Part shown: positions 1 through 64,000 of the stretch, one piece after another
Layout: every line of letters begins with the position of its first letter
How positions within the stretch are numbered: the stretch's first letter is position 1
IMG/VR virus record: IMGVR_UViG_3300025902_000617
From: an uncultured virus (IMG/VR IMGVR_UViG_3300025902_000617)
Taxonomy: Duplodnaviria; Heunggongvirae; Uroviricota; Caudoviricetes
DNA length: 64,000 nucleotides
Direction: 5' to 3' (one strand)
Program-made: the position numbers and the translations under genes
The notes under the pieces: generated by a model
Told to the model about the DNA's origin: nothing
Databases searched by the model: none
Seen by the model: the letters and a program-made list of their open reading frames with translations, nothing else

Positions 1-365
1 CGACAATATCAATGAAATACGGTATCCCGATCTGAAGCGCTTTCGGATCTTCAAGGAATATCTTTTTGCAAACGCGACTGCCAAGCGCTTCTTTGTCACA
101 ATCTGGGAGTTTGTGCTTGCACGTTTCACAGCGTTGTGGGTGCGGGGTCATGGTCGCACCTCATACACCGCACACACTAAATGGGTGCCTATAAGATCGT
201 CTGTCGTATCTTTCAGTCTTGTTCGTGCTAACATTTCCTCGTTTGTCATTCCAATCGTATGCTGCTTCTCTGTTACCGGGCAGTGGCATCTGCCATCGAT
301 TTCCCCGGAGCACTCGCCGCAACATTCATCTCCGCATACATAATCGGTTTTTGCTTCATTTTCAC

Positions 366-881
366 TCATACTGCACCTTCTATTTCCGCTACCTTTCTTG
401 CAATGGCGCACGCAAGCGTACCCGAGCCGGGATACAGATCGTCGATTTCGTCACCTTCTTGCCATCCTACAAGGTCTAGAACCCACGAACAGAACGCGTC
501 GGGCTTAGCCCCGTGCGTCCCACGTTTCATGGTCATATTGGCAATTACATAATCTCTTGTAGATGGGACTGCCCTAGACCCCTTTGGGCGCGCTGGAATG
601 AACAGAACTGGCTCCCAGCAGTACTGCACGCGATGCGTGGGTTTCCACGAGCAGAAGGGCTTGACCCATGCTGCCGTGCGTGTTCCTTCTGGAGCCAGAT
701 TGAGCAGGTACTTGAGTGACGGACTTGAAGCAGATAATGCCCATCCGTCGTACTTCTCAAGTCTCTTCATGAGCGCGGGGTAGTCAACCTCTTCAGCTAC
801 AATTCCCGACGGATCGTTCGAGTAATGTCGTTTTGCTTGACCGACGTATGGAGGGTCAGCGTAACACAAACACAGTTTCAT
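366..881 (-). CDS. Compact N6-adenine/N4-cytosine DNA methyltransferase
   Basis: ORF track; catalytic motif ADPPY near the N-terminus and SAM-binding DLYPGSG near the C-terminus (beta-class order). Confidence 0.8.
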   Translation of the reverse strand: MKLCLCYADPPYVGQAKRHYSNDPSGIVAEEVDYPALMKRLEKYDGWALSASSPSLKYLLNLAPEGTRTAAWVKPFCSWKPTHRVQYCWEPVLFIPARPKGSRAVPSTRDYVIANMTMKRGTHGAKPDAFCSWVLDLVGWQEGDEIDDLYPGSGTLACAIARKVAEIEGAV

Positions 882-883
882 AT

Positions 884-1201
884 CTACACCAACGCGATTT
901 TATCTATGTTTGGACGATCACCGCGAATGATATCTCCGGGTTTCATTTTGGAGAGGTCGTCTTTATATTGCAAGAGTTCTTTTCTATAGTCGTCAGCCCA
1001 ACATCTGTTATCATCGGAGAGTCCCTCTTCGTCACAGAATTTGATACTATCTTCGGCCTCGTCCATGCATTCTTTCCGGACAACCTCGAATAGTTCTAGG
1101 GATTTTTCTCTGGACAATGTGGCGAAACGAATCAAATACTCGTCGTAATTTACCACACTGATGATATATACTGCGGGTGCTACTTCATCTGTGTTTGCCA
1201 T
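884..1201 (-). CDS. Hypothetical protein
   Basis: Packed ORF in the minus-strand operon; GGAG SD upstream of the ATG. Confidence 0.6.
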   Translation of the reverse strand: MANTDEVAPAVYIISVVNYDEYLIRFATLSREKSLELFEVVRKECMDEAEDSIKFCDEEGLSDDNRCWADDYRKELLQYKDDLSKMKPGDIIRGDRPNIDKIALV

Positions 1202-1514
1202 GTTTTTTTCTCCTGCGGAGATTTTTTATCTCCTCTATTACTTCCGATTCACACTCGCAGTGGGCGAAATGTGGACAGTGATGTTCGTAGCAATGCTCTG
1301 ACGGCATACGCTTACAATACACTGGCTTTCGGGGCTTTTTGATTCCGGGAACATAGTTGAGATTTTTAACCCTTATCGTTTTCAACGGGTCGAAAGAAAC
1401 AATCCGGTACGAAAACCTGCTATGGCACATGTGATAGTCGGTGTTAATCATGCAATAGCACTCGCTCGGTTTCCCTTCGATTTCTCTCAGTGTCCAAACT
1501 TTAGGTTCCTTCAT
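1185..1514 (-). CDS. Hypothetical Cys/His-rich protein
   Basis: ORF overlapping the neighbouring gene in operon fashion. Confidence 0.55.
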   Translation of the reverse strand: MKEPKVWTLREIEGKPSECYCMINTDYHMCHSRFSYRIVSFDPLKTIRVKNLNYVPGIKKPRKPVYCKRMPSEHCYEHHCPHFAHCECESEVIEEIKNLRRRKKHGKHR

Positions 1515-2108
1515 TCTGCTTCCTGTACTCTTTGATCAGTTCTTTGATGCCATCACGTAGATATACTTTTGGTTTGAACCCTAAGCTCGTGATGTTTGTC
1601 ACATCGTTTGGTCAGTTCACGAACGAACGCAGAGCCAACCATTCCGGTTGACCCCAATACCAAAATCTTATCTGATTTTTCCATGGTCATAATATATCCC
1701 GGTAGAATGTCCCAAGCTTTCTACCCTTGCTTTCAAGATGATCTTTTATCGCATCTAACAGCTCGTCTTCGACTTCGTTTCCCGGTTCAAATATCAACAT
1801 AAACGGATATACCGATCCGTCTGGGTTGATAATAACGGGTATCTCTCGTTTTGTCATGGGGCACCGTAAAACACCCATGCAGATATCCACCCAGAAAAAA
1901 ACGCAATGGTTATAAACCATACCGCTTTCCAGATATCCTCACCACTCATCGCCGTTACCTCCTGTCATAAGTCAATCCCACATATATGCCGGTATCGCAT
2001 CACACACGGCGTCGTGCGCTAAACACCAAATGTGTGCGCGCTTGTTTTTGGGCAATTCTTGACATTCTTCATCGAGATATTTCGATAATAAATCCATCTT
2101 GTCTGTAC

Positions 2109-2588
2109 TCATTTTCCACCCCTACGGAGGGATTCTGCGACCAGATCGATATCAATCAATCGAATCCAAGTAAACCCGTCATACCTTGCGTGGCTTTCTT
2201 TATCATTGTGAATTGCCACGTTCAACTCCTTGCGTATAGCTGCGTCGTGCTCAGCTACAATATCATGTGCCATCTGGCAAATCGCTTTATCATCACAGAT
2301 GGACGAATGAAAGTACGTGCACTTCTCGTCGCAATTCAAACTATCGAGAGATGCTAGGAATTGATTGGTAGATCTCCGATCAGAAACTGGAACCAACGGG
2401 TATCGACGCATACGTACCATAATTTCGCAGTCCGCCCTCCCGTACTCGTTGCACATATCACATCCGTCGCAGATGGTTTCCGCGGTAACTACGTACAGCG
2501 GAGACGGCTGTGGCTTGATGGTTTTCTCGTACACAATCTTTGTGGTACTTTCTTCAACGATTTTCATCTTGGACACCATTCCATACAT
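2109..2588 (-). CDS. Hypothetical Cys-rich protein
   Basis: ORF with CxxCxxC clusters; operon packing. Confidence 0.55.
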   Translation of the reverse strand: MYGMVSKMKIVEESTTKIVYEKTIKPQPSPLYVVTAETICDGCDMCNEYGRADCEIMVRMRRYPLVPVSDRRSTNQFLASLDSLNCDEKCTYFHSSICDDKAICQMAHDIVAEHDAAIRKELNVAIHNDKESHARYDGFTWIRLIDIDLVAESLRRGGK

Positions 2589-2899
2589 TCATCTTTATCT
2601 TTTCCAGAGAGTACACCAAATTCAAATAGTGCGGTTACATATCCTTCCCACCAAACATTGTTAAGTGCATTGCCTAACACAGCCGCGTATGAGTCGATAT
2701 ACCGTCTTTGGTGGAGTCTGAATGTTTCCCACAAATCAGACTTCTTTTTTATTTTGCGCATGCCATGGCTAGCCATGTGACACCACTCGGCGGGAACTGC
2801 GCCACAACCACAACCCGGCAACCAGATAAAACAGGCACATAAATACAAGGTAGAATAGACAACACCACCCAGCCCTGCTATAAAATTCTGCTTCCGTAA

Positions 2900-3166
2900 T
2901 CATACGTCGCCCCGTTTCGTCAACTTCTCAATCTGCTTGCTCATGTGTTCAAATGCCGATGCCATTATTGGATCCTTTTCTTTCAGAGGGGTCTTAGCAT
3001 CGCAGTCCTTGCACAGTTCTCCTTTAAGAGACTCATAGTAAAAACCGTCTGATATTTCTACACCAGCCGGAAACCGTCTCCCGGTGGGCACTATATGATG
3101 ATGAATGGTTTCTCCGCATTTCACACATTTAGTACCCCTTGCCGCGTACATCATGGGAACCACCAA
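2900..3166 (-). CDS. Small Zn-finger protein
   Basis: CVKC...CKDC motifs. Confidence 0.55.
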   Translation of the reverse strand: MVVPMMYAARGTKCVKCGETIHHHIVPTGRRFPAGVEISDGFYYESLKGELCKDCDAKTPLKEKDPIMASAFEHMSKQIEKLTKRGDV

Positions 3167-3314
3167 TCAAACAATGCAAAGGTGCAAATACCAGTAAACC
3201 CACTGATGGCACCACAGATTATGTCATATTTCCAGTTGATGCATCTACCCCAATGTCTCCACGTCATAAAACCGGAATATGAAATAAGAAATGCGAGTAA
3301 AAATCCAATGGCAC

Positions 3315-3944
3315 TCATTTTCGTTCACCTATAAGGTATTCTTCCTTGTCTCTGCATATGTCTGGGTATTTTCCATTAGACTTGGCGCATGGGTAGCAAT
3401 TGTATGGGCAGTCGATACAGGGGGATCGCGAAGGCACCGGTGGCGCGCGGGGCAAATCCCGAAGAGATTCCAGCACGCAATCTTTTTTGTGTCCATCATC
3501 CATTGCGTTAAAGCAGAAAGGACAAGCCCTTGTCATTACTCCCCACGAATCTTCATAATCGGTATGACTCCCAGACCACTCGTAGGGTTCGAGTAATTTC
3601 AGTATCCTCTCGCGCTCGGCTTTCGCTATTTGTTCGTCTGTCACAATGACGTACTTTTTGATAGGAAACTCGAAACCATTTCCGCACGCTGGGCAAACCA
3701 CGCCTTTTCCATTGCCATATTCAGAATAATACGATTCAAGGTTTGGGCAGAAACAATCCGGGCATGTGGTCGAGGACGATTTCCAATATCCAAAAAATGT
3801 CTCCGGGGTGTTATAACTTTCGCTATCTATGATTACTTTCAGAAGGCGGTCGCGATAGCCCTGTTGCCACTCCGCGGATCCCCCAGCTGGCAATTCCCGC
3901 ATTGGTTTCCTCAACCTGATCTGTATTGGCTGTTCATCCATCAT
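3315..3944 (-). CDS. Hypothetical multi-Zn-ribbon protein
   Basis: CPDC/CPAC/CPFC/CIDC motifs; GAGGTGA SD. Confidence 0.6.
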   Translation of the reverse strand: MMDEQPIQIRLRKPMRELPAGGSAEWQQGYRDRLLKVIIDSESYNTPETFFGYWKSSSTTCPDCFCPNLESYYSEYGNGKGVVCPACGNGFEFPIKKYVIVTDEQIAKAERERILKLLEPYEWSGSHTDYEDSWGVMTRACPFCFNAMDDGHKKDCVLESLRDLPRAPPVPSRSPCIDCPYNCYPCAKSNGKYPDICRDKEEYLIGERK

Positions 3945-4377
3945 TATTCACCTCTCGCGTCCACCTGATTATCTGCGCTTCAATTCCGTCTTTGGAAATT
4001 TGCCCATTCTTGGATATCAGCACATCCCGTAAGGTGTTCCCGGTCGGAGGAACCATTCCATCAAGTCTTGCAAGTTCACTGAGATTGTACCACGGGTTAT
4101 AACTGACACCGGCCTTGCCATCGGGCGGGTCAATCATGATTCCGTAGGGATATATTTTGCATTTGAATATCGTCGTAATCTGCATGTAGTCGGTTATCGT
4201 TTCCCTCTTGCTTCGATATGGTCTTCCCTCCCATATATAGAACCTCAAAAGATCTCCGACATTGAACTTTCGTCCGACGCGAATTGTCTGCGTGCAGGTT
4301 CCATTTCGCACCGGCTTGATTTTCGGTTCGTACGTTAAAGGAAGATTCCATTTGTGTATCTTCCGTTCGCGTGTCAT
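3934..4377 (-). CDS. ASCH/PUA-like domain protein
   Basis: NGTCTQTIR...FNVGDLL...GRPYRSK and 'LARLDG' resemble phage ASCH-family proteins. Confidence 0.6.
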   Translation of the reverse strand: MTRERKIHKWNLPLTYEPKIKPVRNGTCTQTIRVGRKFNVGDLLRFYIWEGRPYRSKRETITDYMQITTIFKCKIYPYGIMIDPPDGKAGVSYNPWYNLSELARLDGMVPPTGNTLRDVLISKNGQISKDGIEAQIIRWTREVNNDG

Positions 4378-5875
4378 TGTTTCAGTCTCACGATAAACCG
4401 CACACGCTTGTCTTCGAATGTCCCTTCTGCCTCGAAGACCTTAGTGTCGTCTCCCACCTGCAATCTTGATAATTTGCTTGAAAGGACTGCAAGCTCAGCG
4501 GGAGTTGTCACGAAAGATATTTCCATTACTCTTTCGATTTCAATTCCGATCCCGGCGCAATTTATTTTTCCGTCAATCATGTTACACCTGCAATTTTCAT
4601 TCGATCTGTTTTACCTTGTTCCTTGCATTGCCGCGGGGTTGAATAGCATTCGTCTGCATCCAGACAAAATACACATATTCCCGGCATCTCGCGGGAATCA
4701 AACCTATCGATGGGTCGCTTGTTACTCATCCTTACTCGCTCCCGTTGGAGTATCACGTTTCTTGATATACTCGATGAATTCGTCAATCTCTTCCTTCGTG
4801 AATATGGCGTGGAGTCTCCAGTCGTCTTTTCTCGATTCGACAAGTATACCACCGTGCGGCATATCCCAGAAATAGAGAAGTCGTTTCTTTCCTTTCATCA
4901 ACGATACCCTCTCGGAAACCTATGTGTGCATTCCCCGTCTTTGTAAATACTTACCATGTCGACCGGCTCGCGCGGGGTTTTTACACCGACGCTGCTGGTA
5001 CTAACGTCTTTAAGCATAGCAAAAACAGAGAACCTCAGCTTATCGTCGCTTTCATCTTCCAGATACTCGTAAATAAGTTGGATTTGCGCATCTGTTATGA
5101 TATGATTTTGTGAATGATCAGTCATTCCAATCCTCCGGAGAAAATCCCTTCACAAACAATCCCGACGACATAAGCATATTGTCGTCGTAAACATAGAAAA
5201 TTCGAATCCCCTTGCATATTATTTTCGATGGATCAAGGTTCAACGATTTTGCAAGGGATTTTCCGATTTTCTTTGCGAGAGCATTCATATCAACGTCTGA
5301 CTTGAAATGGAATTCATTGTCTGTCATAGGGCATCCCTCACTTACATTCACTCCGAAGAAATTCGAGCGTCTCGGCGATTGACACAAACCTCACAACCGA
5401 GCCGATGGTCGGGTTTTGAGGCCATTCAGCTTTATCCATGGTTTCGATTGCTGCGTCAAGTATTCTTTTTCTGTCGATCATTCGTCACCAGCTAGTCCGG
5501 CAGACTTCATATGGTTCTTTCACCGTCGGGATCGGGCAGAACGCGGGGACTTCGCCTTTCCAACCGTCACCAACATATGCAATATGCACCGGTGGTTCCC
5601 CGAGTTTCCTTGCGCCGGGGTTGGTACAGCAGTATTCCTCCGGATCGTGACAATCATTATTGCCGAAAAACTTGAGGAACGGACAGTTATAGCAGCTCCA
5701 TATCACCACTTGGATAACTCGTTTTTCTGTCATGGGGATCCAACCTTGTATCTATCGCAGATTTCTGCAATGTCATTCTTGCAGAACATGCAGACACCGC
5801 CAAGTTTCAGGGGATCGTTTTTCTTTAACTCGTCACACGTTCCATCCTTGTTTAATCTGCCACAGGTTTTCATTG

Positions 5876-6319
5876 TTACCCCACGAAATACTTGATGTGG
5901 TTCTGCTTTGCCACCGACTCAATCTTGCGTCCAAGCTGGCGCGCGGAAGTTGCATCTGCGCGCGCTTTCTTTGCCTGTTCAAGTGCAGCGTTAATTCCAC
6001 TGGTGTTTCTGCGCGCTACCCCGTCCTCTCCCACGATAACATCTGCAACCATTCCGCGCTGCTCCTCGTCTGTGATATCGATGAACTGGACGGTGATGCG
6101 ATAGAGAAGATCCCCGATAACATCGGGGTCGAGCGGGAGTTCAAGAAGATAATGTGTATCGTGAGCATACCTTGGTTCCACTTTCGGAAGATCCGGCATC
6201 TCCGTTATCTCTTCCTCCCTCAGAAGCTCAGAAAAATAATCGCCCATCGGGTCTATAGCCCACTCCGCGATCTCTTTTTGTCTCGCAGTAAGCTTGATAA
6301 GCGCTACGTTCGTTTTCAT
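5876..6319 (-). CDS. Hypothetical protein
   Basis: ORF; start reassigned to the ATG after an AGGTGA SD. Confidence 0.6.
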   Translation of the reverse strand: MKTNVALIKLTARQKEIAEWAIDPMGDYFSELLREEEITEMPDLPKVEPRYAHDTHYLLELPLDPDVIGDLLYRITVQFIDITDEEQRGMVADVIVGEDGVARRNTSGINAALEQAKKARADATSARQLGRKIESVAKQNHIKYFVG

Positions 6320-6335
6320 TCTCTTTTCACCTGTG

Positions 6336-6623
6336 TTAATCTTCACTTTCGGTTAATGTTTTATTCTCTGCAACATCAACCACTTCAATCCACGTGACCA
6401 CAGAATCGTAGAATGTATTTCCTTCAACCTCTACCCGAAACTGCTTCCCTTCTTTTTCAAGGATAAAACCGTCAAGGCGCATGGCGCTTATTCCCATTCC
6501 ACCGAAGACAAGTTCGGTTACCTTCGCCCCCTCTAGGGTGCGCAGCAACGCAGCCTTCCGGGCATCGGTCTCTGCCCGTATTCGTTTGCCTTCCTCGTCT
6601 GATACCATTCGTATCGATTTCAT
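6336..6623 (-). CDS. Hypothetical protein
   Basis: ORF with GGTGA SD. Confidence 0.6.
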   Translation of the reverse strand: MKSIRMVSDEEGKRIRAETDARKAALLRTLEGAKVTELVFGGMGISAMRLDGFILEKEGKQFRVEVEGNTFYDSVVTWIEVVDVAENKTLTESED

Positions 6624-6672
6624 GATTCACCCGCGGACTTTTTCCGCTGGAAAAAATAATGTTCGGACTTCT

Positions 6673-8250
6673 TTACACTAAAATTGATTGGGGTTTGCCC
6701 TTCTCGCAGCAGAAGCAAGCACAGGTAGTCGACTTGGGGATCGTTTTCTGCTCTACCTCTCTCAACCCTTGGATCGGGATGTAGTGCATAGTGCTCCATG
6801 CAGACCACTCAGTCCAGTGCTGCTCACCGGTGGTGATTTCATCACAATGCGCTGGCTCATCAACGACGATCTCGGTGTGCTCTCCAGCTGGGTGGTGAAT
6901 CGTCTCTGTGTATGCTTCCTGATCAACCACAATTTCATCGTGCGCTGGAGTATCAACCACGATCTCTTCGTGCGTTCCAGCCGGGTGATGTTCTGTCCAC
7001 GCTTCATGATCAACCATGATCTCTTCGTGAGTTTCAGCGGGGATCTCCGGGTGGACAATCGTTTCCGTGTATGCTTCTTTCCTAACGACAACGCGCTCCT
7101 TGCATACACATGCTGGATCGCAAACGGGATCATCGTGAACGCACCTTAACATGCCCCCACCCAGAACAACCTGCCCGCAACTCCCGTCTACATAGGCATT
7201 GTCTACACATTCGGTATGATCGGTGTGTCCAACGTTATTGTTGGCGTTCGCAAGTTCGAATGTCACATCGTATCGATTCACGCCACACGTACTTGTTTTC
7301 TCGTAGTGGTTTCCAACCTTCTTATAATCACCGCAATAATTCCATACCGCGCTCTGCACTACATAATCTGAGTAGATGCCAAGCTCGTACTCGTAGTAAT
7401 CCCCACGGAACCTGTAATTCCCATCATAATCGGTGCTCGTAACCGTGCACGTTGGAGTCTGGAATTCGGTACGGTTTACTTCCGGATGATATACATACTC
7501 AGTCCACCCCGGAATCGCCGGTTTGTCAACGACAGTGATAGTGCGGTTTTGCTCTGGATGATACTCGTCCCACGGCTGCGTGTCTTTGATTGTTTCGGTG
7601 TGGTTTACTTCCTCGACGTGAACCGTGTGGTTTACTTCCGGATGGTAGATATTCTCATCCCACGGCTCCTTGTCGGTGATTGTTACCGTGTGATTCACTT
7701 CATCAAAGCACTCGATGTGGATCCCCGCCGGGATCAACTCCCTGAACCGGTACTCATCGTGCGCTGGTTTGGTAGTGCAGATATCCGGATTCGAGACGCC
7801 AGCACCTAAGAACGTGACACGCGTAGTATCTCCGCCACCGATGATAAAGTCCTGAACTTCCATCTGATTGGCGTTTCCATTCTGTAGGAACGCCCGGTAC
7901 TGACCCGTCGGGAGTTTCATGAGATTTGTTTCTCCAATCGGGAGAGTTTTAATAAACTTGTACCCCGGGTTCTGACCACTGATTCCGGATCTGTCCGGTA
8001 AGAACGATGGGTCAAACTCCTGTATCCCCTTCTGGGTATCCAAGCTGTAGTACCAGATGGTAGTATCCTGCGCAGATCCGCCCGCACGGATGTAGAAAAT
8101 CACATAGCCGTAGCTGCTCGGTTCCTGAACCAAGAGCGCCGGGTTGTAGTCCACGTATTTGTTCGTGTAAAACTGGGATGCTGCCGACGCAACAGGCATC
8201 GTACACATAAACAATACGAAAATAGCTGCAATAAATGCATTTGCTTTCAT
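6673..8250 (-). CDS. Secreted protein with beta-rich N-domain and His/Glu/Thr-rich repeats
   Basis: Signal peptide MKANAFIAAIFVLFMC...ASA; repeats HPEVNHT/DxxPWDE and EAYTETIxHP/HEEIVVD. Confidence 0.8.
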   Translation of the reverse strand: MKANAFIAAIFVLFMCTMPVASAASQFYTNKYVDYNPALLVQEPSSYGYVIFYIRAGGSAQDTTIWYYSLDTQKGIQEFDPSFLPDRSGISGQNPGYKFIKTLPIGETNLMKLPTGQYRAFLQNGNANQMEVQDFIIGGGDTTRVTFLGAGVSNPDICTTKPAHDEYRFRELIPAGIHIECFDEVNHTVTITDKEPWDENIYHPEVNHTVHVEEVNHTETIKDTQPWDEYHPEQNRTITVVDKPAIPGWTEYVYHPEVNRTEFQTPTCTVTSTDYDGNYRFRGDYYEYELGIYSDYVVQSAVWNYCGDYKKVGNHYEKTSTCGVNRYDVTFELANANNNVGHTDHTECVDNAYVDGSCGQVVLGGGMLRCVHDDPVCDPACVCKERVVVRKEAYTETIVHPEIPAETHEEIMVDHEAWTEHHPAGTHEEIVVDTPAHDEIVVDQEAYTETIHHPAGEHTEIVVDEPAHCDEITTGEQHWTEWSAWSTMHYIPIQGLREVEQKTIPKSTTCACFCCEKGKPQSILV

Positions 8251-8316
8251 TTTGCCCTCCGCGGAATTGTTTTTCCACAGTACATTACATTCTTCGAGTT
8301 AATTAATCTATGCTTG

Positions 8317-8381
8317 CCCGTTTCTACGGGAAAAACCGTGTTCGGGGCATTTGCACCCCGAACGCCGCTTGTCGGTCACGG
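8317..8381 (-). repeat. tRNA-like T-loop element, copy A
   Basis: Minus strand: CCGTG-ACCGACAAGCGGCG-TTCGGGGTGCAAATGCCCCGAA-CACGG-TTTTT-CCCGTAGAAACGGG. Confidence 0.85.
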
Positions 8382-8419
8382 CATTTGTCGTTGGGTAAAT
8401 ATGTCGGTGCAGTGTCAGG

Positions 8420-8911
8420 TTATCCCCCGCACCCCCCGCCCCCTCCTCCGGGAGCCATCCCTATGAAAATCACGGTTGTAGTGTATCCCCCGTTCACAAC
8501 AAACTGCTGTGTTTCCATTCGCCCACCGTCTCCATTGAGAAGATATGCGGTATAATTACCCGCGCGCAGCTTTTCCGGCAACGACGCGCCGTCTGGAAGC
8601 ACTTTCACCACGGGATACCCCTGCCGTTTGATTTGTTCTCGTGTATCTGATGTCTTACTTGGAATAAACATCTGTGCTACATCTCGCAACCCCTGAATTG
8701 CGTTGTTCCTGACATAGATGGTCGTATCTTGCGCGGATCCACCGGCGGAAATTCTAAATACCGCATACCCGTCTGCGGATAAAGTCTCTCGTTCGAGTGC
8801 TTTATTTTGGTACACACGTAAATGCATAACAAGAATTATCCCAGCCGCTACGACTACTAGAAATACGACCATAATTCCTATAAATACTATACTTGGGATC
8901 ATAGTTATCAC
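8420..8911 (-). CDS. Membrane-anchored protein, paralogue of the N-domain of 6673..8250
   Basis: N-terminal TM helix; shares AGGSAQDTTI, GxYxAxLxNG and MExQxF..GGxTTxVxFxG with its neighbour. Confidence 0.8.
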   Translation of the reverse strand: MITMIPSIVFIGIMVVFLVVVAAGIILVMHLRVYQNKALERETLSADGYAVFRISAGGSAQDTTIYVRNNAIQGLRDVAQMFIPSKTSDTREQIKRQGYPVVKVLPDGASLPEKLRAGNYTAYLLNGDGGRMETQQFVVNGGYTTTVIFIGMAPGGGGGGCGG

Positions 8912-9133
8912 TTATATCTCCAAGCTCAAATACCTATTCCTTGCGTTTTTTGTCGCGAACAAGTTTCCCTCCTTTCATAAGCCCGCGAGATTTGAGTTCT
9001 AATTGCACCAGTAGTTGTTTTCCTGTGATTTGGCTGTGTTCCCAAAGCGAACGGGAAAAAAACAATTCCGCTTGGATTTTAAACCATTCGGTTTGCAACT
9101 CAAAATCCGTCATACTTTCTACATCTTTCATGC

Positions 9134-9487
9134 TTACCACCGTGATACATATACCCTTGCGTCTTTACTCCCGTCCGGGTTGAACCACACCATGTAATAT
9201 TTCTTTTTATTTCTCATGCACGATCTGACTATTGCCAATCCACCAACTTTACGGATTTCTTCAGCTTCTGATTCTGCTTTTTCACGCGAATCTGTCGGGT
9301 ATGTGCTGACGTATTGTATTCCACCAACTGTTCTTATTGGTGCATCGCTTCCGATGTCGTCAATCTGCAAGCTCGAACTGGGATAATTTTCACGTTTTGT
9401 CGCCCAGTCTATGTAATCGCTCGTATAGCAACCATCCATTCCGACGATTTTTGGAAACGGCGGACTGTTCATCTTTCGCACACCCAC
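9134..9487 (-). CDS. Hypothetical protein
   Basis: Packed ORF in the operon. Confidence 0.55.
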   Translation of the reverse strand: MGVRKMNSPPFPKIVGMDGCYTSDYIDWATKRENYPSSSLQIDDIGSDAPIRTVGGIQYVSTYPTDSREKAESEAEEIRKVGGLAIVRSCMRNKKKYYMVWFNPDGSKDARVYVSRW

Positions 9488-9954
9488 GTCGGCGAGCTGT
9501 TCTCCATGCGAGTTACTTTTTTGAACCCGAGTCCCAGAAGCGCATCGATATAATCTTCGTCGACATCGCTATGGCGGGGTTTTTTCGGAAAATTGCATAT
9601 GAATTTTCCGTTCTTCTTCAACAAACCCAGTACATCCAGAAGAATATCTACGATCTCCAACACAGATGACTGGACGTTCAGCACATTACTCGCAAAAACT
9701 ACATCATAATCACGAGTAATTGCGTCTTTGTCGTGAAGTTCTGGGTTGAAGTTCGATCCAACCTCCAATGCGGTGCAGTCATACCCCTCATCACGCAAGA
9801 AAAGCGTCCCAAATGCGTCTTTCCCAGCGCCATAATCGAGGATTTTATCGCATTTACTGGCATGTTCCATGACATGCCGCGGTAAAGCCTGACGTTTTGA
9901 GAACGTTTTTGAGTATGTCTTGTTCACCCGATTGAAATACTCTTCGCAGACCAT
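9469..9954 (-). CDS. Class I SAM-dependent methyltransferase
   Basis: ILDYGAGK motif I and YDVVFASNVLNV motif. Confidence 0.8.
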   Translation of the reverse strand: MVCEEYFNRVNKTYSKTFSKRQALPRHVMEHASKCDKILDYGAGKDAFGTLFLRDEGYDCTALEVGSNFNPELHDKDAITRDYDVVFASNVLNVQSSVLEIVDILLDVLGLLKKNGKFICNFPKKPRHSDVDEDYIDALLGLGFKKVTRMENSSPTWVCER

Positions 9955-9961
9955 GGTTTCC

Positions 9962-10123
9962 TCACTCTACAGAATACACTTCTGTTCCTTCATCATATTC
10001 TTGGGCGCCTCCTTCGTCGAAATCACCACGTTCTACCATTTCGCTTGCTTCTGTCGGTGAAGATGCCTCGATCTCAACAGATCCCTGCGTGGTTTTCGTG
10101 TAATAGACAGTGTATGTCCTCAT
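9962..10123 (-). CDS. Small acidic hypothetical protein (MRTYTVYY...)
   Basis: AGGTGA SD then ATG at 10123; the longer ORF call runs through repeat copy B and is probably over-extended. Confidence 0.6.
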   Translation of the reverse strand: MRTYTVYYTKTTQGSVEIEASSPTEASEMVERGDFDEGGAQEYDEGTEVYSVE

Positions 10124-10139
10124 ATTTTCACCTGATTGT

Positions 10140-10200
10140 CCCAACACTGGGAAAAGCGCGCGCGGGGCATTGCACCCCGCCGGTCGCTGATCGGTTGCGC
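10140..10200 (-). repeat. tRNA-like T-loop element, copy B
   Basis: Minus strand: GCGC-AACCGATCAGCGACCG-GCGGGGTGCAATGCCCCGC-GCGCGC-TTTT-CCCAGTGTTGGG; starts right after a TAA stop. Confidence 0.85.
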
Positions 10201-10386
10201 TTAATTCGATCCTGCGCCCATAAGCACGCCGCCAACCAGTGTTGCGGCAATACCTACAACCCACAGCTGCCACATGAAGGCAGTCGCGTTTATATGCACA
10301 AGTATAAGATAAGACAATGCGAGCGATGCGATTGCTCCGGCAAGCATCGAAAAGAATCCCAAAATTGCTAATCCTGCGTTTCCCAT
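10201..10386 (-). CDS. Small two-TM membrane protein
   Basis: Hydrophobic 61-aa ORF with GGAGG SD, flanked on both sides by repeat copies. Confidence 0.7.
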   Translation of the reverse strand: MGNAGLAILGFFSMLAGAIASLALSYLILVHINATAFMWQLWVVGIAATLVGGVLMGAGSN

Positions 10387-10421
10387 GTTCTTCCTCCTTT
10401 TTTTTGTTCGACCTTCAACTT

Positions 10422-10480
10422 GCCCAAACGGGCAAACCGCGCGCGGGGCTTTGCACCCCGCTGCCGCTTATCAGTCGCAG
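10422..10480 (-). repeat. tRNA-like T-loop element, copy C
   Basis: Minus strand: CTGCG-ACTGATAAGCGGCA-GCGGGGTGCAAAGCCCCGC-GCGCGG-TTT-GCCCGTTTGGGC; contains the TGA stop of 10471..10731. Confidence 0.85.
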
Positions 10481-10731
10481 TTGTCGAGCGCCATACGCCC
10501 ACGTTCGCATTCCGCTAAGTGCTGGTTGAACACCTCAACCCCTTCTTTTGGTGTGGGGTAGGCACACGGATCTAACATAAATCCGCATATCCAACACCAT
10601 AAACTTCGTTCATGTTTTGGAAATCGAAGGAGACGTTCTTTTTCTTTTTCTTCATAGTCGACTTCCGATTGTGGCGCCATGTTTTTATTAAAATGGTGTT
10701 CAACTGAACACGCCAAGTCATACTCATTCAT
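10471..10731 (-). CDS. Hypothetical protein
   Basis: ORF between repeat copies C and D. Confidence 0.6.
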   Translation of the reverse strand: MNEYDLACSVEHHFNKNMAPQSEVDYEEKEKERLLRFPKHERSLWCWICGFMLDPCAYPTPKEGVEVFNQHLAECERGRMALDNCD

Positions 10732-10742
10732 ACCTGATCACT

Positions 10743-10766
10743 CCCGCTGCCGCTCATCGGTCACTG
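10743..10766 (-). repeat. Truncated T-loop element, copy D (5' half only)
   Basis: Minus strand CAGTG-ACCGATGAGCGGCA-GCGGG matches the 5' half of copies A/C and overlaps a TGA stop. Confidence 0.65.
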
Positions 10767-10982
10767 TTTTTTCGGCTGTCTAATCAGTTCCTGTCCGTCG
10801 ATGTAAATTGTTCCATCGGCATCAAACACAAGACGAACTGCTCCCACGTCAATACTCCACCGATTGATATACTCTTGCACTTCGATGATTGGCAATCTCG
10901 CTCCGGTATCCAGTGCTGATTTTGGTTCTGTTGCACGGATGCGGATCGAGGAGTAGCCCCCACTCATAGGTTCTATCTGCAT
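10761..10982 (-). CDS. Hypothetical protein
   Basis: GGAGG SD before MQIEPM. Confidence 0.55.
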   Translation of the reverse strand: MQIEPMSGGYSSIRIRATEPKSALDTGARLPIIEVQEYINRWSIDVGAVRLVFDADGTIYIDGQELIRQPKKQ

Positions 10983-11284
10983 TTTCGTTCCCTCCATCCA
11001 ACGTTTTGCCACCTGTGTGAAGCTTTTGCACCTGCCTTTACAAAGCCCTCACGCTTAAGCCAAGGGACTATCGTTTCCGGGAACAACCCACACTCTCTCA
11101 CAATATCCTCGGTGTACACAGCATCCAAATTGTCAATCACTTTCATAGTGGCATTGAATAGCGTAGTGTCGTGAATGTCGATCATCCGCGTGTTTGCTGG
11201 GAGTTTCTTATAATAAGATAGTGGGGTCTTATCCCCCTGCATTTTCTTAAGTTTGTCTAACGATTTGCGAAATCTCATGCCCAT
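10973..11284 (-). CDS. Hypothetical basic protein
   Basis: GGTG SD before MGMRFRK; operon packing. Confidence 0.55.
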   Translation of the reverse strand: MGMRFRKSLDKLKKMQGDKTPLSYYKKLPANTRMIDIHDTTLFNATMKVIDNLDAVYTEDIVRECGLFPETIVPWLKREGFVKAGAKASHRWQNVGWRERKCR

Positions 11285-11286
11285 GG

Positions 11287-11574
11287 TCACACCAACTTTG
11301 GAAAAACTACTGCGGGGATGGTCTTGTCGAACACAATCATATGATCGTTTAGTTCGAAGAGTATCAGCTTGGTAAAAGCACTTTGCAAGAAAAACCATTC
11401 CCAGACAGCCGCCACCGTATCGGCAACACTTCTCCCCATAATTGCCTCAGCGACAACAACACCGGCGTACGTATTCTTGATCGACGCATGCCGCGCAAGG
11501 AGCATTAACATGTCGTCCTTATCATGCAAATCCTTTCTTGATATTTCATGATTCCATACTACGAGTTCCCACAT
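11287..11574 (-). CDS. Hypothetical protein
   Basis: GAGGTGA SD before the ATG. Confidence 0.6.
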   Translation of the reverse strand: MWELVVWNHEISRKDLHDKDDMLMLLARHASIKNTYAGVVVAEAIMGRSVADTVAAVWEWFFLQSAFTKLILFELNDHMIVFDKTIPAVVFPKLV

Positions 11575-11684
11575 CTTTTTTCACCTCTGGATCTCTCCAT
11601 TGCCGCGCCCTGCACAACCACTTTTTTCCGACGTTATACTCCACGATAACAGACCATTCACCTACCTTCACCCCGATGTGGGTA

Positions 11685-11755
11685 TGTGGGTGCCGGGGAT
11701 CGAACCCGGTAACGCTGCTCCAGTTTGTCCAGCGTAGTTGCCACCTTCTCCCACA
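11685..11755 (-). ncRNA. Degenerate tRNA-like RNA (pseudo-tRNA), element E
   Basis: Acceptor-like TGTGGG/CCCACA; perfect T-arm CCGGG-TTCGATC-CCCGG; anticodon-like stem ACGCTG/CAGCGT with a 12-nt loop; no proper D-stem. Confidence 0.65.
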
Positions 11756-11908
11756 CTCCTGCACCACCACAGTATCATCGTGGTTATGTTTTGCCCCGCG
11801 GAAGTAATCTCAAGCTGCCCTTCACATAGAGCTCTCCACTCAAGCCAGACTGTACACATCTGTGTCAACTTCGGGTTACGTTTGAACACGTCTGTCGATG
11901 CAGGAACA

Positions 11909-11952
11909 CCGCGCGCGGGGCTTTGCACCCGCTTGCCGCTTACCGGGCGCGG
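11909..11952 (-). repeat. tRNA-like T-loop element, copy F
   Basis: Minus strand: CCGCG-CCCGGTAAGCGGCA-AGCGGGTGCAAAGCCCCGC-GCGCGG. Confidence 0.85.
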
Positions 11953-11958
11953 TAAAAT

Positions 11959-12501
11959 TTATGGAAATTCGAACCGCTCGCACCGCTTGGTTGCCGGGTC
12001 TTTGTCGAACCGGTGCCCCTTTGGGTTCGCTGAGCATCTGTGTTCGGTGTTCCCGAGCGCGAACGGTGAATGCTTGCACACGCGGCACAGCCCCAGTCCT
12101 GCGATGAATGGAACCCTGCGCTGGGCGTCCGGTGCGGTCTGCGCTGGAGCTGGTGTCTCTTGTGCTGGCACTGGCTTAGGTCTTGGAGGTGGTTGCTGAA
12201 CAACCGGCACTGGCGCCGGGACTTCCTCAGGATCCGCATCGGTTTCCTCACCGAGCTTTGGGGAAATGATCGGAGCGATTGATACGTACCCATCACTTAG
12301 AAGTTCGAGCTTCACGCACGTCGGGAACCGTATCACCACATGCGTAGCCGACGGGCACATCATCGCAGTCTTTTTGACCACGGGTTCGCCCTTCTCGTTT
12401 GTAGTTTCATACAGCACGAGATACGTGTTCAGGCTTGTCGCGCGGTTGTTACACCTCTTCTCGAAGTCGAGCATCTCGTCATAAACAGACTGTGGTGGCA
12501 T
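11959..12501 (-). CDS. Hypothetical protein with Pro-rich linker and C-terminal Cys cluster
   Basis: ORF with AGGTGG SD; CRVCKH...C...C. Confidence 0.65.
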   Translation of the reverse strand: MPPQSVYDEMLDFEKRCNNRATSLNTYLVLYETTNEKGEPVVKKTAMMCPSATHVVIRFPTCVKLELLSDGYVSIAPIISPKLGEETDADPEEVPAPVPVVQQPPPRPKPVPAQETPAPAQTAPDAQRRVPFIAGLGLCRVCKHSPFALGNTEHRCSANPKGHRFDKDPATKRCERFEFP

Positions 12502-12503
12502 GA

Positions 12504-13397
12504 TTATGCCACCTGCCTAACTTCTGGTGTCGGGACGACAGGGGTAATCGCCGCAGACATATTCAGGAACTTGGCAGACATTGCGTCTATATCGCTCCTG
12601 ACATCCGGCGACAACTTCTCATTATGAGAGTTGTAGTAGCTCGCCGCGTTGAACAGATCCCACCGCGACGGCTCAAGACCGGCGATCTGTTCGACGATCT
12701 TCTTCACATGCCTGTCGGAGATCCCCTCATACGTGGCGATCATTGTTGCCTCAAGGGATTCCCGGGTCTCGAACTTAACCTTTGAATCCATGGCGACGTT
12801 GATCGCGTCCTGCAAGTATCCAGCCCTTGCAAGAAGTCCGTTCGTGAACGCCTCGATCACCGGAGGAACGCGCTCGTTCATGTCAACGGTGTGCCATTCA
12901 TGCACGAGAAACCCCGGGAGGATTCCCTGAGCCTTCGCACCGTTCGCGCACACGAGGCGCGTGGTATACCCGTCGCCCTTGAACGCGGTCTTTCTATCCA
13001 TGGAGTTTTCCAGATGGAAACCCAGCTCGACGATACTGTCCCCTCCGTCCGGAAGCTTTCCGTCAACAAGCTTGATCTCGTCGAACATCGCGGTGAGATA
13101 CGCGCGATCCTTCCACGTCTTGACAGACCCGTGGATCCCGGCGCCTCTCTTCTCAATCGCCGATGCCGCAAACCCGAACGCTGTCTTATGGTCAAAGACC
13201 GGGTACTCCATTGACGTGCTCATGCAGTGGTGGTGCTTCGTTACGTTTGTCATAACGCCGATCTTTCCGGTAATACCCTCGGGAAATTTCTCGTGGTAAA
13301 CCACTGCCGGGAGAACTTCGTAGTCGTCCATGCCTGATAGAATTGCCCTCAATTCCCCGATGTTTGCGAAATTCGCATTCATGTCTGTGTTTGCCAT
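12504..13397 (-). CDS. DUF932/DUF945-like protein
   Basis: Motifs LENSMD, RLVCANG and SRWDLFNAASY typical of the DUF932 family; AGGTGA SD. Confidence 0.75.
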   Translation of the reverse strand: MANTDMNANFANIGELRAILSGMDDYEVLPAVVYHEKFPEGITGKIGVMTNVTKHHHCMSTSMEYPVFDHKTAFGFAASAIEKRGAGIHGSVKTWKDRAYLTAMFDEIKLVDGKLPDGGDSIVELGFHLENSMDRKTAFKGDGYTTRLVCANGAKAQGILPGFLVHEWHTVDMNERVPPVIEAFTNGLLARAGYLQDAINVAMDSKVKFETRESLEATMIATYEGISDRHVKKIVEQIAGLEPSRWDLFNAASYYNSHNEKLSPDVRSDIDAMSAKFLNMSAAITPVVPTPEVRQVA

Positions 13398-13423
13398 TTC
13401 TCTTTTCACCTACTTTGTCTTAT

Positions 13424-13484
13424 CCCAACGACTGGGAAAACCGTGCGCGGGGCATTGCACCCCGCCGACGCTTATCGTTCACGG
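13424..13484 (-). repeat. tRNA-like T-loop element, copy G
   Basis: Minus strand: CCGTG-AACGATAAGCGTCG-GCGGGGTGCAATGCCCCGC-GCACGG-TTTT-CCCAGTCGTTGGG; contains the TGA stop of the upstream 30-aa ORF. Confidence 0.85.
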
Positions 13485-13571
13485 CATACTGTTTAGCGCG
13501 AACCACCCACATATTAAAAAATAAACCAGTCCAAGCACAACTGACAGCCAGAGTTTAAACCTGTTTGACAT
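13479..13571 (-). CDS. 30-aa single-TM peptide (MSNRFKLWLSVVLGLVYFLICGWFALNSMP)
   Basis: Translated by hand (below the ORF-track cutoff); GGAGG SD. Confidence 0.55.
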   Translation of the reverse strand: MSNRFKLWLSVVLGLVYFLICGWFALNSMP

Positions 13572-13710
13572 TGAATCCTCCAAAAACCGTTTGCTTGTAT
13601 ACTTTTACGTGGTGAACATAGCCACATTCGTCGCAAGACCATTCGCATTCGTTGGTCTGCGTTATACGCGGGCACCCACATTTCTTACACCTCACGGGTA
13701 TGGGTGGCAT
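13555..13710 (-). CDS. 51-aa Zn-ribbon protein
   Basis: Translated by hand: CKKCG...CDECG. Confidence 0.55.
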   Translation of the reverse strand: MPPIPVRCKKCGCPRITQTNECEWSCDECGYVHHVKVYKQTVFGGFNVKQV

Positions 13711-13714
13711 GGGT

Positions 13715-14350
13715 TCACTTCACCAGCTCATAGCACATCGGGCGCGTTCCCGGGTTGTAGCACCCGGTGGGGCACCGGATACAGGGGATTTTCTTACCTT
13801 CATCATCTAGCGCGCCGCAGTTGATGGTCAGGTTATGTTTTTCGGCGTATTCTGGAGTGACCACATTAAAGATCCCGTCCCATATCGGATCTGCCTTCGT
13901 TATCGCGGCATTAATATTCGGAGCGGACATTATGATCTTGAGGTTCGACGGCTTTCCGTGCATCTTGAAGTAATCTTCCACCAGCTTGTAATTCCGTGAC
14001 CATAGCGCAAAATGAACCCGCGGGTTCTTCCTGCATATGTTCACGTAGTTCGTAAGCTGGATTTCTCCCTTCTTGCCTACAAGAAGTTCCCCGAAGGCGT
14101 TAAACCGGCACTGCATGGCGTTCACGTAGGGTAATTCAGACATATCGAACACCCTTGAAGTGAGCACTTCCCCGTTATGCCAATATGATTGCTTTACGGA
14201 CGGGCGCAGCTTCTGGTATCTCAGTGCATAGCATACATGATTCATTAAGCAACCGTGACAGATGCCAGATTGCCCGGACGCACAACTAATATGGTGTGTG
14301 CCTTCCATTTTGCCCTTTGCATTGGTGTATACCTTGATCTCGCTGTTCAT
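13715..14350 (-). CDS. GP88-like Cys-rich (radical-SAM-related) phage protein
   Basis: CxxC-x5-CYA, RFNAFGE and FALWSRN motifs; GGTGA SD. Confidence 0.7.
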   Translation of the reverse strand: MNSEIKVYTNAKGKMEGTHHISCASGQSGICHGCLMNHVCYALRYQKLRPSVKQSYWHNGEVLTSRVFDMSELPYVNAMQCRFNAFGELLVGKKGEIQLTNYVNICRKNPRVHFALWSRNYKLVEDYFKMHGKPSNLKIIMSAPNINAAITKADPIWDGIFNVVTPEYAEKHNLTINCGALDDEGKKIPCIRCPTGCYNPGTRPMCYELVK

Positions 14351-14362
14351 TTTTCACCACTT

Positions 14363-14425
14363 TCCCATATGGGGATATTGTGGAAGGGGCTTGCACCCTA
14401 TTCCGCGCGTTTACGCGCCACAATA
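14363..14425 (-). repeat. tRNA-like T-loop element, copy H (divergent)
   Basis: Minus strand: TATTGTGG-CGCGTAAACGCG-CGGAATAGGGTGCAAGCCCCTT-CCACAATA-TCCCCATATGGGA; same architecture, fully different closing stem. Confidence 0.75.
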
Positions 14426-14937
14426 ATGCCTGTATACACTGAATCACACCAACTCACCCTTAAAAGCGCAAGGAAACCCTGTCTTTGAACGTGAACCGTC
14501 TGATCCGAGTGGATACAGGCATAAAAATAATTCTCTTACCACACCAGCACGCCGTCGCTCCTGTAATATCAACAGATATAGGGCTAGGGCTTTCCCGGTG
14601 GGGTTTTCTCTTCTTCCGTCACGGCAGGGACGTTGTGAGCGGCGGGCGTCTGCGGCAATACATCGGTGCCCTTTCGGGTTTACCTGTATAATGCCTGTTA
14701 CCCGTCACTGACTACGGTGTCCTCGTCTGAAACCGTGGCGCATCGCGCTCAAAGGGTGCCCCGTTGCCGTTCACCGTTGTTTAGACGTGGTTTAGGGCTG
14801 TCGGTGTGTGATATTTCAGACGTTCTGTTACCGAGTTTTGCGCTTATGACGTGCATCACTGGGACGTTCCGACGGTGTTTCGGTGCTTTGCGGCACCTCG
14901 AACCGACGCACCCCGAAGGGTATTGGAATGTCCGCAT
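14426..14937 (-). ncRNA. Candidate large structured non-coding leader RNA (~500 nt)
   Basis: No credible ORF; UUCG and GAAA tetraloop hairpins; several 8-14-bp long-range helices with G-U pairs on the minus strand; lies directly downstream of a TATA box. Confidence 0.65.
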
Positions 14938-14957
14938 ATAAGGTATGTAAGTAATCC

Positions 14958-14971
14958 CTTATAAATCTTTC
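14958..14971 (-). promoter_or_regulatory. Archaeal BRE/TATA promoter for the leftward operon
   Basis: Minus strand GAAAGA-TTTATAAG ~20-25 nt upstream of the start of the structured region. Confidence 0.7.
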
Positions 14972-15027
14972 TGATTATTACAGAATAATGAGAAAAGGGT
15001 GTAATCCCAGTAGTGGCATTTAACGCC

Positions 15028-15043
15028 AATTTAACGTTAAATT
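15028..15043. other. Perfect 16-bp palindrome AATTTAACGTTAAATT (possible operator or recombinase site)
   Basis: Directly visible; extra ATTTAACG half-site at 15018-15025; intergenic. Confidence 0.5.
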
Positions 15044-15152
15044 TTAACACGCCGTCCCCCCGTTTTACGACAGTTTATCGATTCTTTTTGGGATATATTC
15101 ATCGCAATTATCTATTCAAATCCATACAATTCGTCCCGTGTAAATCTATATA

Positions 15153-15512
15153 TTACTGGTATAATACATTTAAAAAAAAATAATCTCGGATTGGGTGTAT
15201 GCGATGCATCCGGTATGCCCTGATGCCATATGACTGGCGTTGTATTATCTTCCCTTCTGCTATCGCATCATATATCAGGTTCGGATCTCCGGGATAAAAT
15301 CTAATACTGTCATTGACTATTTGACTATATGCACTTTCCACATCACATTTCTTGTCGGGATCTGTATAATCGATCCAAGTATAAACCGGGATACGGCATT
15401 CCGTAGAAATCCATGGTAATAACAAATCGTATTTGCGTATATCGTTCGCACTACCACGCTCGTATAAACCGAGTTCCACATTCTTCTTCCAATTACGTTC
15501 TATGTATTTCAT
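15153..15512 (-). CDS. Hypothetical protein
   Basis: ATGA overlap with the recombinase stop. Confidence 0.6.
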   Translation of the reverse strand: MKYIERNWKKNVELGLYERGSANDIRKYDLLLPWISTECRIPVYTWIDYTDPDKKCDVESAYSQIVNDSIRFYPGDPNLIYDAIAEGKIIQRQSYGIRAYRMHRIHPIRDYFFLNVLYQ

Positions 15513-16432
15513 AAGATGCCCGCTTTAACCATATAGTGTTCCGTTGTCATAACGTTTTTAACTTTCTCATTAAATTTCCCGAAGTCGGTATATCGATCTG
15601 CCATGGTGGTTGTGTGCCCAAGTATAGTATCTATTACCACGTCTTCTACCCCAGCCAATCGCATTTGCGTTTGGAATGTGCGTCTTCCGGTATAACTTGT
15701 GACATGCAAATTATTAATAGTGTATTCTCCGAGATGATCGGTAAGCCATGCGTTCGGGTTTGCAAACTGTGGTATCGCAGCGCACCACCGCTTTAAATGC
15801 GGAGTGATACCGGGCGCCCATGGAAGATATCGATAAAAATTCACTTTGGCCGTCCACAATTGCATTTCGTTATTCTCCCAATCGATTTTTGCAGGGTGCT
15901 CGACTCCTGAAGTTCTTAACCAGTAACCAATTTCTATTGGGCGCCCCCCGAAATAAAATTGCAAAATCGTTCCACTTGTAATGAGTTCGGCCAGTTTTGT
16001 GCGATTGCGTTTTTTAATTTCATCAAGCAATTCCGAAATTTCGTCAGTGTTAAGAGACTTCCGTTCACGATTAACGGTCTTCGGACGGGCATTGACAAGT
16101 GACAATTGACTTAATCGCTGATTTTCCATAATAGAGCGAGTATCGTTAAGAGGAATTGTAGCGCAACGAAAACGCATGTATCCCTTTACCGATGATAAAA
16201 ACTGATTTGCCGTGTGCGCGTTCGGTATGTTGCTAAAATACTCCTGAATGTCAGTAAGCATAAACGTATCGAATGTTTTTCCGCGTTTCCCTATCCAACA
16301 CGCGAAAGATGAAAGCAATGATAAATATACCCTAGCGGCTGGTGATTTATTGCAACTCTCTAAGTGTTTCGTATATCTGCGTATTTCAGATATATCCCCC
16401 AGATTCAAATTCGTTACATCCACGGAAATCAC
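15509..16432 (-). CDS. Tyrosine recombinase/integrase (Xer-like)
   Basis: Catalytic R (FGGRPIE), K (TAK), YTGRRTF (HxxR box with H->Y), ILGH and Y (DRY); N-terminal core-binding domain. Confidence 0.85.
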   Translation of the reverse strand: MISVDVTNLNLGDISEIRRYTKHLESCNKSPAARVYLSLLSSFACWIGKRGKTFDTFMLTDIQEYFSNIPNAHTANQFLSSVKGYMRFRCATIPLNDTRSIMENQRLSQLSLVNARPKTVNRERKSLNTDEISELLDEIKKRNRTKLAELITSGTILQFYFGGRPIEIGYWLRTSGVEHPAKIDWENNEMQLWTAKVNFYRYLPWAPGITPHLKRWCAAIPQFANPNAWLTDHLGEYTINNLHVTSYTGRRTFQTQMRLAGVEDVVIDTILGHTTTMADRYTDFGKFNEKVKNVMTTEHYMVKAGIL

Positions 16433-16818
16433 TTGCTATCGGATATTGCTTGTAAACGTCTGATACCAGCTTCAGTAATCTTATATGCCGATGGTTCGAA
16501 CCCTACCCTATTTGGTGTTATCGACGCTATATATGGAAGATGCCGCTTACCTTGTTCCGGGGTTCGATGCATGGTATTTGCATTCATCTCTGAAATTATA
16601 GCACGAAAACTCGCATATTTCCCGGGAGCCTTGTGCAGTGCTTCAACGCGATATCTTTTGAATTCTTTGAACAGTTTATTCACGTATTCACCGTCTCCGC
16701 GAAGTGAATTGAGATAAACTAATACGAATTCTTCCATAGACATTGGTTTATTAAAATCGTGTGTGATAACGATTACCAATTCTCCGGGTTTTGGAGTTTT
16801 AATTTTCTTCGAACGCAT
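16429..16818 (-). CDS. Hypothetical protein, possibly winged-helix
   Basis: C-terminal YKITEAGIRRL resembles a wHTH wing; overlaps the recombinase start. Confidence 0.55.
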   Translation of the reverse strand: MRSKKIKTPKPGELVIVITHDFNKPMSMEEFVLVYLNSLRGDGEYVNKLFKEFKRYRVEALHKAPGKYASFRAIISEMNANTMHRTPEQGKRHLPYIASITPNRVGFEPSAYKITEAGIRRLQAISDSK

Positions 16819-16855
16819 AATTAACGTATGTTCTGTAAACTAATAAAGATATCGT

Positions 16856-17350
16856 TCAATAATAGAAAAATGGAGTGCTGTCGTGAAGCTCCATGAACAT
16901 TTCGATATCAATATCCATTACGAAATACCACAGCATCTCCCCTATCGGTGTAGATTCGTGGTATTTGCCGGTAAATTTATCGCGCAAAATAAAATGTTCC
17001 ATCCAATAACTGAAAACACCATCATACGATGTCAGCGCCCACGCGTAAACTGGTTCGAATGTATCTGGATTATATCTCATTATTTTTTTAGTATTGTCCC
17101 AACACATTCCAAGCCTGCAATTATATTCGTGCGCAAGTGTCTGGTCGATTTCACTCGCTGCAACCGAATGCCCGGTTGGAATAAGAATTTCCAAATTGTC
17201 CGGTGACGCCCACCCGTCGAATACAACAACGTCCCCCCCGAGCAGCAAAAGCCCGCGTGTTACTTCGCTAAGATATGGATGCCTCTGCTCTAGCTTATAC
17301 TGCTCGCCACGCATAAACGCAAGTTCCCGCATGGCGAATTTGTTCTCCAT
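16856..17350 (-). CDS. Hypothetical protein
   Basis: ORF preceded by TTTTTATA box. Confidence 0.6.
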   Translation of the reverse strand: MENKFAMRELAFMRGEQYKLEQRHPYLSEVTRGLLLLGGDVVVFDGWASPDNLEILIPTGHSVAASEIDQTLAHEYNCRLGMCWDNTKKIMRYNPDTFEPVYAWALTSYDGVFSYWMEHFILRDKFTGKYHESTPIGEMLWYFVMDIDIEMFMELHDSTPFFYY

Positions 17351-17393
17351 GTTATATACTTAAAAGTGATAGTATAAAAAGTGTTCGCCGTTT

Positions 17394-18065
17394 TCACTCG
17401 TAATCGGCTTCACAACATTTATCAAAATTATCTATCTCGTTTATCTTGCAAATTCTGTACACGTCAAACGGATTCAACTTTGTCCAATTCACCTCATCCG
17501 AACTGCATTTGCTACAATGATGAGGTATATATCCCATCATCCCGTAATCCCACAGAAACGATCTTCCGCACGACTTACATTTGTAGAATAATGACCTGTG
17601 TATCAACGGTGGAACAACCTTGTCTTCACTCCCAAGATACGCGCGGACAGAATACCTATCGGGATGCGTCCTGCCCCGCGCAAACCCGCGCTCGAAGTAT
17701 TTCTCCATGCAATCGAGATATATTGGATTGCTATGGCACCGCTTCATGTTGTCATTGGGTTTCAAGAAGCTGTGCTTTACATGGCACTGCTCGTGAACTA
17801 CCAAAGCGTCGAAGAATTTACTTCCGATGTTGTACATATTATCTTTCACAAGTCCGGTGTCGTAAACTATTGCAGCTTTTGTTCCTTGCTTATTTCCGGT
17901 TGCATATGCTATAACCGAATATGTTTTTTGACCGTCTGGATAAAGCGCGCTTTTTATAAAAGCCCTACAATCTACTTCTTGGGGTATTATGCGCGACGAG
18001 TACTTTATATTCAACTCAAGAAGCTGCTCTTTTGCACGCAAAAAATCTTTGCGTATGGAAACCAT
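17394..18065 (-). CDS. SprT-like zinc metalloprotease
   Basis: VVHEQCH zincin motif, downstream His, C-terminal YKCKSC...HCSKC Zn ribbon. Confidence 0.7.
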   Translation of the reverse strand: MVSIRKDFLRAKEQLLELNIKYSSRIIPQEVDCRAFIKSALYPDGQKTYSVIAYATGNKQGTKAAIVYDTGLVKDNMYNIGSKFFDALVVHEQCHVKHSFLKPNDNMKRCHSNPIYLDCMEKYFERGFARGRTHPDRYSVRAYLGSEDKVVPPLIHRSLFYKCKSCGRSFLWDYGMMGYIPHHCSKCSSDEVNWTKLNPFDVYRICKINEIDNFDKCCEADYE

Positions 18066-18067
18066 AA

Positions 18068-18499
18068 TTACCTCCTATGCGCCCGTCTTTTTCCTCGTTG
18101 TCCGGTTGCTCGATATGCCTCCCGTTCTCTATCTTCCTGATCATGTATTTTCTTCATTTTTGAAGCTTCCCTGATATCCCCGTCGCAGCTGTCGATATAA
18201 TTAATATTATCCCGTGTCATCAGGCGCGAAAACTTTGTTTTTGCAACGAGCGAGTCCATTAGCTTCTGGATATCGTAGATCATTGATAGCGTCGTATGGG
18301 AATCTTCCAAGAATCGATCAAGCTCCCGCCCGCGTTCCCTGAGCTCTTTTGTTTTGAAAAATTCTTCCTCCACACGAGAAAAATCAACATCTTTCAACGT
18401 ATCTGGGTATTTGTCATCCCAGTCTCTTTCCATGGCTTGGAGTTCCGTACGCGCGTCCCGCAAAGATGCATACACGCTATACATATTAAAATCGGTCAT
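18068..18499 (-). CDS. Hypothetical helical protein
   Basis: ORF with TTTATAAA box and GGTG SD. Confidence 0.6.
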   Translation of the reverse strand: MTDFNMYSVYASLRDARTELQAMERDWDDKYPDTLKDVDFSRVEEEFFKTKELRERGRELDRFLEDSHTTLSMIYDIQKLMDSLVAKTKFSRLMTRDNINYIDSCDGDIREASKMKKIHDQEDREREAYRATGQRGKRRAHRR

Positions 18500-18557
18500 G
18501 ACACACCACTATCTATTACGCGCTCGGTATTTATAAATGTGTGGATTCAGACGTAAA

Positions 18558-19073
18558 TCAGTCGGAGAACCCGATTAATAAAATTACTCCGGCTGCACAA
18601 ACCATTCCAAGCAAAATCTTATTGTTGTCGGATTCGAGCGAAGTCCCAAAAATGAGCGGCATCGTATTTTCTGGTACACCCGGAACCGGGGTTCGATTCT
18701 CGAACACGGTCTCCATAGAATACCTATTTGAATACGAGCACGGTGTCGGTGGCTTTGAAATCACTTGATTATACGTGTAGTTTAAATTGTTATTCATTGT
18801 CCAATCGAGAAAACCATAACCATCGCTACAATATGCATTTCCATGGACACAAGTGAAACTATGGTCTCTCTGCCATTTCCCGTGAACACAACTCCAACCT
18901 ACAACCGGGTCGGTGCTTTTCTTTGCGCCGCATTTCTTTTCTCCTTCCTTGTAGCACCCACCCCAGTCTTTTTGGTATTCCCATTCTGATATTTGCCCAG
19001 ATGCCAACCCCATGAGATCGTAGTCAAAACCCGGGGGCATCGCTTCGATTTTGACTACGGGATCATACACCAT
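18558..19073 (-). CDS. Cys-rich protein with C-terminal membrane anchor
   Basis: WSCVHG/FTCVHG repeats; hydrophobic C-terminus. Confidence 0.65.
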   Translation of the reverse strand: MVYDPVVKIEAMPPGFDYDLMGLASGQISEWEYQKDWGGCYKEGEKKCGAKKSTDPVVGWSCVHGKWQRDHSFTCVHGNAYCSDGYGFLDWTMNNNLNYTYNQVISKPPTPCSYSNRYSMETVFENRTPVPGVPENTMPLIFGTSLESDNNKILLGMVCAAGVILLIGFSD

Positions 19074-19077
19074 AGAA

Positions 19078-20568
19078 TCACTTCGATATTAACAGTACGG
19101 CTATAAGCGCGGCGGCTCCAACGAAAATCGGCGGGATTCCACCGATTCCACCTGCTTCTCCTGCGACCGGAGTTTCTCCGGTTGGGGCGTTGGTAATAAT
19201 TTCGGGAGATCCACCCACCGGCTGGCACTGACCACCTGCAAGTACGCACGTTTGCGAATATTCGCACCACGAATCCCCGCACCCAGTGCAGCACCCGTGC
19301 TCGTCGAGATCCATTACAGAATAACTGCACGCAGATCCCTTCGGTATACAATTCCCGGTAGCTGCACACCAGTCCTGTTCCGTGGAGCATCCGTGCGGAT
19401 CCGGGGTGGGTGTAGTTCCAGTGAGTGTAAGTCCAACCGTGGGACAAATATATCCTTTTACAGCACATTTCTGGTCGGACTCGCACCAAAATTGTTCCAA
19501 TGTCAAATCGCAATTGTGCGCGTCGAGTTCGTGCTTTGTTGATGCGGGGGGTGTGGTCGGACACTCTGCTCCATATGTAAAGCATCTCTGCACAGTATCA
19601 CACCAATGTTCTCCCCCTGTTACATCACATCCGTGTACGTCGAGTACTTGATCTTTTATAACTTCGGGCGGAGGGGTACCTGTAGTACAATCATATCCAC
19701 TTGGGATACATTTCTGTAAAGGTTCGCACCAAGATTGACCCGCTGTCAAATCACAATTGTGCGTGTCGTAGTCGTGAGGTGTCGGTGTAACTGGTACGAT
19801 TGTCTTGGGCTGGATTTTCGGCGGGGGTATTTCTCCCAGCGCTCTACAGTCTGCTACACTATTAACGCACCCATTCGTCGCCGTGCAATATGATTGTCCT
19901 TTCGTCAAATTGCAACCATGCCCGTCAAAAGTATCTTTCGTTACCGGTGTAGTCGAAGTGATAGCGGTTTTCGAAAGAGATATTGGTAACGAATTGCTCA
20001 CCTTCCCATAAACCGTATGAATTTGCACCGGCCTAGTTATTTCTTCTGTAAGCCTGAATGGCGTGGTGATTCTTGTTACTACCATATGGTCATCTTTATA
20101 TGTAACATATGCGTTGTACATGTCACCGAAACTTACTACTGCTGAATCTTTCAAATTGGATCCTAAAATTGTTATCTCTGTTCCAGTCGTATATGGTATT
20201 ACAGTTGGGGAAACTGATGTTATATTGGGTGTCGCTGTATCAAATCTTACAATGCCAGAACTCATATCAACGCTTGTAATAAGACTCCACGGATCATTGT
20301 TAGCTGCGCGTATAGCTTCCATTCGGGCTAGTTCCGCCTCGCTATATTTACTACACGTATTCCCGCCGAGTATGAACATCAGTCCAAAATTGCATTTTCT
20401 ATACGCGGCGTAATTAACCCATTTCCATTCATCTGTTACAGTTGGATCGGTATTTCTCTCGCGTTTGCATACTCCGAGGCCGGTAGATACCCAACCGTCT
20501 TTTGTTAGATCCGCGGCAGTGAGATTCGTAGAGACACTGATGCCCGGCTGAACTACAGTCGTTGTAAT
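19078..20568 (-). CDS. IPT/TIG-domain protein with DxHxC...WC...C repeats and C-terminal anchor
   Basis: PNITSVSP...GTEITILGSNL IPT signature; six Cys-rich repeats; frame stays open upstream to an ATT after a GGGGTG SD (ORF track starts at 20379). Confidence 0.75.
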   Translation of the reverse strand: MTTTVVQPGISVSTNLTAADLTKDGWVSTGLGVCKRERNTDPTVTDEWKWVNYAAYRKCNFGLMFILGGNTCSKYSEAELARMEAIRAANNDPWSLITSVDMSSGIVRFDTATPNITSVSPTVIPYTTGTEITILGSNLKDSAVVSFGDMYNAYVTYKDDHMVVTRITTPFRLTEEITRPVQIHTVYGKVSNSLPISLSKTAITSTTPVTKDTFDGHGCNLTKGQSYCTATNGCVNSVADCRALGEIPPPKIQPKTIVPVTPTPHDYDTHNCDLTAGQSWCEPLQKCIPSGYDCTTGTPPPEVIKDQVLDVHGCDVTGGEHWCDTVQRCFTYGAECPTTPPASTKHELDAHNCDLTLEQFWCESDQKCAVKGYICPTVGLTLTGTTPTPDPHGCSTEQDWCAATGNCIPKGSACSYSVMDLDEHGCCTGCGDSWCEYSQTCVLAGGQCQPVGGSPEIITNAPTGETPVAGEAGGIGGIPPIFVGAAALIAVLLISK

Positions 20569-20657
20569 GATAACACCCCAATAATAATAAATTGCTGGTA
20601 AAGTATTTAAACGTTGTCTATGTAACCTTTATAATCACAGACAGCCAACATGTATGC

Positions 20658-21203
20658 ATGGAAGTGAAATATAAAGCGATATACGCGGATTGTCCTTGGC
20701 AATATGGCAATATAAATACGGGCGGATCTCTATCTTCTGGAAGCGCTTCGAAATATTCTACGATGCCGCTGGAAGAGATATGTTCCATGAACGTCCCGGG
20801 AATAGTGGACAAATCCGGGTGCGTCCTTTTTCTGTGGGCAACAACCCCTCTCCTACCGGACGCGTTCCGCGTTATGGAGCGGTGGGGGTTCTCCTACAAA
20901 ACGAGCGTGTACTGGGATAAACTATCTTACGGTATGGGATACTGGTTCAGAGGACAAGTAGAACAATGCCTCGTCGGGGTATGTGGAAATGTCAAAGCAT
21001 TCAGGAGACAAACTCCAAATATCATAAGAGCAAAGCCCCGCGCACATTCGCAGAAGCCGGAAGAGATATGGAACTTAATCGACCCCGCGCTAAATGATCA
21101 CGGTATATTTCCACGTCTTGAAATGTTCTGCCGCGGAGAACCCAGACCGGGTTGGGATGGGTGGGGATTTGAATGTCAGAACGGTGTGACCTTAAAACTC
21201 TGA
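20658..21203 (+). CDS. MT-A70 family adenine methyltransferase
   Basis: YADCPW, LFLWAT, WGFSYKT, HSQKP, LEMFCR...GWDGWG motifs. Confidence 0.9.
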   Translation: MEVKYKAIYADCPWQYGNINTGGSLSSGSASKYSTMPLEEICSMNVPGIVDKSGCVLFLWATTPLLPDAFRVMERWGFSYKTSVYWDKLSYGMGYWFRGQVEQCLVGVCGNVKAFRRQTPNIIRAKPRAHSQKPEEIWNLIDPALNDHGIFPRLEMFCRGEPRPGWDGWGFECQNGVTLKL

Positions 21204-21355
21204 ATAACATCATTTCAGATATGAAAAGCTCTGCGGTTGGACGATGCCGCGAACGACTCAACGCCGCGCAGAAAAAACACTCTGATACCAGTGGCGAAAT
21301 ATATAAACCGTGCGAAAAAGAAGGGTTTACTTCGAGATTACGACGTGATCACGGG

Positions 21356-21730
21356 TTATAATCTCGCGTATTCCCCATTTTCTACATGATCCATAAGCCT
21401 ATAGATTGCTTCTCCGCTTAATTTCAGACTTCTGCACACAGGGCAGCGCTGGTGATTGACGTGTTCGACCCTCTTCAAAAATTTCCAGAAGCCTTCTATG
21501 ATATCGGTTGAAGTTATTCGAGCTTTCCCGAACGGATCCCAAAGCCCGGAGATTTTGTACCAGTATTCTCCACCCTTTCGTTTTATAATAAGCTCGTAAT
21601 GAGAAACATAGCCATTCGCTGGGGACTTGCGCATTCCCGTAAACGCCACACCGATAACAGCGTCCCCGATGCGAACCTTTATATGCTCGATCATTGGATC
21701 TTCAAGTTCGGCTGGATATGTCCGAGGCAT
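21356..21730 (-). CDS. Hypothetical protein
   Basis: ORF track. Confidence 0.55.
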   Translation of the reverse strand: MPRTYPAELEDPMIEHIKVRIGDAVIGVAFTGMRKSPANGYVSHYELIIKRKGGEYWYKISGLWDPFGKARITSTDIIEGFWKFLKRVEHVNHQRCPVCRSLKLSGEAIYRLMDHVENGEYARL

Positions 21731-21750
21731 TATAATAAATAGTAGCTCTA

Positions 21751-22161
21751 TTAATTAATAAAAGTTTCCTTTGTATCTGTCATTATCTTTTCAACCTTCT
21801 TGATATATTCAACCATCATCTGTTTTGACAGGCCATCTAGACCGTGGAGTTTCTTCTTGTCGGAAACCTCTACAAGTTTGTTACACGTTTCTACACATTC
21901 GCGCAACGAAGCCCCTGTATCTTCAAGCGTAAAAAGATAATAAATCCACCCGTATGGGTTGTGCGGATCCAAATCTGTTACCTGTTTAAAAAACTTCTTT
22001 GCGACGTCGGGATCAAAATCATAAATTTTATACCCCTGCAAAAATAAGCGTGCCGTAGTAAAATGACTAAATCCGCGAAGGCGCTGCTCGCGCGTAATTT
22101 CATCTGTGCTTTCCGATGACACTGCTGAAAATCCCCGCGCGCTCTTCTGGAGTAGACGCAT
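21751..22161 (-). CDS. TPR-like protein
   Basis: AKKFFKQVTDLDPHNPYGW TPR signature; true start uncertain. Confidence 0.65.
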   Translation of the reverse strand: MRLLQKSARGFSAVSSESTDEITREQRLRGFSHFTTARLFLQGYKIYDFDPDVAKKFFKQVTDLDPHNPYGWIYYLFTLEDTGASLRECVETCNKLVEVSDKKKLHGLDGLSKQMMVEYIKKVEKIMTDTKETFIN

Positions 22162-22468
22162 AGTATTTCACAGAAAATTCTGCGCGTTTTATTTGCCTTT
22201 CGTTTCCAGATTCCTTTGCAACCATAAGCCAATCATCGCATAGTTTCTTCAATGTTTCTTCTCCGGGTTTGATGCATTCTTCCATTACTATCATATGGAA
22301 CATGCGCGTATGTGGGTTCTTTGGATCTTTCTCGATAGATGCCTCAAACAGTTTTACTGCTTTTTTCGGGTCTCCCCACCCTGCCTCTGTAAAGCCATCG
22401 TAAAACAAATCGAGCGCCTCTCCGGGTTCAAATCCGTAAAGTTTTCCGAACTCTTCTTTGTCGTCCAT
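22100..22468 (-). CDS. TPR-like protein
   Basis: AVKLFEASIEKDPKNP TPR signature; AGGTGA SD before the ATG at 22468. Confidence 0.7.
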   Translation of the reverse strand: MDDKEEFGKLYGFEPGEALDLFYDGFTEAGWGDPKKAVKLFEASIEKDPKNPHTRMFHMIVMEECIKPGEETLKKLCDDWLMVAKESGNERQIKRAEFSVKYYASTPEERAGIFSSVIGKHR

Positions 22469-22514
22469 GATTCTCTTTTCACCTTCGATAATATACATGC
22501 CGGAGTCGATGCGC

Positions 22515-22760
22515 ACCGATGATCAGTCGGCGGTTGTGGGTCGCTTTCCTCCTCACAATACCATTAAGCGCACAACTCCGGTGGGTATATAGTTGCCGCA
22601 ACCCATTTTCTTCATTGCACGAAACGGGAGCTCATATGACAAACGAGAATCGTTCCGCGCTCTTGGGCAATGGAACCCAACCGCCATTTTGTTTTAGTCC
22701 GCTCCGTGGTGATCAACTCCACTGACAGGGAAGTGCATCTAGGCTTGAACGGATCTTCCA
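22515..22760 (-). ncRNA. Candidate structured leader RNA
   Basis: Nested helices GGCGGTTG/CAACCGCC, CCATTG/TAATGG, AGCGCGGAAC/GTTGTGCGCT downstream of a TTTATTAA box. Confidence 0.45.
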
Positions 22761-22846
22761 GTAACAGTATTGGTATTTCAATTTAATAAAGGTTGCCAAT
22801 CAATTAGTCACCAACCTTTATAATCTTAAAATCCCAATACTTTTGT

Positions 22847-23200
22847 ATGTCGTATATACGAATCGGACATGATCTGGAATGGTTTGAAGATAAATCAGAA
22901 GAATACATTTTCCCACATGTAGATGGGTACGTCGAGGATTATGGTACTGGTTTCGAACACACACCATCTATGATCGAGGCGATTGGTAATATCGTATACG
23001 CAGAGACCAATGATTTCTCATTTGCAACAAAAATTGTTGTGGCACTCGCGTACAAAACTGGTATACAGGACAAACTTAGAAAAAATCAAAACGCCACGAT
23101 GTTTGGGGACAAGTACGCGCAAGAGATTAAACGGTGGTCTTCGTTTTTCACATCACCTAAGCAGCAGAATGAGGAGGATAGCCCCTCCGACAAGATATAA
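22847..23200 (+). CDS. Hypothetical protein
   Basis: ACCTTTATAA box ~25 nt upstream (leaderless-type start). Confidence 0.6.
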   Translation: MSYIRIGHDLEWFEDKSEEYIFPHVDGYVEDYGTGFEHTPSMIEAIGNIVYAETNDFSFATKIVVALAYKTGIQDKLRKNQNATMFGDKYAQEIKRWSSFFTSPKQQNEEDSPSDKI

Positions 23201-23917
23201 CGTGTTATTGTTTTCTCCTTCGCCGTAATCTTCTTCCGCATTCGTTTGGTTTTCAACGATTGGTATGGTTTGATTTGTAACGATTGTAGGCGAGTATGAT
23301 TGCTGATATAATGCGTTTTGCGTAACAGGCGGCTGTTGCCCACAGCCCTCGCGAAAACACGAGCAATTCATATACTTTCTCGAAAGATACATGTAATATT
23401 CACACAAGAGCGGTGCGTGGTTTGCTCCAGTGTCATATGCCATCCCACCTGTCAAAAACCCCGAATAGTGAATCGAATTGTTTATCCGTAAATACTCTAG
23501 GAACTCATCTTTTTCGGTACTATTCATACTGTCTGCTGGGATATAATTCCCAGATTGCGTCTTGTAACAATGTATTATCTCGTGCCAAATCCTAGATCCG
23601 ATCTCAATATCGCCACCTACACTCGGGTCTCCGGAACATATGGCGGCTTGGTAGAATGCCTGCGTGGCCATTCCGCGCGCCGACCTCCATTCGAATCTAG
23701 AATCCTTTAGTGGGGAAACGGTGAGAGTGTACGGTGAAACTGGCATTGGAATTCTTCCGTACTGGTCGTCGTGGTATGTCCACATGTTGTCGAAGGGGGT
23801 TCCGAACACAAATTGAAAACACTTGGGGATACCGGCGGCTGATATCCACCTGCGTATATCGCTTTCGGACACAGACGGATCCAAATTCAAAATCGTCCAG
23901 ACGAAACTTTCAGCCAT
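23153..23917 (-). CDS. Zincin-like metallopeptidase with C-terminal membrane anchor
   Basis: WHEIIH motif; C-terminal LYLVGGAILLILLLR. Confidence 0.7.
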   Translation of the reverse strand: MAESFVWTILNLDPSVSESDIRRWISAAGIPKCFQFVFGTPFDNMWTYHDDQYGRIPMPVSPYTLTVSPLKDSRFEWRSARGMATQAFYQAAICSGDPSVGGDIEIGSRIWHEIIHCYKTQSGNYIPADSMNSTEKDEFLEYLRINNSIHYSGFLTGGMAYDTGANHAPLLCEYYMYLSRKYMNCSCFREGCGQQPPVTQNALYQQSYSPTIVTNQTIPIVENQTNAEEDYGEGENNNTLYLVGGAILLILLLR

Positions 23918-24000
23918 ATCAGTGATAACAATTGGGCGAGCGTATATTTAAATCTTCCCTGTGCGGAAGTATTTTAAGCAAACACGCCCAATGCATATGG

Positions 24001-24246
24001 ATGGATATAAATTTCAAGTTGTTTTTCGTTGCTATATCACTGATAGGCGCCGCGCTAGTCGGTTCTGTCGATTATCGCATACGGATAGCCGGGTTCGCGT
24101 TTTGCATCGTCGGAAACATATACTGGGTGTGGCATCACAAGGAGATAACCCACGATTTCGAAACACTGTTTGTTTTCATAGGATACCTTATAATAAATTG
24201 TATTGCAATTGTAAATAATTTCGGATTAATCTGTGCAATATTCTAA
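24001..24246 (+). CDS. Small three-TM membrane protein
   Basis: Hydrophobic ORF MDINFKLFFVAISLIGA... Confidence 0.6.
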   Translation: MDINFKLFFVAISLIGAALVGSVDYRIRIAGFAFCIVGNIYWVWHHKEITHDFETLFVFIGYLIINCIAIVNNFGLICAIF

Positions 24247-24288
24247 TCGATGGTAATCCTTTTATACTCGCAGGAGAAATTGATAACC

Positions 24289-24858
24289 ATGGCTACGCTA
24301 AATTGGAATGTGAAATTATTGGGCAATTTGTCCGCGCGCGACTTCGCTGTCTGGAAAGAGGTTGCGGGAATACCGTCGTGTTATGTGTTTGAAGTATCGG
24401 ATGGAAGCTCTGCCGGATGCTCAACTACCGGTAAGGACGAGAAATGCAATACGTGCACAAATTTGATTGGAACCGGGGCGCCTATCCCGGAGGAAGACAA
24501 TACTATTATTGTGGCCGGGAGAGACGATTATAATCTTTTCGAGCCGTACTGCTTTGAAGGTCATAAGATCACAATGAATACCGAATTCTCCGACTACAAC
24601 ACCGGAACGAGAATGCTATCACTTATGATGAATACCGACGGTTTACTTGATAAGGATGTCATAGAAACTCTCCAGCAGAAGGTAGACATGACGAAATGGA
24701 TCAAAGAAAACCACAAGGAAGCCGCGGCGTTTATCGATGATATAGACAAATATACCGACGGCGGTGGATACCTTAATGATTCCAACGAAGCGGTAATACT
24801 TGAAAATGCCATATGCAAATATGTATTGACAACTCTCGGGATATATAAACCTTCATGA
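24289..24858 (+). CDS. Paralogue of the 23153..23917 zincin lacking HExxH
   Basis: W..AGIP.C..F shared; GTRMLSLMMN aligns with GSRIWHEIIH. Confidence 0.6.
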   Translation: MATLNWNVKLLGNLSARDFAVWKEVAGIPSCYVFEVSDGSSAGCSTTGKDEKCNTCTNLIGTGAPIPEEDNTIIVAGRDDYNLFEPYCFEGHKITMNTEFSDYNTGTRMLSLMMNTDGLLDKDVIETLQQKVDMTKWIKENHKEAAAFIDDIDKYTDGGGYLNDSNEAVILENAICKYVLTTLGIYKPS

Positions 24859-25082
24859 ACTCAAATCTCGTATTTAAGGACGGTATACAATTTCCAATGG
24901 CTCGCACGGTCTTACTGTTTTTGTTGTACGGGGATTCCATAGAGACAGAGCTTGAAGCGGTTTCCTTCAAATGCGAGAGATATCGTCGTGATGCACTGTG
25001 GACGGCATCATACTTGGAAGATTGCCTTAGCATGAAAGAGTTATGGGATGAAAAGAGGGATAATTTCCTGTTAAATCTTTAA

Positions 25083-25526
25083 TTATTTGGTGTTTTTAAG
25101 GCCATCGATGCGGTACAAATCCCAAGTGTTCCAGACCATGCGTTGGCGCGCGACCTTTTCAAATTCGTTGTAAAAAGTAATTTCTTCGTTTCCGAGATCT
25201 ACAATTGTCATCGGAGAGCCATACGTATTGACATATCTTTCCAGAAAAACATGAATTAATTTTCCATATTCCATATATAGGCATTCCGACGCGCAATCGC
25301 TGACTCTGGGCATTAGTGACATTACATATTCCGGGCTGAAATTGTTATTCAGCACCATCTGCTTAAGATCGCACACGCACCCTGTCCCAAACAAATCGCT
25401 GGATATAACATTAAACTCGTTGAGGTTCTCGTTCACGAATTGTCTCCACTGGTACAGTAAATCGTCGAAGTCGGAGAACTGCTCAGCCGGTTCACCTTCT
25501 ACCAAGTCGTATTCAGTATATAACAT
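25083..25526 (-). CDS. Hypothetical protein
   Basis: ORF with TTTATAAG box upstream. Confidence 0.6.
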   Translation of the reverse strand: MLYTEYDLVEGEPAEQFSDFDDLLYQWRQFVNENLNEFNVISSDLFGTGCVCDLKQMVLNNNFSPEYVMSLMPRVSDCASECLYMEYGKLIHVFLERYVNTYGSPMTIVDLGNEEITFYNEFEKVARQRMVWNTWDLYRIDGLKNTK

Positions 25527-25587
25527 TTAACACCACTCTATCTCTGAATATGATTCTACGTCCATCCTTATAAATGTTATCATAAAA

Positions 25588-25779
25588 CTATCCCTCCGGT
25601 TTCTCTGGCTTTGGAAGCATAAACATGATAAAGCCTAGGAATACGAAAAACAATACCCCGGATATACCACTCGACATTTCTGGTGTCTGCGTTCTTTTCA
25701 CGTTTGCCATAAATAGCAACATGATAAGAGCAATAATTGCAGTGACTATACCCGCTTTGCCCATAGTTAGTTTCCACAC
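25588..25779 (-). CDS. Small two-TM membrane protein
   Basis: Two hydrophobic segments and a charged C-terminus. Confidence 0.55.
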   Translation of the reverse strand: MWKLTMGKAGIVTAIIALIMLLFMANVKRTQTPEMSSGISGVLFFVFLGFIMFMLPKPEKPEG

Positions 25780-27707
25780 TCCGACTCTTCGTCTTCGTAT
25801 ACAATCGGAATTTTTTTCTTGTTTTTCAGACTTTTCTTAACAGCTTCTACGGTTTTGTTTCGCTGCGTTTCGAGAAACTGTTTCTCTTCTACTTCCTTTA
25901 TCCGTGCTTTTATATATGCCGCCCTCATTTTCATAAACTTCCTAGCGGTGTCTGGAGATAAACCATCCTTAACATTTTCCCAAAGCTCGAATTCTGGCAT
26001 ACTCCCGGAAACGAAATCTGTGAACACGTCGTCTTCAAGCATCCCGTATTCATAACCGGACACCATCCCATACGAAGCGAGATGTTCACGCTTTGACTTA
26101 AATCTTTCATCTTCTATTCTCGATCTCTCGGTGAGCCTAGAATCTATCGTGTATGGCTGTTCGTCCTGCGACTGATACATCACAAATGTATTGCGTCCTT
26201 TTATACACTGGTCGAAGAACCACCTCTCGATCTGGCTCGTATTGAACAATTGCACGAGCTCCTGATAGGTCATTAGATTTGTAACATAATCTACAAAAAT
26301 TTCGTCTTCGAGCGTGTATTTGAGATAACCAGATCGTATTCCAAGTTCTTCGAGCTCGTCGTGCCCGAATGTTGTATCTCTTCCGGCGTCAGATTCGTTC
26401 TGAAACGCGCGCATAACACTAATTTTTCTCTCTTCGTCTTCTTCTTCCTCTATATCGAATCCCTCTTCTTCCTCTTCCCAGCGACTCCTCGCATCCATCT
26501 GACTTGATTCGAATGTCTCCGCATAGCTCTCGCGCGCAAGTTTCTCGTCTATCCCGATATGGTATTCTTGTTTAGTAAGCATGCCCTCTGCAAGCATGGC
26601 GTCCCACTCTTCGTCGTAAATAGCGCCTTCTGCATAAGATTCTATGAGTTCGTCCGCAGATTCTACGCGATCAGGATCGGCCTTTGGAAGCTTGTGCTTC
26701 TTTCCATTTCCATATTCGCTCCCGTACTTAATTTTGCATTTTTGCATTGTTCTTTTCTGTTTGCGTGACAACCACGTGTCGGACACGTAATGACCCTTGT
26801 TCCCAAACGAATAATATTTGGAATATCCGCCACCGTAGTAATCCCCACGGTATGCCGCATATTCTCTTTTCTGCCAGTCCTTCGGGGCACTTGCTATAGC
26901 TTCTTCAAGTACTTGTTTATTTTCTATAGCATTTTTCACAGATAACATCACGCGATATAATTCTTCTACGTATATAAAATCCTTCGACGTGTGCGGATTG
27001 TAATACCCGGAAGAAAGATTTACCGCGGGCTTGTACTTTGCTAAAACGTACGTATCGGCATACGTCCCGTTAGTATCTTCGAATTCTACCCCCATTGGCT
27101 TTGAAATCTCTATGAATTTTTTAACGAACGCGTCTGGAGCCAACGTCAACCCACAGTAATTTGATATAAGATCCTTCCCTCCCATGCGATCTATGGTGAT
27201 TGTAAATGCAACATCGTCAAGCTCTTTCGGATCCAGTGCCTCTGCCCCGATGCTCCCAACTTCTTCTTCGCTTGTAAATATGATCTTCATTGGAAGATCT
27301 GTATAAAGCGCAAGTGTAAGTCCGACCGCAATACCACACTTATCATCACCGCCTATCATGGCGCGCCCATTTGTGTGGAAGGTATCGCGAACCCAATCAT
27401 AAAAAACCACATTTCCTATGATCTCATCTGATGCTTTTTGAACGGTATCTGTATGCGCGTTGATGCAAACGAGTGTATCCGTTTCTGATGTTTTTCCTCT
27501 GGATGCGATCACATTCTGCATGGCGTCTATAGATACCGAGAACCCGGCTTTGGTAAGCGCAACGAATGAGTAGTCTATTATGTTTTCTGCATGCCCAGAA
27601 GGACAATAAAATCTGGCCAGATCGTCCAATACGTTTATCAATTCATATTTAAGTGGTTTTCTCGACATTACAGTCTGGAGGAATCTACTAGCAACACGCT
27701 TAAACAT
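25767..27707 (-). CDS. M28/M20-family zinc peptidase with long acidic C-terminal extension
   Basis: AHTDTV, GGDDKCG, SEEEVG, IDR and YYNPH metal-ligand motifs. Confidence 0.85.
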   Translation of the reverse strand: MFKRVASRFLQTVMSRKPLKYELINVLDDLARFYCPSGHAENIIDYSFVALTKAGFSVSIDAMQNVIASRGKTSETDTLVCINAHTDTVQKASDEIIGNVVFYDWVRDTFHTNGRAMIGGDDKCGIAVGLTLALYTDLPMKIIFTSEEEVGSIGAEALDPKELDDVAFTITIDRMGGKDLISNYCGLTLAPDAFVKKFIEISKPMGVEFEDTNGTYADTYVLAKYKPAVNLSSGYYNPHTSKDFIYVEELYRVMLSVKNAIENKQVLEEAIASAPKDWQKREYAAYRGDYYGGGYSKYYSFGNKGHYVSDTWLSRKQKRTMQKCKIKYGSEYGNGKKHKLPKADPDRVESADELIESYAEGAIYDEEWDAMLAEGMLTKQEYHIGIDEKLARESYAETFESSQMDARSRWEEEEEGFDIEEEEDEERKISVMRAFQNESDAGRDTTFGHDELEELGIRSGYLKYTLEDEIFVDYVTNLMTYQELVQLFNTSQIERWFFDQCIKGRNTFVMYQSQDEQPYTIDSRLTERSRIEDERFKSKREHLASYGMVSGYEYGMLEDDVFTDFVSGSMPEFELWENVKDGLSPDTARKFMKMRAAYIKARIKEVEEKQFLETQRNKTVEAVKKSLKNKKKIPIVYEDEESECGN

Positions 27708-30700
27708 TTATATTCCCTCCGAGAACTGGCACTTCTCTAATTTTTTCTTCGGTTGGCATAGTAAGCGGTTTCAAATACGTAAGAGTCATATCACGTTCTA
27801 TTTCGTCAAGCGCGTCATCTGTAATTTCGTATGAAACTCCGGCCTCGTCGAGATATGTGGTATCCCAATACCCGTTTGCCTCAAGTCTGTCAAACGTCCT
27901 CTTGCTTAAGAGACCAGAGTTGTAGAGACTGTCTATACTAACAATTCCGTGGCGACTCATAATATTTTTACACGGATCCGACTTATCGTCCGTTGCCCAC
28001 ATTTTTTGCGTGGGCTTTCCTTCCAGCGCTAAATTCAGGCACGCGGTATAAGCCTCTGACCGCGCATTCATTTCCATGTCCTTTTCGATATACCCTCTGT
28101 GCGATGACGACGTTATGTAGTCATCCGATGAATTGGTGTGATAATTTCCTACCTCATTGTATCCGTTCCTTCTTAACAAGACCTTTATCGCGTCGGTTAC
28201 AAGTTTTTTGTAAGTACTTAAACCGTATACCTTGTTCCCCCTGAACGTTTTATTCGGTTTCTTGTCTACAATATCATCGGGATCCCATCTGAAATTGTCT
28301 CCGGGCTTAGTCTTCATTACGGGTATAACCATCTCCCTCGCTAACCATGTCGGAGAAAATTCATCTGACGCAATGTAAGCAACATAAGATCCAAGCGACG
28401 CTACATATGGAACTATATTGTTAAAGCACCCGTCGTATAAATTCATACACGAAGACCAGTTCTGGCATGTTGATAGTCGTAACCAATCCGAAACCCTGTT
28501 ACTAACTACAAGTTTGAGTTTCGACGTGTTGCTCGAAACACCAGTCCCGCGGGTAAGGATTTTTTCCACTGTTTCTTCTTCGATCTTATATCTAATACTC
28601 TTTGTACGATAATCCTCGCTATTCAGCAGACCCCCGCGTATGAAAATCGATGCCGCTGTATATGACATCGACCATGGTTCCTTCGCATCCGGAGATGTGA
28701 ATATCACTTCTATGTTATAATCGTCCCCGGTCGCGGAAGTTGGTTGGTGAAGTACAACATCTTCGATTTTAACATTACTAAAGTTTCCAAATCTTCTCAA
28801 GACACGACCCTGTACTCTTTTTATAGCGGGGAAAAGAACTTCTTGTACTGCATGCGCATAGTTGAAACGCTCGGTACTTGTAATTCTATATGAACTGGGT
28901 TTATATTCCAATTCGTATACACCAGATAAACCCCAGTAATCATCAGAATTATGATATTTTACAGGAGCCATCGCCGCGGTGGCACCCTCAATCGTGTAAG
29001 CGTCCTTATTTTTATCGTACATCCCGTAATATTTTGCCCACGTGTTCTTGCGTGCATATGAATTCCAGCATTCTGCATCTGCACAAATCCGTCGATCCAT
29101 CGGGGATCCGGCTCCTGCACACTTGCATTTGGATGCATACACATCGAGCGCGGTTCCGTTCCTACTTGGGTGGCCGTTGGTTACATTTTCGTCTTGTCCC
29201 TTCCCCTCAAGATAATATGCGATATCGCGTACATTAACCCTTCCGCACACAAGGTCTCTCAGTGGAACCAATTTCCCACCTACATACATCGGTGCATCTG
29301 CTACTTTCCCGAAATCTTTCCTAGATATTAACCGTGTACACACATCCTTATCGCGCGTGACATCATCTCCGAACTTTTGCAAAAACGGAAATTTGTCATA
29401 GGCGTATTGCACACATGTTATTTTTTCTCCCGGTTTCCCGGAAGCAGATCCGTCGAAATCAGTACATAGCCCCGGCTTGAACAGATCTTTATATTCGAGT
29501 ATGTTTAGCGCGAGCGCCGGTCTTCCAGAAGTACTAGCAATATCTAATTCTTTCTGTATGCATGTTATGGTTCTATCGTTGGCATCTTTACAGTCTGGCA
29601 TTGTAAGTGTGGTAGATGTATTCGCGATCATACTTGTAATTCCAACACTATCGTCGCCAACCAACGGTGTTAATACGTCACGCATATGGAACAATTTCGG
29701 GGCGATTGCAGATTCTCTCGACAGTGGCCTGTCTGATGCTATGGATCTTGAAAGTTCGTTGGCATACCGAAGCTGTTCGCGATAGCCATGCACAAGACGA
29801 TCCATATCTTTGTCTGGCACATTACTACTGACAAACTTGTAATCTTCGATCTGGGATTGTATCACTGGCAGGAACTTCGCGTATTGCTTCGATGGGTAGT
29901 GTGCTTTAACTTTCCCCATATCATATTCTGGAATTACAAATTCGAACCCGACAGAAGAATCCATGTTATATGATTTTGATACCATCGATAAATTTGCAAC
30001 ATCCAACCCCACTTTTGCATACATATCCTTTTGTTTTGTTTTCGCATAATAATCTGACAAATCTGAAAGTTCTACCGCGCGGTGCAGCGCATACGCCCAC
30101 ATCTGATGCCGCTGGAACAATTTGTCGATGCATGTCATAGGAGTTTTATCCCAGTCAGTGCAATCCATCCGGTCTATGAGTAACCCGGAATTGACAATGC
30201 TTTGCATAGTATTTGCATTGGATGTTTCAATTATCTTATCGAGGCAATTTTTTATAGTGTGTGTACCGTCTGATGCATAGACTGAACAATCAAGATCTGA
30301 CGGAGGAACTTTTTCCACGATTTTCCTAACAGATGCACTTGACAACTTATATTTGTTTACAGCATCTATCAACGAGTTAAAGCAAGACACCCGATCCGAT
30401 CCGCTGAAACATGTAGACTCTACTATTCCACTGAAAAGGTCTTCTACATGCATATCGTCTATAGAATTCACAATGTTACGAGCCGTATCATTGGAATAGT
30501 AATTGTCATAATTTGACAGGTTCGTTAAAACTTTTCCGAGACATGATATTTGAGATCCGTCTTCAGATAAACACAGTGGGTCTACCGGGATACGTACTGC
30601 ACCCAAATTGGTTCCAGATATAGCCATGTAATCTATAGCGGTCGTTTCGTCTGGATACTCTGGGACAAGTTTTTCAAATTTGTATTTTGTCGATAAGATA

Positions 30701-31677
30701 TCTTTGAGATATCTTCCCGTTCCATATCCTCCAATGTCAGTTCTAGAAAGAACATGAATATAGTTGAAATTAGTTGTGTTCTGGAGAATACTCTGTATAC
30801 ATGGCATTCTTTTATTATTGTCATAAATATGTGTGCAATCCACTTCCAAATCGTATTTATCGAGTTCTGGAGTAATCCCATAGTACCCAGCTCTCGACTC
30901 CCCAAACAATTTCAGCTCCCTTTTGATAAGAGCTTCCATGCACGATGTTTGCCTGTATATACTCTTTCTCCCAACGCGATCAAAAAAAACGCCACATCTG
31001 GTTCCATCGTTTACTAAGTCCACGACCGCGGGCGACGTGAATAAATCTTTAGATCTGTATCCCCCGTAAATACCGTTCAACGCTTCGAGTTCGATTAGAT
31101 ATGTCATGCAATTTGTAAATTCCTCTTTCGGTTTCGCGTTATCTGTAGATATCGTTGATATTTTGCAGTGCTTTGAAGACTCTGGGTGAGCGTATTCATT
31201 ATAAATATAAAACTCAGCTATCGCTCTCGAAATCTCCATATACAAGCCATTAACAGATTTTACATAGTCGGCGAAACTGCGCCATGATCCTGCTGGAAAC
31301 TTCGCGTATGCAGCTTGGAGTTTTGTAAGTTCCCAATAATCAACAAAACTTCTATATTTATCTACGCCTTCTATATTTTTTATATTGGAGATATTCTTAT
31401 CTATCGTCTCCTTTAAGTATTGGTTTTTCCCATTATATATTCCCGGGCGAACCAATATATATGTGGGCGTGCCGCGCCTACGCGTTTTGTGCAAATCACC
31501 GGACGCAACCGAGAGTATATAATCCATGCACGAAGCGTATGCCTTTGTTCCCGTTGGATCTGATTTCCCACTTTCAATAGTTTCTAGGTGCTCTATACAG
31601 TTGAAAAAATATTTCCCGAGCAGTAACGGATCCCTCCACATTTCGGATTCTATACCGCCGGTGTATTTACGAGCCAT
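27700..31677 (-). CDS. 1325-aa protein with ~10 Cys-pair repeats
   Basis: Long ORF; recurring C-x(8-21)-C-h-x-x-h-h; C-terminal LSTCQNWSSCM motif. Confidence 0.85.
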   Translation of the reverse strand: MARKYTGGIESEMWRDPLLLGKYFFNCIEHLETIESGKSDPTGTKAYASCMDYILSVASGDLHKTRRRGTPTYILVRPGIYNGKNQYLKETIDKNISNIKNIEGVDKYRSFVDYWELTKLQAAYAKFPAGSWRSFADYVKSVNGLYMEISRAIAEFYIYNEYAHPESSKHCKISTISTDNAKPKEEFTNCMTYLIELEALNGIYGGYRSKDLFTSPAVVDLVNDGTRCGVFFDRVGRKSIYRQTSCMEALIKRELKLFGESRAGYYGITPELDKYDLEVDCTHIYDNNKRMPCIQSILQNTTNFNYIHVLSRTDIGGYGTGRYLKDILSTKYKFEKLVPEYPDETTAIDYMAISGTNLGAVRIPVDPLCLSEDGSQISCLGKVLTNLSNYDNYYSNDTARNIVNSIDDMHVEDLFSGIVESTCFSGSDRVSCFNSLIDAVNKYKLSSASVRKIVEKVPPSDLDCSVYASDGTHTIKNCLDKIIETSNANTMQSIVNSGLLIDRMDCTDWDKTPMTCIDKLFQRHQMWAYALHRAVELSDLSDYYAKTKQKDMYAKVGLDVANLSMVSKSYNMDSSVGFEFVIPEYDMGKVKAHYPSKQYAKFLPVIQSQIEDYKFVSSNVPDKDMDRLVHGYREQLRYANELSRSIASDRPLSRESAIAPKLFHMRDVLTPLVGDDSVGITSMIANTSTTLTMPDCKDANDRTITCIQKELDIASTSGRPALALNILEYKDLFKPGLCTDFDGSASGKPGEKITCVQYAYDKFPFLQKFGDDVTRDKDVCTRLISRKDFGKVADAPMYVGGKLVPLRDLVCGRVNVRDIAYYLEGKGQDENVTNGHPSRNGTALDVYASKCKCAGAGSPMDRRICADAECWNSYARKNTWAKYYGMYDKNKDAYTIEGATAAMAPVKYHNSDDYWGLSGVYELEYKPSSYRITSTERFNYAHAVQEVLFPAIKRVQGRVLRRFGNFSNVKIEDVVLHQPTSATGDDYNIEVIFTSPDAKEPWSMSYTAASIFIRGGLLNSEDYRTKSIRYKIEEETVEKILTRGTGVSSNTSKLKLVVSNRVSDWLRLSTCQNWSSCMNLYDGCFNNIVPYVASLGSYVAYIASDEFSPTWLAREMVIPVMKTKPGDNFRWDPDDIVDKKPNKTFRGNKVYGLSTYKKLVTDAIKVLLRRNGYNEVGNYHTNSSDDYITSSSHRGYIEKDMEMNARSEAYTACLNLALEGKPTQKMWATDDKSDPCKNIMSRHGIVSIDSLYNSGLLSKRTFDRLEANGYWDTTYLDEAGVSYEITDDALDEIERDMTLTYLKPLTMPTEEKIREVPVLGGNINV

Positions 31678-31887
31678 CGAGACTACTCCACTACTTGTCG
31701 CCGAGTATCTTTTTTAATTCTTTTGAAATAGATTCCTCTCTGTCGGGTGTAACTTGATCTTCCTTCAGTACCCGTATAAATGCATCTGCAATAAATTTTT
31801 GCTCTTTTTTATTCTGCTTGTCAGTCCCCATGATACTATACTCTTTGTTCCAAAAGTTATATAAATGTATCGGACACATAGTACAGT

Positions 31888-34344
31888 ATGTCAACATCAG
31901 AATCGAAAATGTTTCGGTTTCTCAAAACACATGGCACGGTTGACTTGGATGAACTCGTGCAGGGAGCCGAAGTAAGCTACGGGGCGGCTGAGGCATTTAT
32001 AGAAAAATACTTGCTATCTCAAACCATCATAAAAGTAAATGGCAAGTACCGACTAAGAGTTGTACTCGATCCACCGCTCAAGGAAATGCCGCAAACAACC
32101 CAGTTCTGGGACTTCGGGAAAATCCGCGCGCGCATTCAGAGTGAAACTGGAGTAGAAGCTATATCCGTTCCTAGGAAATGGCGCAATCCTTACATCGATT
32201 ATCTCCCGAAAAAGATCGATCAAGGAGATCGTGGAACTTGCTTCCACGGATCTACTAGCATTTTAATGGAGAACTTCGAATATAGACGGATACGGGACAT
32301 ATCCGTCGGAGATTACGTAATAACTCATACCGGAGAAAAGGGAAAAGTTATCGATGTTATGAAACGAAAATGGCAGGGAAACACATATAAATTATACATA
32401 TATGGCATAAACACCCCGATTGAATGCACCGGAGAGCATCCTATATTGACGCGCTTTGGGTGGAAAGACGCCGCGGCGCTATCTAAAGATGATTATGTTG
32501 CCATTCCAACATTGAGTGATATTAGTTTCGACAAATCTATTTATACATTCGAGGGCGACCCCGATTTTATGTGGGTTCTTGGAATGTATCTCGCTGAAGG
32601 ATCTCTCGACGATAAATGTTATGAAACCCGTGACAGTGGCCTCCGTGTAACATTCTCGTTGAATCACGACGAGACCAGTTTTGCAGAACGTATAAAATCT
32701 ACAATGACCAAATATGGAGCTTCGGTATCATTCCGTTATAAACACGAGAATAGCGTGATGAGAGTTGATATCGCCGGTGAAAAGTGGGTAAAGATATTCA
32801 AAGAACTCGGGAATGAATATTGCAACCACAAGAAACTCGCAGATCGTATAATGTTCGCACCACCAGAACTTCAGTATTCAATATACGAGGGGTGGAGAGA
32901 TGGCGATGGCCACAAACGCGTAGACAGGGGTTGTTGGGAAACGGTAACAACGTCATACGATCTGGCCATTCAGATGCAGCGCATTCTGCTACGCAATAAT
33001 ATTCGCGGAAACGTTCAAACGCGCGCTACCCCAGACGGAAAACTTGAGAGTTACACTCTTGAAGTAAACGATCAGGTCGGCAAACTTCGCGGGGTATTCG
33101 AAAACGGATACTACTTCTCGAAAGTCAGAATGATAGAAAAAATCCCGCAATATATGGGGGGTCACGTATATAATCTAGAAATAGAGGGAGACCACTCGTA
33201 CATCGCAGAGTCTGTGGCAGTTCACAACTGCGTGGGTTTCTCTACTGCAATTGGACTGACACTACTGTATTACCAGATTACGAAAGATCTTCCAACCGCT
33301 ACTGAAATGGCAGCAATGAAACGAAATGTAGAGGAGTCAATCGGGTGTACCAACGGAAAACCACTCGTGCGAGACGATTTCGGAAAAAGATGGAAAAGCC
33401 CTGAGTTTATATACGACCGAAGCCGTGAAGTTGGAAATGTGACGGAACCTTCTGGCTCATACCTGTCTGCCGCAGTTAAAGCTATACGCGACTTTGGTTC
33501 ATGCTTCGAAAACGAGTGCTGGACATCCAAAACCCCGTATTGTGTTGGACAGTTTTACCCGGTTCTGTCGGGAGAAACGCAGGAACAGGCCAAGGCACGC
33601 ATATTAGCATCCGCGGCTCAGCATAAAACGGAAGGTTACGCATCGATTAACGATTTCGATTCCCTATGTGATGCGATTTATACACAGTGGGCTTCCGGCA
33701 ACGGAGGGGGGTTTGCACTCATTCCAATCGACATCTTTGGAAACTACACCAATAACGGATGCACGGGCATTTACCCGGATCCGGTTGGACTTTCAATCGG
33801 TTCACACGCACAATGTGTTGTCGGGTTCGATAAGGACGCGCGCACGCTTGAGTTCCGCCAGTCGTGGGGAGATAACTGGAGCGACGATGGTGGAATAACA
33901 GAGAGATATTTCGACCTCGCTGCCGGGACAGCGTTCGTCATTCTCGACAAAGAGGAAACGGCAATTGCCCAGAAATTGTACTCGCGCGTAGAACTAAAAT
34001 GCAATGTCCCTGTAGAGTATTTTACCGTGGGTGGAGAAGAGCATGCCGGATCCAATCTGGTACTTGCTTTAGAGCGCGGGAAAACATTCAGTTTCGTTGT
34101 ATACCCAGCGTATCCAACGAAAGTGGTAGAGAAAAGCCTCGCGTTTGATGCCACCCCGACAGAAGAGAATGTAACCATTACGGTTGTGTTCACTGCGAGG
34201 GCAGACCCAAACCCGAACCCGGATCCAAACCCGGATCCAAACCCCGATCCAAACCCAAACCCAGATCCAAATCCCATAAGCAAAAGCTGGATTCAGATAC
34301 TCATTGATTTCATCCGTAAAATCATTGAAATTTTCAAAAGATAA
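31888..34344 (+). CDS. Papain-like (C1) cysteine peptidase interrupted by an intein
   Basis: Spliced sequence DQGDRGT|CVGFS; GSHAQCVVGFD; RQSWG; PD/PN linker and amphipathic tail. Confidence 0.9.
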   Translation: MSTSESKMFRFLKTHGTVDLDELVQGAEVSYGAAEAFIEKYLLSQTIIKVNGKYRLRVVLDPPLKEMPQTTQFWDFGKIRARIQSETGVEAISVPRKWRNPYIDYLPKKIDQGDRGTCFHGSTSILMENFEYRRIRDISVGDYVITHTGEKGKVIDVMKRKWQGNTYKLYIYGINTPIECTGEHPILTRFGWKDAAALSKDDYVAIPTLSDISFDKSIYTFEGDPDFMWVLGMYLAEGSLDDKCYETRDSGLRVTFSLNHDETSFAERIKSTMTKYGASVSFRYKHENSVMRVDIAGEKWVKIFKELGNEYCNHKKLADRIMFAPPELQYSIYEGWRDGDGHKRVDRGCWETVTTSYDLAIQMQRILLRNNIRGNVQTRATPDGKLESYTLEVNDQVGKLRGVFENGYYFSKVRMIEKIPQYMGGHVYNLEIEGDHSYIAESVAVHNCVGFSTAIGLTLLYYQITKDLPTATEMAAMKRNVEESIGCTNGKPLVRDDFGKRWKSPEFIYDRSREVGNVTEPSGSYLSAAVKAIRDFGSCFENECWTSKTPYCVGQFYPVLSGETQEQAKARILASAAQHKTEGYASINDFDSLCDAIYTQWASGNGGGFALIPIDIFGNYTNNGCTGIYPDPVGLSIGSHAQCVVGFDKDARTLEFRQSWGDNWSDDGGITERYFDLAAGTAFVILDKEETAIAQKLYSRVELKCNVPVEYFTVGGEEHAGSNLVLALERGKTFSFVVYPAYPTKVVEKSLAFDATPTEENVTITVVFTARADPNPNPDPNPDPNPDPNPNPDPNPISKSWIQILIDFIRKIIEIFKR
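32239..33228 (+). mobile_element. Intein (330 aa) with LAGLIDADG homing endonuclease
   Basis: Starts CFHGST; block B CTGEHP; LGMYLAEG and GWRDGDG; block F VYNLEIEGDHSY; ends VHN followed by Cys+1. Confidence 0.95.
34204..34275 (+). repeat. Coding tandem repeat (Asp/Asn-Pro)n linker
   Basis: GAT/AAC-CCN repeats with synonymous variation encoding DPNPNPDPNP... Confidence 0.85.
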
Positions 34345-34348
34345 TTTT

Positions 34349-34714
34349 TTAGTCCCCGTTTTGAGGAAGCTCTAATTGCACAAGTGCGTGCATCACATTA
34401 ACAATTACATCCTCCGGCTGTTGACCTACACCGACAACAATTTGACTGTCGAGTAGTGAAAACGCTTCGATTATCTCTGATAATTTCTGCGCGCAGAAAT
34501 CGCGCAATTCGTCATCAACAAGTAATGGCTGCGGGAAATAATCAAACCCATCTTTAATTATAATTCCCTGCTCTTCCAAAAAAGAAAGGTGGTATGATGT
34601 TTTCTGTGGAGGTATCTTGAGTTTCTTCGAAATGGCGCTTAACGTCATCGGCTTGCGAGCTTTTACAAGCGTTTCCAGAATCACAAGTCGAGTACTCGCC
34701 ACCATCTCACTCAT
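34349..34714 (-). CDS. Winged-helix (ArsR-like) transcription regulator
   Basis: TRLVILETL...MTLSAISKKL...SYHLSFLEEQGII. Confidence 0.8.
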   Translation of the reverse strand: MSEMVASTRLVILETLVKARKPMTLSAISKKLKIPPQKTSYHLSFLEEQGIIIKDGFDYFPQPLLVDDELRDFCAQKLSEIIEAFSLLDSQIVVGVGQQPEDVIVNVMHALVQLELPQNGD

Positions 34715-35018
34715 CTATGAGATACTTAACAGGAAAACCCGCTTTTAATTCAACTATGAACATTGGAGCTTCGGTCAGATTCAGTTCCTTCACCATTTCG
34801 AATCCTTTGTCATCTCCAACATCAGTAACTTTGATTTCACCCGATTTTATCTCCTTTTTCAAATCCCGTTTCAACTGCGCGCACGTTGGGCACCCTTCAG
34901 AAGTGAGAAGCCATCGCTGCGCAATGTCGCTCTCCCTGAAAGTTATTGTAGTCGTCTTACTTTTTCCCGCGTCTTGCTTTTTGGACTTTTTTGCGTCCCG
35001 CTTGTCGTTTCGTACCAT
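34707..35018 (-). CDS. Thioredoxin/glutaredoxin-like protein
   Basis: GCPTC active-site motif and cis-Pro-like EAPMF; GGAGG SD. Confidence 0.7.
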   Translation of the reverse strand: MVRNDKRDAKKSKKQDAGKSKTTTITFRESDIAQRWLLTSEGCPTCAQLKRDLKKEIKSGEIKVTDVGDDKGFEMVKELNLTEAPMFIVELKAGFPVKYLIDE

Positions 35019-35622
35019 TTGTAGCCCTCCTGACAATAATCTGTCGTTCCTCGTTCTCCTCTTCATCCGTGATTTGTGCGGTTTGCGGCTTATAAAGCTC
35101 AACCGCCTCTTCAACAAGTTTTTTCTGCTTTTTAGTTAAATCGTACCAAGTAAGCTCCCGCGGAATCTCCCCGCTTTCTTTAAGTTTTTGAAGCGCCAAA
35201 ACTTTTTCACTGACATCGAGAATTTCTCCGGTCTTTTCTCCTACGAAATCGATTGTCTCAGACAGTGTGTTTTTACATACTCCGCACTTTGACTTTTGAC
35301 GAGCTTTCTCAAGTTCGTCCATAGCCGCAGTTATATGTTCGTTGGATTCGCGAATATCACGTTCTACGGACTCCCGCGGTGAAAGCATTGGGGCGCGCTG
35401 TGGCGGAAGCTTGTTTTGTTCCACGATTTTGATGAGATGATCGGTGTGTTCATTCATCTCCTTGATTTTCTCGTCTTTTGACTGTCCGAAAATCATATTG
35501 AGGAATGTATTCACACCCGCATCTACAAGCTGAGAAACCTGATACCCAACGGCATTTTCTGCCCCATTTGCCGCATTCGCAGCGATCATTTTGGCGATAT
35601 CCGGGGCGTTATTTATTGCCAT
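34957..35622 (-). CDS. Hypothetical helical protein with CxxC
   Basis: AGGTG SD before MAINN; CGVC. Confidence 0.65.
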   Translation of the reverse strand: MAINNAPDIAKMIAANAANGAENAVGYQVSQLVDAGVNTFLNMIFGQSKDEKIKEMNEHTDHLIKIVEQNKLPPQRAPMLSPRESVERDIRESNEHITAAMDELEKARQKSKCGVCKNTLSETIDFVGEKTGEILDVSEKVLALQKLKESGEIPRELTWYDLTKKQKKLVEEAVELYKPQTAQITDEEENEERQIIVRRATNGTKRQAGRKKVQKARRGKK

Positions 35623-36007
35623 TTTGCACACCTTCGAGAATATCATCAATTTGCTTTTTAAGCCAGACCCTACCGCGATCCTCCGGGGTATTAACAATTA
35701 TGTTATAAAGTATCTGATGATCCGACTGCAACCACTTGAGCACAACAGTATCAAAACCTCCGTATTCTGCGTCGACAACTTTTTTAACATCTGCTATCAT
35801 TGAAAGATCTGACAGCGGGAGAGACTTCGTGTATTCACCAATGTCGTCACTAGCTATCCCCCATAGGGATGTGTCTTCACGTATAGCTGCAACCAACTCT
35901 TTCGGAGTAACGGTTTTTATAGCACCATTCACGAGACCGCGCACTACTTCTATTGCCACAGTCGTCATGAACCCAGATTTGATGCTTTTGGAATTCATCC
36001 CTAGCAC
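35609..36007 (-). CDS. Hypothetical protein
   Basis: GGAGTGA SD before a GTG start. Confidence 0.6.
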   Translation of the reverse strand: MLGMNSKSIKSGFMTTVAIEVVRGLVNGAIKTVTPKELVAAIREDTSLWGIASDDIGEYTKSLPLSDLSMIADVKKVVDAEYGGFDTVVLKWLQSDHQILYNIIVNTPEDRGRVWLKKQIDDILEGVQNGNK

Positions 36008-36035
36008 ATTAATCACTCCATAACTGTTTGCGCGC

Positions 36036-38213
36036 TTACAATATAACTTTTGCCCTCTTCTTCGCCTCGTCTTCCTCAGAAAACACGCCTTCGGTTGTTG
36101 GCGTTTCTTTCGGAGACTCATCATTATGGGCTTCTGGCTGAGCTTCCTCTGGCGGGGAACCGGCTGCTGTAAACGCAGATCCACACGTGCCGCATACAAC
36201 CCGTGTGTCGCCGGGATGTGCAATTATATCAAGCCCACAGGTGGGGCATGGGATTGCTATTGTCCCGTCTTCCTTGGAGACCCCGCGGACGTGGTATTTC
36301 TCGGCCTCGGTCACTTGTTTCTGCTCTGGGGCGCGCGGTTGTGCACCCGTGTCTACCTTTGGCTCGGGCTTTGCATCGATTTGCTCCATTTCGCTTGCCA
36401 GCGGCTCGGTTTGAGCCTGCGGTGGTTGCGTTTCAGCAAGGCTCTGGGAATGTGCTTGCATTGCTGCCATTCTCTGGGATTCAAGATATGCCGTTGCAAA
36501 CGACTCACCGATCTTGGTAAGTGCCTGTCCTGCAAGATCCCGTGCGAAAGCGCGCCCTTCCGCCTTGTCCTTGAATTCAGCCTGCGCAAGCTCAAGCTCG
36601 TTGGCAAGCTTCTGCAACTGAATCCTCTGAGTAAGTTCCTCAGATGTATTTGTCAAGGGGGAGGCGCGACTCCCTTTTTTTAATTCCATCAACTCCTGCA
36701 TTAAAATTTTCTGCATCGGGTCTTCGCGCTTTCCACTTTCAAGCGTGTTCATCAGAAGAGTCTTGTTTAACTCCGACTGGTTCGCAAGCAGTGATGCCAG
36801 CAGCGGATCGGTTTGCTTTTGCTGCGGAGCTCCCTGATCCATGCTCTTCGACTTAATCACATCGAACATAAGCGCGCGCATCTGCGATACTTCGTTCTGC
36901 AACGCGTCTTCACGCTTGCTCGCAACAAGAGAGTTTTGCAGCTTCTCGAACTGCGATGTGAGTTCTTCTGTGATCATCTGCTTTACCTGCTGCGGAGATA
37001 CACCTTGCGGTCGTACCGGTGGTGCCATCGCCATCGCCCTCGGATCAACATCGTACGGAATACGTGAATCGCGATACATCGGATCTACGTACATATCTCT
37101 TCCATACGGGTCGCGCTGCGGGAATTGCTCCTGCATTCTGTTTCCGGGGAACGGCATTCCATTCTGAATTCCACCGCGCATGATCGGGGTGTTGAACGGA
37201 GGAGTATTAATTCCTCGGCTATCGTTCAGGTGCATATTCCCGGCGGGATTACCCATCATGGAGAGAAGTCTTTCCTGACGTTCCCTGCGCTTCTGCTCAC
37301 GGTATAATTCCGCCTGATATCTCTGTGCGATCTTCCTCGAAGATGCCGGTGAGAGATACATTTCGATTACACCCTGAATTGCAGATGGTTGCCATCCGTC
37401 CGGTTGTAAATCGATATAATCGAAAATATGCGCCATAGAGATTTCGTCTATTCCGCTTTCCTCGATCACGTTCTTGAGAATCTCGTTTGGATCCATTGGC
37501 TCATCTTCCTCTAGAGGAGCGTGAGGACGCGAAACCGACTTACGACCAACGCGCGGAACATCTTCGTCGTCTTCGTCTTCTTCCACCGGAACGCGCGCGC
37601 GCGCCTTTTTCGTCGGCTTCTTTTCTCGAATCGGAGTGCGCTCGTAGTCCTCGTCTTCGTCGTTGTATTCGTCGTCCTCATCGGCAAGAACCCGGAAACG
37701 ACTCGCTTTCGTTTTCTTCCCGCTAATATCGGTCGTAGTTTCTACCTGAGCGGTGTATTCGGGATCTTCGTCGTCTTCCTCTTCCTCTTCCTCGTCATCT
37801 TCCGGTTCCTCTTCGTCTTCCTCGTCGTCTACATCTTCTGTAGTATCGAGGGCAGATGTCTTGAGTCCTTCCGAGCGAGGTATCGTAGTATTAACATCTG
37901 GCTGGAACACGGCTCCGTTTTGGATAGCTGATGTAGATGTTGCAGTCTGAGTCTGACCAGACAACGATGCGAACAACTGTCCTACCGCTACCGGATCGCG
38001 CGGGTTTACACCAAACATTTTGTACACGTCTTCTTTTCGAAGTCTGGCAACTTTGTTGCATTTGGGACACAGCGTTACAAAACTCTTCCCGCTGCTGCTA
38101 GCGGCGATTTTCTCTTTAGGAACTTTAAACTTGTGCCCGTTTATGCACTTTGTCGAAAGTATATCCTGATCCATAATGTCTAATTGTTCGTCAATTTCAG
38201 TCAACCGCTTCAC
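36036..38213 (-). CDS. Large low-complexity/coiled-coil protein with terminal Zn ribbons
   Basis: N-terminal CINGH..CPKC; poly-Asp/Glu tract; Pro/Met/Gln-rich region; C-terminal CPTC..CGTC. Confidence 0.8.
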   Translation of the reverse strand: MKRLTEIDEQLDIMDQDILSTKCINGHKFKVPKEKIAASSSGKSFVTLCPKCNKVARLRKEDVYKMFGVNPRDPVAVGQLFASLSGQTQTATSTSAIQNGAVFQPDVNTTIPRSEGLKTSALDTTEDVDDEEDEEEPEDDEEEEEEDDEDPEYTAQVETTTDISGKKTKASRFRVLADEDDEYNDEDEDYERTPIREKKPTKKARARVPVEEDEDDEDVPRVGRKSVSRPHAPLEEDEPMDPNEILKNVIEESGIDEISMAHIFDYIDLQPDGWQPSAIQGVIEMYLSPASSRKIAQRYQAELYREQKRRERQERLLSMMGNPAGNMHLNDSRGINTPPFNTPIMRGGIQNGMPFPGNRMQEQFPQRDPYGRDMYVDPMYRDSRIPYDVDPRAMAMAPPVRPQGVSPQQVKQMITEELTSQFEKLQNSLVASKREDALQNEVSQMRALMFDVIKSKSMDQGAPQQKQTDPLLASLLANQSELNKTLLMNTLESGKREDPMQKILMQELMELKKGSRASPLTNTSEELTQRIQLQKLANELELAQAEFKDKAEGRAFARDLAGQALTKIGESFATAYLESQRMAAMQAHSQSLAETQPPQAQTEPLASEMEQIDAKPEPKVDTGAQPRAPEQKQVTEAEKYHVRGVSKEDGTIAIPCPTCGLDIIAHPGDTRVVCGTCGSAFTAAGSPPEEAQPEAHNDESPKETPTTEGVFSEEDEAKKRAKVIL

Positions 38214-38748
38214 CCTCTTTTATTTCCTTTGGAACCTGAGCCCCTTCCTCGCTAAACTTTTTAAATGTCAAGAACAGCGATAAAAGACTTGATGCAAGAA
38301 CACTTCCACCTTTCATTGCGAGAACCGTTCTTTGTTCGTACGGGAGATCTTCGCGCGTAAATCCCTGATACAGTGTTGCGGCTCCAGCCCCAATCACAGC
38401 CCCTCCCGCGGATGACATCCCTGCAAGCTCTTCGAATGTTTCGAGCTGCAAAAATGGATTATTCGTTGGGAGAGATACGGATCCAGCACGAATCTGAGAT
38501 GTCGCGATTCCGGTTTGAACTCCGGCATTCCTCAGTACAATATCCCCGGATTTTATTCCTCTTTCCATATCTTTGAGCAAAGACTGTACTTTCTTTACTC
38601 TGCGAGAAACCGATACGGCATTTTTAAGACCGTATGATTTAGCAATTTCCTTGTATGTTTCACCTTTCATTCTCCTTTGAAACATTTCAAGATCTCGCTC
38701 CTTAACACCTTTCGACTTAAGGTAGTCGATATCCGCACTTCTTTCCAT
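38197..38748 (-). CDS. HTH protein with C-terminal hydrophobic helices
   Basis: GETYKEIAKSYGL...VSRRV HTH; two hydrophobic segments. Confidence 0.7.
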   Translation of the reverse strand: MERSADIDYLKSKGVKERDLEMFQRRMKGETYKEIAKSYGLKNAVSVSRRVKKVQSLLKDMERGIKSGDIVLRNAGVQTGIATSQIRAGSVSLPTNNPFLQLETFEELAGMSSAGGAVIGAGAATLYQGFTREDLPYEQRTVLAMKGGSVLASSLLSLFLTFKKFSEEGAQVPKEIKEGEAVD

Positions 38749-39077
38749 ACAAGTAATAAGATTAGTGTTAATAATATATAAACTTTATGTTAAGTTTTCG
38801 ACACCGACGGTGAATGCGAAGATTTATTATAGCATAGCGCCAAATAATATTATGCATTCAGAAACATCAGAGGGTTGTTGGAATTGTGGAGCTAGGGCGA
38901 GAGATCGCACATGTAACAATCCCCAGTCTCCAATGTACAAACAATACGCGGGGTTTGAGAAATGCGGCGCGTGGATTCGTCAGGTGTTCACTCCACCCGC
39001 TTGGTCTAAAAGGAAATAATCTATCGTCATCAATATGACCGTTAGATTAATATACGTGCGCAAACACAGATATATTC

Positions 39078-39323
39078 ATGGCTGGTAAAGGCGTGTGGTT
39101 ATATCTCAATGGTCGTGGTGGGGATTTCCCGGATAACTATTTTGATCCAATACAATTAGAAAAAGGTATACGCGTTGAGATGGAACACACCGACAACCCA
39201 GACGTTGCAAAAATTATCGCGAAAGGTCATATATATGAGTTTCCCGAGTATTACGAGTATCTAGATGAAATGGAAGCACAACTTAAACAAAGAGAATGCG
39301 TTAGAAGAGTTTTTGGATGGTAA
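39078..39323 (+). CDS. DUF5661-like small protein
   Basis: LxKGIxVEMEH...AxxIAxxHxxExPxYYxxL signature. Confidence 0.7.
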   Translation: MAGKGVWLYLNGRGGDFPDNYFDPIQLEKGIRVEMEHTDNPDVAKIIAKGHIYEFPEYYEYLDEMEAQLKQRECVRRVFGW

Positions 39324-39325
39324 AA

Positions 39326-39772
39326 TTAATCTATTTCATCATCCAATCCGGGATACGTTTCTAATTCGTCTTCATCGCAGGGTTCTCCGTGAAGACCGCA
39401 GGTGGAATCTTCTGCCGAACCAACTATAGCATCGTAATGTCTTTTGTCGAATGTCCACCCGTACATGACTTTTTCAACATCTCCGACAAACGCCGCTACG
39501 TTTTTATTCCCGTTTTGCGAATTTGCGATAACCCCGAAAATATCTTCGAAATCGCCGAAACTGTTTTTGGATACGAGAAGATAATCATACTCGTCGAAGA
39601 ATTTCGGATTGCCGAGCATGCGCTTAATCCCTTTCATCTCGCGCGGATCTGTAACGTAGAACAGCGGTTTCGAATATGCTACAAGGCTCTGGAGCTTGCC
39701 GTGTGGCTTGTTGATACAATACCACTTCGGCTTTTTGCTCTTTAGTGGGACATAAGAAGTTTTTCGTGCCAT
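39326..39772 (-). CDS. Hypothetical protein
   Basis: ORF preceded by ACCTTTTTATA box. Confidence 0.6.
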   Translation of the reverse strand: MARKTSYVPLKSKKPKWYCINKPHGKLQSLVAYSKPLFYVTDPREMKGIKRMLGNPKFFDEYDYLLVSKNSFGDFEDIFGVIANSQNGNKNVAAFVGDVEKVMYGWTFDKRHYDAIVGSAEDSTCGLHGEPCDEDELETYPGLDDEID

Positions 39773-39810
39773 AATAACATATATGAATTGGAACTATAAA
39801 AAGGTTTTTG

Positions 39811-40527
39811 TTACATGTGTGATTTTTTGTATAATTCTTGAAAAGAAACTATTTGGAGAGAAGGTCTATAATCGAAATAGAGATCAATCTTGTATTTCAT
39901 ACTCGGAATTACATATGGTTCTATAACAGATTTCAATTTTATCATGCTTTCTTCTTCCGTTATAAATAAATCTTTAATGCGCTCTCCATTTTTGGCAATC
40001 ACACCGCGGTTTCTAGATTCAGAACTGATTCCGAACTTACACTTTAACCATTCCTGTAACAATTCGGATTCCTCGGACGTTCTATCTCCAAGTGCAAACT
40101 GCATATTTCTAGATTTATACATATCATTAAACAAAAATCCGTCATCTAGATACCATAATGCTAACGATATTGGATGATATATCGAATCTATCCATTTTTC
40201 GGTAATTGTTTTTCGTCCATTTACAATAACACAATCATATATAGGTTTCAAACATATAAGTCGTCGTGTAGAAAACGTAATTTTTTGATGTTGTTTTCCC
40301 GTTCCATCACTACAGACCGAAACCTTTGGTTTAGATGGGCATAAATTTGAAAGATTTAAATGAATCCATTCGCAATATTCTTTCTGTTTGATAGAATGGG
40401 TTATACACACATGCGGATTGATACTAGATTTTTCTATTGCAATATATCCATCTCCGAGTAGAGTTCCCATAATAATCTGCTTCTGAATTTCAGTAAGCTC
40501 TATTGCATTTAAATCTTTACGATTCAT
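39811..40527 (-). CDS. Free-standing LAGLIDADG homing endonuclease
   Basis: IMGTLLGDG and LALWYLDDG motifs; PSMKYKI end. Confidence 0.9.
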   Translation of the reverse strand: MNRKDLNAIELTEIQKQIIMGTLLGDGYIAIEKSSINPHVCITHSIKQKEYCEWIHLNLSNLCPSKPKVSVCSDGTGKQHQKITFSTRRLICLKPIYDCVIVNGRKTITEKWIDSIYHPISLALWYLDDGFLFNDMYKSRNMQFALGDRTSEESELLQEWLKCKFGISSESRNRGVIAKNGERIKDLFITEEESMIKLKSVIEPYVIPSMKYKIDLYFDYRPSLQIVSFQELYKKSHM

Positions 40528-40539
40528 ATTATTCCAGTT

Positions 40540-40839
40540 TTATTCTTTAAAACAACGCACTTTCTTCGCGCGTTTCACCGTATCTTCTACAAATTCCTTT
40601 TGTATATTATTAAGAGTTGAATGATATTTTATGATTTCCTCATCGGTAATAATTCCACGGAACATTATGATCGCCGCCGAAATCGTCCCAAATGCCGTAT
40701 AGAACTTGTGAATACAATCGACAGACGATACGAAATCGCCTTCCGATATGGAATCCTTCGCTGCCTTTACAATCTGGTTGAGATTACCGATATACCCAAC
40801 AATCTGTTCTACACAGTCTGCTCTCGTCTTTATAGCCAT
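40540..40839 (-). CDS. Hypothetical protein
   Basis: GGAGG SD; TAATG coupling with the FTR gene. Confidence 0.6.
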   Translation of the reverse strand: MAIKTRADCVEQIVGYIGNLNQIVKAAKDSISEGDFVSSVDCIHKFYTAFGTISAAIIMFRGIITDEEIIKYHSTLNNIQKEFVEDTVKRAKKVRCFKE

Positions 40840-41156
40840 TATGCCTCCTTCTTAAAAAATAAGTTACAATGGCAATGTCCTTTGTTCATGATATCGTCAT
40901 GACACCATTTGCACGGACATACGCCGCTTACATCTTTCTTGTCTAATGGTATTATCCTGCATGGGCAATAAGGCTTTCCATGCTTCAATACGTTTTTTGC
41001 AAGCCCTTTCATCACCGATGTAACAATTTTCTTTTCGGTATTCACCGTGCAATTTTCTGCAACCGTTATTCCAAACACAAGCGAATCCACGAGCGTTTTT
41101 GCCGCGCGCTCTTTTTCCTCATTCACATCTTCGTCTACTATTTTATATTTTGCCAT
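40839..41156 (-). CDS. Ferredoxin:thioredoxin reductase catalytic subunit-like protein
   Basis: YCPCR...CPC...CHCNLF, the complete FTR 4Fe-4S/disulfide motif set. Confidence 0.9.
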   Translation of the reverse strand: MAKYKIVDEDVNEEKERAAKTLVDSLVFGITVAENCTVNTEKKIVTSVMKGLAKNVLKHGKPYCPCRIIPLDKKDVSGVCPCKWCHDDIMNKGHCHCNLFFKKEA

Positions 41157-41504
41157 TTATTCCACTCTCATTTCTTCGATTTTCTTGTAGGCATCCCTCA
41201 GAATTTCGACAACTTTCATCTCGTATTTGTCGAAGACATCCTGCTGTTTTTTCTTATCGGTGTACGGACAGCACAGGCAATCACATCGTGTATCTTCGTG
41301 GTCTGGTTCGAAACAACGGGTTGTTGCAAAAACTTGAATTCCTTCTTTTGACGCGACACCCGTAATGATAATATCATCATCGATAAAATCAATATTAATA
41401 CCCAACTCGTGCGTCCTGATAGATTTTAACAGATGTTCTTCCGTCCCATCGCATACTACACGGTCATTACTCTTTTTACTGTTCTTTTTTTCCATTAGAA
41501 TCAC
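41157..41504 (-). CDS. Hypothetical protein
   Basis: Packed ORF. Confidence 0.55.
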   Translation of the reverse strand: MILMEKKNSKKSNDRVVCDGTEEHLLKSIRTHELGINIDFIDDDIIITGVASKEGIQVFATTRCFEPDHEDTRCDCLCCPYTDKKKQQDVFDKYEMKVVEILRDAYKKIEEMRVE

Positions 41505-41800
41505 CCACGCTCATATTTTACAAGTACTTCCGCAACATTATCGGGTATTTTCCAAAATGCCGCATTCGAACCACTCACCACGGCAGGCGCTGTCTGCGCG
41601 CGCGTTATAAGTCCACAAGAATCCCACTTGCATATTTCGGCGCTTGTGGTGTCAGGAAGCACGGTGTTCTTAAGCTCGCGCGCGGTAAATGGATCCTTAC
41701 CAAACTTATGATAAATTTTTAAAAGCCGTTCCTTGTCGTCCTCGCTTCGTAAGTACCTCACTGACGGAGATCCTTCAACCGCGCGCGTTTCCAGACTCAT
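41501..41800 (-). CDS. Hypothetical protein, possible winged helix
   Basis: PFTAREL...WDSCGLI. Confidence 0.55.
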   Translation of the reverse strand: MSLETRAVEGSPSVRYLRSEDDKERLLKIYHKFGKDPFTARELKNTVLPDTTSAEICKWDSCGLITRAQTAPAVVSGSNAAFWKIPDNVAEVLVKYERG

Positions 41801-42663
41801 TTCTTTTCACCGGCAAGCCTGAGATCTTCCACGCGCTCTCGGTAATAAACAATCAGTTTCTTTTCCGGTTGGCTGCAATTGTGTTTTTTGCATTCTTCTC
41901 CAACATATTCTGCGAGTTTTGGCATTGCGAGCTTTATATTGAAGAAATCTTCTCCTAGATCTGCGAAAGTTTTTTCGACAGATCCGGTAACTTCGCTATC
42001 TGGCAACGGGGGTAATATGATCGCACCACTCGTCTCAACGCGCACCACTTTTTCATAACGCGGGGTATCGTTCTTTTCCTTGAAATAGATGTAATCGGAT
42101 CCTTTCACGTGTTTTCCAACAACACCCTCCCTGTTATTATCAAGTGATTTTTGAAGCATTTGTTCTTTGACATTCAAAAGATCTTCCAGCGTATTGACGT
42201 TGCACGTTCCGTACAGTCCTACAACCGGGAGCTTGTTATGATAACACTCCTGATATGTCTTTGTGTAATTGAAAAACCCTCCGGTTTTCACAGACCAAAT
42301 ATCGAAAACCACGAACGAATGATCTTCGTGGAATTCGATCTTTGTCGGAGACTTCCCTTTTATAAGAAGCTCTCCAAATACGACATACGTATCTTTCCAG
42401 TTTTCCGCATCGCGCAGAAGTTCCCCGACGGACTCGTATTCCGGGGTCATTTTCAGATAGTTCTGGAACTGCTCGGATGCAACATCCATATGTCTGCTCC
42501 CGCATACGACATCTCCGTTCTCATTGAGATAGATTCTAAGATTGCTGCCATCCCGTTTCTCTTGGAATACAATTTCCTTTCCGAGAAGAATGTGCGGATT
42601 CGGATACTGGTTGATAATTGTTGTCAGATCGGGATATGAAATTCTCGACACATCTACGAACAC
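41797..42663 (-). CDS. ATP-dependent RNA ligase (Rnl2-like)
   Basis: Motif I EKRDGSN, VFGEL, FVVFDI, REGVVGK, YFKEK. Confidence 0.8.
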   Translation of the reverse strand: MFVDVSRISYPDLTTIINQYPNPHILLGKEIVFQEKRDGSNLRIYLNENGDVVCGSRHMDVASEQFQNYLKMTPEYESVGELLRDAENWKDTYVVFGELLIKGKSPTKIEFHEDHSFVVFDIWSVKTGGFFNYTKTYQECYHNKLPVVGLYGTCNVNTLEDLLNVKEQMLQKSLDNNREGVVGKHVKGSDYIYFKEKNDTPRYEKVVRVETSGAIILPPLPDSEVTGSVEKTFADLGEDFFNIKLAMPKLAEYVGEECKKHNCSQPEKKLIVYYRERVEDLRLAGEKK

Positions 42664-42700
42664 TTTTACACCTCGTTATTTATTATGTTGGTTTTTGTAG

Positions 42701-42711
42701 TTAAAAAAGGT
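42701..42711 (-). promoter_or_regulatory. Conserved ACCTTTTTTAA promoter-like box
   Basis: Exact 11-mer also at 44122-44132, 52701-52711, 58909-58919 (minus) and 60579-60589 (plus); always intergenic and upstream of a gene. Confidence 0.65.
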
Positions 42712-42717
42712 ATGCTT

Positions 42718-43158
42718 TCACTCTGGGACTATATAAAAATGACCATTCGACAGCAATCTCATGAGTGGCGGCTTTCCCTTATTTTTCTGGTGAGGTACTT
42801 TAACTGTCTGCATGGTAAGAGGATCCACGCGTTGCCGGTCTTTTAATTCCTGAGCTTTTGCAGCATTAAACCCGCCAACGTCCTGCAAATATCCGGTTAC
42901 TCTAGAAATCTGTGTCACATCGTGATCCCCACACGTTGGACATATCGCGGATCCGCACACTTCGCAATATGCTATACCAGCTTTCGTTGAAAGCGGACAA
43001 TGGCAACCCCCCTCTGGGTCATTATCGCACCGTTTTATAATGTGTGTTTCTCCGCATTCCGGGCATATCTGGTCTACCCCTTTTTTGAGTGGGAGTTCAA
43101 AATGCGTGTGACATGTATAACAACTATACCTTTGCGTTTTAACTGCGGGTTCGTCCAT
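42718..43158 (-). CDS. Zn-ribbon protein resembling the NrdD C-terminus
   Basis: CPTCG...ISRVTGYL...FNAAKAQELKDR plus extra CxxC pairs; no RNR catalytic barrel. Confidence 0.75.
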   Translation of the reverse strand: MDEPAVKTQRYSCYTCHTHFELPLKKGVDQICPECGETHIIKRCDNDPEGGCHCPLSTKAGIAYCEVCGSAICPTCGDHDVTQISRVTGYLQDVGGFNAAKAQELKDRQRVDPLTMQTVKVPHQKNKGKPPLMRLLSNGHFYIVPE

Positions 43159-43236
43159 AAAAACACCTCAAAACTATGTAACTATATGTTAGTTTTTCGA
43201 GGTAATATAGCTTACGGCGCGCGCAAAACTTATTGC

Positions 43237-43770
43237 TTATTCATCACCGAAAGATTTATAAACAACTATTTTGTGCCGGTCTTCTTCTGTGTTCCCGGAT
43301 TCATACCAGTTTTTCACGCAAAGACTTCCTTTCACGGAATATGCGTGTTTTTTAATAAAAAATGAAAGGGATGGCTCGTTCGATTTGCGAACATCTGCAA
43401 CAACCCCGTTATAATCGCCAGAATCCTGTAAATGTCCGTATAAATTCAGTAGAATTGCAGATCCTATCCCAGCGCGCCGAAATTCCTTCTTCACAGCGAA
43501 TCTCGAAAGATACACATAACCGGGAAGATCGTGCGGATAGTATAATTCGTTTGCAGCTGATAAATATCCTATAATTTCTCCGGTGTCGTTTGCGCGCGCA
43601 ATTAAAAACCGATCTCGGTATGTAACCCTTCTTTCTTCAAACCACGCTGGAGATGTGCGTGATACTATGGAAACGGAATCTATGTCAACTACAGAAGGTA
43701 TGTCACAGCTTCGCGCGCGCAGTATCGAATACCACCCCATATTAACACAGTTTTCCATGATCAACAACAC
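43237..43770 (-). CDS. GNAT acetyltransferase
   Basis: FAVKKEFRRAGIGS motif A; VRKSNEPSLSFF motif B. Confidence 0.85.
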   Translation of the reverse strand: MLLIMENCVNMGWYSILRARSCDIPSVVDIDSVSIVSRTSPAWFEERRVTYRDRFLIARANDTGEIIGYLSAANELYYPHDLPGYVYLSRFAVKKEFRRAGIGSAILLNLYGHLQDSGDYNGVVADVRKSNEPSLSFFIKKHAYSVKGSLCVKNWYESGNTEEDRHKIVVYKSFGDE

Positions 43771-43788
43771 ATTATATCTTTCGCCATG

Positions 43789-44106
43789 CTATTTAATCCT
43801 TTTCTTAAGAGACCTCGGCAATTTTCGCGTTATCTCTACAGTGTTTTCGGAAGCTCTTCTCGCTTTTAGTTTTTTTAGCACCTCAGGCCTGTTCCGATAA
43901 TAATACCTGAGTTGCTTCGACGGAATCTCTCTATAAAACGGGGCATCTTCGATGTGATCTTTGAATTGCGAATACCAATAACAGTTTGCAAGATGCGAGC
44001 GCAGGGAGAGTCTGCTTTTTAAACGTCTCCCACATGAAAAACAAATCCACTTCGGTTTGAATTTTTCGATGGGTTCGTCTTTCGATGGTAATGTTTTCAC
44101 AATCAA
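43789..44106 (-). CDS. C2H2-like Zn-finger protein
   Basis: CFSC...LRSHLANC. Confidence 0.55.
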   Translation of the reverse strand: MIVKTLPSKDEPIEKFKPKWICFSCGRRLKSRLSLRSHLANCYWYSQFKDHIEDAPFYREIPSKQLRYYYRNRPEVLKKLKARRASENTVEITRKLPRSLKKRIK

Positions 44107-44172
44107 TGTATGATGTCTACATTAAAAAAGGTTTGTTTTTACCAATATAATCGCTACAATACAAAAATATAA

Positions 44173-45711
44173 TCACATTCCGCTATAAGCACGGTTTTTC
44201 CACATAGTGAATATGATATTTTTAGTGGATTCTCCAGAAATACCACCAATATTATAAATATCTCCGGATACCGCAGATGTTATTACTGTCCCGGAAGAAC
44301 CCCCTCCACCAGTAGAGAGATAATATATCCAAGACTCTTCTAGCAACCCATTGGTTGGTTGTATAAAAAGCAGATTGTTGGATACCGTCCTATCCAAAAA
44401 CACCCCACCGAGCGGTGACGCAACCCACTCTCCAGATACTACCACACACTCCCACGTTACTCCACCGTCTGCGGATTTCCACATATCGTTGTAGTATGCA
44501 TCAGACACACCCCCGGTAATATATATAACCCCACCAGACAACTCAACCCCTCCGAAATAGCTTCTAGCACTCCACTCGGCGTTCGAGGTTACACAATCCC
44601 AAGATGCCCCATAGTCGTCGGATCTCCACACGTCGTTGTATGAAGCGTACGTGTCTACATTCTGCCCTCCCATAATGAGAATACCACCATCTGACAATGG
44701 CACACTGATATGACCGATTCTTCCGCTCCATCCAGCCGATGATGTCATACACGCCCACGTAGCTCCGCAGTCGTCGGATTTCCAAGCTTCGCTCCTCAGC
44801 GATGAATCGACAATGGCGTTTACTCCGGTTATTACTATACTATTATCTGCCATAACACTCGCTTCAAAATAATATGTATTAGACACCAGAAATGGGACGT
44901 TTGAAGCCGCAACAGACCACGATACACCATCTGTTGACTTCCATATATCTTTTGGATACGTAATTGGGAAGGCGTCGAGATTTCTCCCTCCCATCAAAAT
45001 CATGGTTTCGTCAGTTCCGTCTAAAGCAGATACCATGCGCGGGCTTGCTCTTACACTAAACTCGGCAGTTGACGTAAGGCATGACCAATTTACACCATTG
45101 TCGTCAGATTTCCACACATCTTTTGACAGAACCCCCTCGATGAGCTTTTTGCCAGCTGCCATTACAATACTACCGCTATCCAATACTGTTAGCCCGGGGG
45201 CACTAATCATCGGTGAGAAGGTCGAAGTTTGGCACACCCATCCACTGGCGGATACCACCCCCCCGCTTATACCACCAACAGTAATTGTATTCACGGTATT
45301 AGCTCCTATTACTCCCGTTTTCCCGTCGTCAACCCCGCTGCGCATTTCGAGTATTCGCCCAGCAAGAGAATTAACCTCGAAAACTTTGTGTGTGTCGGTT
45401 ATAATCGTATTCCCGGGGATTGTGGTCGTGTCTCCGTTTGCTGTAAGTGCACCGCTGACAACCCCAGACGGATCGTACTCCGTTGCAAAATCTTCAATTG
45501 AAAAATCAGAAGTCTGTCTCCTTCCAACGATACACGTTAAAACGTCAAGATTTATCGCAGACGTATAAAAAGTACCGTTCGAACTTGTATAGCACACTCC
45601 GAACGCCGTATCTCCAGATGCGCCCTGAACAATTATAGCACCAGACAGTGTTTCGTTTACAGTATCAGTACTGCCTTGTGCATCTCTGACCAACCCGCGA
45701 AGAATAACCAT
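44173..45711 (-). CDS. Kelch/BNR-like beta-propeller protein (putative adhesin or virion protein)
   Basis: Repeats DVWxSxDxGxxW-C-TxxAxWSxR...IxIMGG. Confidence 0.8.
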   Translation of the reverse strand: MVILRGLVRDAQGSTDTVNETLSGAIIVQGASGDTAFGVCYTSSNGTFYTSAINLDVLTCIVGRRQTSDFSIEDFATEYDPSGVVSGALTANGDTTTIPGNTIITDTHKVFEVNSLAGRILEMRSGVDDGKTGVIGANTVNTITVGGISGGVVSASGWVCQTSTFSPMISAPGLTVLDSGSIVMAAGKKLIEGVLSKDVWKSDDNGVNWSCLTSTAEFSVRASPRMVSALDGTDETMILMGGRNLDAFPITYPKDIWKSTDGVSWSVAASNVPFLVSNTYYFEASVMADNSIVITGVNAIVDSSLRSEAWKSDDCGATWACMTSSAGWSGRIGHISVPLSDGGILIMGGQNVDTYASYNDVWRSDDYGASWDCVTSNAEWSARSYFGGVELSGGVIYITGGVSDAYYNDMWKSADGGVTWECVVVSGEWVASPLGGVFLDRTVSNNLLFIQPTNGLLEESWIYYLSTGGGGSSGTVITSAVSGDIYNIGGISGESTKNIIFTMWKNRAYSGM

Positions 45712-45765
45712 GCTAATCTATATAAAATAGTGTGTGATCCTTTTTATAACTTTCTACAAATCGGG

Positions 45766-47625
45766 TCAAACTGATTTGCAGTTACCTTTATATTTTTCTG
45801 ATAGCATGTTTATTTCCGAAAGCGCTATTTCGTTATATTTAGAAGAGATATCTATCCCGATATATCTTCGGCCAAGTAATTTGCATGCTGCACCAGTTGT
45901 CCCACGCCCACTGAATGGATCAAGAACTATATCATTTTTATATGTTAACAAGTTAATAGCGCGCAGTGGGAGTTCAATGTCAAAACTCGCCTGAGTTTTC
46001 GTTGATGTTGCAGCACGATATGGCCAGACACCTTTCACAGATGTCATAAATTCATCACGCCCTATGGTAGATATTCCCTTGCTCTCTTTTTTCCACACAT
46101 CTTTGCATGCGATGAGAACACACTCTTCTGGATTGTATGCATATGGAGCAGATGCACTCATCCAAGAGTTTCCACACCACGTTATCTTCCCATTTCTTCG
46201 AACCAACAATGTTTTATTAGGAACCGAGACGCAGTATACGAACCCTGTGTAATCCACATAGCGCGAGATTTGATTATTGTATCTACGTTTTATGTGATAC
46301 GCGCTACTCTTTTTTATTGTTATCGTGTAGAGATCGCGAGTTCCCCTGATTACAACTCCGTTATATTCACGCGATTTCGATAGCGGTTGTGCCCCGGTGG
46401 ATATTGTGTACCCGGCACGTATAAACAAAGTCGCCATCTCCTCCATAAATGCGCGCGACGGGCAACGCAACCGCGTCTGTGATCGCGATGTAGATCCGTC
46501 TCCGATCATAACCCCATGTATAAAATATTCTATCTGTCCCTTTGATAATGATCGTATAAAATCCGGGATAATGCGATTGTTCTTATCACCAAGTTTTGAT
46601 AAGTATGACGTGAGTTGTTTACTGCAAGTATAATACTCTCCCTTGCTCTCTTTTCGAGAGAATCCGAATGGAAGCCGTTCTAACAGAGATGATATTTCGT
46701 CGATATACTTCTCCTTTGTCTGATAAATCGAAACTTTATACTGTCTATTTTCCGGACTATGATAACAATTCCCATCAGTGCAAAACAAACCCAAAAATAC
46801 CAGCCAGTCGTTCATTGCTATTGGTTCAACAACATTCTTAACATTATCATTCGGTATAACTTTATCCACAATCGGGAGTTGGAAGAATTCCAGTTCTTTT
46901 CCGTCATCCCACCCATCGTGGCCTTGCGGTATTATAAGCGCACTTCCATTGGATTCTATATTTCTCATCGAATCGATACCGATCTTTGTTTTGTCGTTTC
47001 CAAATGAGTACACCATATTATGATCTGGCGTTACCAATAAATCGAAAGTGCGGGTTTTTATAGCGCGCATCTCTCCAGAGTACGGCTTTGCGATATAATC
47101 GAAAGCTTTCTGGTAAACCATTTTGTGCGTATCAAGATCAATCGTCGCAAACACGTCTCTATTTATATCGACATCGCGGAACAATTTAAATCCAACGTCG
47201 GTAAGGACTTCGGTTTTATCATCGTAGCACCCCCACGCCGTGTACTTTATGCGTTCAGACTGATTCTCTTCGAGACGCATAATTCCGTTAAATCCGAATC
47301 CGATCTCTTTCATGATCTGCCACACGTCGGAGATCACAAAAACCCTCCCCCCTCTCCCGGGCTGACTTATTTCATAGAACAAATTGATTGCAATACGCCC
47401 GTCTCGTTTTAGTACACCATACGCCTTCGTTAGCCAACTGCGCATGAATTCCAAGTATTCGGCGTATTGTTTTTCGTCATCCCAACAGTCATACTTTATC
47501 TTACAGTTGTATGGGGGAGATGTTACAATAAGGTCTACACTACTCAATGGTATTGCTTTTCCCATAATATCACGAGCATCTCCTGTTATCAGCACTGGGT
47601 TTAAATCAGTCGGTATCATTTTCAT
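45766..47625 (-). CDS. N4/N6 DNA methyltransferase interrupted by an intein
   Basis: TSPPY at the N-terminus, LDPFSGRGTT at the C-terminus; spliced junction TAWG|SWMS. Confidence 0.9.
   Translation of the reverse strand: MKMIPTDLNPVLITGDARDIMGKAIPLSSVDLIVTSPPYNCKIKYDCWDDEKQYAEYLEFMRSWLTKAYGVLKRDGRIAINLFYEISQPGRGGRVFVISDVWQIMKEIGFGFNGIMRLEENQSERIKYTAWGCYDDKTEVLTDVGFKLFRDVDINRDVFATIDLDTHKMVYQKAFDYIAKPYSGEMRAIKTRTFDLLVTPDHNMVYSFGNDKTKIGIDSMRNIESNGSALIIPQGHDGWDDGKELEFFQLPIVDKVIPNDNVKNVVEPIAMNDWLVFLGLFCTDGNCYHSPENRQYKVSIYQTKEKYIDEISSLLERLPFGFSRKESKGEYYTCSKQLTSYLSKLGDKNNRIIPDFIRSLSKGQIEYFIHGVMIGDGSTSRSQTRLRCPSRAFMEEMATLFIRAGYTISTGAQPLSKSREYNGVVIRGTRDLYTITIKKSSAYHIKRRYNNQISRYVDYTGFVYCVSVPNKTLLVRRNGKITWCGNSWMSASAPYAYNPEECVLIACKDVWKKESKGISTIGRDEFMTSVKGVWPYRAATSTKTQASFDIELPLRAINLLTYKNDIVLDPFSGRGTTGAACKLLGRRYIGIDISSKYNEIALSEINMLSEKYKGNCKSV
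46168..47229 (-). mobile_element. Intein (354 aa) with LAGLIDADG endonuclease
   Basis: Starts CYDDKTEV; block B VTPDH; LGLFCTDG and GVMIGDG; ends WCGN with Ser+1. Confidence 0.9.
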
Positions 47626-47950
47626 TCTTCCAATACTTCAAATCGGTAACACACCATCGGCGCACGAATTTTTTTATCGCTGTTATAAGCCCATCTTCCG
47701 GAAATATCATCTTTCTCACATAGAAATGGCCAGAAATCCCATCTCCTAGAAAACTAAGGATTGTGGTCTGACCGTCTTCGATGTTTCTGCACGGGAATGA
47801 TATGGTTCCATTGCGCATTTCGAACCAGTCTACAACCGGGATATAGTCGGGTCTCCCGACAATAACATACTCGAACCCGTTTAATCTGCAAATTTCAATA
47901 TATTCGTTCCACTGTATTTCTTCAACTATATCTTCTGTAGATTCTGTCAT
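47606..47950 (-). CDS. Hypothetical protein
   Basis: Packed ORF with GGAGG SD. Confidence 0.6.
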   Translation of the reverse strand: MTESTEDIVEEIQWNEYIEICRLNGFEYVIVGRPDYIPVVDWFEMRNGTISFPCRNIEDGQTTILSFLGDGISGHFYVRKMIFPEDGLITAIKKFVRRWCVTDLKYWKNENDTD

Positions 47951-48397
47951 TCACAGCCTCCTGAATGCGTCTATGAGCAATTTCTCTACCCTTGATGTTA
48001 TCCCGGGTGTTACAGATTCTCGATTACCTGCAATATTTATAACCTTTGGGTTGTTCTTGTTTATATATTCTACAATCTGATCGATGGTCGGGTTGAGTAA
48101 ATGCCCCTTCCCAAATTTTATGCAGGTGTTAAGTGTCAACCTCGTTCCAGAACTGTTGACATTTGCTGCAAATACAAATGTTGCATCAGACATCTTTACG
48201 TTTTCTACCGTCCTCTGCGCATATGTATAGTGCTTGTCAACGAGATTGTACATTTTGGCATAATCTGGTCGCTTTCCGTTTTCTGTTTCAAAACCGTTTG
48301 CGGCAAAACCTCCGGTATCAAGTCCGCACTTCCGCGCGGCAACAAGACCAGCGATATCCGCGCCGGATTGCCCTCCCGATATAATTTTTATTATCAT
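47951..48397 (-). CDS. SLOG-superfamily (molybdenum-carrier-like) protein
   Basis: IISGGQSGADIAGL, RTVENVKMSDAT, INIAGNRES. Confidence 0.85.
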   Translation of the reverse strand: MIIKIISGGQSGADIAGLVAARKCGLDTGGFAANGFETENGKRPDYAKMYNLVDKHYTYAQRTVENVKMSDATFVFAANVNSSGTRLTLNTCIKFGKGHLLNPTIDQIVEYINKNNPKVINIAGNRESVTPGITSRVEKLLIDAFRRL

Positions 48398-49080
48398 GCT
48401 TCACCTTTAAATACGATATTTGTTTTATATTCCATAGACGGAACAACATATGGTTCGATTAAAGTTTTCATACGAATTAAATTTTCCTTCCTGTATATTC
48501 TGAGTTCTTTATATATTCTTTTGTATATACCAGTTCTCGAAGAATCACAAATAATACAATCTATATTCCATTGCCGTTTAACCCATTCCTTTAATATTTC
48601 ACACTCTTCTTCGGTTTTATTCCCAAGTGCAATTCGCATCTTATGAGTGTATATATTCCCGGATCTGCGTTTCTCGTTACTCAAACTCCCGTCATCAAAA
48701 TACCAAGCTGCCAAAGCAATCGGATGGGTAATTTCATTCAGCCATTCTCTCGATATGGTTTTGTAACCATCTTGCATTACAACATCATGTATTGGGAGTA
48801 AACACGGAAGACTCATGGATCTGAAATAAACACTCTCGCGCATCTTTCCAAAACTTTCACAAACCATATTCTTTGGCTTTATTTTACATAAATTTAACAG
48901 ATGGTTGTATTTATACAAAACATAATCCAACTGCGTAAGAGAGTGATGTATATGTAATAGGGGATTGTTTTGACGCGGCGGTATCCGAATACACATATCT
49001 CCGAGTAATCCACCTAAAATGAATTGGCGCTGTACGTCGGTAAGTTTTATAAAATTTCTAATATCGCTTCGTTTCAACAT
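48394..49080 (-). CDS. Free-standing LAGLIDADG homing endonuclease
   Basis: ILGGLLGD and LAAWYFDDG; clear paralogue of 39811..40527. Confidence 0.9.
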   Translation of the reverse strand: MLKRSDIRNFIKLTDVQRQFILGGLLGDMCIRIPPRQNNPLLHIHHSLTQLDYVLYKYNHLLNLCKIKPKNMVCESFGKMRESVYFRSMSLPCLLPIHDVVMQDGYKTISREWLNEITHPIALAAWYFDDGSLSNEKRRSGNIYTHKMRIALGNKTEEECEILKEWVKRQWNIDCIICDSSRTGIYKRIYKELRIYRKENLIRMKTLIEPYVVPSMEYKTNIVFKGEA

Positions 49081-49910
49081 GATATATCCACCAGCCTCTG
49101 AGCCATCTCAACGCTTTTTGGGTTTAAATCTATACCCACGTATCTCCGTCCACATTCCGAGGCTACGCGAAGTGAAGTTCCAGACCCAACAAACGGATCT
49201 AATACCAATCCTCCGAGCGGGGTTCCAGCGAGAATCGGTGAATGTACGAGATCGCGCGGGAATGATGCTGTATGTGCAGAAGATCCGTGAACGATAGACC
49301 ACACGCATCTCTTTATACGCCCTTTTCCAGTAGCCATACTCCTTAATATGCTACGTTTTGCGTCACTCGGATCCTGAGCTCCATCGGATTTGTAATTTTT
49401 CTTCGCCTTACCGGTATAATCGAACGATTTATACAAAGTCTTATATGGCTCGTATTGCTGATCGAAGTAATATGAGTCATTTTTTGAAAACGCATATAAA
49501 TATTCGAAATCCTGATTAAATCTCTTTTTGGAAGATCCTGTAAACGTGTTTGGTTTTCTCCAAATTATCGTATTAAATCTACGCCACTCTTTGAGCATCA
49601 TGTGGACAACGAACCTTTCGGGAACTCCGTATAATTCACCGTTGTGATATTTATCTCCAATGTTAACCCAACACGTTCCAGTAGGCTTCAAAACTCTTTT
49701 AACTTCGTCAAATACGTTTCCTATCTGGTTAAGATATTCTCCCACCGACTTTTCAGAACCTATTTCAAATTCAAGTCCGCCGTATGATCTCTGATTATAA
49801 AACGGAGGAGACGTTATGCACATATCAACGCACTCGCTTGGAAACGTGTGCAAGACAGACCGTGCGTCTCCAAGAAATATTTTGTTTGTTATATCATTTA
49901 TGGCTTTCAT
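49074..49910 (-). CDS. N4/N6 DNA methyltransferase
   Basis: ITSPPF, IIWRKPN, HTASFP, LDPFVGSGT. Confidence 0.9.
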   Translation of the reverse strand: MKAINDITNKIFLGDARSVLHTFPSECVDMCITSPPFYNQRSYGGLEFEIGSEKSVGEYLNQIGNVFDEVKRVLKPTGTCWVNIGDKYHNGELYGVPERFVVHMMLKEWRRFNTIIWRKPNTFTGSSKKRFNQDFEYLYAFSKNDSYYFDQQYEPYKTLYKSFDYTGKAKKNYKSDGAQDPSDAKRSILRSMATGKGRIKRCVWSIVHGSSAHTASFPRDLVHSPILAGTPLGGLVLDPFVGSGTSLRVASECGRRYVGIDLNPKSVEMAQRLVDISC

Positions 49911-50716
49911 TACGAAATCCTCAATACCTTCTTAAATGCTCGTAATTCTTCTGACTGGGCTTCACAGTATATGTGCGCGCTTGACGAAACGGTTACGAGA
50001 TTTCCTATTGCTATCGGAACTTTTAAATTGTCACTGAGCTTTGAAGCGACATGTTTCATCAATCCAAGAAGCCCGATTGCATTTGCCCCGTACCCGGAAA
50101 GCATATCATGCGATCTGAAAGGGAATCTCCCAGAAAGATACAGATAATCCGGGCGTTGTTCGAACGCTGGCACTCCTTTTCGCAGGAGAAAATGCGCAAA
50201 CTGCAAGCATGGCGGTTCGTGCGACTTTTCATCAAGTTCTGGAACCCACGTTATTGCAATGGCGCGGCGAGACTGTGGGGATCTGGTAAGCTCTTCGATC
50301 ACGTATTGAATTTGGTTCATACCATTCCCGTCTCCGTTTCCGAGATTGTATTTTCCAGCACCAAATTCCCCATCGTAGAAGCAATCGATTTTCGGATAAT
50401 CAAACAGCCTATCTGGATACGTGTATTCGAAACCTTCCACGCGCTCCCTTTTCGCAAGAGCAACTGGATTATCCTTCGTAATCGTCAGGATATCGTTTGC
50501 ATACTGCTCCATGAACCTTTCCCCGAACAGCGACGCTTCGCTTTTTAGCGGATCCCTGTTCGGATGCCTCACGATAATCATAACTGGCTCCGGGTACTCC
50601 CAAGTGAGCATAAATTTTCCCGGCTCTACTTCAATTCTCTGTTCTGCCCCATCTTCCATAATAGCTTTCACAACCTCGTTGTGAGCTTCTCCGATTGTGT
50701 TAGTTACAATTTCCAT
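49910..50716 (-). CDS. thyA: Thymidylate synthase (archaeal type)
   Basis: SRRA, PPCL (catalytic Cys), FRSHD, GAN, SAHIY; AGGTGG SD before the ATG at 50716. Confidence 0.9.
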   Translation of the reverse strand: MEIVTNTIGEAHNEVVKAIMEDGAEQRIEVEPGKFMLTWEYPEPVMIIVRHPNRDPLKSEASLFGERFMEQYANDILTITKDNPVALAKRERVEGFEYTYPDRLFDYPKIDCFYDGEFGAGKYNLGNGDGNGMNQIQYVIEELTRSPQSRRAIAITWVPELDEKSHEPPCLQFAHFLLRKGVPAFEQRPDYLYLSGRFPFRSHDMLSGYGANAIGLLGLMKHVASKLSDNLKVPIAIGNLVTVSSSAHIYCEAQSEELRAFKKVLRIS

Positions 50717-51279
50717 TAAATCCACCTTGCTGGAACAAATCCATTTCTCAACCACATTTCGGGTTCCCCAACCAATTTTATATGCTTGGGATCTTTCATA
50801 TCGAAGATATCATGCGTAAACCCGTTGTCGCTCCCGTAATACATTTCAAACGCGCGCGTAGAAAACCCATACAGGTCGTATACCGGATCGTCTGAAATGA
50901 TTTTACCCTGCACGGAATACCGGATCCCCTTCAATTTTGAAATCATATCCAGTATGCTTTCAAGTTTGTATTCGTTGAATGTAGTCCCGTTTTCGATATT
51001 GTTTTTTACCTTCACCCTAGTAGCACCGCAAAATACAACGTCGACACTCTCGGAATCTGGGTTGTCTACGTTTGCAATGATCCATGAAAGACCCTCATGA
51101 AGAGCGTCTATTTCTGCATATTGAAACCCGTCAGAGTTATATTCCGTTGTATGCATAAAACTCCGCTTGAGAAGTTTATCCCCGCGCATAACTAGATAAA
51201 CGGCTACAGCCACCGGAAGTTTGGATCCCCAAACGAACGGGAAGAACATTCTCGAATATGTTATAAGTTTTATTGCCAT
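50716..51279 (-). CDS. Hypothetical protein, possibly a degenerate RNase H fold
   Basis: AEIDALHEGL helix resembles RNase HI but the first catalytic Asp is absent. Confidence 0.45.
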   Translation of the reverse strand: MAIKLITYSRMFFPFVWGSKLPVAVAVYLVMRGDKLLKRSFMHTTEYNSDGFQYAEIDALHEGLSWIIANVDNPDSESVDVVFCGATRVKVKNNIENGTTFNEYKLESILDMISKLKGIRYSVQGKIISDDPVYDLYGFSTRAFEMYYGSDNGFTHDIFDMKDPKHIKLVGEPEMWLRNGFVPARWI

Positions 51280-51283
51280 CTTC

Positions 51284-52663
51284 TCACTCTGTCAATTTTT
51301 TCGCGAGAGCGTTTATTTCTGCCTTTACCGGGGAATACCCTATGAATTTACGCGCTGTCATTTTTGCAGCAACTCCTACAAAACCTTTACCTATAAACGG
51401 ATCCAGACAAACAGAACCGGGCTTGCTGAAGGAATCAAATATCTTCACCATTTCTTTTGTAGAATCCTCGGATGCCTTCGACTTCCCGGTTCCGGTGATG
51501 ATATCATCGAAATATTTATATGGCTTCTGCATCGGGGGTTTGTATGCAATGATAACTGGAGTTATACCGCACTGGATCCCGCGGGGGTGTATCGCAGTTA
51601 TAGTGTCTCGATGCTCTATTACGCCAAGCCACAAGTATTCAAGCTTGTTGTTTCTTGAAATTTTGTCGGCACTCGCCGTCTGTGTGCACCTGATTGCGTC
51701 GAACACTTCCGGGAGTTGATCTTGGCTCACGTATGCGACAAGATATCCGCCGGGCTTTAGGATGTCCGCCGAAATGTTCATGAATGGGACGACGTTTTCA
51801 GACCACTCTTCGTTATGAGGTAAGTTCGTCACGATGATATCAATCGTATTGTGTTTTATGAAATCATCATCTCCCTCCGCATCGAAGAAATCTTTGTTGT
51901 TGAGAAGAATGGTGTCCGGGAGATCTTTCATATCTGCTGCAACGGTATCGAATTCTTTTTTCTGCTTCTCTATGAGAAGTGTTGCAACAGCGTCTTTTAC
52001 GTTCTTGTATGTACCATCGAGAACACTATCAACAACAAAATTCTGTTCCTCGGCATTTCCAAGCTTCGCAAGGCGAATGAGTTCGGTCTTGTTGTCTGAG
52101 ATGGGTGTCCCACGGATCTTCGCGCGCGCACCGGCATCGATTGCGTTTGCAATCTGAAGCCGCTCCTGAAGCGTCCTCTCTGCAAAACCCATATCCTCGG
52201 CAATATCCTTGGTTGTCTTGACAGGCGCGCTATCGCGCACCCCATCGCCGTCCTCCGAATCTCCCTTCTTTGACACATGCTTTCCAGACTGGGCTTTTTG
52301 TCCAAGTTGGTCTAGGAGACGAGTATGTTCTGCCAGATGCTCAGACTGTTCAAGAATGGTGAGTTCCGCTCTGAACAGATTCTCTTCGAGCATGAGGATT
52401 TTTGCAAGAAGTTCGTCGGCAGGGAGAACTTCAGCGCGAATTGTTTTTTTGCCGAGAGACTTGACTGCCGCAAGGCGGTGGTTCCCAGAGATAATCACAT
52501 TGTCTTCTGATACGGTTATTGGGTGCCGCAACCCGAACTTTGCGATACTGTCGGCCAGTTGCTTCACCTTGGTATCGTCGATATGACGGTATATTGTTTT
52601 AGACGGTTTTATGACCGCTACCGGCAAATCCTCGATTTTTCCTTCCATTAAATATTCGCCCAT
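51284..52663 (-). CDS. ParB/Srx N-domain fused to a degenerate DNA methyltransferase domain
   Basis: LADSI..FGLRHPI...ISGNHRL...EEN; C-terminal TNLPH and LDPFIGKG. Confidence 0.85.
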   Translation of the reverse strand: MGEYLMEGKIEDLPVAVIKPSKTIYRHIDDTKVKQLADSIAKFGLRHPITVSEDNVIISGNHRLAAVKSLGKKTIRAEVLPADELLAKILMLEENLFRAELTILEQSEHLAEHTRLLDQLGQKAQSGKHVSKKGDSEDGDGVRDSAPVKTTKDIAEDMGFAERTLQERLQIANAIDAGARAKIRGTPISDNKTELIRLAKLGNAEEQNFVVDSVLDGTYKNVKDAVATLLIEKQKKEFDTVAADMKDLPDTILLNNKDFFDAEGDDDFIKHNTIDIIVTNLPHNEEWSENVVPFMNISADILKPGGYLVAYVSQDQLPEVFDAIRCTQTASADKISRNNKLEYLWLGVIEHRDTITAIHPRGIQCGITPVIIAYKPPMQKPYKYFDDIITGTGKSKASEDSTKEMVKIFDSFSKPGSVCLDPFIGKGFVGVAAKMTARKFIGYSPVKAEINALAKKLTE

Positions 52664-52848
52664 GGTTCTTACCTTTGTATATTACTATAGGTTATTTAAG
52701 TTAAAAAAGGTTGGGTTACGAATCCGGGTAGTTGTCTACGAGCGCTGCTTCAGCTCTGCACCACGGTTCTCGTTCTGAATATCCACACCACCCTTCGCAG
52801 ATCGGACATGTCGGTTTTTCATATTCACCCATTATTCTCACCCCGTTG

Positions 52849-53403
52849 TTAAAATTCATATGCCTTCGCAGGGTTCTGGGTATATGCCGCCCGCATTCCC
52901 CTCTCCCTCGCCCAGTCAAACCATTCTCGGTATGAAGATTCCTCGCTTATACCACCAAGAGCAATTGCATCTTTACGGTATTCCCAAATCTCTCCCGATA
53001 ACCACGCCCTTGCCAAGTAGAACCACCATGGGTCATACACGATTGACAATTTGTCAGCCCAGCATAGCCTAGATGGCTGTGAGTTATATTTCTTCGCGCA
53101 TGTGCGTGAATGGAATAGACACAAATTCATATAGTCTGCTCTTTTATACGTGAAATCGCTGGACGTTTTTACCCGCCCGTCGAAAAGTTTGTGTGCTATG
53201 ATCGCCCCGCTCCAAGGGTGCTCCTCTCCCTCCTTTCCATCCATATTTGGTTGTCCAAAGTATCCAATATCGTGCACGAAAATACATACGATTTCTTTCA
53301 ACGAGGGAATTCCGTAAAGTTTATACCATGCGATCAAAACTGTGATCGGATGCCAAAGAAATTGATGCACTCCGAAAAGAACGGATCGGGTTCCAACTTT
53401 CAT
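52849..53403 (-). CDS. HD-domain-like protein
   Basis: H...HD...H...H...D pattern (VHDIG, CWADK). Confidence 0.65.
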   Translation of the reverse strand: MKVGTRSVLFGVHQFLWHPITVLIAWYKLYGIPSLKEIVCIFVHDIGYFGQPNMDGKEGEEHPWSGAIIAHKLFDGRVKTSSDFTYKRADYMNLCLFHSRTCAKKYNSQPSRLCWADKLSIVYDPWWFYLARAWLSGEIWEYRKDAIALGGISEESSYREWFDWARERGMRAAYTQNPAKAYEF

Positions 53404-53404
53404 T

Positions 53405-54046
53405 TCAATCCCCCAAATCCAATGCGCGGAGGTTGTACAGAAAATCTCTGAATTCTTCTTCTCTCGGAACCTCTGGTAGTTTTGAGTATTTGTAGGCATT
53501 TTCAATACGAGCAAATGCCTCCTCTATGTCTTCCTTGGTCACTTCTTTCGTGATTGGGGTGAATATCGCTTTCCCCTTCTCAAGCAAATTTATTCCAAAT
53601 GTAAGCGTCCTCAAAGCCTGTTTATATGCTTTATTCGGAAACATCTGTGGCCTCTTCGTATGATCTTTGAAACTGCTTATTGCCATCCCGCTGATCGATG
53701 CATAAGTTGCCTTTGACAAATTGTCAAGTGTGATATCTCTCAATACTCTCAATGATAGTGCATCCGTTATAACAATCGGGCTTGTGACTACCCATATGGC
53801 ATTGCAATTGCCCTTTATCAGTAAATTGACGAGATGCCCTATCTCTATGTATTGATACTCCCACTCAAGCCCACGGTCATCTATAAATTTTCGACTCGGT
53901 TTGTTGCGATCCACGGCCTTTCCAGACAATATATCACGGGTTGGTCTCGCATATACTTGCATGATATCGCGATCACTTTCTTTTCTCCCCATTCCCCACA
54001 TGAAACTTCCTACTTCTGTTTCAAAGAGAACTCTGTCTTTCGTCAT
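53405..54046 (-). CDS. Pol-beta-superfamily nucleotidyltransferase (YcgL/RlaP-like)
   Basis: VGSFMWG...SDRD motif; LIKGNCN. Confidence 0.8.
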   Translation of the reverse strand: MTKDRVLFETEVGSFMWGMGRKESDRDIMQVYARPTRDILSGKAVDRNKPSRKFIDDRGLEWEYQYIEIGHLVNLLIKGNCNAIWVVTSPIVITDALSLRVLRDITLDNLSKATYASISGMAISSFKDHTKRPQMFPNKAYKQALRTLTFGINLLEKGKAIFTPITKEVTKEDIEEAFARIENAYKYSKLPEVPREEEFRDFLYNLRALDLGD

Positions 54047-54089
54047 TTTATCACAATACTGTATGTATTCCAAGTTTAAAAATGTTTGT

Positions 54090-54395
54090 TTAAGGCATAT
54101 TATATATAGCATGCCTGTAATTTGTGGAATCTGGCATGATTATAGTGCACCCGTAGGGTGTAGTATTTTTCTGGTAATATATCTCATCTGTTTTATTATA
54201 AATCTGAAAACCACACTCTGTTGAGTTTTCTTTGAAGTCTCCATAGACTACGTAACCTTGTCCAGTGTAATAAATATCTGCGATATATGTCCAAGATGGG
54301 GTTACATTTTCTTGGGGGTGCGCAGTCATGCACCCAGACAAGGCTGACGCTATCAGGGCGAACACCAGAAATAAGACCGAATATACTTTTGTCAC
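54090..54395 (-). CDS. Putative lipoprotein
   Basis: Hydrophobic N-terminus ending in lipobox-like LSGC. Confidence 0.6.
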   Translation of the reverse strand: MTKVYSVLFLVFALIASALSGCMTAHPQENVTPSWTYIADIYYTGQGYVVYGDFKENSTECGFQIYNKTDEIYYQKNTTPYGCTIIMPDSTNYRHAIYNMP

Positions 54396-54688
54396 TCTTC
54401 TTCACCTATGTACATTTCTCTGTCAACAGCGTCTTTGTCTAGAACAAGATGAATGAAATTTTCAATGAAATTCCGCGGAACCTTGAATTTGTTTTCGAGC
54501 GTGCCAATGGCTTTTCGTAATTTATATTCTTCACGAGATACATACTCTTTATATACCTCTCCAAACTTCTTGCACCCGTGATATGCCTGCCAGTGGATAA
54601 TGTACATCGAAAGTACGCCGCTGGCTAGACCGGCGTTTGCTTGTGGCGGTTCAACCTTGACTACCCGATACTCTGTCTTCTGTCTCAT
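54392..54688 (-). CDS. Hypothetical protein
   Basis: ATGA overlap with the primase gene. Confidence 0.6.
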   Translation of the reverse strand: MRQKTEYRVVKVEPPQANAGLASGVLSMYIIHWQAYHGCKKFGEVYKEYVSREEYKLRKAIGTLENKFKVPRNFIENFIHLVLDKDAVDREMYIGEEE

Positions 54689-57600
54689 ACCGGTTCACCT
54701 TTACTATTATGTGGTTCTCCATATATAATCTTATCGAAGAACCTGTAAAATTTCTTTCCATCCTGCATTTCAACTTTCAATAATTCCCCTTTTACGAAAT
54801 TCTCGATATTCTTTTTGATAAGTGATTCGTTCTGTATATATTCTCTATGTACTCTCTTGTACGTACCCTTATCTACTTTCAGTACACCAAAGTCCTTTTC
54901 TTGTGATTGCTTTTGCTTCTTACCACTTTGTTCCTCCATATTTAAATGTTTGCCACGATTTAGCTGGATCGACACGAACTTGATAAGTGCCATTTCTGAT
55001 ATCCTTTTTCCACTTTTCAAATTGGGCTGATTTTGTACCAGTGCCTTTATTTTTGGATCGGAGACCGCTATCGCATTATTTTTGGGGAAAGATAGCATCT
55101 CAGAATCCAAAAAGGACTTCAGTGTGGCCTTAGAAACACGAGTTACGCTGCTAATATTCGTTTGTTTTCCCGAACTTTTTCTATCTAAGGTACCACAGTA
55201 GTAGGAAATTTGGGCATCCGGGCTATATTCAGCGAGCGTTTTAAAAATCGTGGTCTTATCATACTTTTCTGGCACATATCTCGTGAGTTTTGCCGCCAAT
55301 CCCAGATTCTCCATTGAATTGACCGTTATTTGGTTCATGTCAGCTTTGATCGAGTCTTGAATTGTGCCGACATCACAATCGCGAACTACTATGATTTTGA
55401 TCTTGTCTTCCTTTTTAAAGGTTTCGGTTGGATCATCAATAGTTGGTGAGTGCCTTAGTACACTATTAGTTACTTCATCTACTGTGATCTTACTTATAAT
55501 AGCTTTACACTGCTTGATCATTTCAAGGTTCCCAGTTTCTTGTGCGTGTGAAAGCATCGCAGAATAGTAGGGTATGGCGAAGTGAGTCCCCTCTACGAAC
55601 AAAACCCCATACATCGGGATATCAAGCCCTCGGCTCAAGGTAGAGTTGCTGTAAAATACATTGATGTTTGCGTTCAGCCATGCCATGATGTGCTCATCTT
55701 CACCCTGATCGGTACTGAGCATGCATTTGGATCCAAGCCATTCGTGGATAGATTTCTGTTTCAGTTTGCTTGATGTAAGCAATAGTGCCGGGGCTACCAT
55801 ATCGGATGATTTGTTTTCTTCTGCGAATTTCCAAATCAGGCTTTTAAGCATGTGCGTCTCTTCCGCGCGCGTTTTTCCTTTAAGCATAATTAGCAGGTAA
55901 TTATCTGCATACTTAAACTTGTCAATTGTTACTATCAAGCTGTCTTTGGTATCAGGGCACACATCTTTGACATAGAGTTCTGATTGTGTTGCACCAATGA
56001 TGAGTACGGTTTTATAATTTTCTGGTTTATAAAGAACATATCTATCTGATACGAAATATAATGTTGTTGTCGGGGATCTCCCGAGCCACACGAACGATTT
56101 TGCCGCGACATGTATCAGTGGGGCGAACATCGGGAACAATTCAATTTCATAGGAATCTTCCTTGAGGTCTTGTTCAAATTGCGTAAGACGTTTCTTTATT
56201 TCGAGTTTCGTTATCGGATCGTAATCATTTTCAATGTCTACGGTTTTTATCCACTTGTCAAATTCTTTCTTATTGTCTATAGTTGTTGCATCAACCAGCG
56301 TGTCGATGTGGTCGTTGATTTGACGAAGTATTCCGCACATGCGCAGAATTTCCTTGTCAACGTATTTTTTACGTTTCATCTCATTTATCTTTGTTTCGAT
56401 TGTTTCAATCGTTTCCATCATTGGACTTATCGAGTTTACCAGACTCTTCTTTCCTCTCCCGTAGGTATACGATGCGATTTCGTATTCACCCGGGTAAAAT
56501 TCCGAAACCACCGGGTCTTCGTCGATAACGAGAAGGTGTCGGTTTGTCCGTTTTATCCTTTTTATTTCCCGGTCGCTTGTAAGGAAGTACGGTATAGAGA
56601 AACAGAAATCCGCTTCATATTCTGCCAAGAGAAGGACAAAATATGGGCATATTGCTTCGTTGTCCATGAGAACTTCTGGTGTCAGAACACGATGTTTCAT
56701 TAAAAGATCCAGCGCAGTCTGCCTAAGTTTTTGAACGGTTAGCACATCGTTGCGGAGTTTTCCATGGTCGTCAAATCCCGGGTGTATGGCTGGTCTTTTC
56801 GGACAGGTTCCGCATTCCCCGCGGTTCTGTGAGCAGTTGCACGCGCGGTCTTTTCCCACGAGATAAACCGCAGTTCTTTTATGTTCTAGCCTTTCGAATA
56901 TTGTTATGGCGTGGCGTATGATTTCGTGCTTGTTTGTGACATACACCCCGGTTTTTGCAAGTATAAGTTGCCTCACCGCCCAGTGTGTCTTCCCTGTTCG
57001 TGGTGGAGCCTGAACGAGTACAAACTTTTTGTCCGGGAGGATTTCTGGAAGTTCTCCAATGCATGTCTTGCTGATCCCGGATACATTTACGTTTGAATAT
57101 AATTCCTGATGTGGATCATATGTCGCAATTTCGTGCGTATACGCATTTCGGATGGTGAGCGACATGTTCCGTATATATTCGTGTTCGCTTCCACCAACGG
57201 TTTTCCGGTATGGTCGGTAAGTTATAAGTGCGCGCGCAACTTGGTTCGGGTTGAATCCCATCGAGCGCATACGCCTGCAAACATACCAGTCTCTTTCACT
57301 ACGAGTTCCTTTTTCACCAACAACTGTAAGAATTTCTGTAAATTCTTTATCCCGATCCATGAGGAACGAAAGGGTTAGTCCCTTTTCATTTACAATTTCG
57401 TCCGGGTTGGTAATTTTTTTGAATGCGGTAAGCGGATCAAATCCGATCTTCGAGTCGATGTCCTGCTTGGCCTTTCCAATGAACTCTTCTTGAAGTTTAA
57501 CATTTTTTTGTTTCTCTTTTGCTATCTCTTCGTTTGATAACAAAATCCATTTCGGAAGAACCTCTGGGGTGAGTTCCTTGATGGGGTTATCTGCAAAGAC

Positions 57601-58176
57601 ACTGTAAAGACCGGTCGCCCCGCTTATGGATCCTTTTTTCGGATCAAGATCTACAGGAGCAAAGCTACCCGGTGCGAGCACATACGCATTGTCAGTACGT
57701 ATTTCACCACAATGTCCTGTTACTCCAGCTACACTCCATGCAGGATTCGCAGAATATCCCTTCGCGCGCAGCCACTGGGTGATTCCTTTGTTCTGGAAAT
57801 ATAACTGCAAACCCCCAGATTTTGTCTTGACAACGAGCGTTCCGATTGCGAGCAACTCGTCAATTTGCTTCTGCGATATGAGGAATTTCCCATCTTGAAG
57901 ATCAACATCGATGAAACAGAGTCCAACGGGATCCCCAGCTGTAGCAGTTTCGTGGGCAACGATAGCCACGTTCGAATGTAATTCATTTATGCGCGCAAGC
58001 GCGCTGTCTGGACGAATACGTACGTCGAGCCAGCTCCCGATTACATCGGGGCTTTTCAGTCGAGATCTTACCGGGAACAGGTGGAGATTTAAATTTTTTA
58101 TCTCTCCAAGCCTTTTCAGTAGACGGTTGAATTCGAGCGCGTTTGGCGTTAGATTGATATCATCGTTTTCTGTCAC
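54685..58176 (-). CDS. Primase-polymerase fused to an SF2-like helicase
   Basis: Prim-Pol FIDVD, TKSGGLQLYF, YVLAPGS; RSERDW; Walker A APPRTGKT; Cys cluster; VIDED; SRGLD. Confidence 0.8.
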   Translation of the reverse strand: MTENDDINLTPNALEFNRLLKRLGEIKNLNLHLFPVRSRLKSPDVIGSWLDVRIRPDSALARINELHSNVAIVAHETATAGDPVGLCFIDVDLQDGKFLISQKQIDELLAIGTLVVKTKSGGLQLYFQNKGITQWLRAKGYSANPAWSVAGVTGHCGEIRTDNAYVLAPGSFAPVDLDPKKGSISGATGLYSVFADNPIKELTPEVLPKWILLSNEEIAKEKQKNVKLQEEFIGKAKQDIDSKIGFDPLTAFKKITNPDEIVNEKGLTLSFLMDRDKEFTEILTVVGEKGTRSERDWYVCRRMRSMGFNPNQVARALITYRPYRKTVGGSEHEYIRNMSLTIRNAYTHEIATYDPHQELYSNVNVSGISKTCIGELPEILPDKKFVLVQAPPRTGKTHWAVRQLILAKTGVYVTNKHEIIRHAITIFERLEHKRTAVYLVGKDRACNCSQNRGECGTCPKRPAIHPGFDDHGKLRNDVLTVQKLRQTALDLLMKHRVLTPEVLMDNEAICPYFVLLLAEYEADFCFSIPYFLTSDREIKRIKRTNRHLLVIDEDPVVSEFYPGEYEIASYTYGRGKKSLVNSISPMMETIETIETKINEMKRKKYVDKEILRMCGILRQINDHIDTLVDATTIDNKKEFDKWIKTVDIENDYDPITKLEIKKRLTQFEQDLKEDSYEIELFPMFAPLIHVAAKSFVWLGRSPTTTLYFVSDRYVLYKPENYKTVLIIGATQSELYVKDVCPDTKDSLIVTIDKFKYADNYLLIMLKGKTRAEETHMLKSLIWKFAEENKSSDMVAPALLLTSSKLKQKSIHEWLGSKCMLSTDQGEDEHIMAWLNANINVFYSNSTLSRGLDIPMYGVLFVEGTHFAIPYYSAMLSHAQETGNLEMIKQCKAIISKITVDEVTNSVLRHSPTIDDPTETFKKEDKIKIIVVRDCDVGTIQDSIKADMNQITVNSMENLGLAAKLTRYVPEKYDKTTIFKTLAEYSPDAQISYYCGTLDRKSSGKQTNISSVTRVSKATLKSFLDSEMLSFPKNNAIAVSDPKIKALVQNQPNLKSGKRISEMALIKFVSIQLNRGKHLNMEEQSGKKQKQSQEKDFGVLKVDKGTYKRVHREYIQNESLIKKNIENFVKGELLKVEMQDGKKFYRFFDKIIYGEPHNSKGEPV

Positions 58177-58193
58177 TCGACACCCCTATAGTG

Positions 58194-58868
58194 TTAGTTC
58201 TCGGTGCCACACTCTTTTGCCATTTTACGTACATCTTTTGTAGCATGGAATTTTTTTGTCATGTCTATAAATTCGTCTGCAAGTTTTTCCAGCTCGCCCC
58301 TTGTTATGGTATGAGTGTGCGCGCGCATGAATTTGTTTCCGCGTTCGTTCGGATGCAAAGATATGAGCATCGCCTGTTCAGGAGTCCTGTCAAGGAGCTC
58401 AAAATAGCCGCCCATTTGCAGCCGATGAGTTTCGTGGATCTCCCTCGAAGTCTTTAAATCTACTAGTGTGTACACCCCGTTGATAGGAGCAACCAAGTCG
58501 GGTTTTCCTGCAAACTTATGCTCGGTGTTAATGCAAAATGTTTCTACCTTTCTTGGGTGGCCGATATCAAGTCCGAGTTCTTCGAACATAATTTCTCCAA
58601 GTTCTATGCGTTTTACCGCGTCGCTTGGGATTTCATCGAATTTCATATCTGGACGTTCGAGTGTTCTCGCAGAAAGATTATTCAGGATTCTGTAATGAAC
58701 AAGCGTCCCTATGATTGCGCTCTTTTGTGTTTGCTTTTCCCAGTTTCGATTGGTTTGTTTCCATATCGTGAGACGTTCCGGCTCCGGAAGCATCTCGTGG
58801 ATAATCGTTGTCACCGACGGAAAAAAGTCTCCTTGGTATCGATAAATATGCGTCATTCTTGTGTACAC
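58194..58868 (-). CDS. PD-(D/E)xK exonuclease
   Basis: PSVTTI, GTLVH, FAGKPDL, VDLKTS, QMGGY. Confidence 0.85.
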   Translation of the reverse strand: MYTRMTHIYRYQGDFFPSVTTIIHEMLPEPERLTIWKQTNRNWEKQTQKSAIIGTLVHYRILNNLSARTLERPDMKFDEIPSDAVKRIELGEIMFEELGLDIGHPRKVETFCINTEHKFAGKPDLVAPINGVYTLVDLKTSREIHETHRLQMGGYFELLDRTPEQAMLISLHPNERGNKFMRAHTHTITRGELEKLADEFIDMTKKFHATKDVRKMAKECGTEN

Positions 58869-58931
58869 TCCAAAGTATCATAACTGTGATAACTATTGGT
58901 TCTCTATATTAAAAAAGGTAACTGTGTGCGT

Positions 58932-59129
58932 TTACTGGGGTGCACAGTTGCGCGCCCTACCACGTCGATTAAAGGCCAAATACGATTTTACAGCAGGGAA
59001 CCACAACAAAATAAAACCATCGCGCGCGCGGGAAATCCGACCATAACCCCAGCCTTCATATTTTTTATCGGTGAGTCGTATGCGCGCGCTTTTGGTTAAT
59101 CTGGATTTTAAGTCACTAATATTCATCAT
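58932..59129 (-). CDS. Small basic hypothetical protein
   Basis: TTTAAATA box ~25 nt upstream. Confidence 0.45.
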   Translation of the reverse strand: MMNISDLKSRLTKSARIRLTDKKYEGWGYGRISRARDGFILLWFPAVKSYLAFNRRGRARNCAPQ

Positions 59130-59199
59130 TATTTATGTTCGAGCGAATAGTATTTAAACTCAGCTGACAAATACTTTTTTAACAATTGGAGGAAAAGAC

Positions 59200-59532
59200 A
59201 TGGTTAAAGTACGTTGCCCAGTATGCAAAGGGTGGGGAATCGTCGAAGCAGAATTTGGTTCCGGAGAAGGCGGGAACAATGTAAAGTCGGGGTGCAACAA
59301 GCAGTGCCCGGCATGTAAAGGGACAGGAATGCAGGAAGCCGCGGATCCGACATGGTACTACCCAATATACCAGCCGTATACACAGCCGTATACACAGCCG
59401 TATCAGCCATATCCGTGGTCACCCACGCCCACTTGGTATGGAACGGGAACATCCACTATGCAATCCAACTTCACATACACCATCCAGTATGGATGCGGTG
59501 GCGGTAGCTGCTCGTGCTCAAAACCCGAGTAA
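59200..59532 (+). CDS. DnaJ-type Zn-finger (CxxCxGxG) small protein
   Basis: CPVCKGWG and CPACKGTG; QPYT repeats; GGAGG SD. Confidence 0.7.
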   Translation: MVKVRCPVCKGWGIVEAEFGSGEGGNNVKSGCNKQCPACKGTGMQEAADPTWYYPIYQPYTQPYTQPYQPYPWSPTPTWYGTGTSTMQSNFTYTIQYGCGGGSCSCSKPE

Positions 59533-59559
59533 ACTTTTTTTGAAAAAAATATCTGAAGA

Positions 59560-60087
59560 TTATCTGAAGTAGTTGAGAACAGCTCCGGCAACAACCCAGC
59601 CGAATGCGAGACCACCCGCGCAGATCGCAGTGGTTGCAAGTGCATTGGTTAGATTGAAGTCTCCGACAGCAGACGACATAAATACCGGGTACCCAGTATT
59701 GTCATACCCCATGAATGTGCCGGGCGCAAAACTTTTTGCGCGCATCCTGATTTCAGGAATATATGCACCCATGGGATCAAAAGCCATGGACGAAGCCACC
59801 GGAAGTTCCGACAGCGGAACGTCTGGAACCACCACGGGATCTCGAACATATTCTCCACTGCATCCACATGCCGCAGACCGCATGCGCGCTGCTGGCGTTA
59901 CTGTACCTTCCGGAATAATACCGGGTGAATTACCACTGCACCCACACATTGACATTGCTCTCATACTTGTTGCTCCAGTTACATCTGTTCCCATATCCCC
60001 GCAGGTTCCAGCGAAACCGCTGAAATCATTGCTGCATGATGCAGCTTTTGGATTGCTTCCTATGCCATAGCATCCACACTCGTACAT
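59560..60087 (-). CDS. Cys/Gly-rich protein with C-terminal TM helix
   Basis: Three CGC motifs; hydrophobic C-terminus. Confidence 0.65.
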   Translation of the reverse strand: MYECGCYGIGSNPKAASCSNDFSGFAGTCGDMGTDVTGATSMRAMSMCGCSGNSPGIIPEGTVTPAARMRSAACGCSGEYVRDPVVVPDVPLSELPVASSMAFDPMGAYIPEIRMRAKSFAPGTFMGYDNTGYPVFMSSAVGDFNLTNALATTAICAGGLAFGWVVAGAVLNYFR

Positions 60088-60089
60088 GA

Positions 60090-60299
60090 TTATGCACCTG
60101 TATTAAATCTGGATGCCAGTCGCCCAGAAACTTTTCTCATTAAGCGTGATGGCAGATCTCTTCCAACCACACCCTCTTTCACAAATACACTCCAAAGCAC
60201 ATAGGCCGCGGCTCCGACCATGGCTGATTTCGCCACGAGATCAAGTGTCTGGAAAGAACACTGGGTGCTTTGTTCAGCTGTTAAAACCACTTCTGCCAT
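60090..60299 (-). CDS. Small single-TM protein
   Basis: TTTATATA box upstream; central hydrophobic helix and basic tail. Confidence 0.6.
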   Translation of the reverse strand: MAEVVLTAEQSTQCSFQTLDLVAKSAMVGAAAYVLWSVFVKEGVVGRDLPSRLMRKVSGRLASRFNTGA

Positions 60300-60398
60300 A
60301 TAGTGAACTCTTTGCGTTATAGATATATAAATGTTTTCACGGTGCGCGGCGCCATATCGTTCGGAAACGTATATATAGATGCGCGACCATCTTTATTT

Positions 60399-60557
60399 AT
60401 GTCATGTGGTTGCAGTAATTACGGGATGGTTCAGGAAACGCCGGTCATGCAGGCGACCGCTCTTGAAGGAATGGGATCGTCATTTGGAACTCTTGCGGTT
60501 GTTGTCGGTGTGCTTGTCATAGCCGGGGTTTTTATGTCCGCCCCTCGACGGAGATAA
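60399..60557 (+). CDS. Small CGC-motif membrane protein (MSCGCSNYG...)
   Basis: TATATA box upstream; C-terminal TM helix plus RRR. Confidence 0.6.
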   Translation: MSCGCSNYGMVQETPVMQATALEGMGSSFGTLAVVVGVLVIAGVFMSAPRRR

Positions 60558-60692
60558 AAGCGCATTTAAACAAAGCATACCTTTTTTAACTTAAACTGCA
60601 TATACTTATTATCAAGTGGAGAGGCATCAGGAAATGCTGGGAGACGCCCAGATGATATCCTAGGTGCTGGATCGCTTGGACAAAGTGCAGGA

Positions 60693-61964
60693 GTGAAAAA
60701 CTTGAGCGACAAAGTTAGAGACCTCGGAAACGAGGAATTTATTGCAATGGTTCTCGCAAAAGACGAGGAATTTGCAAAAAAGGTATCGGAAAGTGAAATC
60801 GATGCAGAGGCAATCATAACAAAGGCAAAGCCCTCTATTGATAAGTACGGCGTTGCCACAGGTGTTGCATATGCTATCGCGCGGCTGAAAGAAGCCGTAG
60901 AGGAAGCCAATTCGGATGTCGTAAAAGGCATGCTCGTAGGAGAGCGCGACCGCTTTGGAACAAATTCTCCGGTAAGGATCCCGCTGCTCAGCTCGAAAGG
61001 CGACCACATGGATCTGATTAACTGGGGAACCAGTGTGAAATACGGGGATTCGAAAATTGCAATCCCGTTCCCGTCAGTTGCAACCCTTAAGGTTGTTAAT
61101 GAGGGGGACTACAAGGGCGTTCCGAACATTCGCATTGTGGCAATTGACCACTACGAGGAACTTTCCCTTGCGGACACCGTATCACGCCTCAAGAAAATTG
61201 CGAAGACCGTTGGAGAGATCGACGGTGGTGATGAACTCTCTGTCGTTGTTGTCAAAGGAAAGATCAAGTTCATTAGCCCTGCCACGCGGTGGAAGGACAA
61301 GGAGAAAGACGGAAACTGGCAGATCTATATGCCAAACCAGCGTGACAACCCGATCACGCACCCGGTGATGCAGATCACACTCGAAAATGATAACATGAAT
61401 CAGGTTCGTGTGAATTTCGACCGCCAGCGAAACGCCGCTCCAAACATCGTTGTCGAAGATTTCGTAGAGCTATGTGCGGATGCCGTTGCACACAGTTCAG
61501 ATCCAACCGAACAGGCAAAGTTCCTCGGAGGACTTGTGAAAGACCGCGAAGTGATCGTTGTCGGGTTCATGACGAAGTATAACCCGCAGGCAAACGCCAA
61601 CTATATCGAGGTTGGCGGATACGCGATGTACGACGCGACTGTTGAAACCACGCAGTCGAAGGTGTCGGACGACGAAGACGATGCACCGGTAAAAAGGCCT
61701 GCCGCAAAGAAACAGTCTGAGAAGCCAGTATCTTCCAAGGGATCCGACAAGAAGGAACCCGCAGAGAAGACAGCTTCAAAACCCGCTGCCAAGAAGCAGT
61801 CACCGGCAGACAAACTCAAGGAGAAGATCAGGACATACTGTGAGATGTTTGGTGTCGCCTTCACGGACGTTACGTCTAAAGAGGTAATCGATCATTTCAA
61901 GCTCGATGGTGTGATCGAAGAGTCAACTGTGGATACCGTCATTGACGAGTTAAGATCCGAGTGA
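60693..61964 (+). CDS. Putative OB-fold ssDNA-binding (RPA/SSB-like) protein
   Basis: Beta-rich OB-like segments, charged linker, position before SSAP-like and helicase genes; family inferred. Confidence 0.55.
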   Translation: MKNLSDKVRDLGNEEFIAMVLAKDEEFAKKVSESEIDAEAIITKAKPSIDKYGVATGVAYAIARLKEAVEEANSDVVKGMLVGERDRFGTNSPVRIPLLSSKGDHMDLINWGTSVKYGDSKIAIPFPSVATLKVVNEGDYKGVPNIRIVAIDHYEELSLADTVSRLKKIAKTVGEIDGGDELSVVVVKGKIKFISPATRWKDKEKDGNWQIYMPNQRDNPITHPVMQITLENDNMNQVRVNFDRQRNAAPNIVVEDFVELCADAVAHSSDPTEQAKFLGGLVKDREVIVVGFMTKYNPQANANYIEVGGYAMYDATVETTQSKVSDDEDDAPVKRPAAKKQSEKPVSSKGSDKKEPAEKTASKPAAKKQSPADKLKEKIRTYCEMFGVAFTDVTSKEVIDHFKLDGVIEESTVDTVIDELRSE

Positions 61965-61970
61965 TCTGTA

Positions 61971-62603
61971 ATGGCAAAATCAAAGGCTGGTATAGATCTA
62001 CCAGCCCCCTTTATACCACCACTCTTCGATAAAAGCCGTCTCACCAAAGACGAGTTCAAACACTACATCTACGAAATCGTGTTCAAAAAGTCAGCGAAGA
62101 CTGTTCGTGATATGTCACTTGCTGGATATATCCACGCAGCATCTCCATATATCAAGGGTATCGAATCTGAAGTTGTTCACTACGGAACCGTTGGCGAACG
62201 GAAAATAATGTGCGCGGTCATAAAATGTACCGTGACATTCTGTTGTGAAGATAAAGAACTGAAATTCACAGCACTAGCAGATGGCGATGTTACAAACGTC
62301 CCGAGTTCGGACACCCTCATACGGACGGTTGAAACGCGAGCACTCAAACGCGCTATCGCGCGCGCACTCGATCTTTCTAAAGTAGACATGAATGAAAATT
62401 TCATCGACGAGGAAGAGATCGGAACCCCATTAAACCACGATGGGGATTCGAGTGGCGCAGAGAATGCGCACAAACCGGCGTTCCGCAAGTCTCCTGCGGA
62501 CATAGCCGAAGAAAAGCGTCAGAAAGCCATCAAAGCCGAGGAAGACGCCGAGCGCCAATCCGACGATGACGAGAACGAAGCTCGAAAAGCTGATAACTGG
62601 TGA
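61971..62603 (+). CDS. Putative single-strand annealing recombinase (Rad52/ERF-like)
   Basis: ETRALKRAIARAL helix typical of SSAPs; acidic tail. Confidence 0.6.
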   Translation: MAKSKAGIDLPAPFIPPLFDKSRLTKDEFKHYIYEIVFKKSAKTVRDMSLAGYIHAASPYIKGIESEVVHYGTVGERKIMCAVIKCTVTFCCEDKELKFTALADGDVTNVPSSDTLIRTVETRALKRAIARALDLSKVDMNENFIDEEEIGTPLNHDGDSSGAENAHKPAFRKSPADIAEEKRQKAIKAEEDAERQSDDDENEARKADNW

Positions 62604-63208
62604 GTGCGCATAACCGCGCACCCCATATTTTTAAAGGTGAAAAGAGAATGAGAACCGGAGCAGACGAGCACAACACAGAGGACAAAAAGTACTGGTGCGA
62701 AAAATACGGAGTCGAGCATGAGACCATATTTTGCGATCTCATGACAAACGTGCTCAAACTTCCAACAATCATTAATCCAGAAAAGACAACTAATAGGTAT
62801 GCCCCGGATCTTCTTGTCAACGACCACTTGGCGGATTTAAAATTCGTGGGGACTCCGTTTTACACATCCGCGCGTATTTCGAATATCAACCCGCAGTATT
62901 GTGTAACGTTTGATCACAAGGATTATATCCGATATAAGACATTGTACCCCGATATCTACGTTTTCTTCTGGGTAAAATATCCAGACAGCACTGGGCACTA
63001 TTCAGAAGAAGTTGTTAATATTAAAGCTATGAACCACGTGTTTTTTGTTCCGTTCTCAAGGTTACAATCTTACATCGAAAACGAAGGTGTAAAGTACCAC
63101 GAATACAACAGGAGAAAAGATGATACCGATGGAAACGCGCGCGGGGCGTATTTGTTTGATGTCAGATCGTTCAGATGTTTGTATCAGGGAACGGATGTGA
63201 AGGTATGA
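62600..63208 (+). CDS. PD-(D/E)xK nuclease-like protein
   Basis: APDLLV...ADLK motif. Confidence 0.6.
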   Translation: MSAHNRAPHIFKGEKRMRTGADEHNTEDKKYWCEKYGVEHETIFCDLMTNVLKLPTIINPEKTTNRYAPDLLVNDHLADLKFVGTPFYTSARISNINPQYCVTFDHKDYIRYKTLYPDIYVFFWVKYPDSTGHYSEEVVNIKAMNHVFFVPFSRLQSYIENEGVKYHEYNRRKDDTDGNARGAYLFDVRSFRCLYQGTDVKV

Positions 63209-64000
63209 CTGGCGAAGATGGATCTGTTGCAATCAACCGGTGGTCGGCACACCCGTACTACTTTATAAACGGATCACTCGACGAGCGCGTTATCAAATCT
63301 CTCAAGCGCGAAATGTCGTATATGGTTGCAAACTGTCAACGCACTACCGCCTTCCAGCAGGGGAAGTGGGACGGGCGTGAGTGCTTGCTTTACAAGACAA
63401 AGAAGGGTGTTTATTATTTCCCGACCGGAATGATCGATTGCGCAAAGAGAGTTCTCAACGACTTCGGAATCGAATATTTTGTTCAGGATATAAAGCTCGA
63501 CAACGTGAGAAAGAAGTACCAGCCACTCGACCTCAAATGGACAGGACTCGAACTACGGGATTACCAGAAGAAGGCTGTGATCGATATCCAGAATAGCGAA
63601 GGTGGAACGATTTGCCTCCCTACCGGTTCTGGGAAAACACTGATCATGCTTCGGATTGCATACGAGTATGATCTTCCGTTCATTGTCATCGTACACACAA
63701 AAGAGCTCTTATATCAGTGGGAGCGCACCGTGAAAGACTATTTCGATGGATACACCCCCGGCCTTGTTGGAGATGGGAATAGTCATTTCGATAGCAAGAT
63801 AACGATTGCAATGTTGCAAACAGTTCACCAGCTTGTCACCAAGGGAGAAGGCGCGCGATTAGCGCAATACCCGGTATTGTTTTTTGATGAAGTGCATAGG
63901 GTAGCTGCCGATACCGCATATGAAGTTGCCATGCATATAAATTCTCCCGCTCGCATAGGCAGCTCGGCAACACCTCAGCGCATTGACGGAAAGGAAAAGA
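63205..64000 (+). CDS. SF2 DEAD/DEAH-like helicase (XPB/UvsW-like), truncated by the window end
   Basis: Translated by hand from the ATG at 63205: WDG, LRDYQ, LPTGSGKT, DEVH, SAT. Confidence 0.9.
   Translation, partial: MTGEDGSVAINRWSAHPYYFINGSLDERVIKSLKREMSYMVANCQRTTAFQQGKWDGRECLLYKTKKGVYYFPTGMIDCAKRVLNDFGIEYFVQDIKLDNVRKKYQPLDLKWTGLELRDYQKKAVIDIQNSEGGTICLPTGSGKTLIMLRIAYEYDLPFIVIVHTKELLYQWERTVKDYFDGYTPGLVGDGNSHFDSKITIAMLQTVHQLVTKGEGARLAQYPVLFFDEVHRVAADTAYEVAMHINSPARIGSSATPQRIDGKEK

Follow-up and report, generated by a model that had tools for sequence, protein, structure and literature searches.

A conserved, folded non-coding RNA of about 510 nt at the head of the early gene cluster of a virus with archaeal-type promoters

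The known large ornate RNAs GOLLD, ROOL and OLE are bacterial. GOLLD and ROOL often adjoin tRNAs and are possibly co-transcribed with them (PMC5737381), and homo-oligomeric complexes have been reported for ROOL, GOLLD and OLE (PMC12286853). In the long RNAs MALAT1 and NEAT1, the tRNA-processing machinery cuts at a tRNA-like fold directly after the 3' end (PMC12941219). The immunity RNAs CI of phage P4 and C4 of phages P1/P7 are cut from the leader of the early operon itself and are RNase P substrates (PMC5499578). Here we describe a viral locus that shares features with each of these systems. The DNA analysed, called the window, is a 64,000-nt stretch of an uncultured virus with a large genome (125 kb) and promoters of archaeal type. 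The original prediction placed a structured leader RNA with two mutually exclusive folds at the head of its early array. We find that the minus-strand stretch from about 14937 to 14425, which heads the early gene cluster, is a conserved, folded non-coding RNA without a match to any known RNA family. The locus is probably the gene for a new structured RNA of about 510 nt, which would be stable and cut from the early transcript at a tRNA-like element, here element H. From the original prediction the non-coding RNA and one helix of its Fold 1 stood, and contig ends beside or inside element H agree with the release by cleavage that it foresaw, while the global switch between two folds did not. The features are collected in Table 1.

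Table 1. Coordinates of the RNA, its helices and the adjoining features in the window.
Feature	Position	Strand	Details
Non-coding RNA, ~510 nt	14425..14937	-	Predicted start 14937-14935; 3' end coincides with, or lies close to, the 5' edge of element H
Promoter	14958..14971	-	Purine-rich BRE, then TATA box TTTATAA (14965-14959); archaeal type
Upstream motifs	15018..15061	-	GGGGGGACGG followed by a pair of direct repeats (TTAACGTTAA / TTGGCGTTAA type) ~11-12 bp apart
5' domain, P1	14862..14933	-	GGACATTCC (14933-14925) with GGAACGTCC (14870-14862); in minimum-energy folds
P_A	14617..14851	-	14851-14846 (CGTCAT) with 14622-14617 (GTGACG); closes central domain
P_B	14724..14822	-	14822-14813 with 14733-14724; the Fold 1 helix of the original prediction
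P_C	14542..14600	-	14600-14595 (CACCGG) with 14547-14542 (CTGGTG), outer CC/GG; encloses conserved GAAAGC (14594-14589)
Terminal long hairpin	14426..14522	-	14522-14509 with 14439-14426; holds virus-specific insertion 14496-14443
Element H, tRNA-like	14376..14425	-	Closed by a stem of 8 bp, 14425-14418 with 14383-14376
First gene after the RNA, GP88 family (PF17338)	13715..14350	-	Pfam E 1.2e-10

Rfam gave no match at the gathering score in the whole 64-kb window. When its 4227 models were searched against 3 kb or 581 nt of the locus with E values up to 10, nothing came near the gathering score; the sub-threshold matches (ES173, a CRISPR repeat, a snoRNA and the tymovirus tRNA-like element) are all far below it. 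This comparison covered GOLLD, ROOL, OLE, HEARO, RNase P and group I/II introns, which the original prediction had named as candidates, and no family matched. ARAGORN found neither tRNA nor tmRNA genes in the window, recognising no cloverleaf with an anticodon and no tag-peptide frame. The RNA could instead have diverged from one of the known large families (RNase P RNA, tmRNA, a group I/II intron, GOLLD, ROOL, OLE or HEARO), which are of similar size, and tRNA-like elements adjoin it in the viral genome, much as tRNAs often adjoin GOLLD and ROOL (PMC5737381). Given the absence of any match on the 581 nt and of a tmRNA, we give this reading next to no probability. RNase P RNA, in which the conserved regions CR-I and CR-V form the P4 pseudoknot and the 5' and 3' ends pair in P1, was considered separately and rejected: no RNase P model matches, and the covariation-supported fold leaves the two ends of the RNA unpaired to one another. 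The blocks GGGAAAGC and ACAGAA may resemble RNase P CR motifs, but their order is reversed.

A homologous non-coding stretch is found before the same GP88-family gene in two related metagenome contigs, L004 and L002. The GP88 protein, which has 13 homologues of 50-62% identity excluding the window's own protein, was used to find related loci. By nhmmer the window aligns with L004 at E 1.5e-13, and L002 with L004 at 75.5 bits. The neighbouring proteins have diverged (GP88 53-55% identity, integrase 43%), and despite this the blocks ACACACCGAC, AACGGGGCA and GGGAAAGC are invariant. Invariant single-stranded blocks of 8-10 nt together with covarying long-range helices, amid proteins of 43-55% identity, argue for selection on the RNA itself. 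A further locus, L006, shares only the promoter and about 40 nt in nhmmer and is not detected by our model R1, which scores the three copies at 119-151 bits. The search with this model returned nothing beyond its three seeds and no paralogue in the window. No further homologue was found in IMG/VR by exact 25-mer, by GP88 and integrase protein scans or by motif scans (the 35 loci of one motif scan are chance matches), in species genomes by GP88 and core-motif scans, or among phage records by blastn. At the more distant GP88 loci (L007-L013), the upstream DNA is coding sequence or ordinary short leaders. Since the clear members number just three, the covariation rests on few sequences. A full-length leader consensus by MAFFT and RNAalifold was unreliable.

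All pairings listed in the original prediction can be formed on the minus strand where it placed them, and CCCGAAAGGG is located at 14669-14678. As it proposed, the 5' domain is closed by P1 and holds two hairpins, TACCC-TTCG-GGGTG and GGTGC-CGCAAA-GCACC. A closed multi-hairpin domain also opens L004 (GCAGCGG/CCGCTGC) and L002 (TATGGC/GCCATA); the sequences of this domain are not alignable, and its support is therefore at the level of the helix only. P_A is flanked by invariant GATGC on its 5' side and AAGA on its 3' side, and has counterparts in L004 (ACATCTC/GAGATGT) and L002 (ATATCCCC/GGGGATAT). Six of its eight register positions pair in all three RNAs, three of them changed on both sides. 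A k-turn formed by these flanks was considered and dropped, its spacing being unlike that of a standard k-turn by eye. P_B encloses the invariant ACACACCGAC (14809-14800), a GCCCU/GGGGC hairpin (14798-14794 with 14762-14758) and a GCGC-GAU-GCGC hairpin (14748-14738). Its counterparts are GGATAACGGGTT/AATCCGTTATTC in L004 and AGACGG/CCGTTT in L002, and RNAalifold predicts it unaided, with changes on both sides in 11 of the 29 pairs predicted for the core. The predicted Fold 1 pairing of 14814-14822 with 14724-14732 is complete (9/9 bp) and covaries in both homologues. P_C recurs as CACGGG/TCCGTG in L004 and GATAGG/CCTATT in L002; all six positions pair in the three RNAs, three with changes on both sides, and the helix is present in each unconstrained minimum-energy fold. 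Of the pairings in the original prediction, the comparison supports this 9-bp Fold 1 helix and the terminal hairpin. The terminal hairpin forms 13 of its 14 predicted base pairs; it is shorter in L004 (GTATTATGG/CCATGGTAC) and missing from L002. A further, merely putative helix, P_D, is predicted by RNAalifold (ACUCG/CGGGU in the window, CACAC/GUGUG in L004 and L002), but its registers lie several columns apart.

G-U pairs occur in several of the covarying helices; read from the opposite strand, they would become A-C mismatches. With the direction of the genes, these pairs point to the minus strand as the transcribed one. The folding energy of the 513 nt is lower than that of shuffled sequences, but only modestly, and the strands barely differ: for the minus strand z is -2.27, with 2 of 100 shuffles folding equally well, and for the plus strand z is -1.82, with 4 of 100. 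Other runs gave z of -3.29 (509 nt, 60 shuffles) and -4.84 (610 nt including element H, 20 shuffles only); for L002, z is -1.10. Four helices of at least 6 bp are common to all three RNAs, against 0.51 expected from column shuffling (reached in 2 of 150 shuffles). Further comparisons of this kind found 5 conserved helices against 0.86 (0 of 150) and 8 against 2.95 (2 of 100). The minimum-energy fold of L002 holds P_A, P_B and P_C unforced; imposing all three carries a penalty of 5.5 kcal/mol for the window and of 11 kcal/mol for L004.

The original prediction regarded the RNA as a cis-acting leader, which switches between alternative pairings to control the early operon. It forms the 5' portion of the transcript of the operon, and a search for terminator-like sites between the RNA and the GP88 gene found none, both of which would suit such a role. 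However, the main segment of the proposed Fold 2 (14443-14496) has no counterpart in L004 or L002, and two exclusive global folds are not upheld. Fold 2, when taken as nested, can form only if the covarying P_A and P_B are broken, and its energy (-162.5 kcal/mol) is 8-12 kcal/mol weaker than those of the covariation-supported fold (-170.8) and the minimum-energy fold (-175.0). A two-state switch is poorly supported. The proposed pseudoknot of 14838-14845 with 14464-14471 can form all 8 bp, but its 3' partner lies inside the same virus-specific segment and has no comparative support. The pairing of 14515-14522 with 14691-14698 (8/8 bp) has a covarying version in L004 (GCCCGTA/TACGGGT). The 5' arm of the terminal hairpin can thus pair with an upstream ACAGG/ACGGG segment (8/8 and 9 bp in the window), and ACACAC:GUGUG complementarity is present in all three RNAs. 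Given the recurrent partner in L004 and this complementarity, local alternative pairing or a pseudoknot may exist. In a narrower form of the switch, the 5' arm would choose between the 3' arm that abuts element H and the upstream segment, altering the processing or expression of the downstream genes. Against it, the terminal hairpin is wholly absent in L002, and no riboswitch, T-box or other leader family of Rfam matches. We consider control of the operon by switching unlikely.

The promoter looks archaeal from its sequence, and the host is presumably an archaeon. TTTATAA lies within the TATA box predicted at 14958-14971. The BRE/TATA box is kept in four of four loci, with equal spacing in L002, L004 and L006. 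The same box is found 29-34 nt before the ATG of at least seven leaderless ORFs (69-183 aa) elsewhere in the window, and the TATA-to-start distance of the RNA agrees with this range. No sigma-70 site was found between 14200 and 15300. Upstream of the promoter, GGGGGGACGG and TTGACGTTAATTTGACGT also precede the homologous promoters of L002, L004 and L006, and the motifs at 15018..15061 are probably a binding site for a regulator. A scan of the window for the upstream motif gave 7 matches with 9.6 expected, which is no excess over chance. On the minus strand at 22468-22768, another leader follows a promoter of this type, but its folding energy does not stand out from that of shuffled sequences (z -0.80). 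Downstream, the GP88 gene is preceded by a small hairpin, CCCCAUAUGGG, and a GGUG ribosome-binding site. GP88 relatives are known both from Pelagibacter and Roseobacter phages and from a virus of Methanomicrobiales, and the proteins do not decide the host; comparison of the primase protein gave no match.

The original prediction saw no credible ORF in the leader. A 62-codon ATG frame does run from the predicted start (14937-14749), but it is not conserved. With such a frame, the transcript could be a leaderless mRNA that encodes a leader peptide or another small protein. Three of the four loci have an ATG at the predicted start (window, L002 and L006, with 62, 47 and 37 codons), at the TATA distance of the leaderless genes of the virus, and some translation from it may occur. 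However, L004 has a GTG followed by a stop after 3 codons, the three longer frames are mutually dissimilar, the conserved nucleotide blocks fall in different frames, and the frame spans just the first third of the conserved RNA. The forward frames of the four leaders hold 7-12 stops each, and a search for shared peptides among them (a database of 109 peptides) returned only short matches at chance level (E ~1e-4 or worse). A small protein as the product is very unlikely. Conservation of a reading frame instead of pairing, the outcome that would have spoken against an RNA, was looked for in the homologues and no conserved frame was found.

The RNA stretch is covered by a contig in four of four RNA libraries from four studies (14403-14928, 14429-14928, 14590-14919 and 14482-14916). 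These are assembled contigs, which do not give the strand, true ends or level, and DNA may contaminate RNA libraries. Two whole contigs (526 and 500 nt, without mismatches or loose ends) share the end at 14928. At the other side they stop 4 nt before element H (14429) and inside it (14403), in agreement with the cleavage at element H that was originally predicted. Contig X11 extends 22 nt into the element, and the placing of the cut at its 5' edge is therefore tentative. In the runs X11, X12 and X17 there is no other cover on 13000-16500. Contig breaks in X8 coincide with the tRNA-like elements around 13435-13485 and with element H. The leader contig of X8 has a k-mer depth of 290, and its four other contigs 3.5-8.75; uncovered parts and contig depths cannot rank genes, and this depth is merely compatible with accumulation of the leader. 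The closing stem of element H pairs at 7 of 8 positions in all three RNAs, three with changes on both sides, and the element carries the hairpins CGCG-TAAA-CGCG and GGG-UGCAAG-CCC. Element H probably defines the 3' end of the RNA. With homologues, covarying helices and RNA libraries, the large structured RNA predicted at the head of the early array, 3' of a TATA-type promoter, is supported.

The same signal would arise if the 5' leader had no function of its own and left a stable folded remnant after mRNA cleavage or decay. Structured 5' fragments commonly outlive their mRNAs, and contigs prove neither function nor level. The invariant blocks and covarying helices beside diverged flanking proteins speak for selection on the RNA, and we judge an inert remnant rather improbable. 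An element acting as DNA, such as an attachment site, an origin or an operator region, would be in keeping with the integrase-like gene upstream of the RNA in the window and in L004, and with the conserved direct repeats upstream of the promoter. RNA-library contigs covering the stretch and G-U pairs within covarying helices stand against it, and the cumulative GC skew turns elsewhere, near 58-61 kb. A scan of 185,579 species genomes did not find the core motif, and so nothing points to an attachment sequence derived from a host. We regard a DNA element as highly improbable.

We thus favor a discrete RNA. Transcription would start about 23 nt after the BRE/TATA box, making the RNA the first part of the early-operon transcript. 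It would fold into the 5' hairpin domain of P1, the central domain closed by P_A with P_B and the invariant single-stranded motifs, a third domain at P_C and, in this virus, the long terminal hairpin. Cleavage at element H would split it from the downstream mRNA; the likeliest enzyme is the RNase P of the host, cutting where the acceptor-like stem begins on its 5' side, and the released RNA would persist as a separate stable molecule. We would guess that it acts in trans, for instance by serving as a scaffold or a decoy while the virus takes over or is carried by its host. A bolder reading, which we offer as a tentative possibility, would make it the first class of large ornate RNA from an archaeal virus: abundant, made from the strongest early promoter, released by host tRNA-processing enzymes at a viral tRNA-like mark, and working through the shape into which it folds (as a ribozyme, a host-factor decoy or a particle that assembles itself) and not by base-pairing with targets. 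Our literature search, of limited coverage, turned up no large structured non-coding RNA described for archaeal viruses. With a defined promoter, predicted ends, covarying helices and evidence that it is expressed in wastewater and digester communities, the RNA could be a tractable new example. As it heads an array punctuated by tRNA-like elements, tRNA-punctuation processing of transcripts in an archaeal virus is directly testable.

A comparison with known systems shows partial likeness to each. Element H resembles the tRNA-like structure of tymoviruses in its acceptor-like stem, and its hairpin GGGUGCAA aligns weakly with the T arm; it is no member of that family (14.3 bits against a gathering score of 40, E 2.1). 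The hairpin CGGGG-UGCAANG-CCCCG occurs singly in 37 other viral-contig loci, at most one of which, L076, shows weak similarity to the element of L002 (nhmmer E 0.0027), and may be a generic stable hairpin. CI of P4 and C4 of P1/P7 are antisense RNAs of about 70 nt. Like CI and C4, the viral RNA is positioned in an operon leader, with its processing here suggested by contig ends only, but it is about 510 nt long. Exact Watson-Crick complements of at least 11 nt to the minus-strand RNA occur only twice in the 64-kb window (12 nt at 5604-5615 and 11 nt at 39185-39195). They are at chance level and neither lies in the operon directly downstream, and an antisense action on targets in the window was rejected. 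Like MALAT1 and NEAT1, this is a long non-coding RNA whose 3' end would lie right before a tRNA-like fold: element H starts at 14425, next to the two contig ends, although contigs cannot fix ends and cleavage is suggested from them. Unlike the viral RNA, MALAT1 and NEAT1 are mammalian nuclear RNAs, and the sequences are unrelated. Compared with GOLLD and ROOL, the viral RNA has no Rfam match, an archaeal instead of a bacterial promoter, and a tRNA-like element instead of a tRNA gene as its neighbour. Like them, it is several hundred nt long, is built of many helices and junctions, resides in viral or prophage DNA, and had no known function at discovery.

The RNA of about 510 nt (minus strand, about 14937-14425) lies in a gap of 802 bases without a convincing gene (14351-15152, minus strand), and the parent of the window is a 125-kb viral contig. 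Each of the three forward frames carries 7-12 stops in all four leaders, and comparing 109 stop-to-stop peptides with one another gave short chance-level matches only. The absence of a credible ORF in the original prediction stands in that no reading frame is common to the homologues, and has to be qualified for one ATG frame in the window. An ATG sits exactly at the predicted transcription start in three of four loci, opening 62 codons in the window (14749-14937), 47 in L002 and 37 in L006, all unrelated, while L004 has a GTG there with a stop 3 codons on. The start-site ATG may have been left over from the promoter of a leaderless gene, or may begin a short leader peptide.

Besides its own record, the GP88 protein has 13 relatives that are 50-62% identical to it, and scanning the metagenome collection with a profile gave 13 loci, including the window's own contig. 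In two of them, L004 and L002, a long non-coding stretch homologous to that of the window is found ahead of the GP88 gene. In nhmmer the window matches L004 at E 1.5e-13 and L002 matches L004 at 75.5 bits over the full length; the kinship of window and L002 is seen only via L004. The promoter recurs at locus L006, together with a 357-nt non-coding stretch that folds well (z -3.87). By nhmmer this locus shares with the others the promoter and about 40 bases, nothing more, and it was not recovered by a model of the RNA core built from the window, L004 and L002. Coding sequence lies upstream in L003 and L005, the distant loci L007-L013 have none of these features, and no relative was found in IMG/VR, species genomes or phage records. 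On these results the family counts three clear members: the window, L004 and L002.

Identity of the flanking proteins is 53-55% for GP88 and 43% for the integrase; despite this divergence the blocks GATGC, ACACACCGAC, AACGGGGCA, GCGC-NNU-GCGC, AAGA and GGGAAAGC are invariant in the RNA. Between them run the long-range helices P_A, P_B and P_C, in which sequence varies and pairing is kept. P_B is the helix of the first of two folds originally proposed (14814-14822 with 14724-14732, 9/9 bp); it reaches 10 bp in the window and 12 bp in L004, and like the other long-range helices still pairs despite the sequence change in L004 and L002. The outer CC/GG of P_C is conserved. By eye, a 12-bp helix also follows directly after the GATGC of L006 (GCGCTATAGCCCC/GGGGCTATGCGC). 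RNAalifold, run unaided on the core alignment, returned P_B with its two enclosed hairpins, with both-side changes in 11/29 pairs. Helices of at least 6 bp at aligned places in all three RNAs numbered 4 against 0.51 in a column-shuffle null (reached by 2/150 shuffles), 5 against 0.86 (0/150) and 8 against 2.95 at loose tolerance (2/100). The unconstrained MFE structure of L002 contains P_A, P_B and P_C, and imposing them on the fold has a cost of 5.5 kcal/mol for the window and 11 kcal/mol for L004. G-U pairs in these helices point to the minus (gene-sense) strand as the RNA strand. With three aligned sequences, helix-level support is good, short of statistical proof. The invariant ACACACCG (14800-14809, minus) also occurs in the 1400 region of 16S rRNA, which is universally conserved; such an 8-mer match is expected by chance and is given no weight.

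Coordinates of the RNA helices, neighboring genes, repeats, promoter examples and RNA-library contigs
Feature	Position	Strand	Details
P_A	14851-14846 / 14622-14617		window CGTCAT/GTGACG; L004 ACATCTC/GAGATGT; L002 ATATCCCC/GGGGATAT; 6/8 register positions paired in all three; both-side changes 3
P_B	14822-14813 / 14733-14724		window CGTCTGAAAT/GTTTCAGACG; L004 GGATAACGGGTT/AATCCGTTATTC; L002 AGACGG/CCGTTT; 5/12 paired in all three; both-side changes 10
P_C	14600-14595 / 14547-14542		window CACCGG/CTGGTG; L004 CACGGG/TCCGTG; L002 GATAGG/CCTATT; 6/6 paired in all three; both-side changes 3
119-codon ORF			upstream of the 802-base gap
Integrase-like gene	15509-16432		upstream, beyond the 119-codon ORF; PHROG integrase, E 1.2e-9
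GP88-family gene	13715-14350		downstream of the gap; Pfam PF17338, E 1.2e-10
GGGG-UGCAANG-CCCC copies	8345-8359, 10164-10178, 10445-10459, 11917-11931, 13449-13463	minus	flanks about 50 nt
TATA-like box + leaderless ATG, examples	60331, 39802, 38782, 21762, 17380, 16847; 22817	minus; plus (22817)	
Intein / LAGLIDADG genes (joint coordinates)	31888-34344, 45766-47625, 39811-40527, 48394-49080	+, -, -, -	
RNA ligase	41797-42663	-	PF09414
RlaP-family nucleotidyltransferase	53405-54112	-	of RNA-repair systems
cpYpsA SLOG protein	47951-48397	-	
X11 contig	14403-14928		526 nt
X12 contig	14429-14928		500 nt
X17 contig	14590-14919		330 nt
X8 contig	14482-14916		435 nt

Thermodynamics alone lends modest support to structure when set against shuffles. 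For one stretch of 513 bases, z is -2.27 when the minus strand is folded and -1.82 for the plus strand, each from 100 shuffles; further runs came to -3.29 (509 nt, 60 shuffles) and -4.84 (610 nt including element H, the tRNA-like element directly 3' of the RNA, only 20 shuffles). Windows of 300 nt across the feature range from z -1.3 to -3.1 on the minus strand, near the values of some coding windows.

A switch between two mutually exclusive folds had been proposed, and its pairings are real in the window: 14509-14522 pairs with 14426-14439 (13/14 bp), 14515-14522 with 14691-14698 (8/8 bp) and, as a pseudoknot, 14838-14845 with 14464-14471 (8/8 bp); the 5' domain, the CCC-GAAA-GGG hairpin and the TTTATAA box are likewise present. 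The second fold and the pseudoknot are not supported by the comparison. The segment 14443-14496, which supplies most of this fold and the pseudoknot partner, is an insertion in the terminal hairpin (14522-14426) confined to this virus; at the counterpart site L004 has a short hairpin and L002 none. The nested second fold must also break P_A and P_B, and its energy is -162.5 kcal/mol, whereas the covariation-supported fold reaches -170.8 and the MFE -175.0. Two pairings recur. An upstream segment offers the 5' arm of the terminal hairpin a second partner in L004 (GCCCGTA/TACGGGT) and in the window (TGCCTGTAT/ATACAGGTA and ATGCCTGT/ACAGGCAT), and in all three RNAs a 3' hairpin holds a GUGUG complementary to the invariant ACACAC block. 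These could be local alternative pairing or tertiary contacts and are compatible with a single compact fold.

The stretch 13000-16500 (3.5 kb) is present in runs from anaerobic digesters, activated sludge, wastewater and biofilm, and 7 of the runs listed are RNA libraries. Four RNA libraries from four studies were examined as assembled contigs, from which strand, true ends and level are beyond reach, and each of the four yielded a contig on the non-coding stretch. Those of X11 and X12 lie wholly within it, with 0 mismatches and no loose ends. Their shared stop at 14928, 7-9 bases inside the TATA-predicted start, is a weak hint of a real end; at the other side X12 ends 4 bases before element H (14425-14376) and X11 22 bases inside it. 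Uncovered flanks and contig depths carry no evidential weight here.

The box TTTATAA (14965-14959) comes after a purine-rich stretch and is conserved across the four loci, with an unchanged distance to the RNA start; no sigma-70 site was found in 14200-15300. Elsewhere in the window, at least 7 ORFs of 69-183 codons have a like box 29-34 bases before their ATG and lack a ribosome-binding site. This arrangement, including the position of the box, is what archaeal promoters of leaderless mRNAs show. PMC5316973 describes a conserved TATA box together with an A-rich BRE. Nine consecutive T (15140-15152, minus), not preceded by a hairpin, follow immediately on the stop codon of the 119-codon ORF and resemble an archaeal oligo-T terminator. 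From this promoter pattern and the oligo-T run we infer an archaeal host, probably a methanogen because of the habitats of the runs. Upstream of the RNA promoter, GGGGGGACGG and two TTGACGTTAA-type direct repeats about 11-12 bp apart (15018-15061, minus) are kept in the window, L002, L004 and L006, and are probably a binding site for a regulator or recombinase. A second promoter of the same type (22760-22800, minus; AACCTTTATTAA ... CCAATACTG) is near-identical to the L002 RNA promoter. The leader behind it (22468-22768, minus) runs about 300 nt without a gene before an ATG at 22467 and folds no better than shuffles (z -0.80).

The closing stem of element H (8 bp) also covaries, with 7/8 positions paired in all three and both-side changes at 3; its hairpin GGG-UGCAAG-CCC has a weak, non-significant likeness to a T arm. 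Transcription would start at about 14937 from the BRE/TATA promoter, and the RNA would fold into P1 (the helix closing the 5' domain), the P_A/P_B domain, the P_C domain and the terminal hairpin. A cut at element H would then part it from the downstream mRNA, and the folded RNA would persist. RNase P is the natural candidate for the cut; it cleaves tRNA-like and hairpin RNAs, including the leader-derived P4 CI and P1/P7 C4 (PMC5499578), and the 3' ends of MALAT1 and NEAT1 are made by cleavage of this kind (PMC12941219). No antisense target was found within the window. The size of the RNA, its invariant unpaired blocks and its position at the head of early genes suggest that it acts through its fold.

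Downstream of the RNA, five more GGGG-UGCAANG-CCCC hairpins (0.22 expected by chance) occur in intergenic repeats of about 50 nt and, with element H, punctuate the gene array; their closing stems vary. CGGGG-UGCAANG-CCCCG is found as a single copy in 37 other viral-contig loci (IMG/VR L049-L085), often just behind a stop codon or ahead of a ribosome-binding site; its loop is GNRA-like, and it may be a stable hairpin of a generic kind rather than a T-loop mimic. One of these, L076, has wider likeness to the L002 element (nhmmer E 0.0027). The gene content includes inteins, LAGLIDADG endonucleases, several DNA methylases, a primase-polymerase, an RNA ligase and an RlaP-family protein. One intein (Hint and LAGLIDADG domains) lies within an 818-aa protein, a LAGLIDADG domain lies within a DNA methylase, and two LAGLIDADG endonuclease genes are free-standing. 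This virus has many tRNA-like elements, and its RNA ligase, RlaP and cpYpsA SLOG proteins may together make up a set for RNA repair or counter-defence.

The entire window gave no Rfam match at gathering score; at E up to 10, the 3 kb and the 581 bases alone gave noise only, and ARAGORN found no tRNA or tmRNA. The RNA family is new, and it appears to belong to an archaeal virus; our literature search turned up no earlier description of an RNA like this from such a virus. Among known RNAs it comes nearest to GOLLD and ROOL, which are large ornate RNAs; it matches the Rfam model of neither and is not a member of either family, and both are described in PMC5737381 as prophage-associated and often beside tRNAs.
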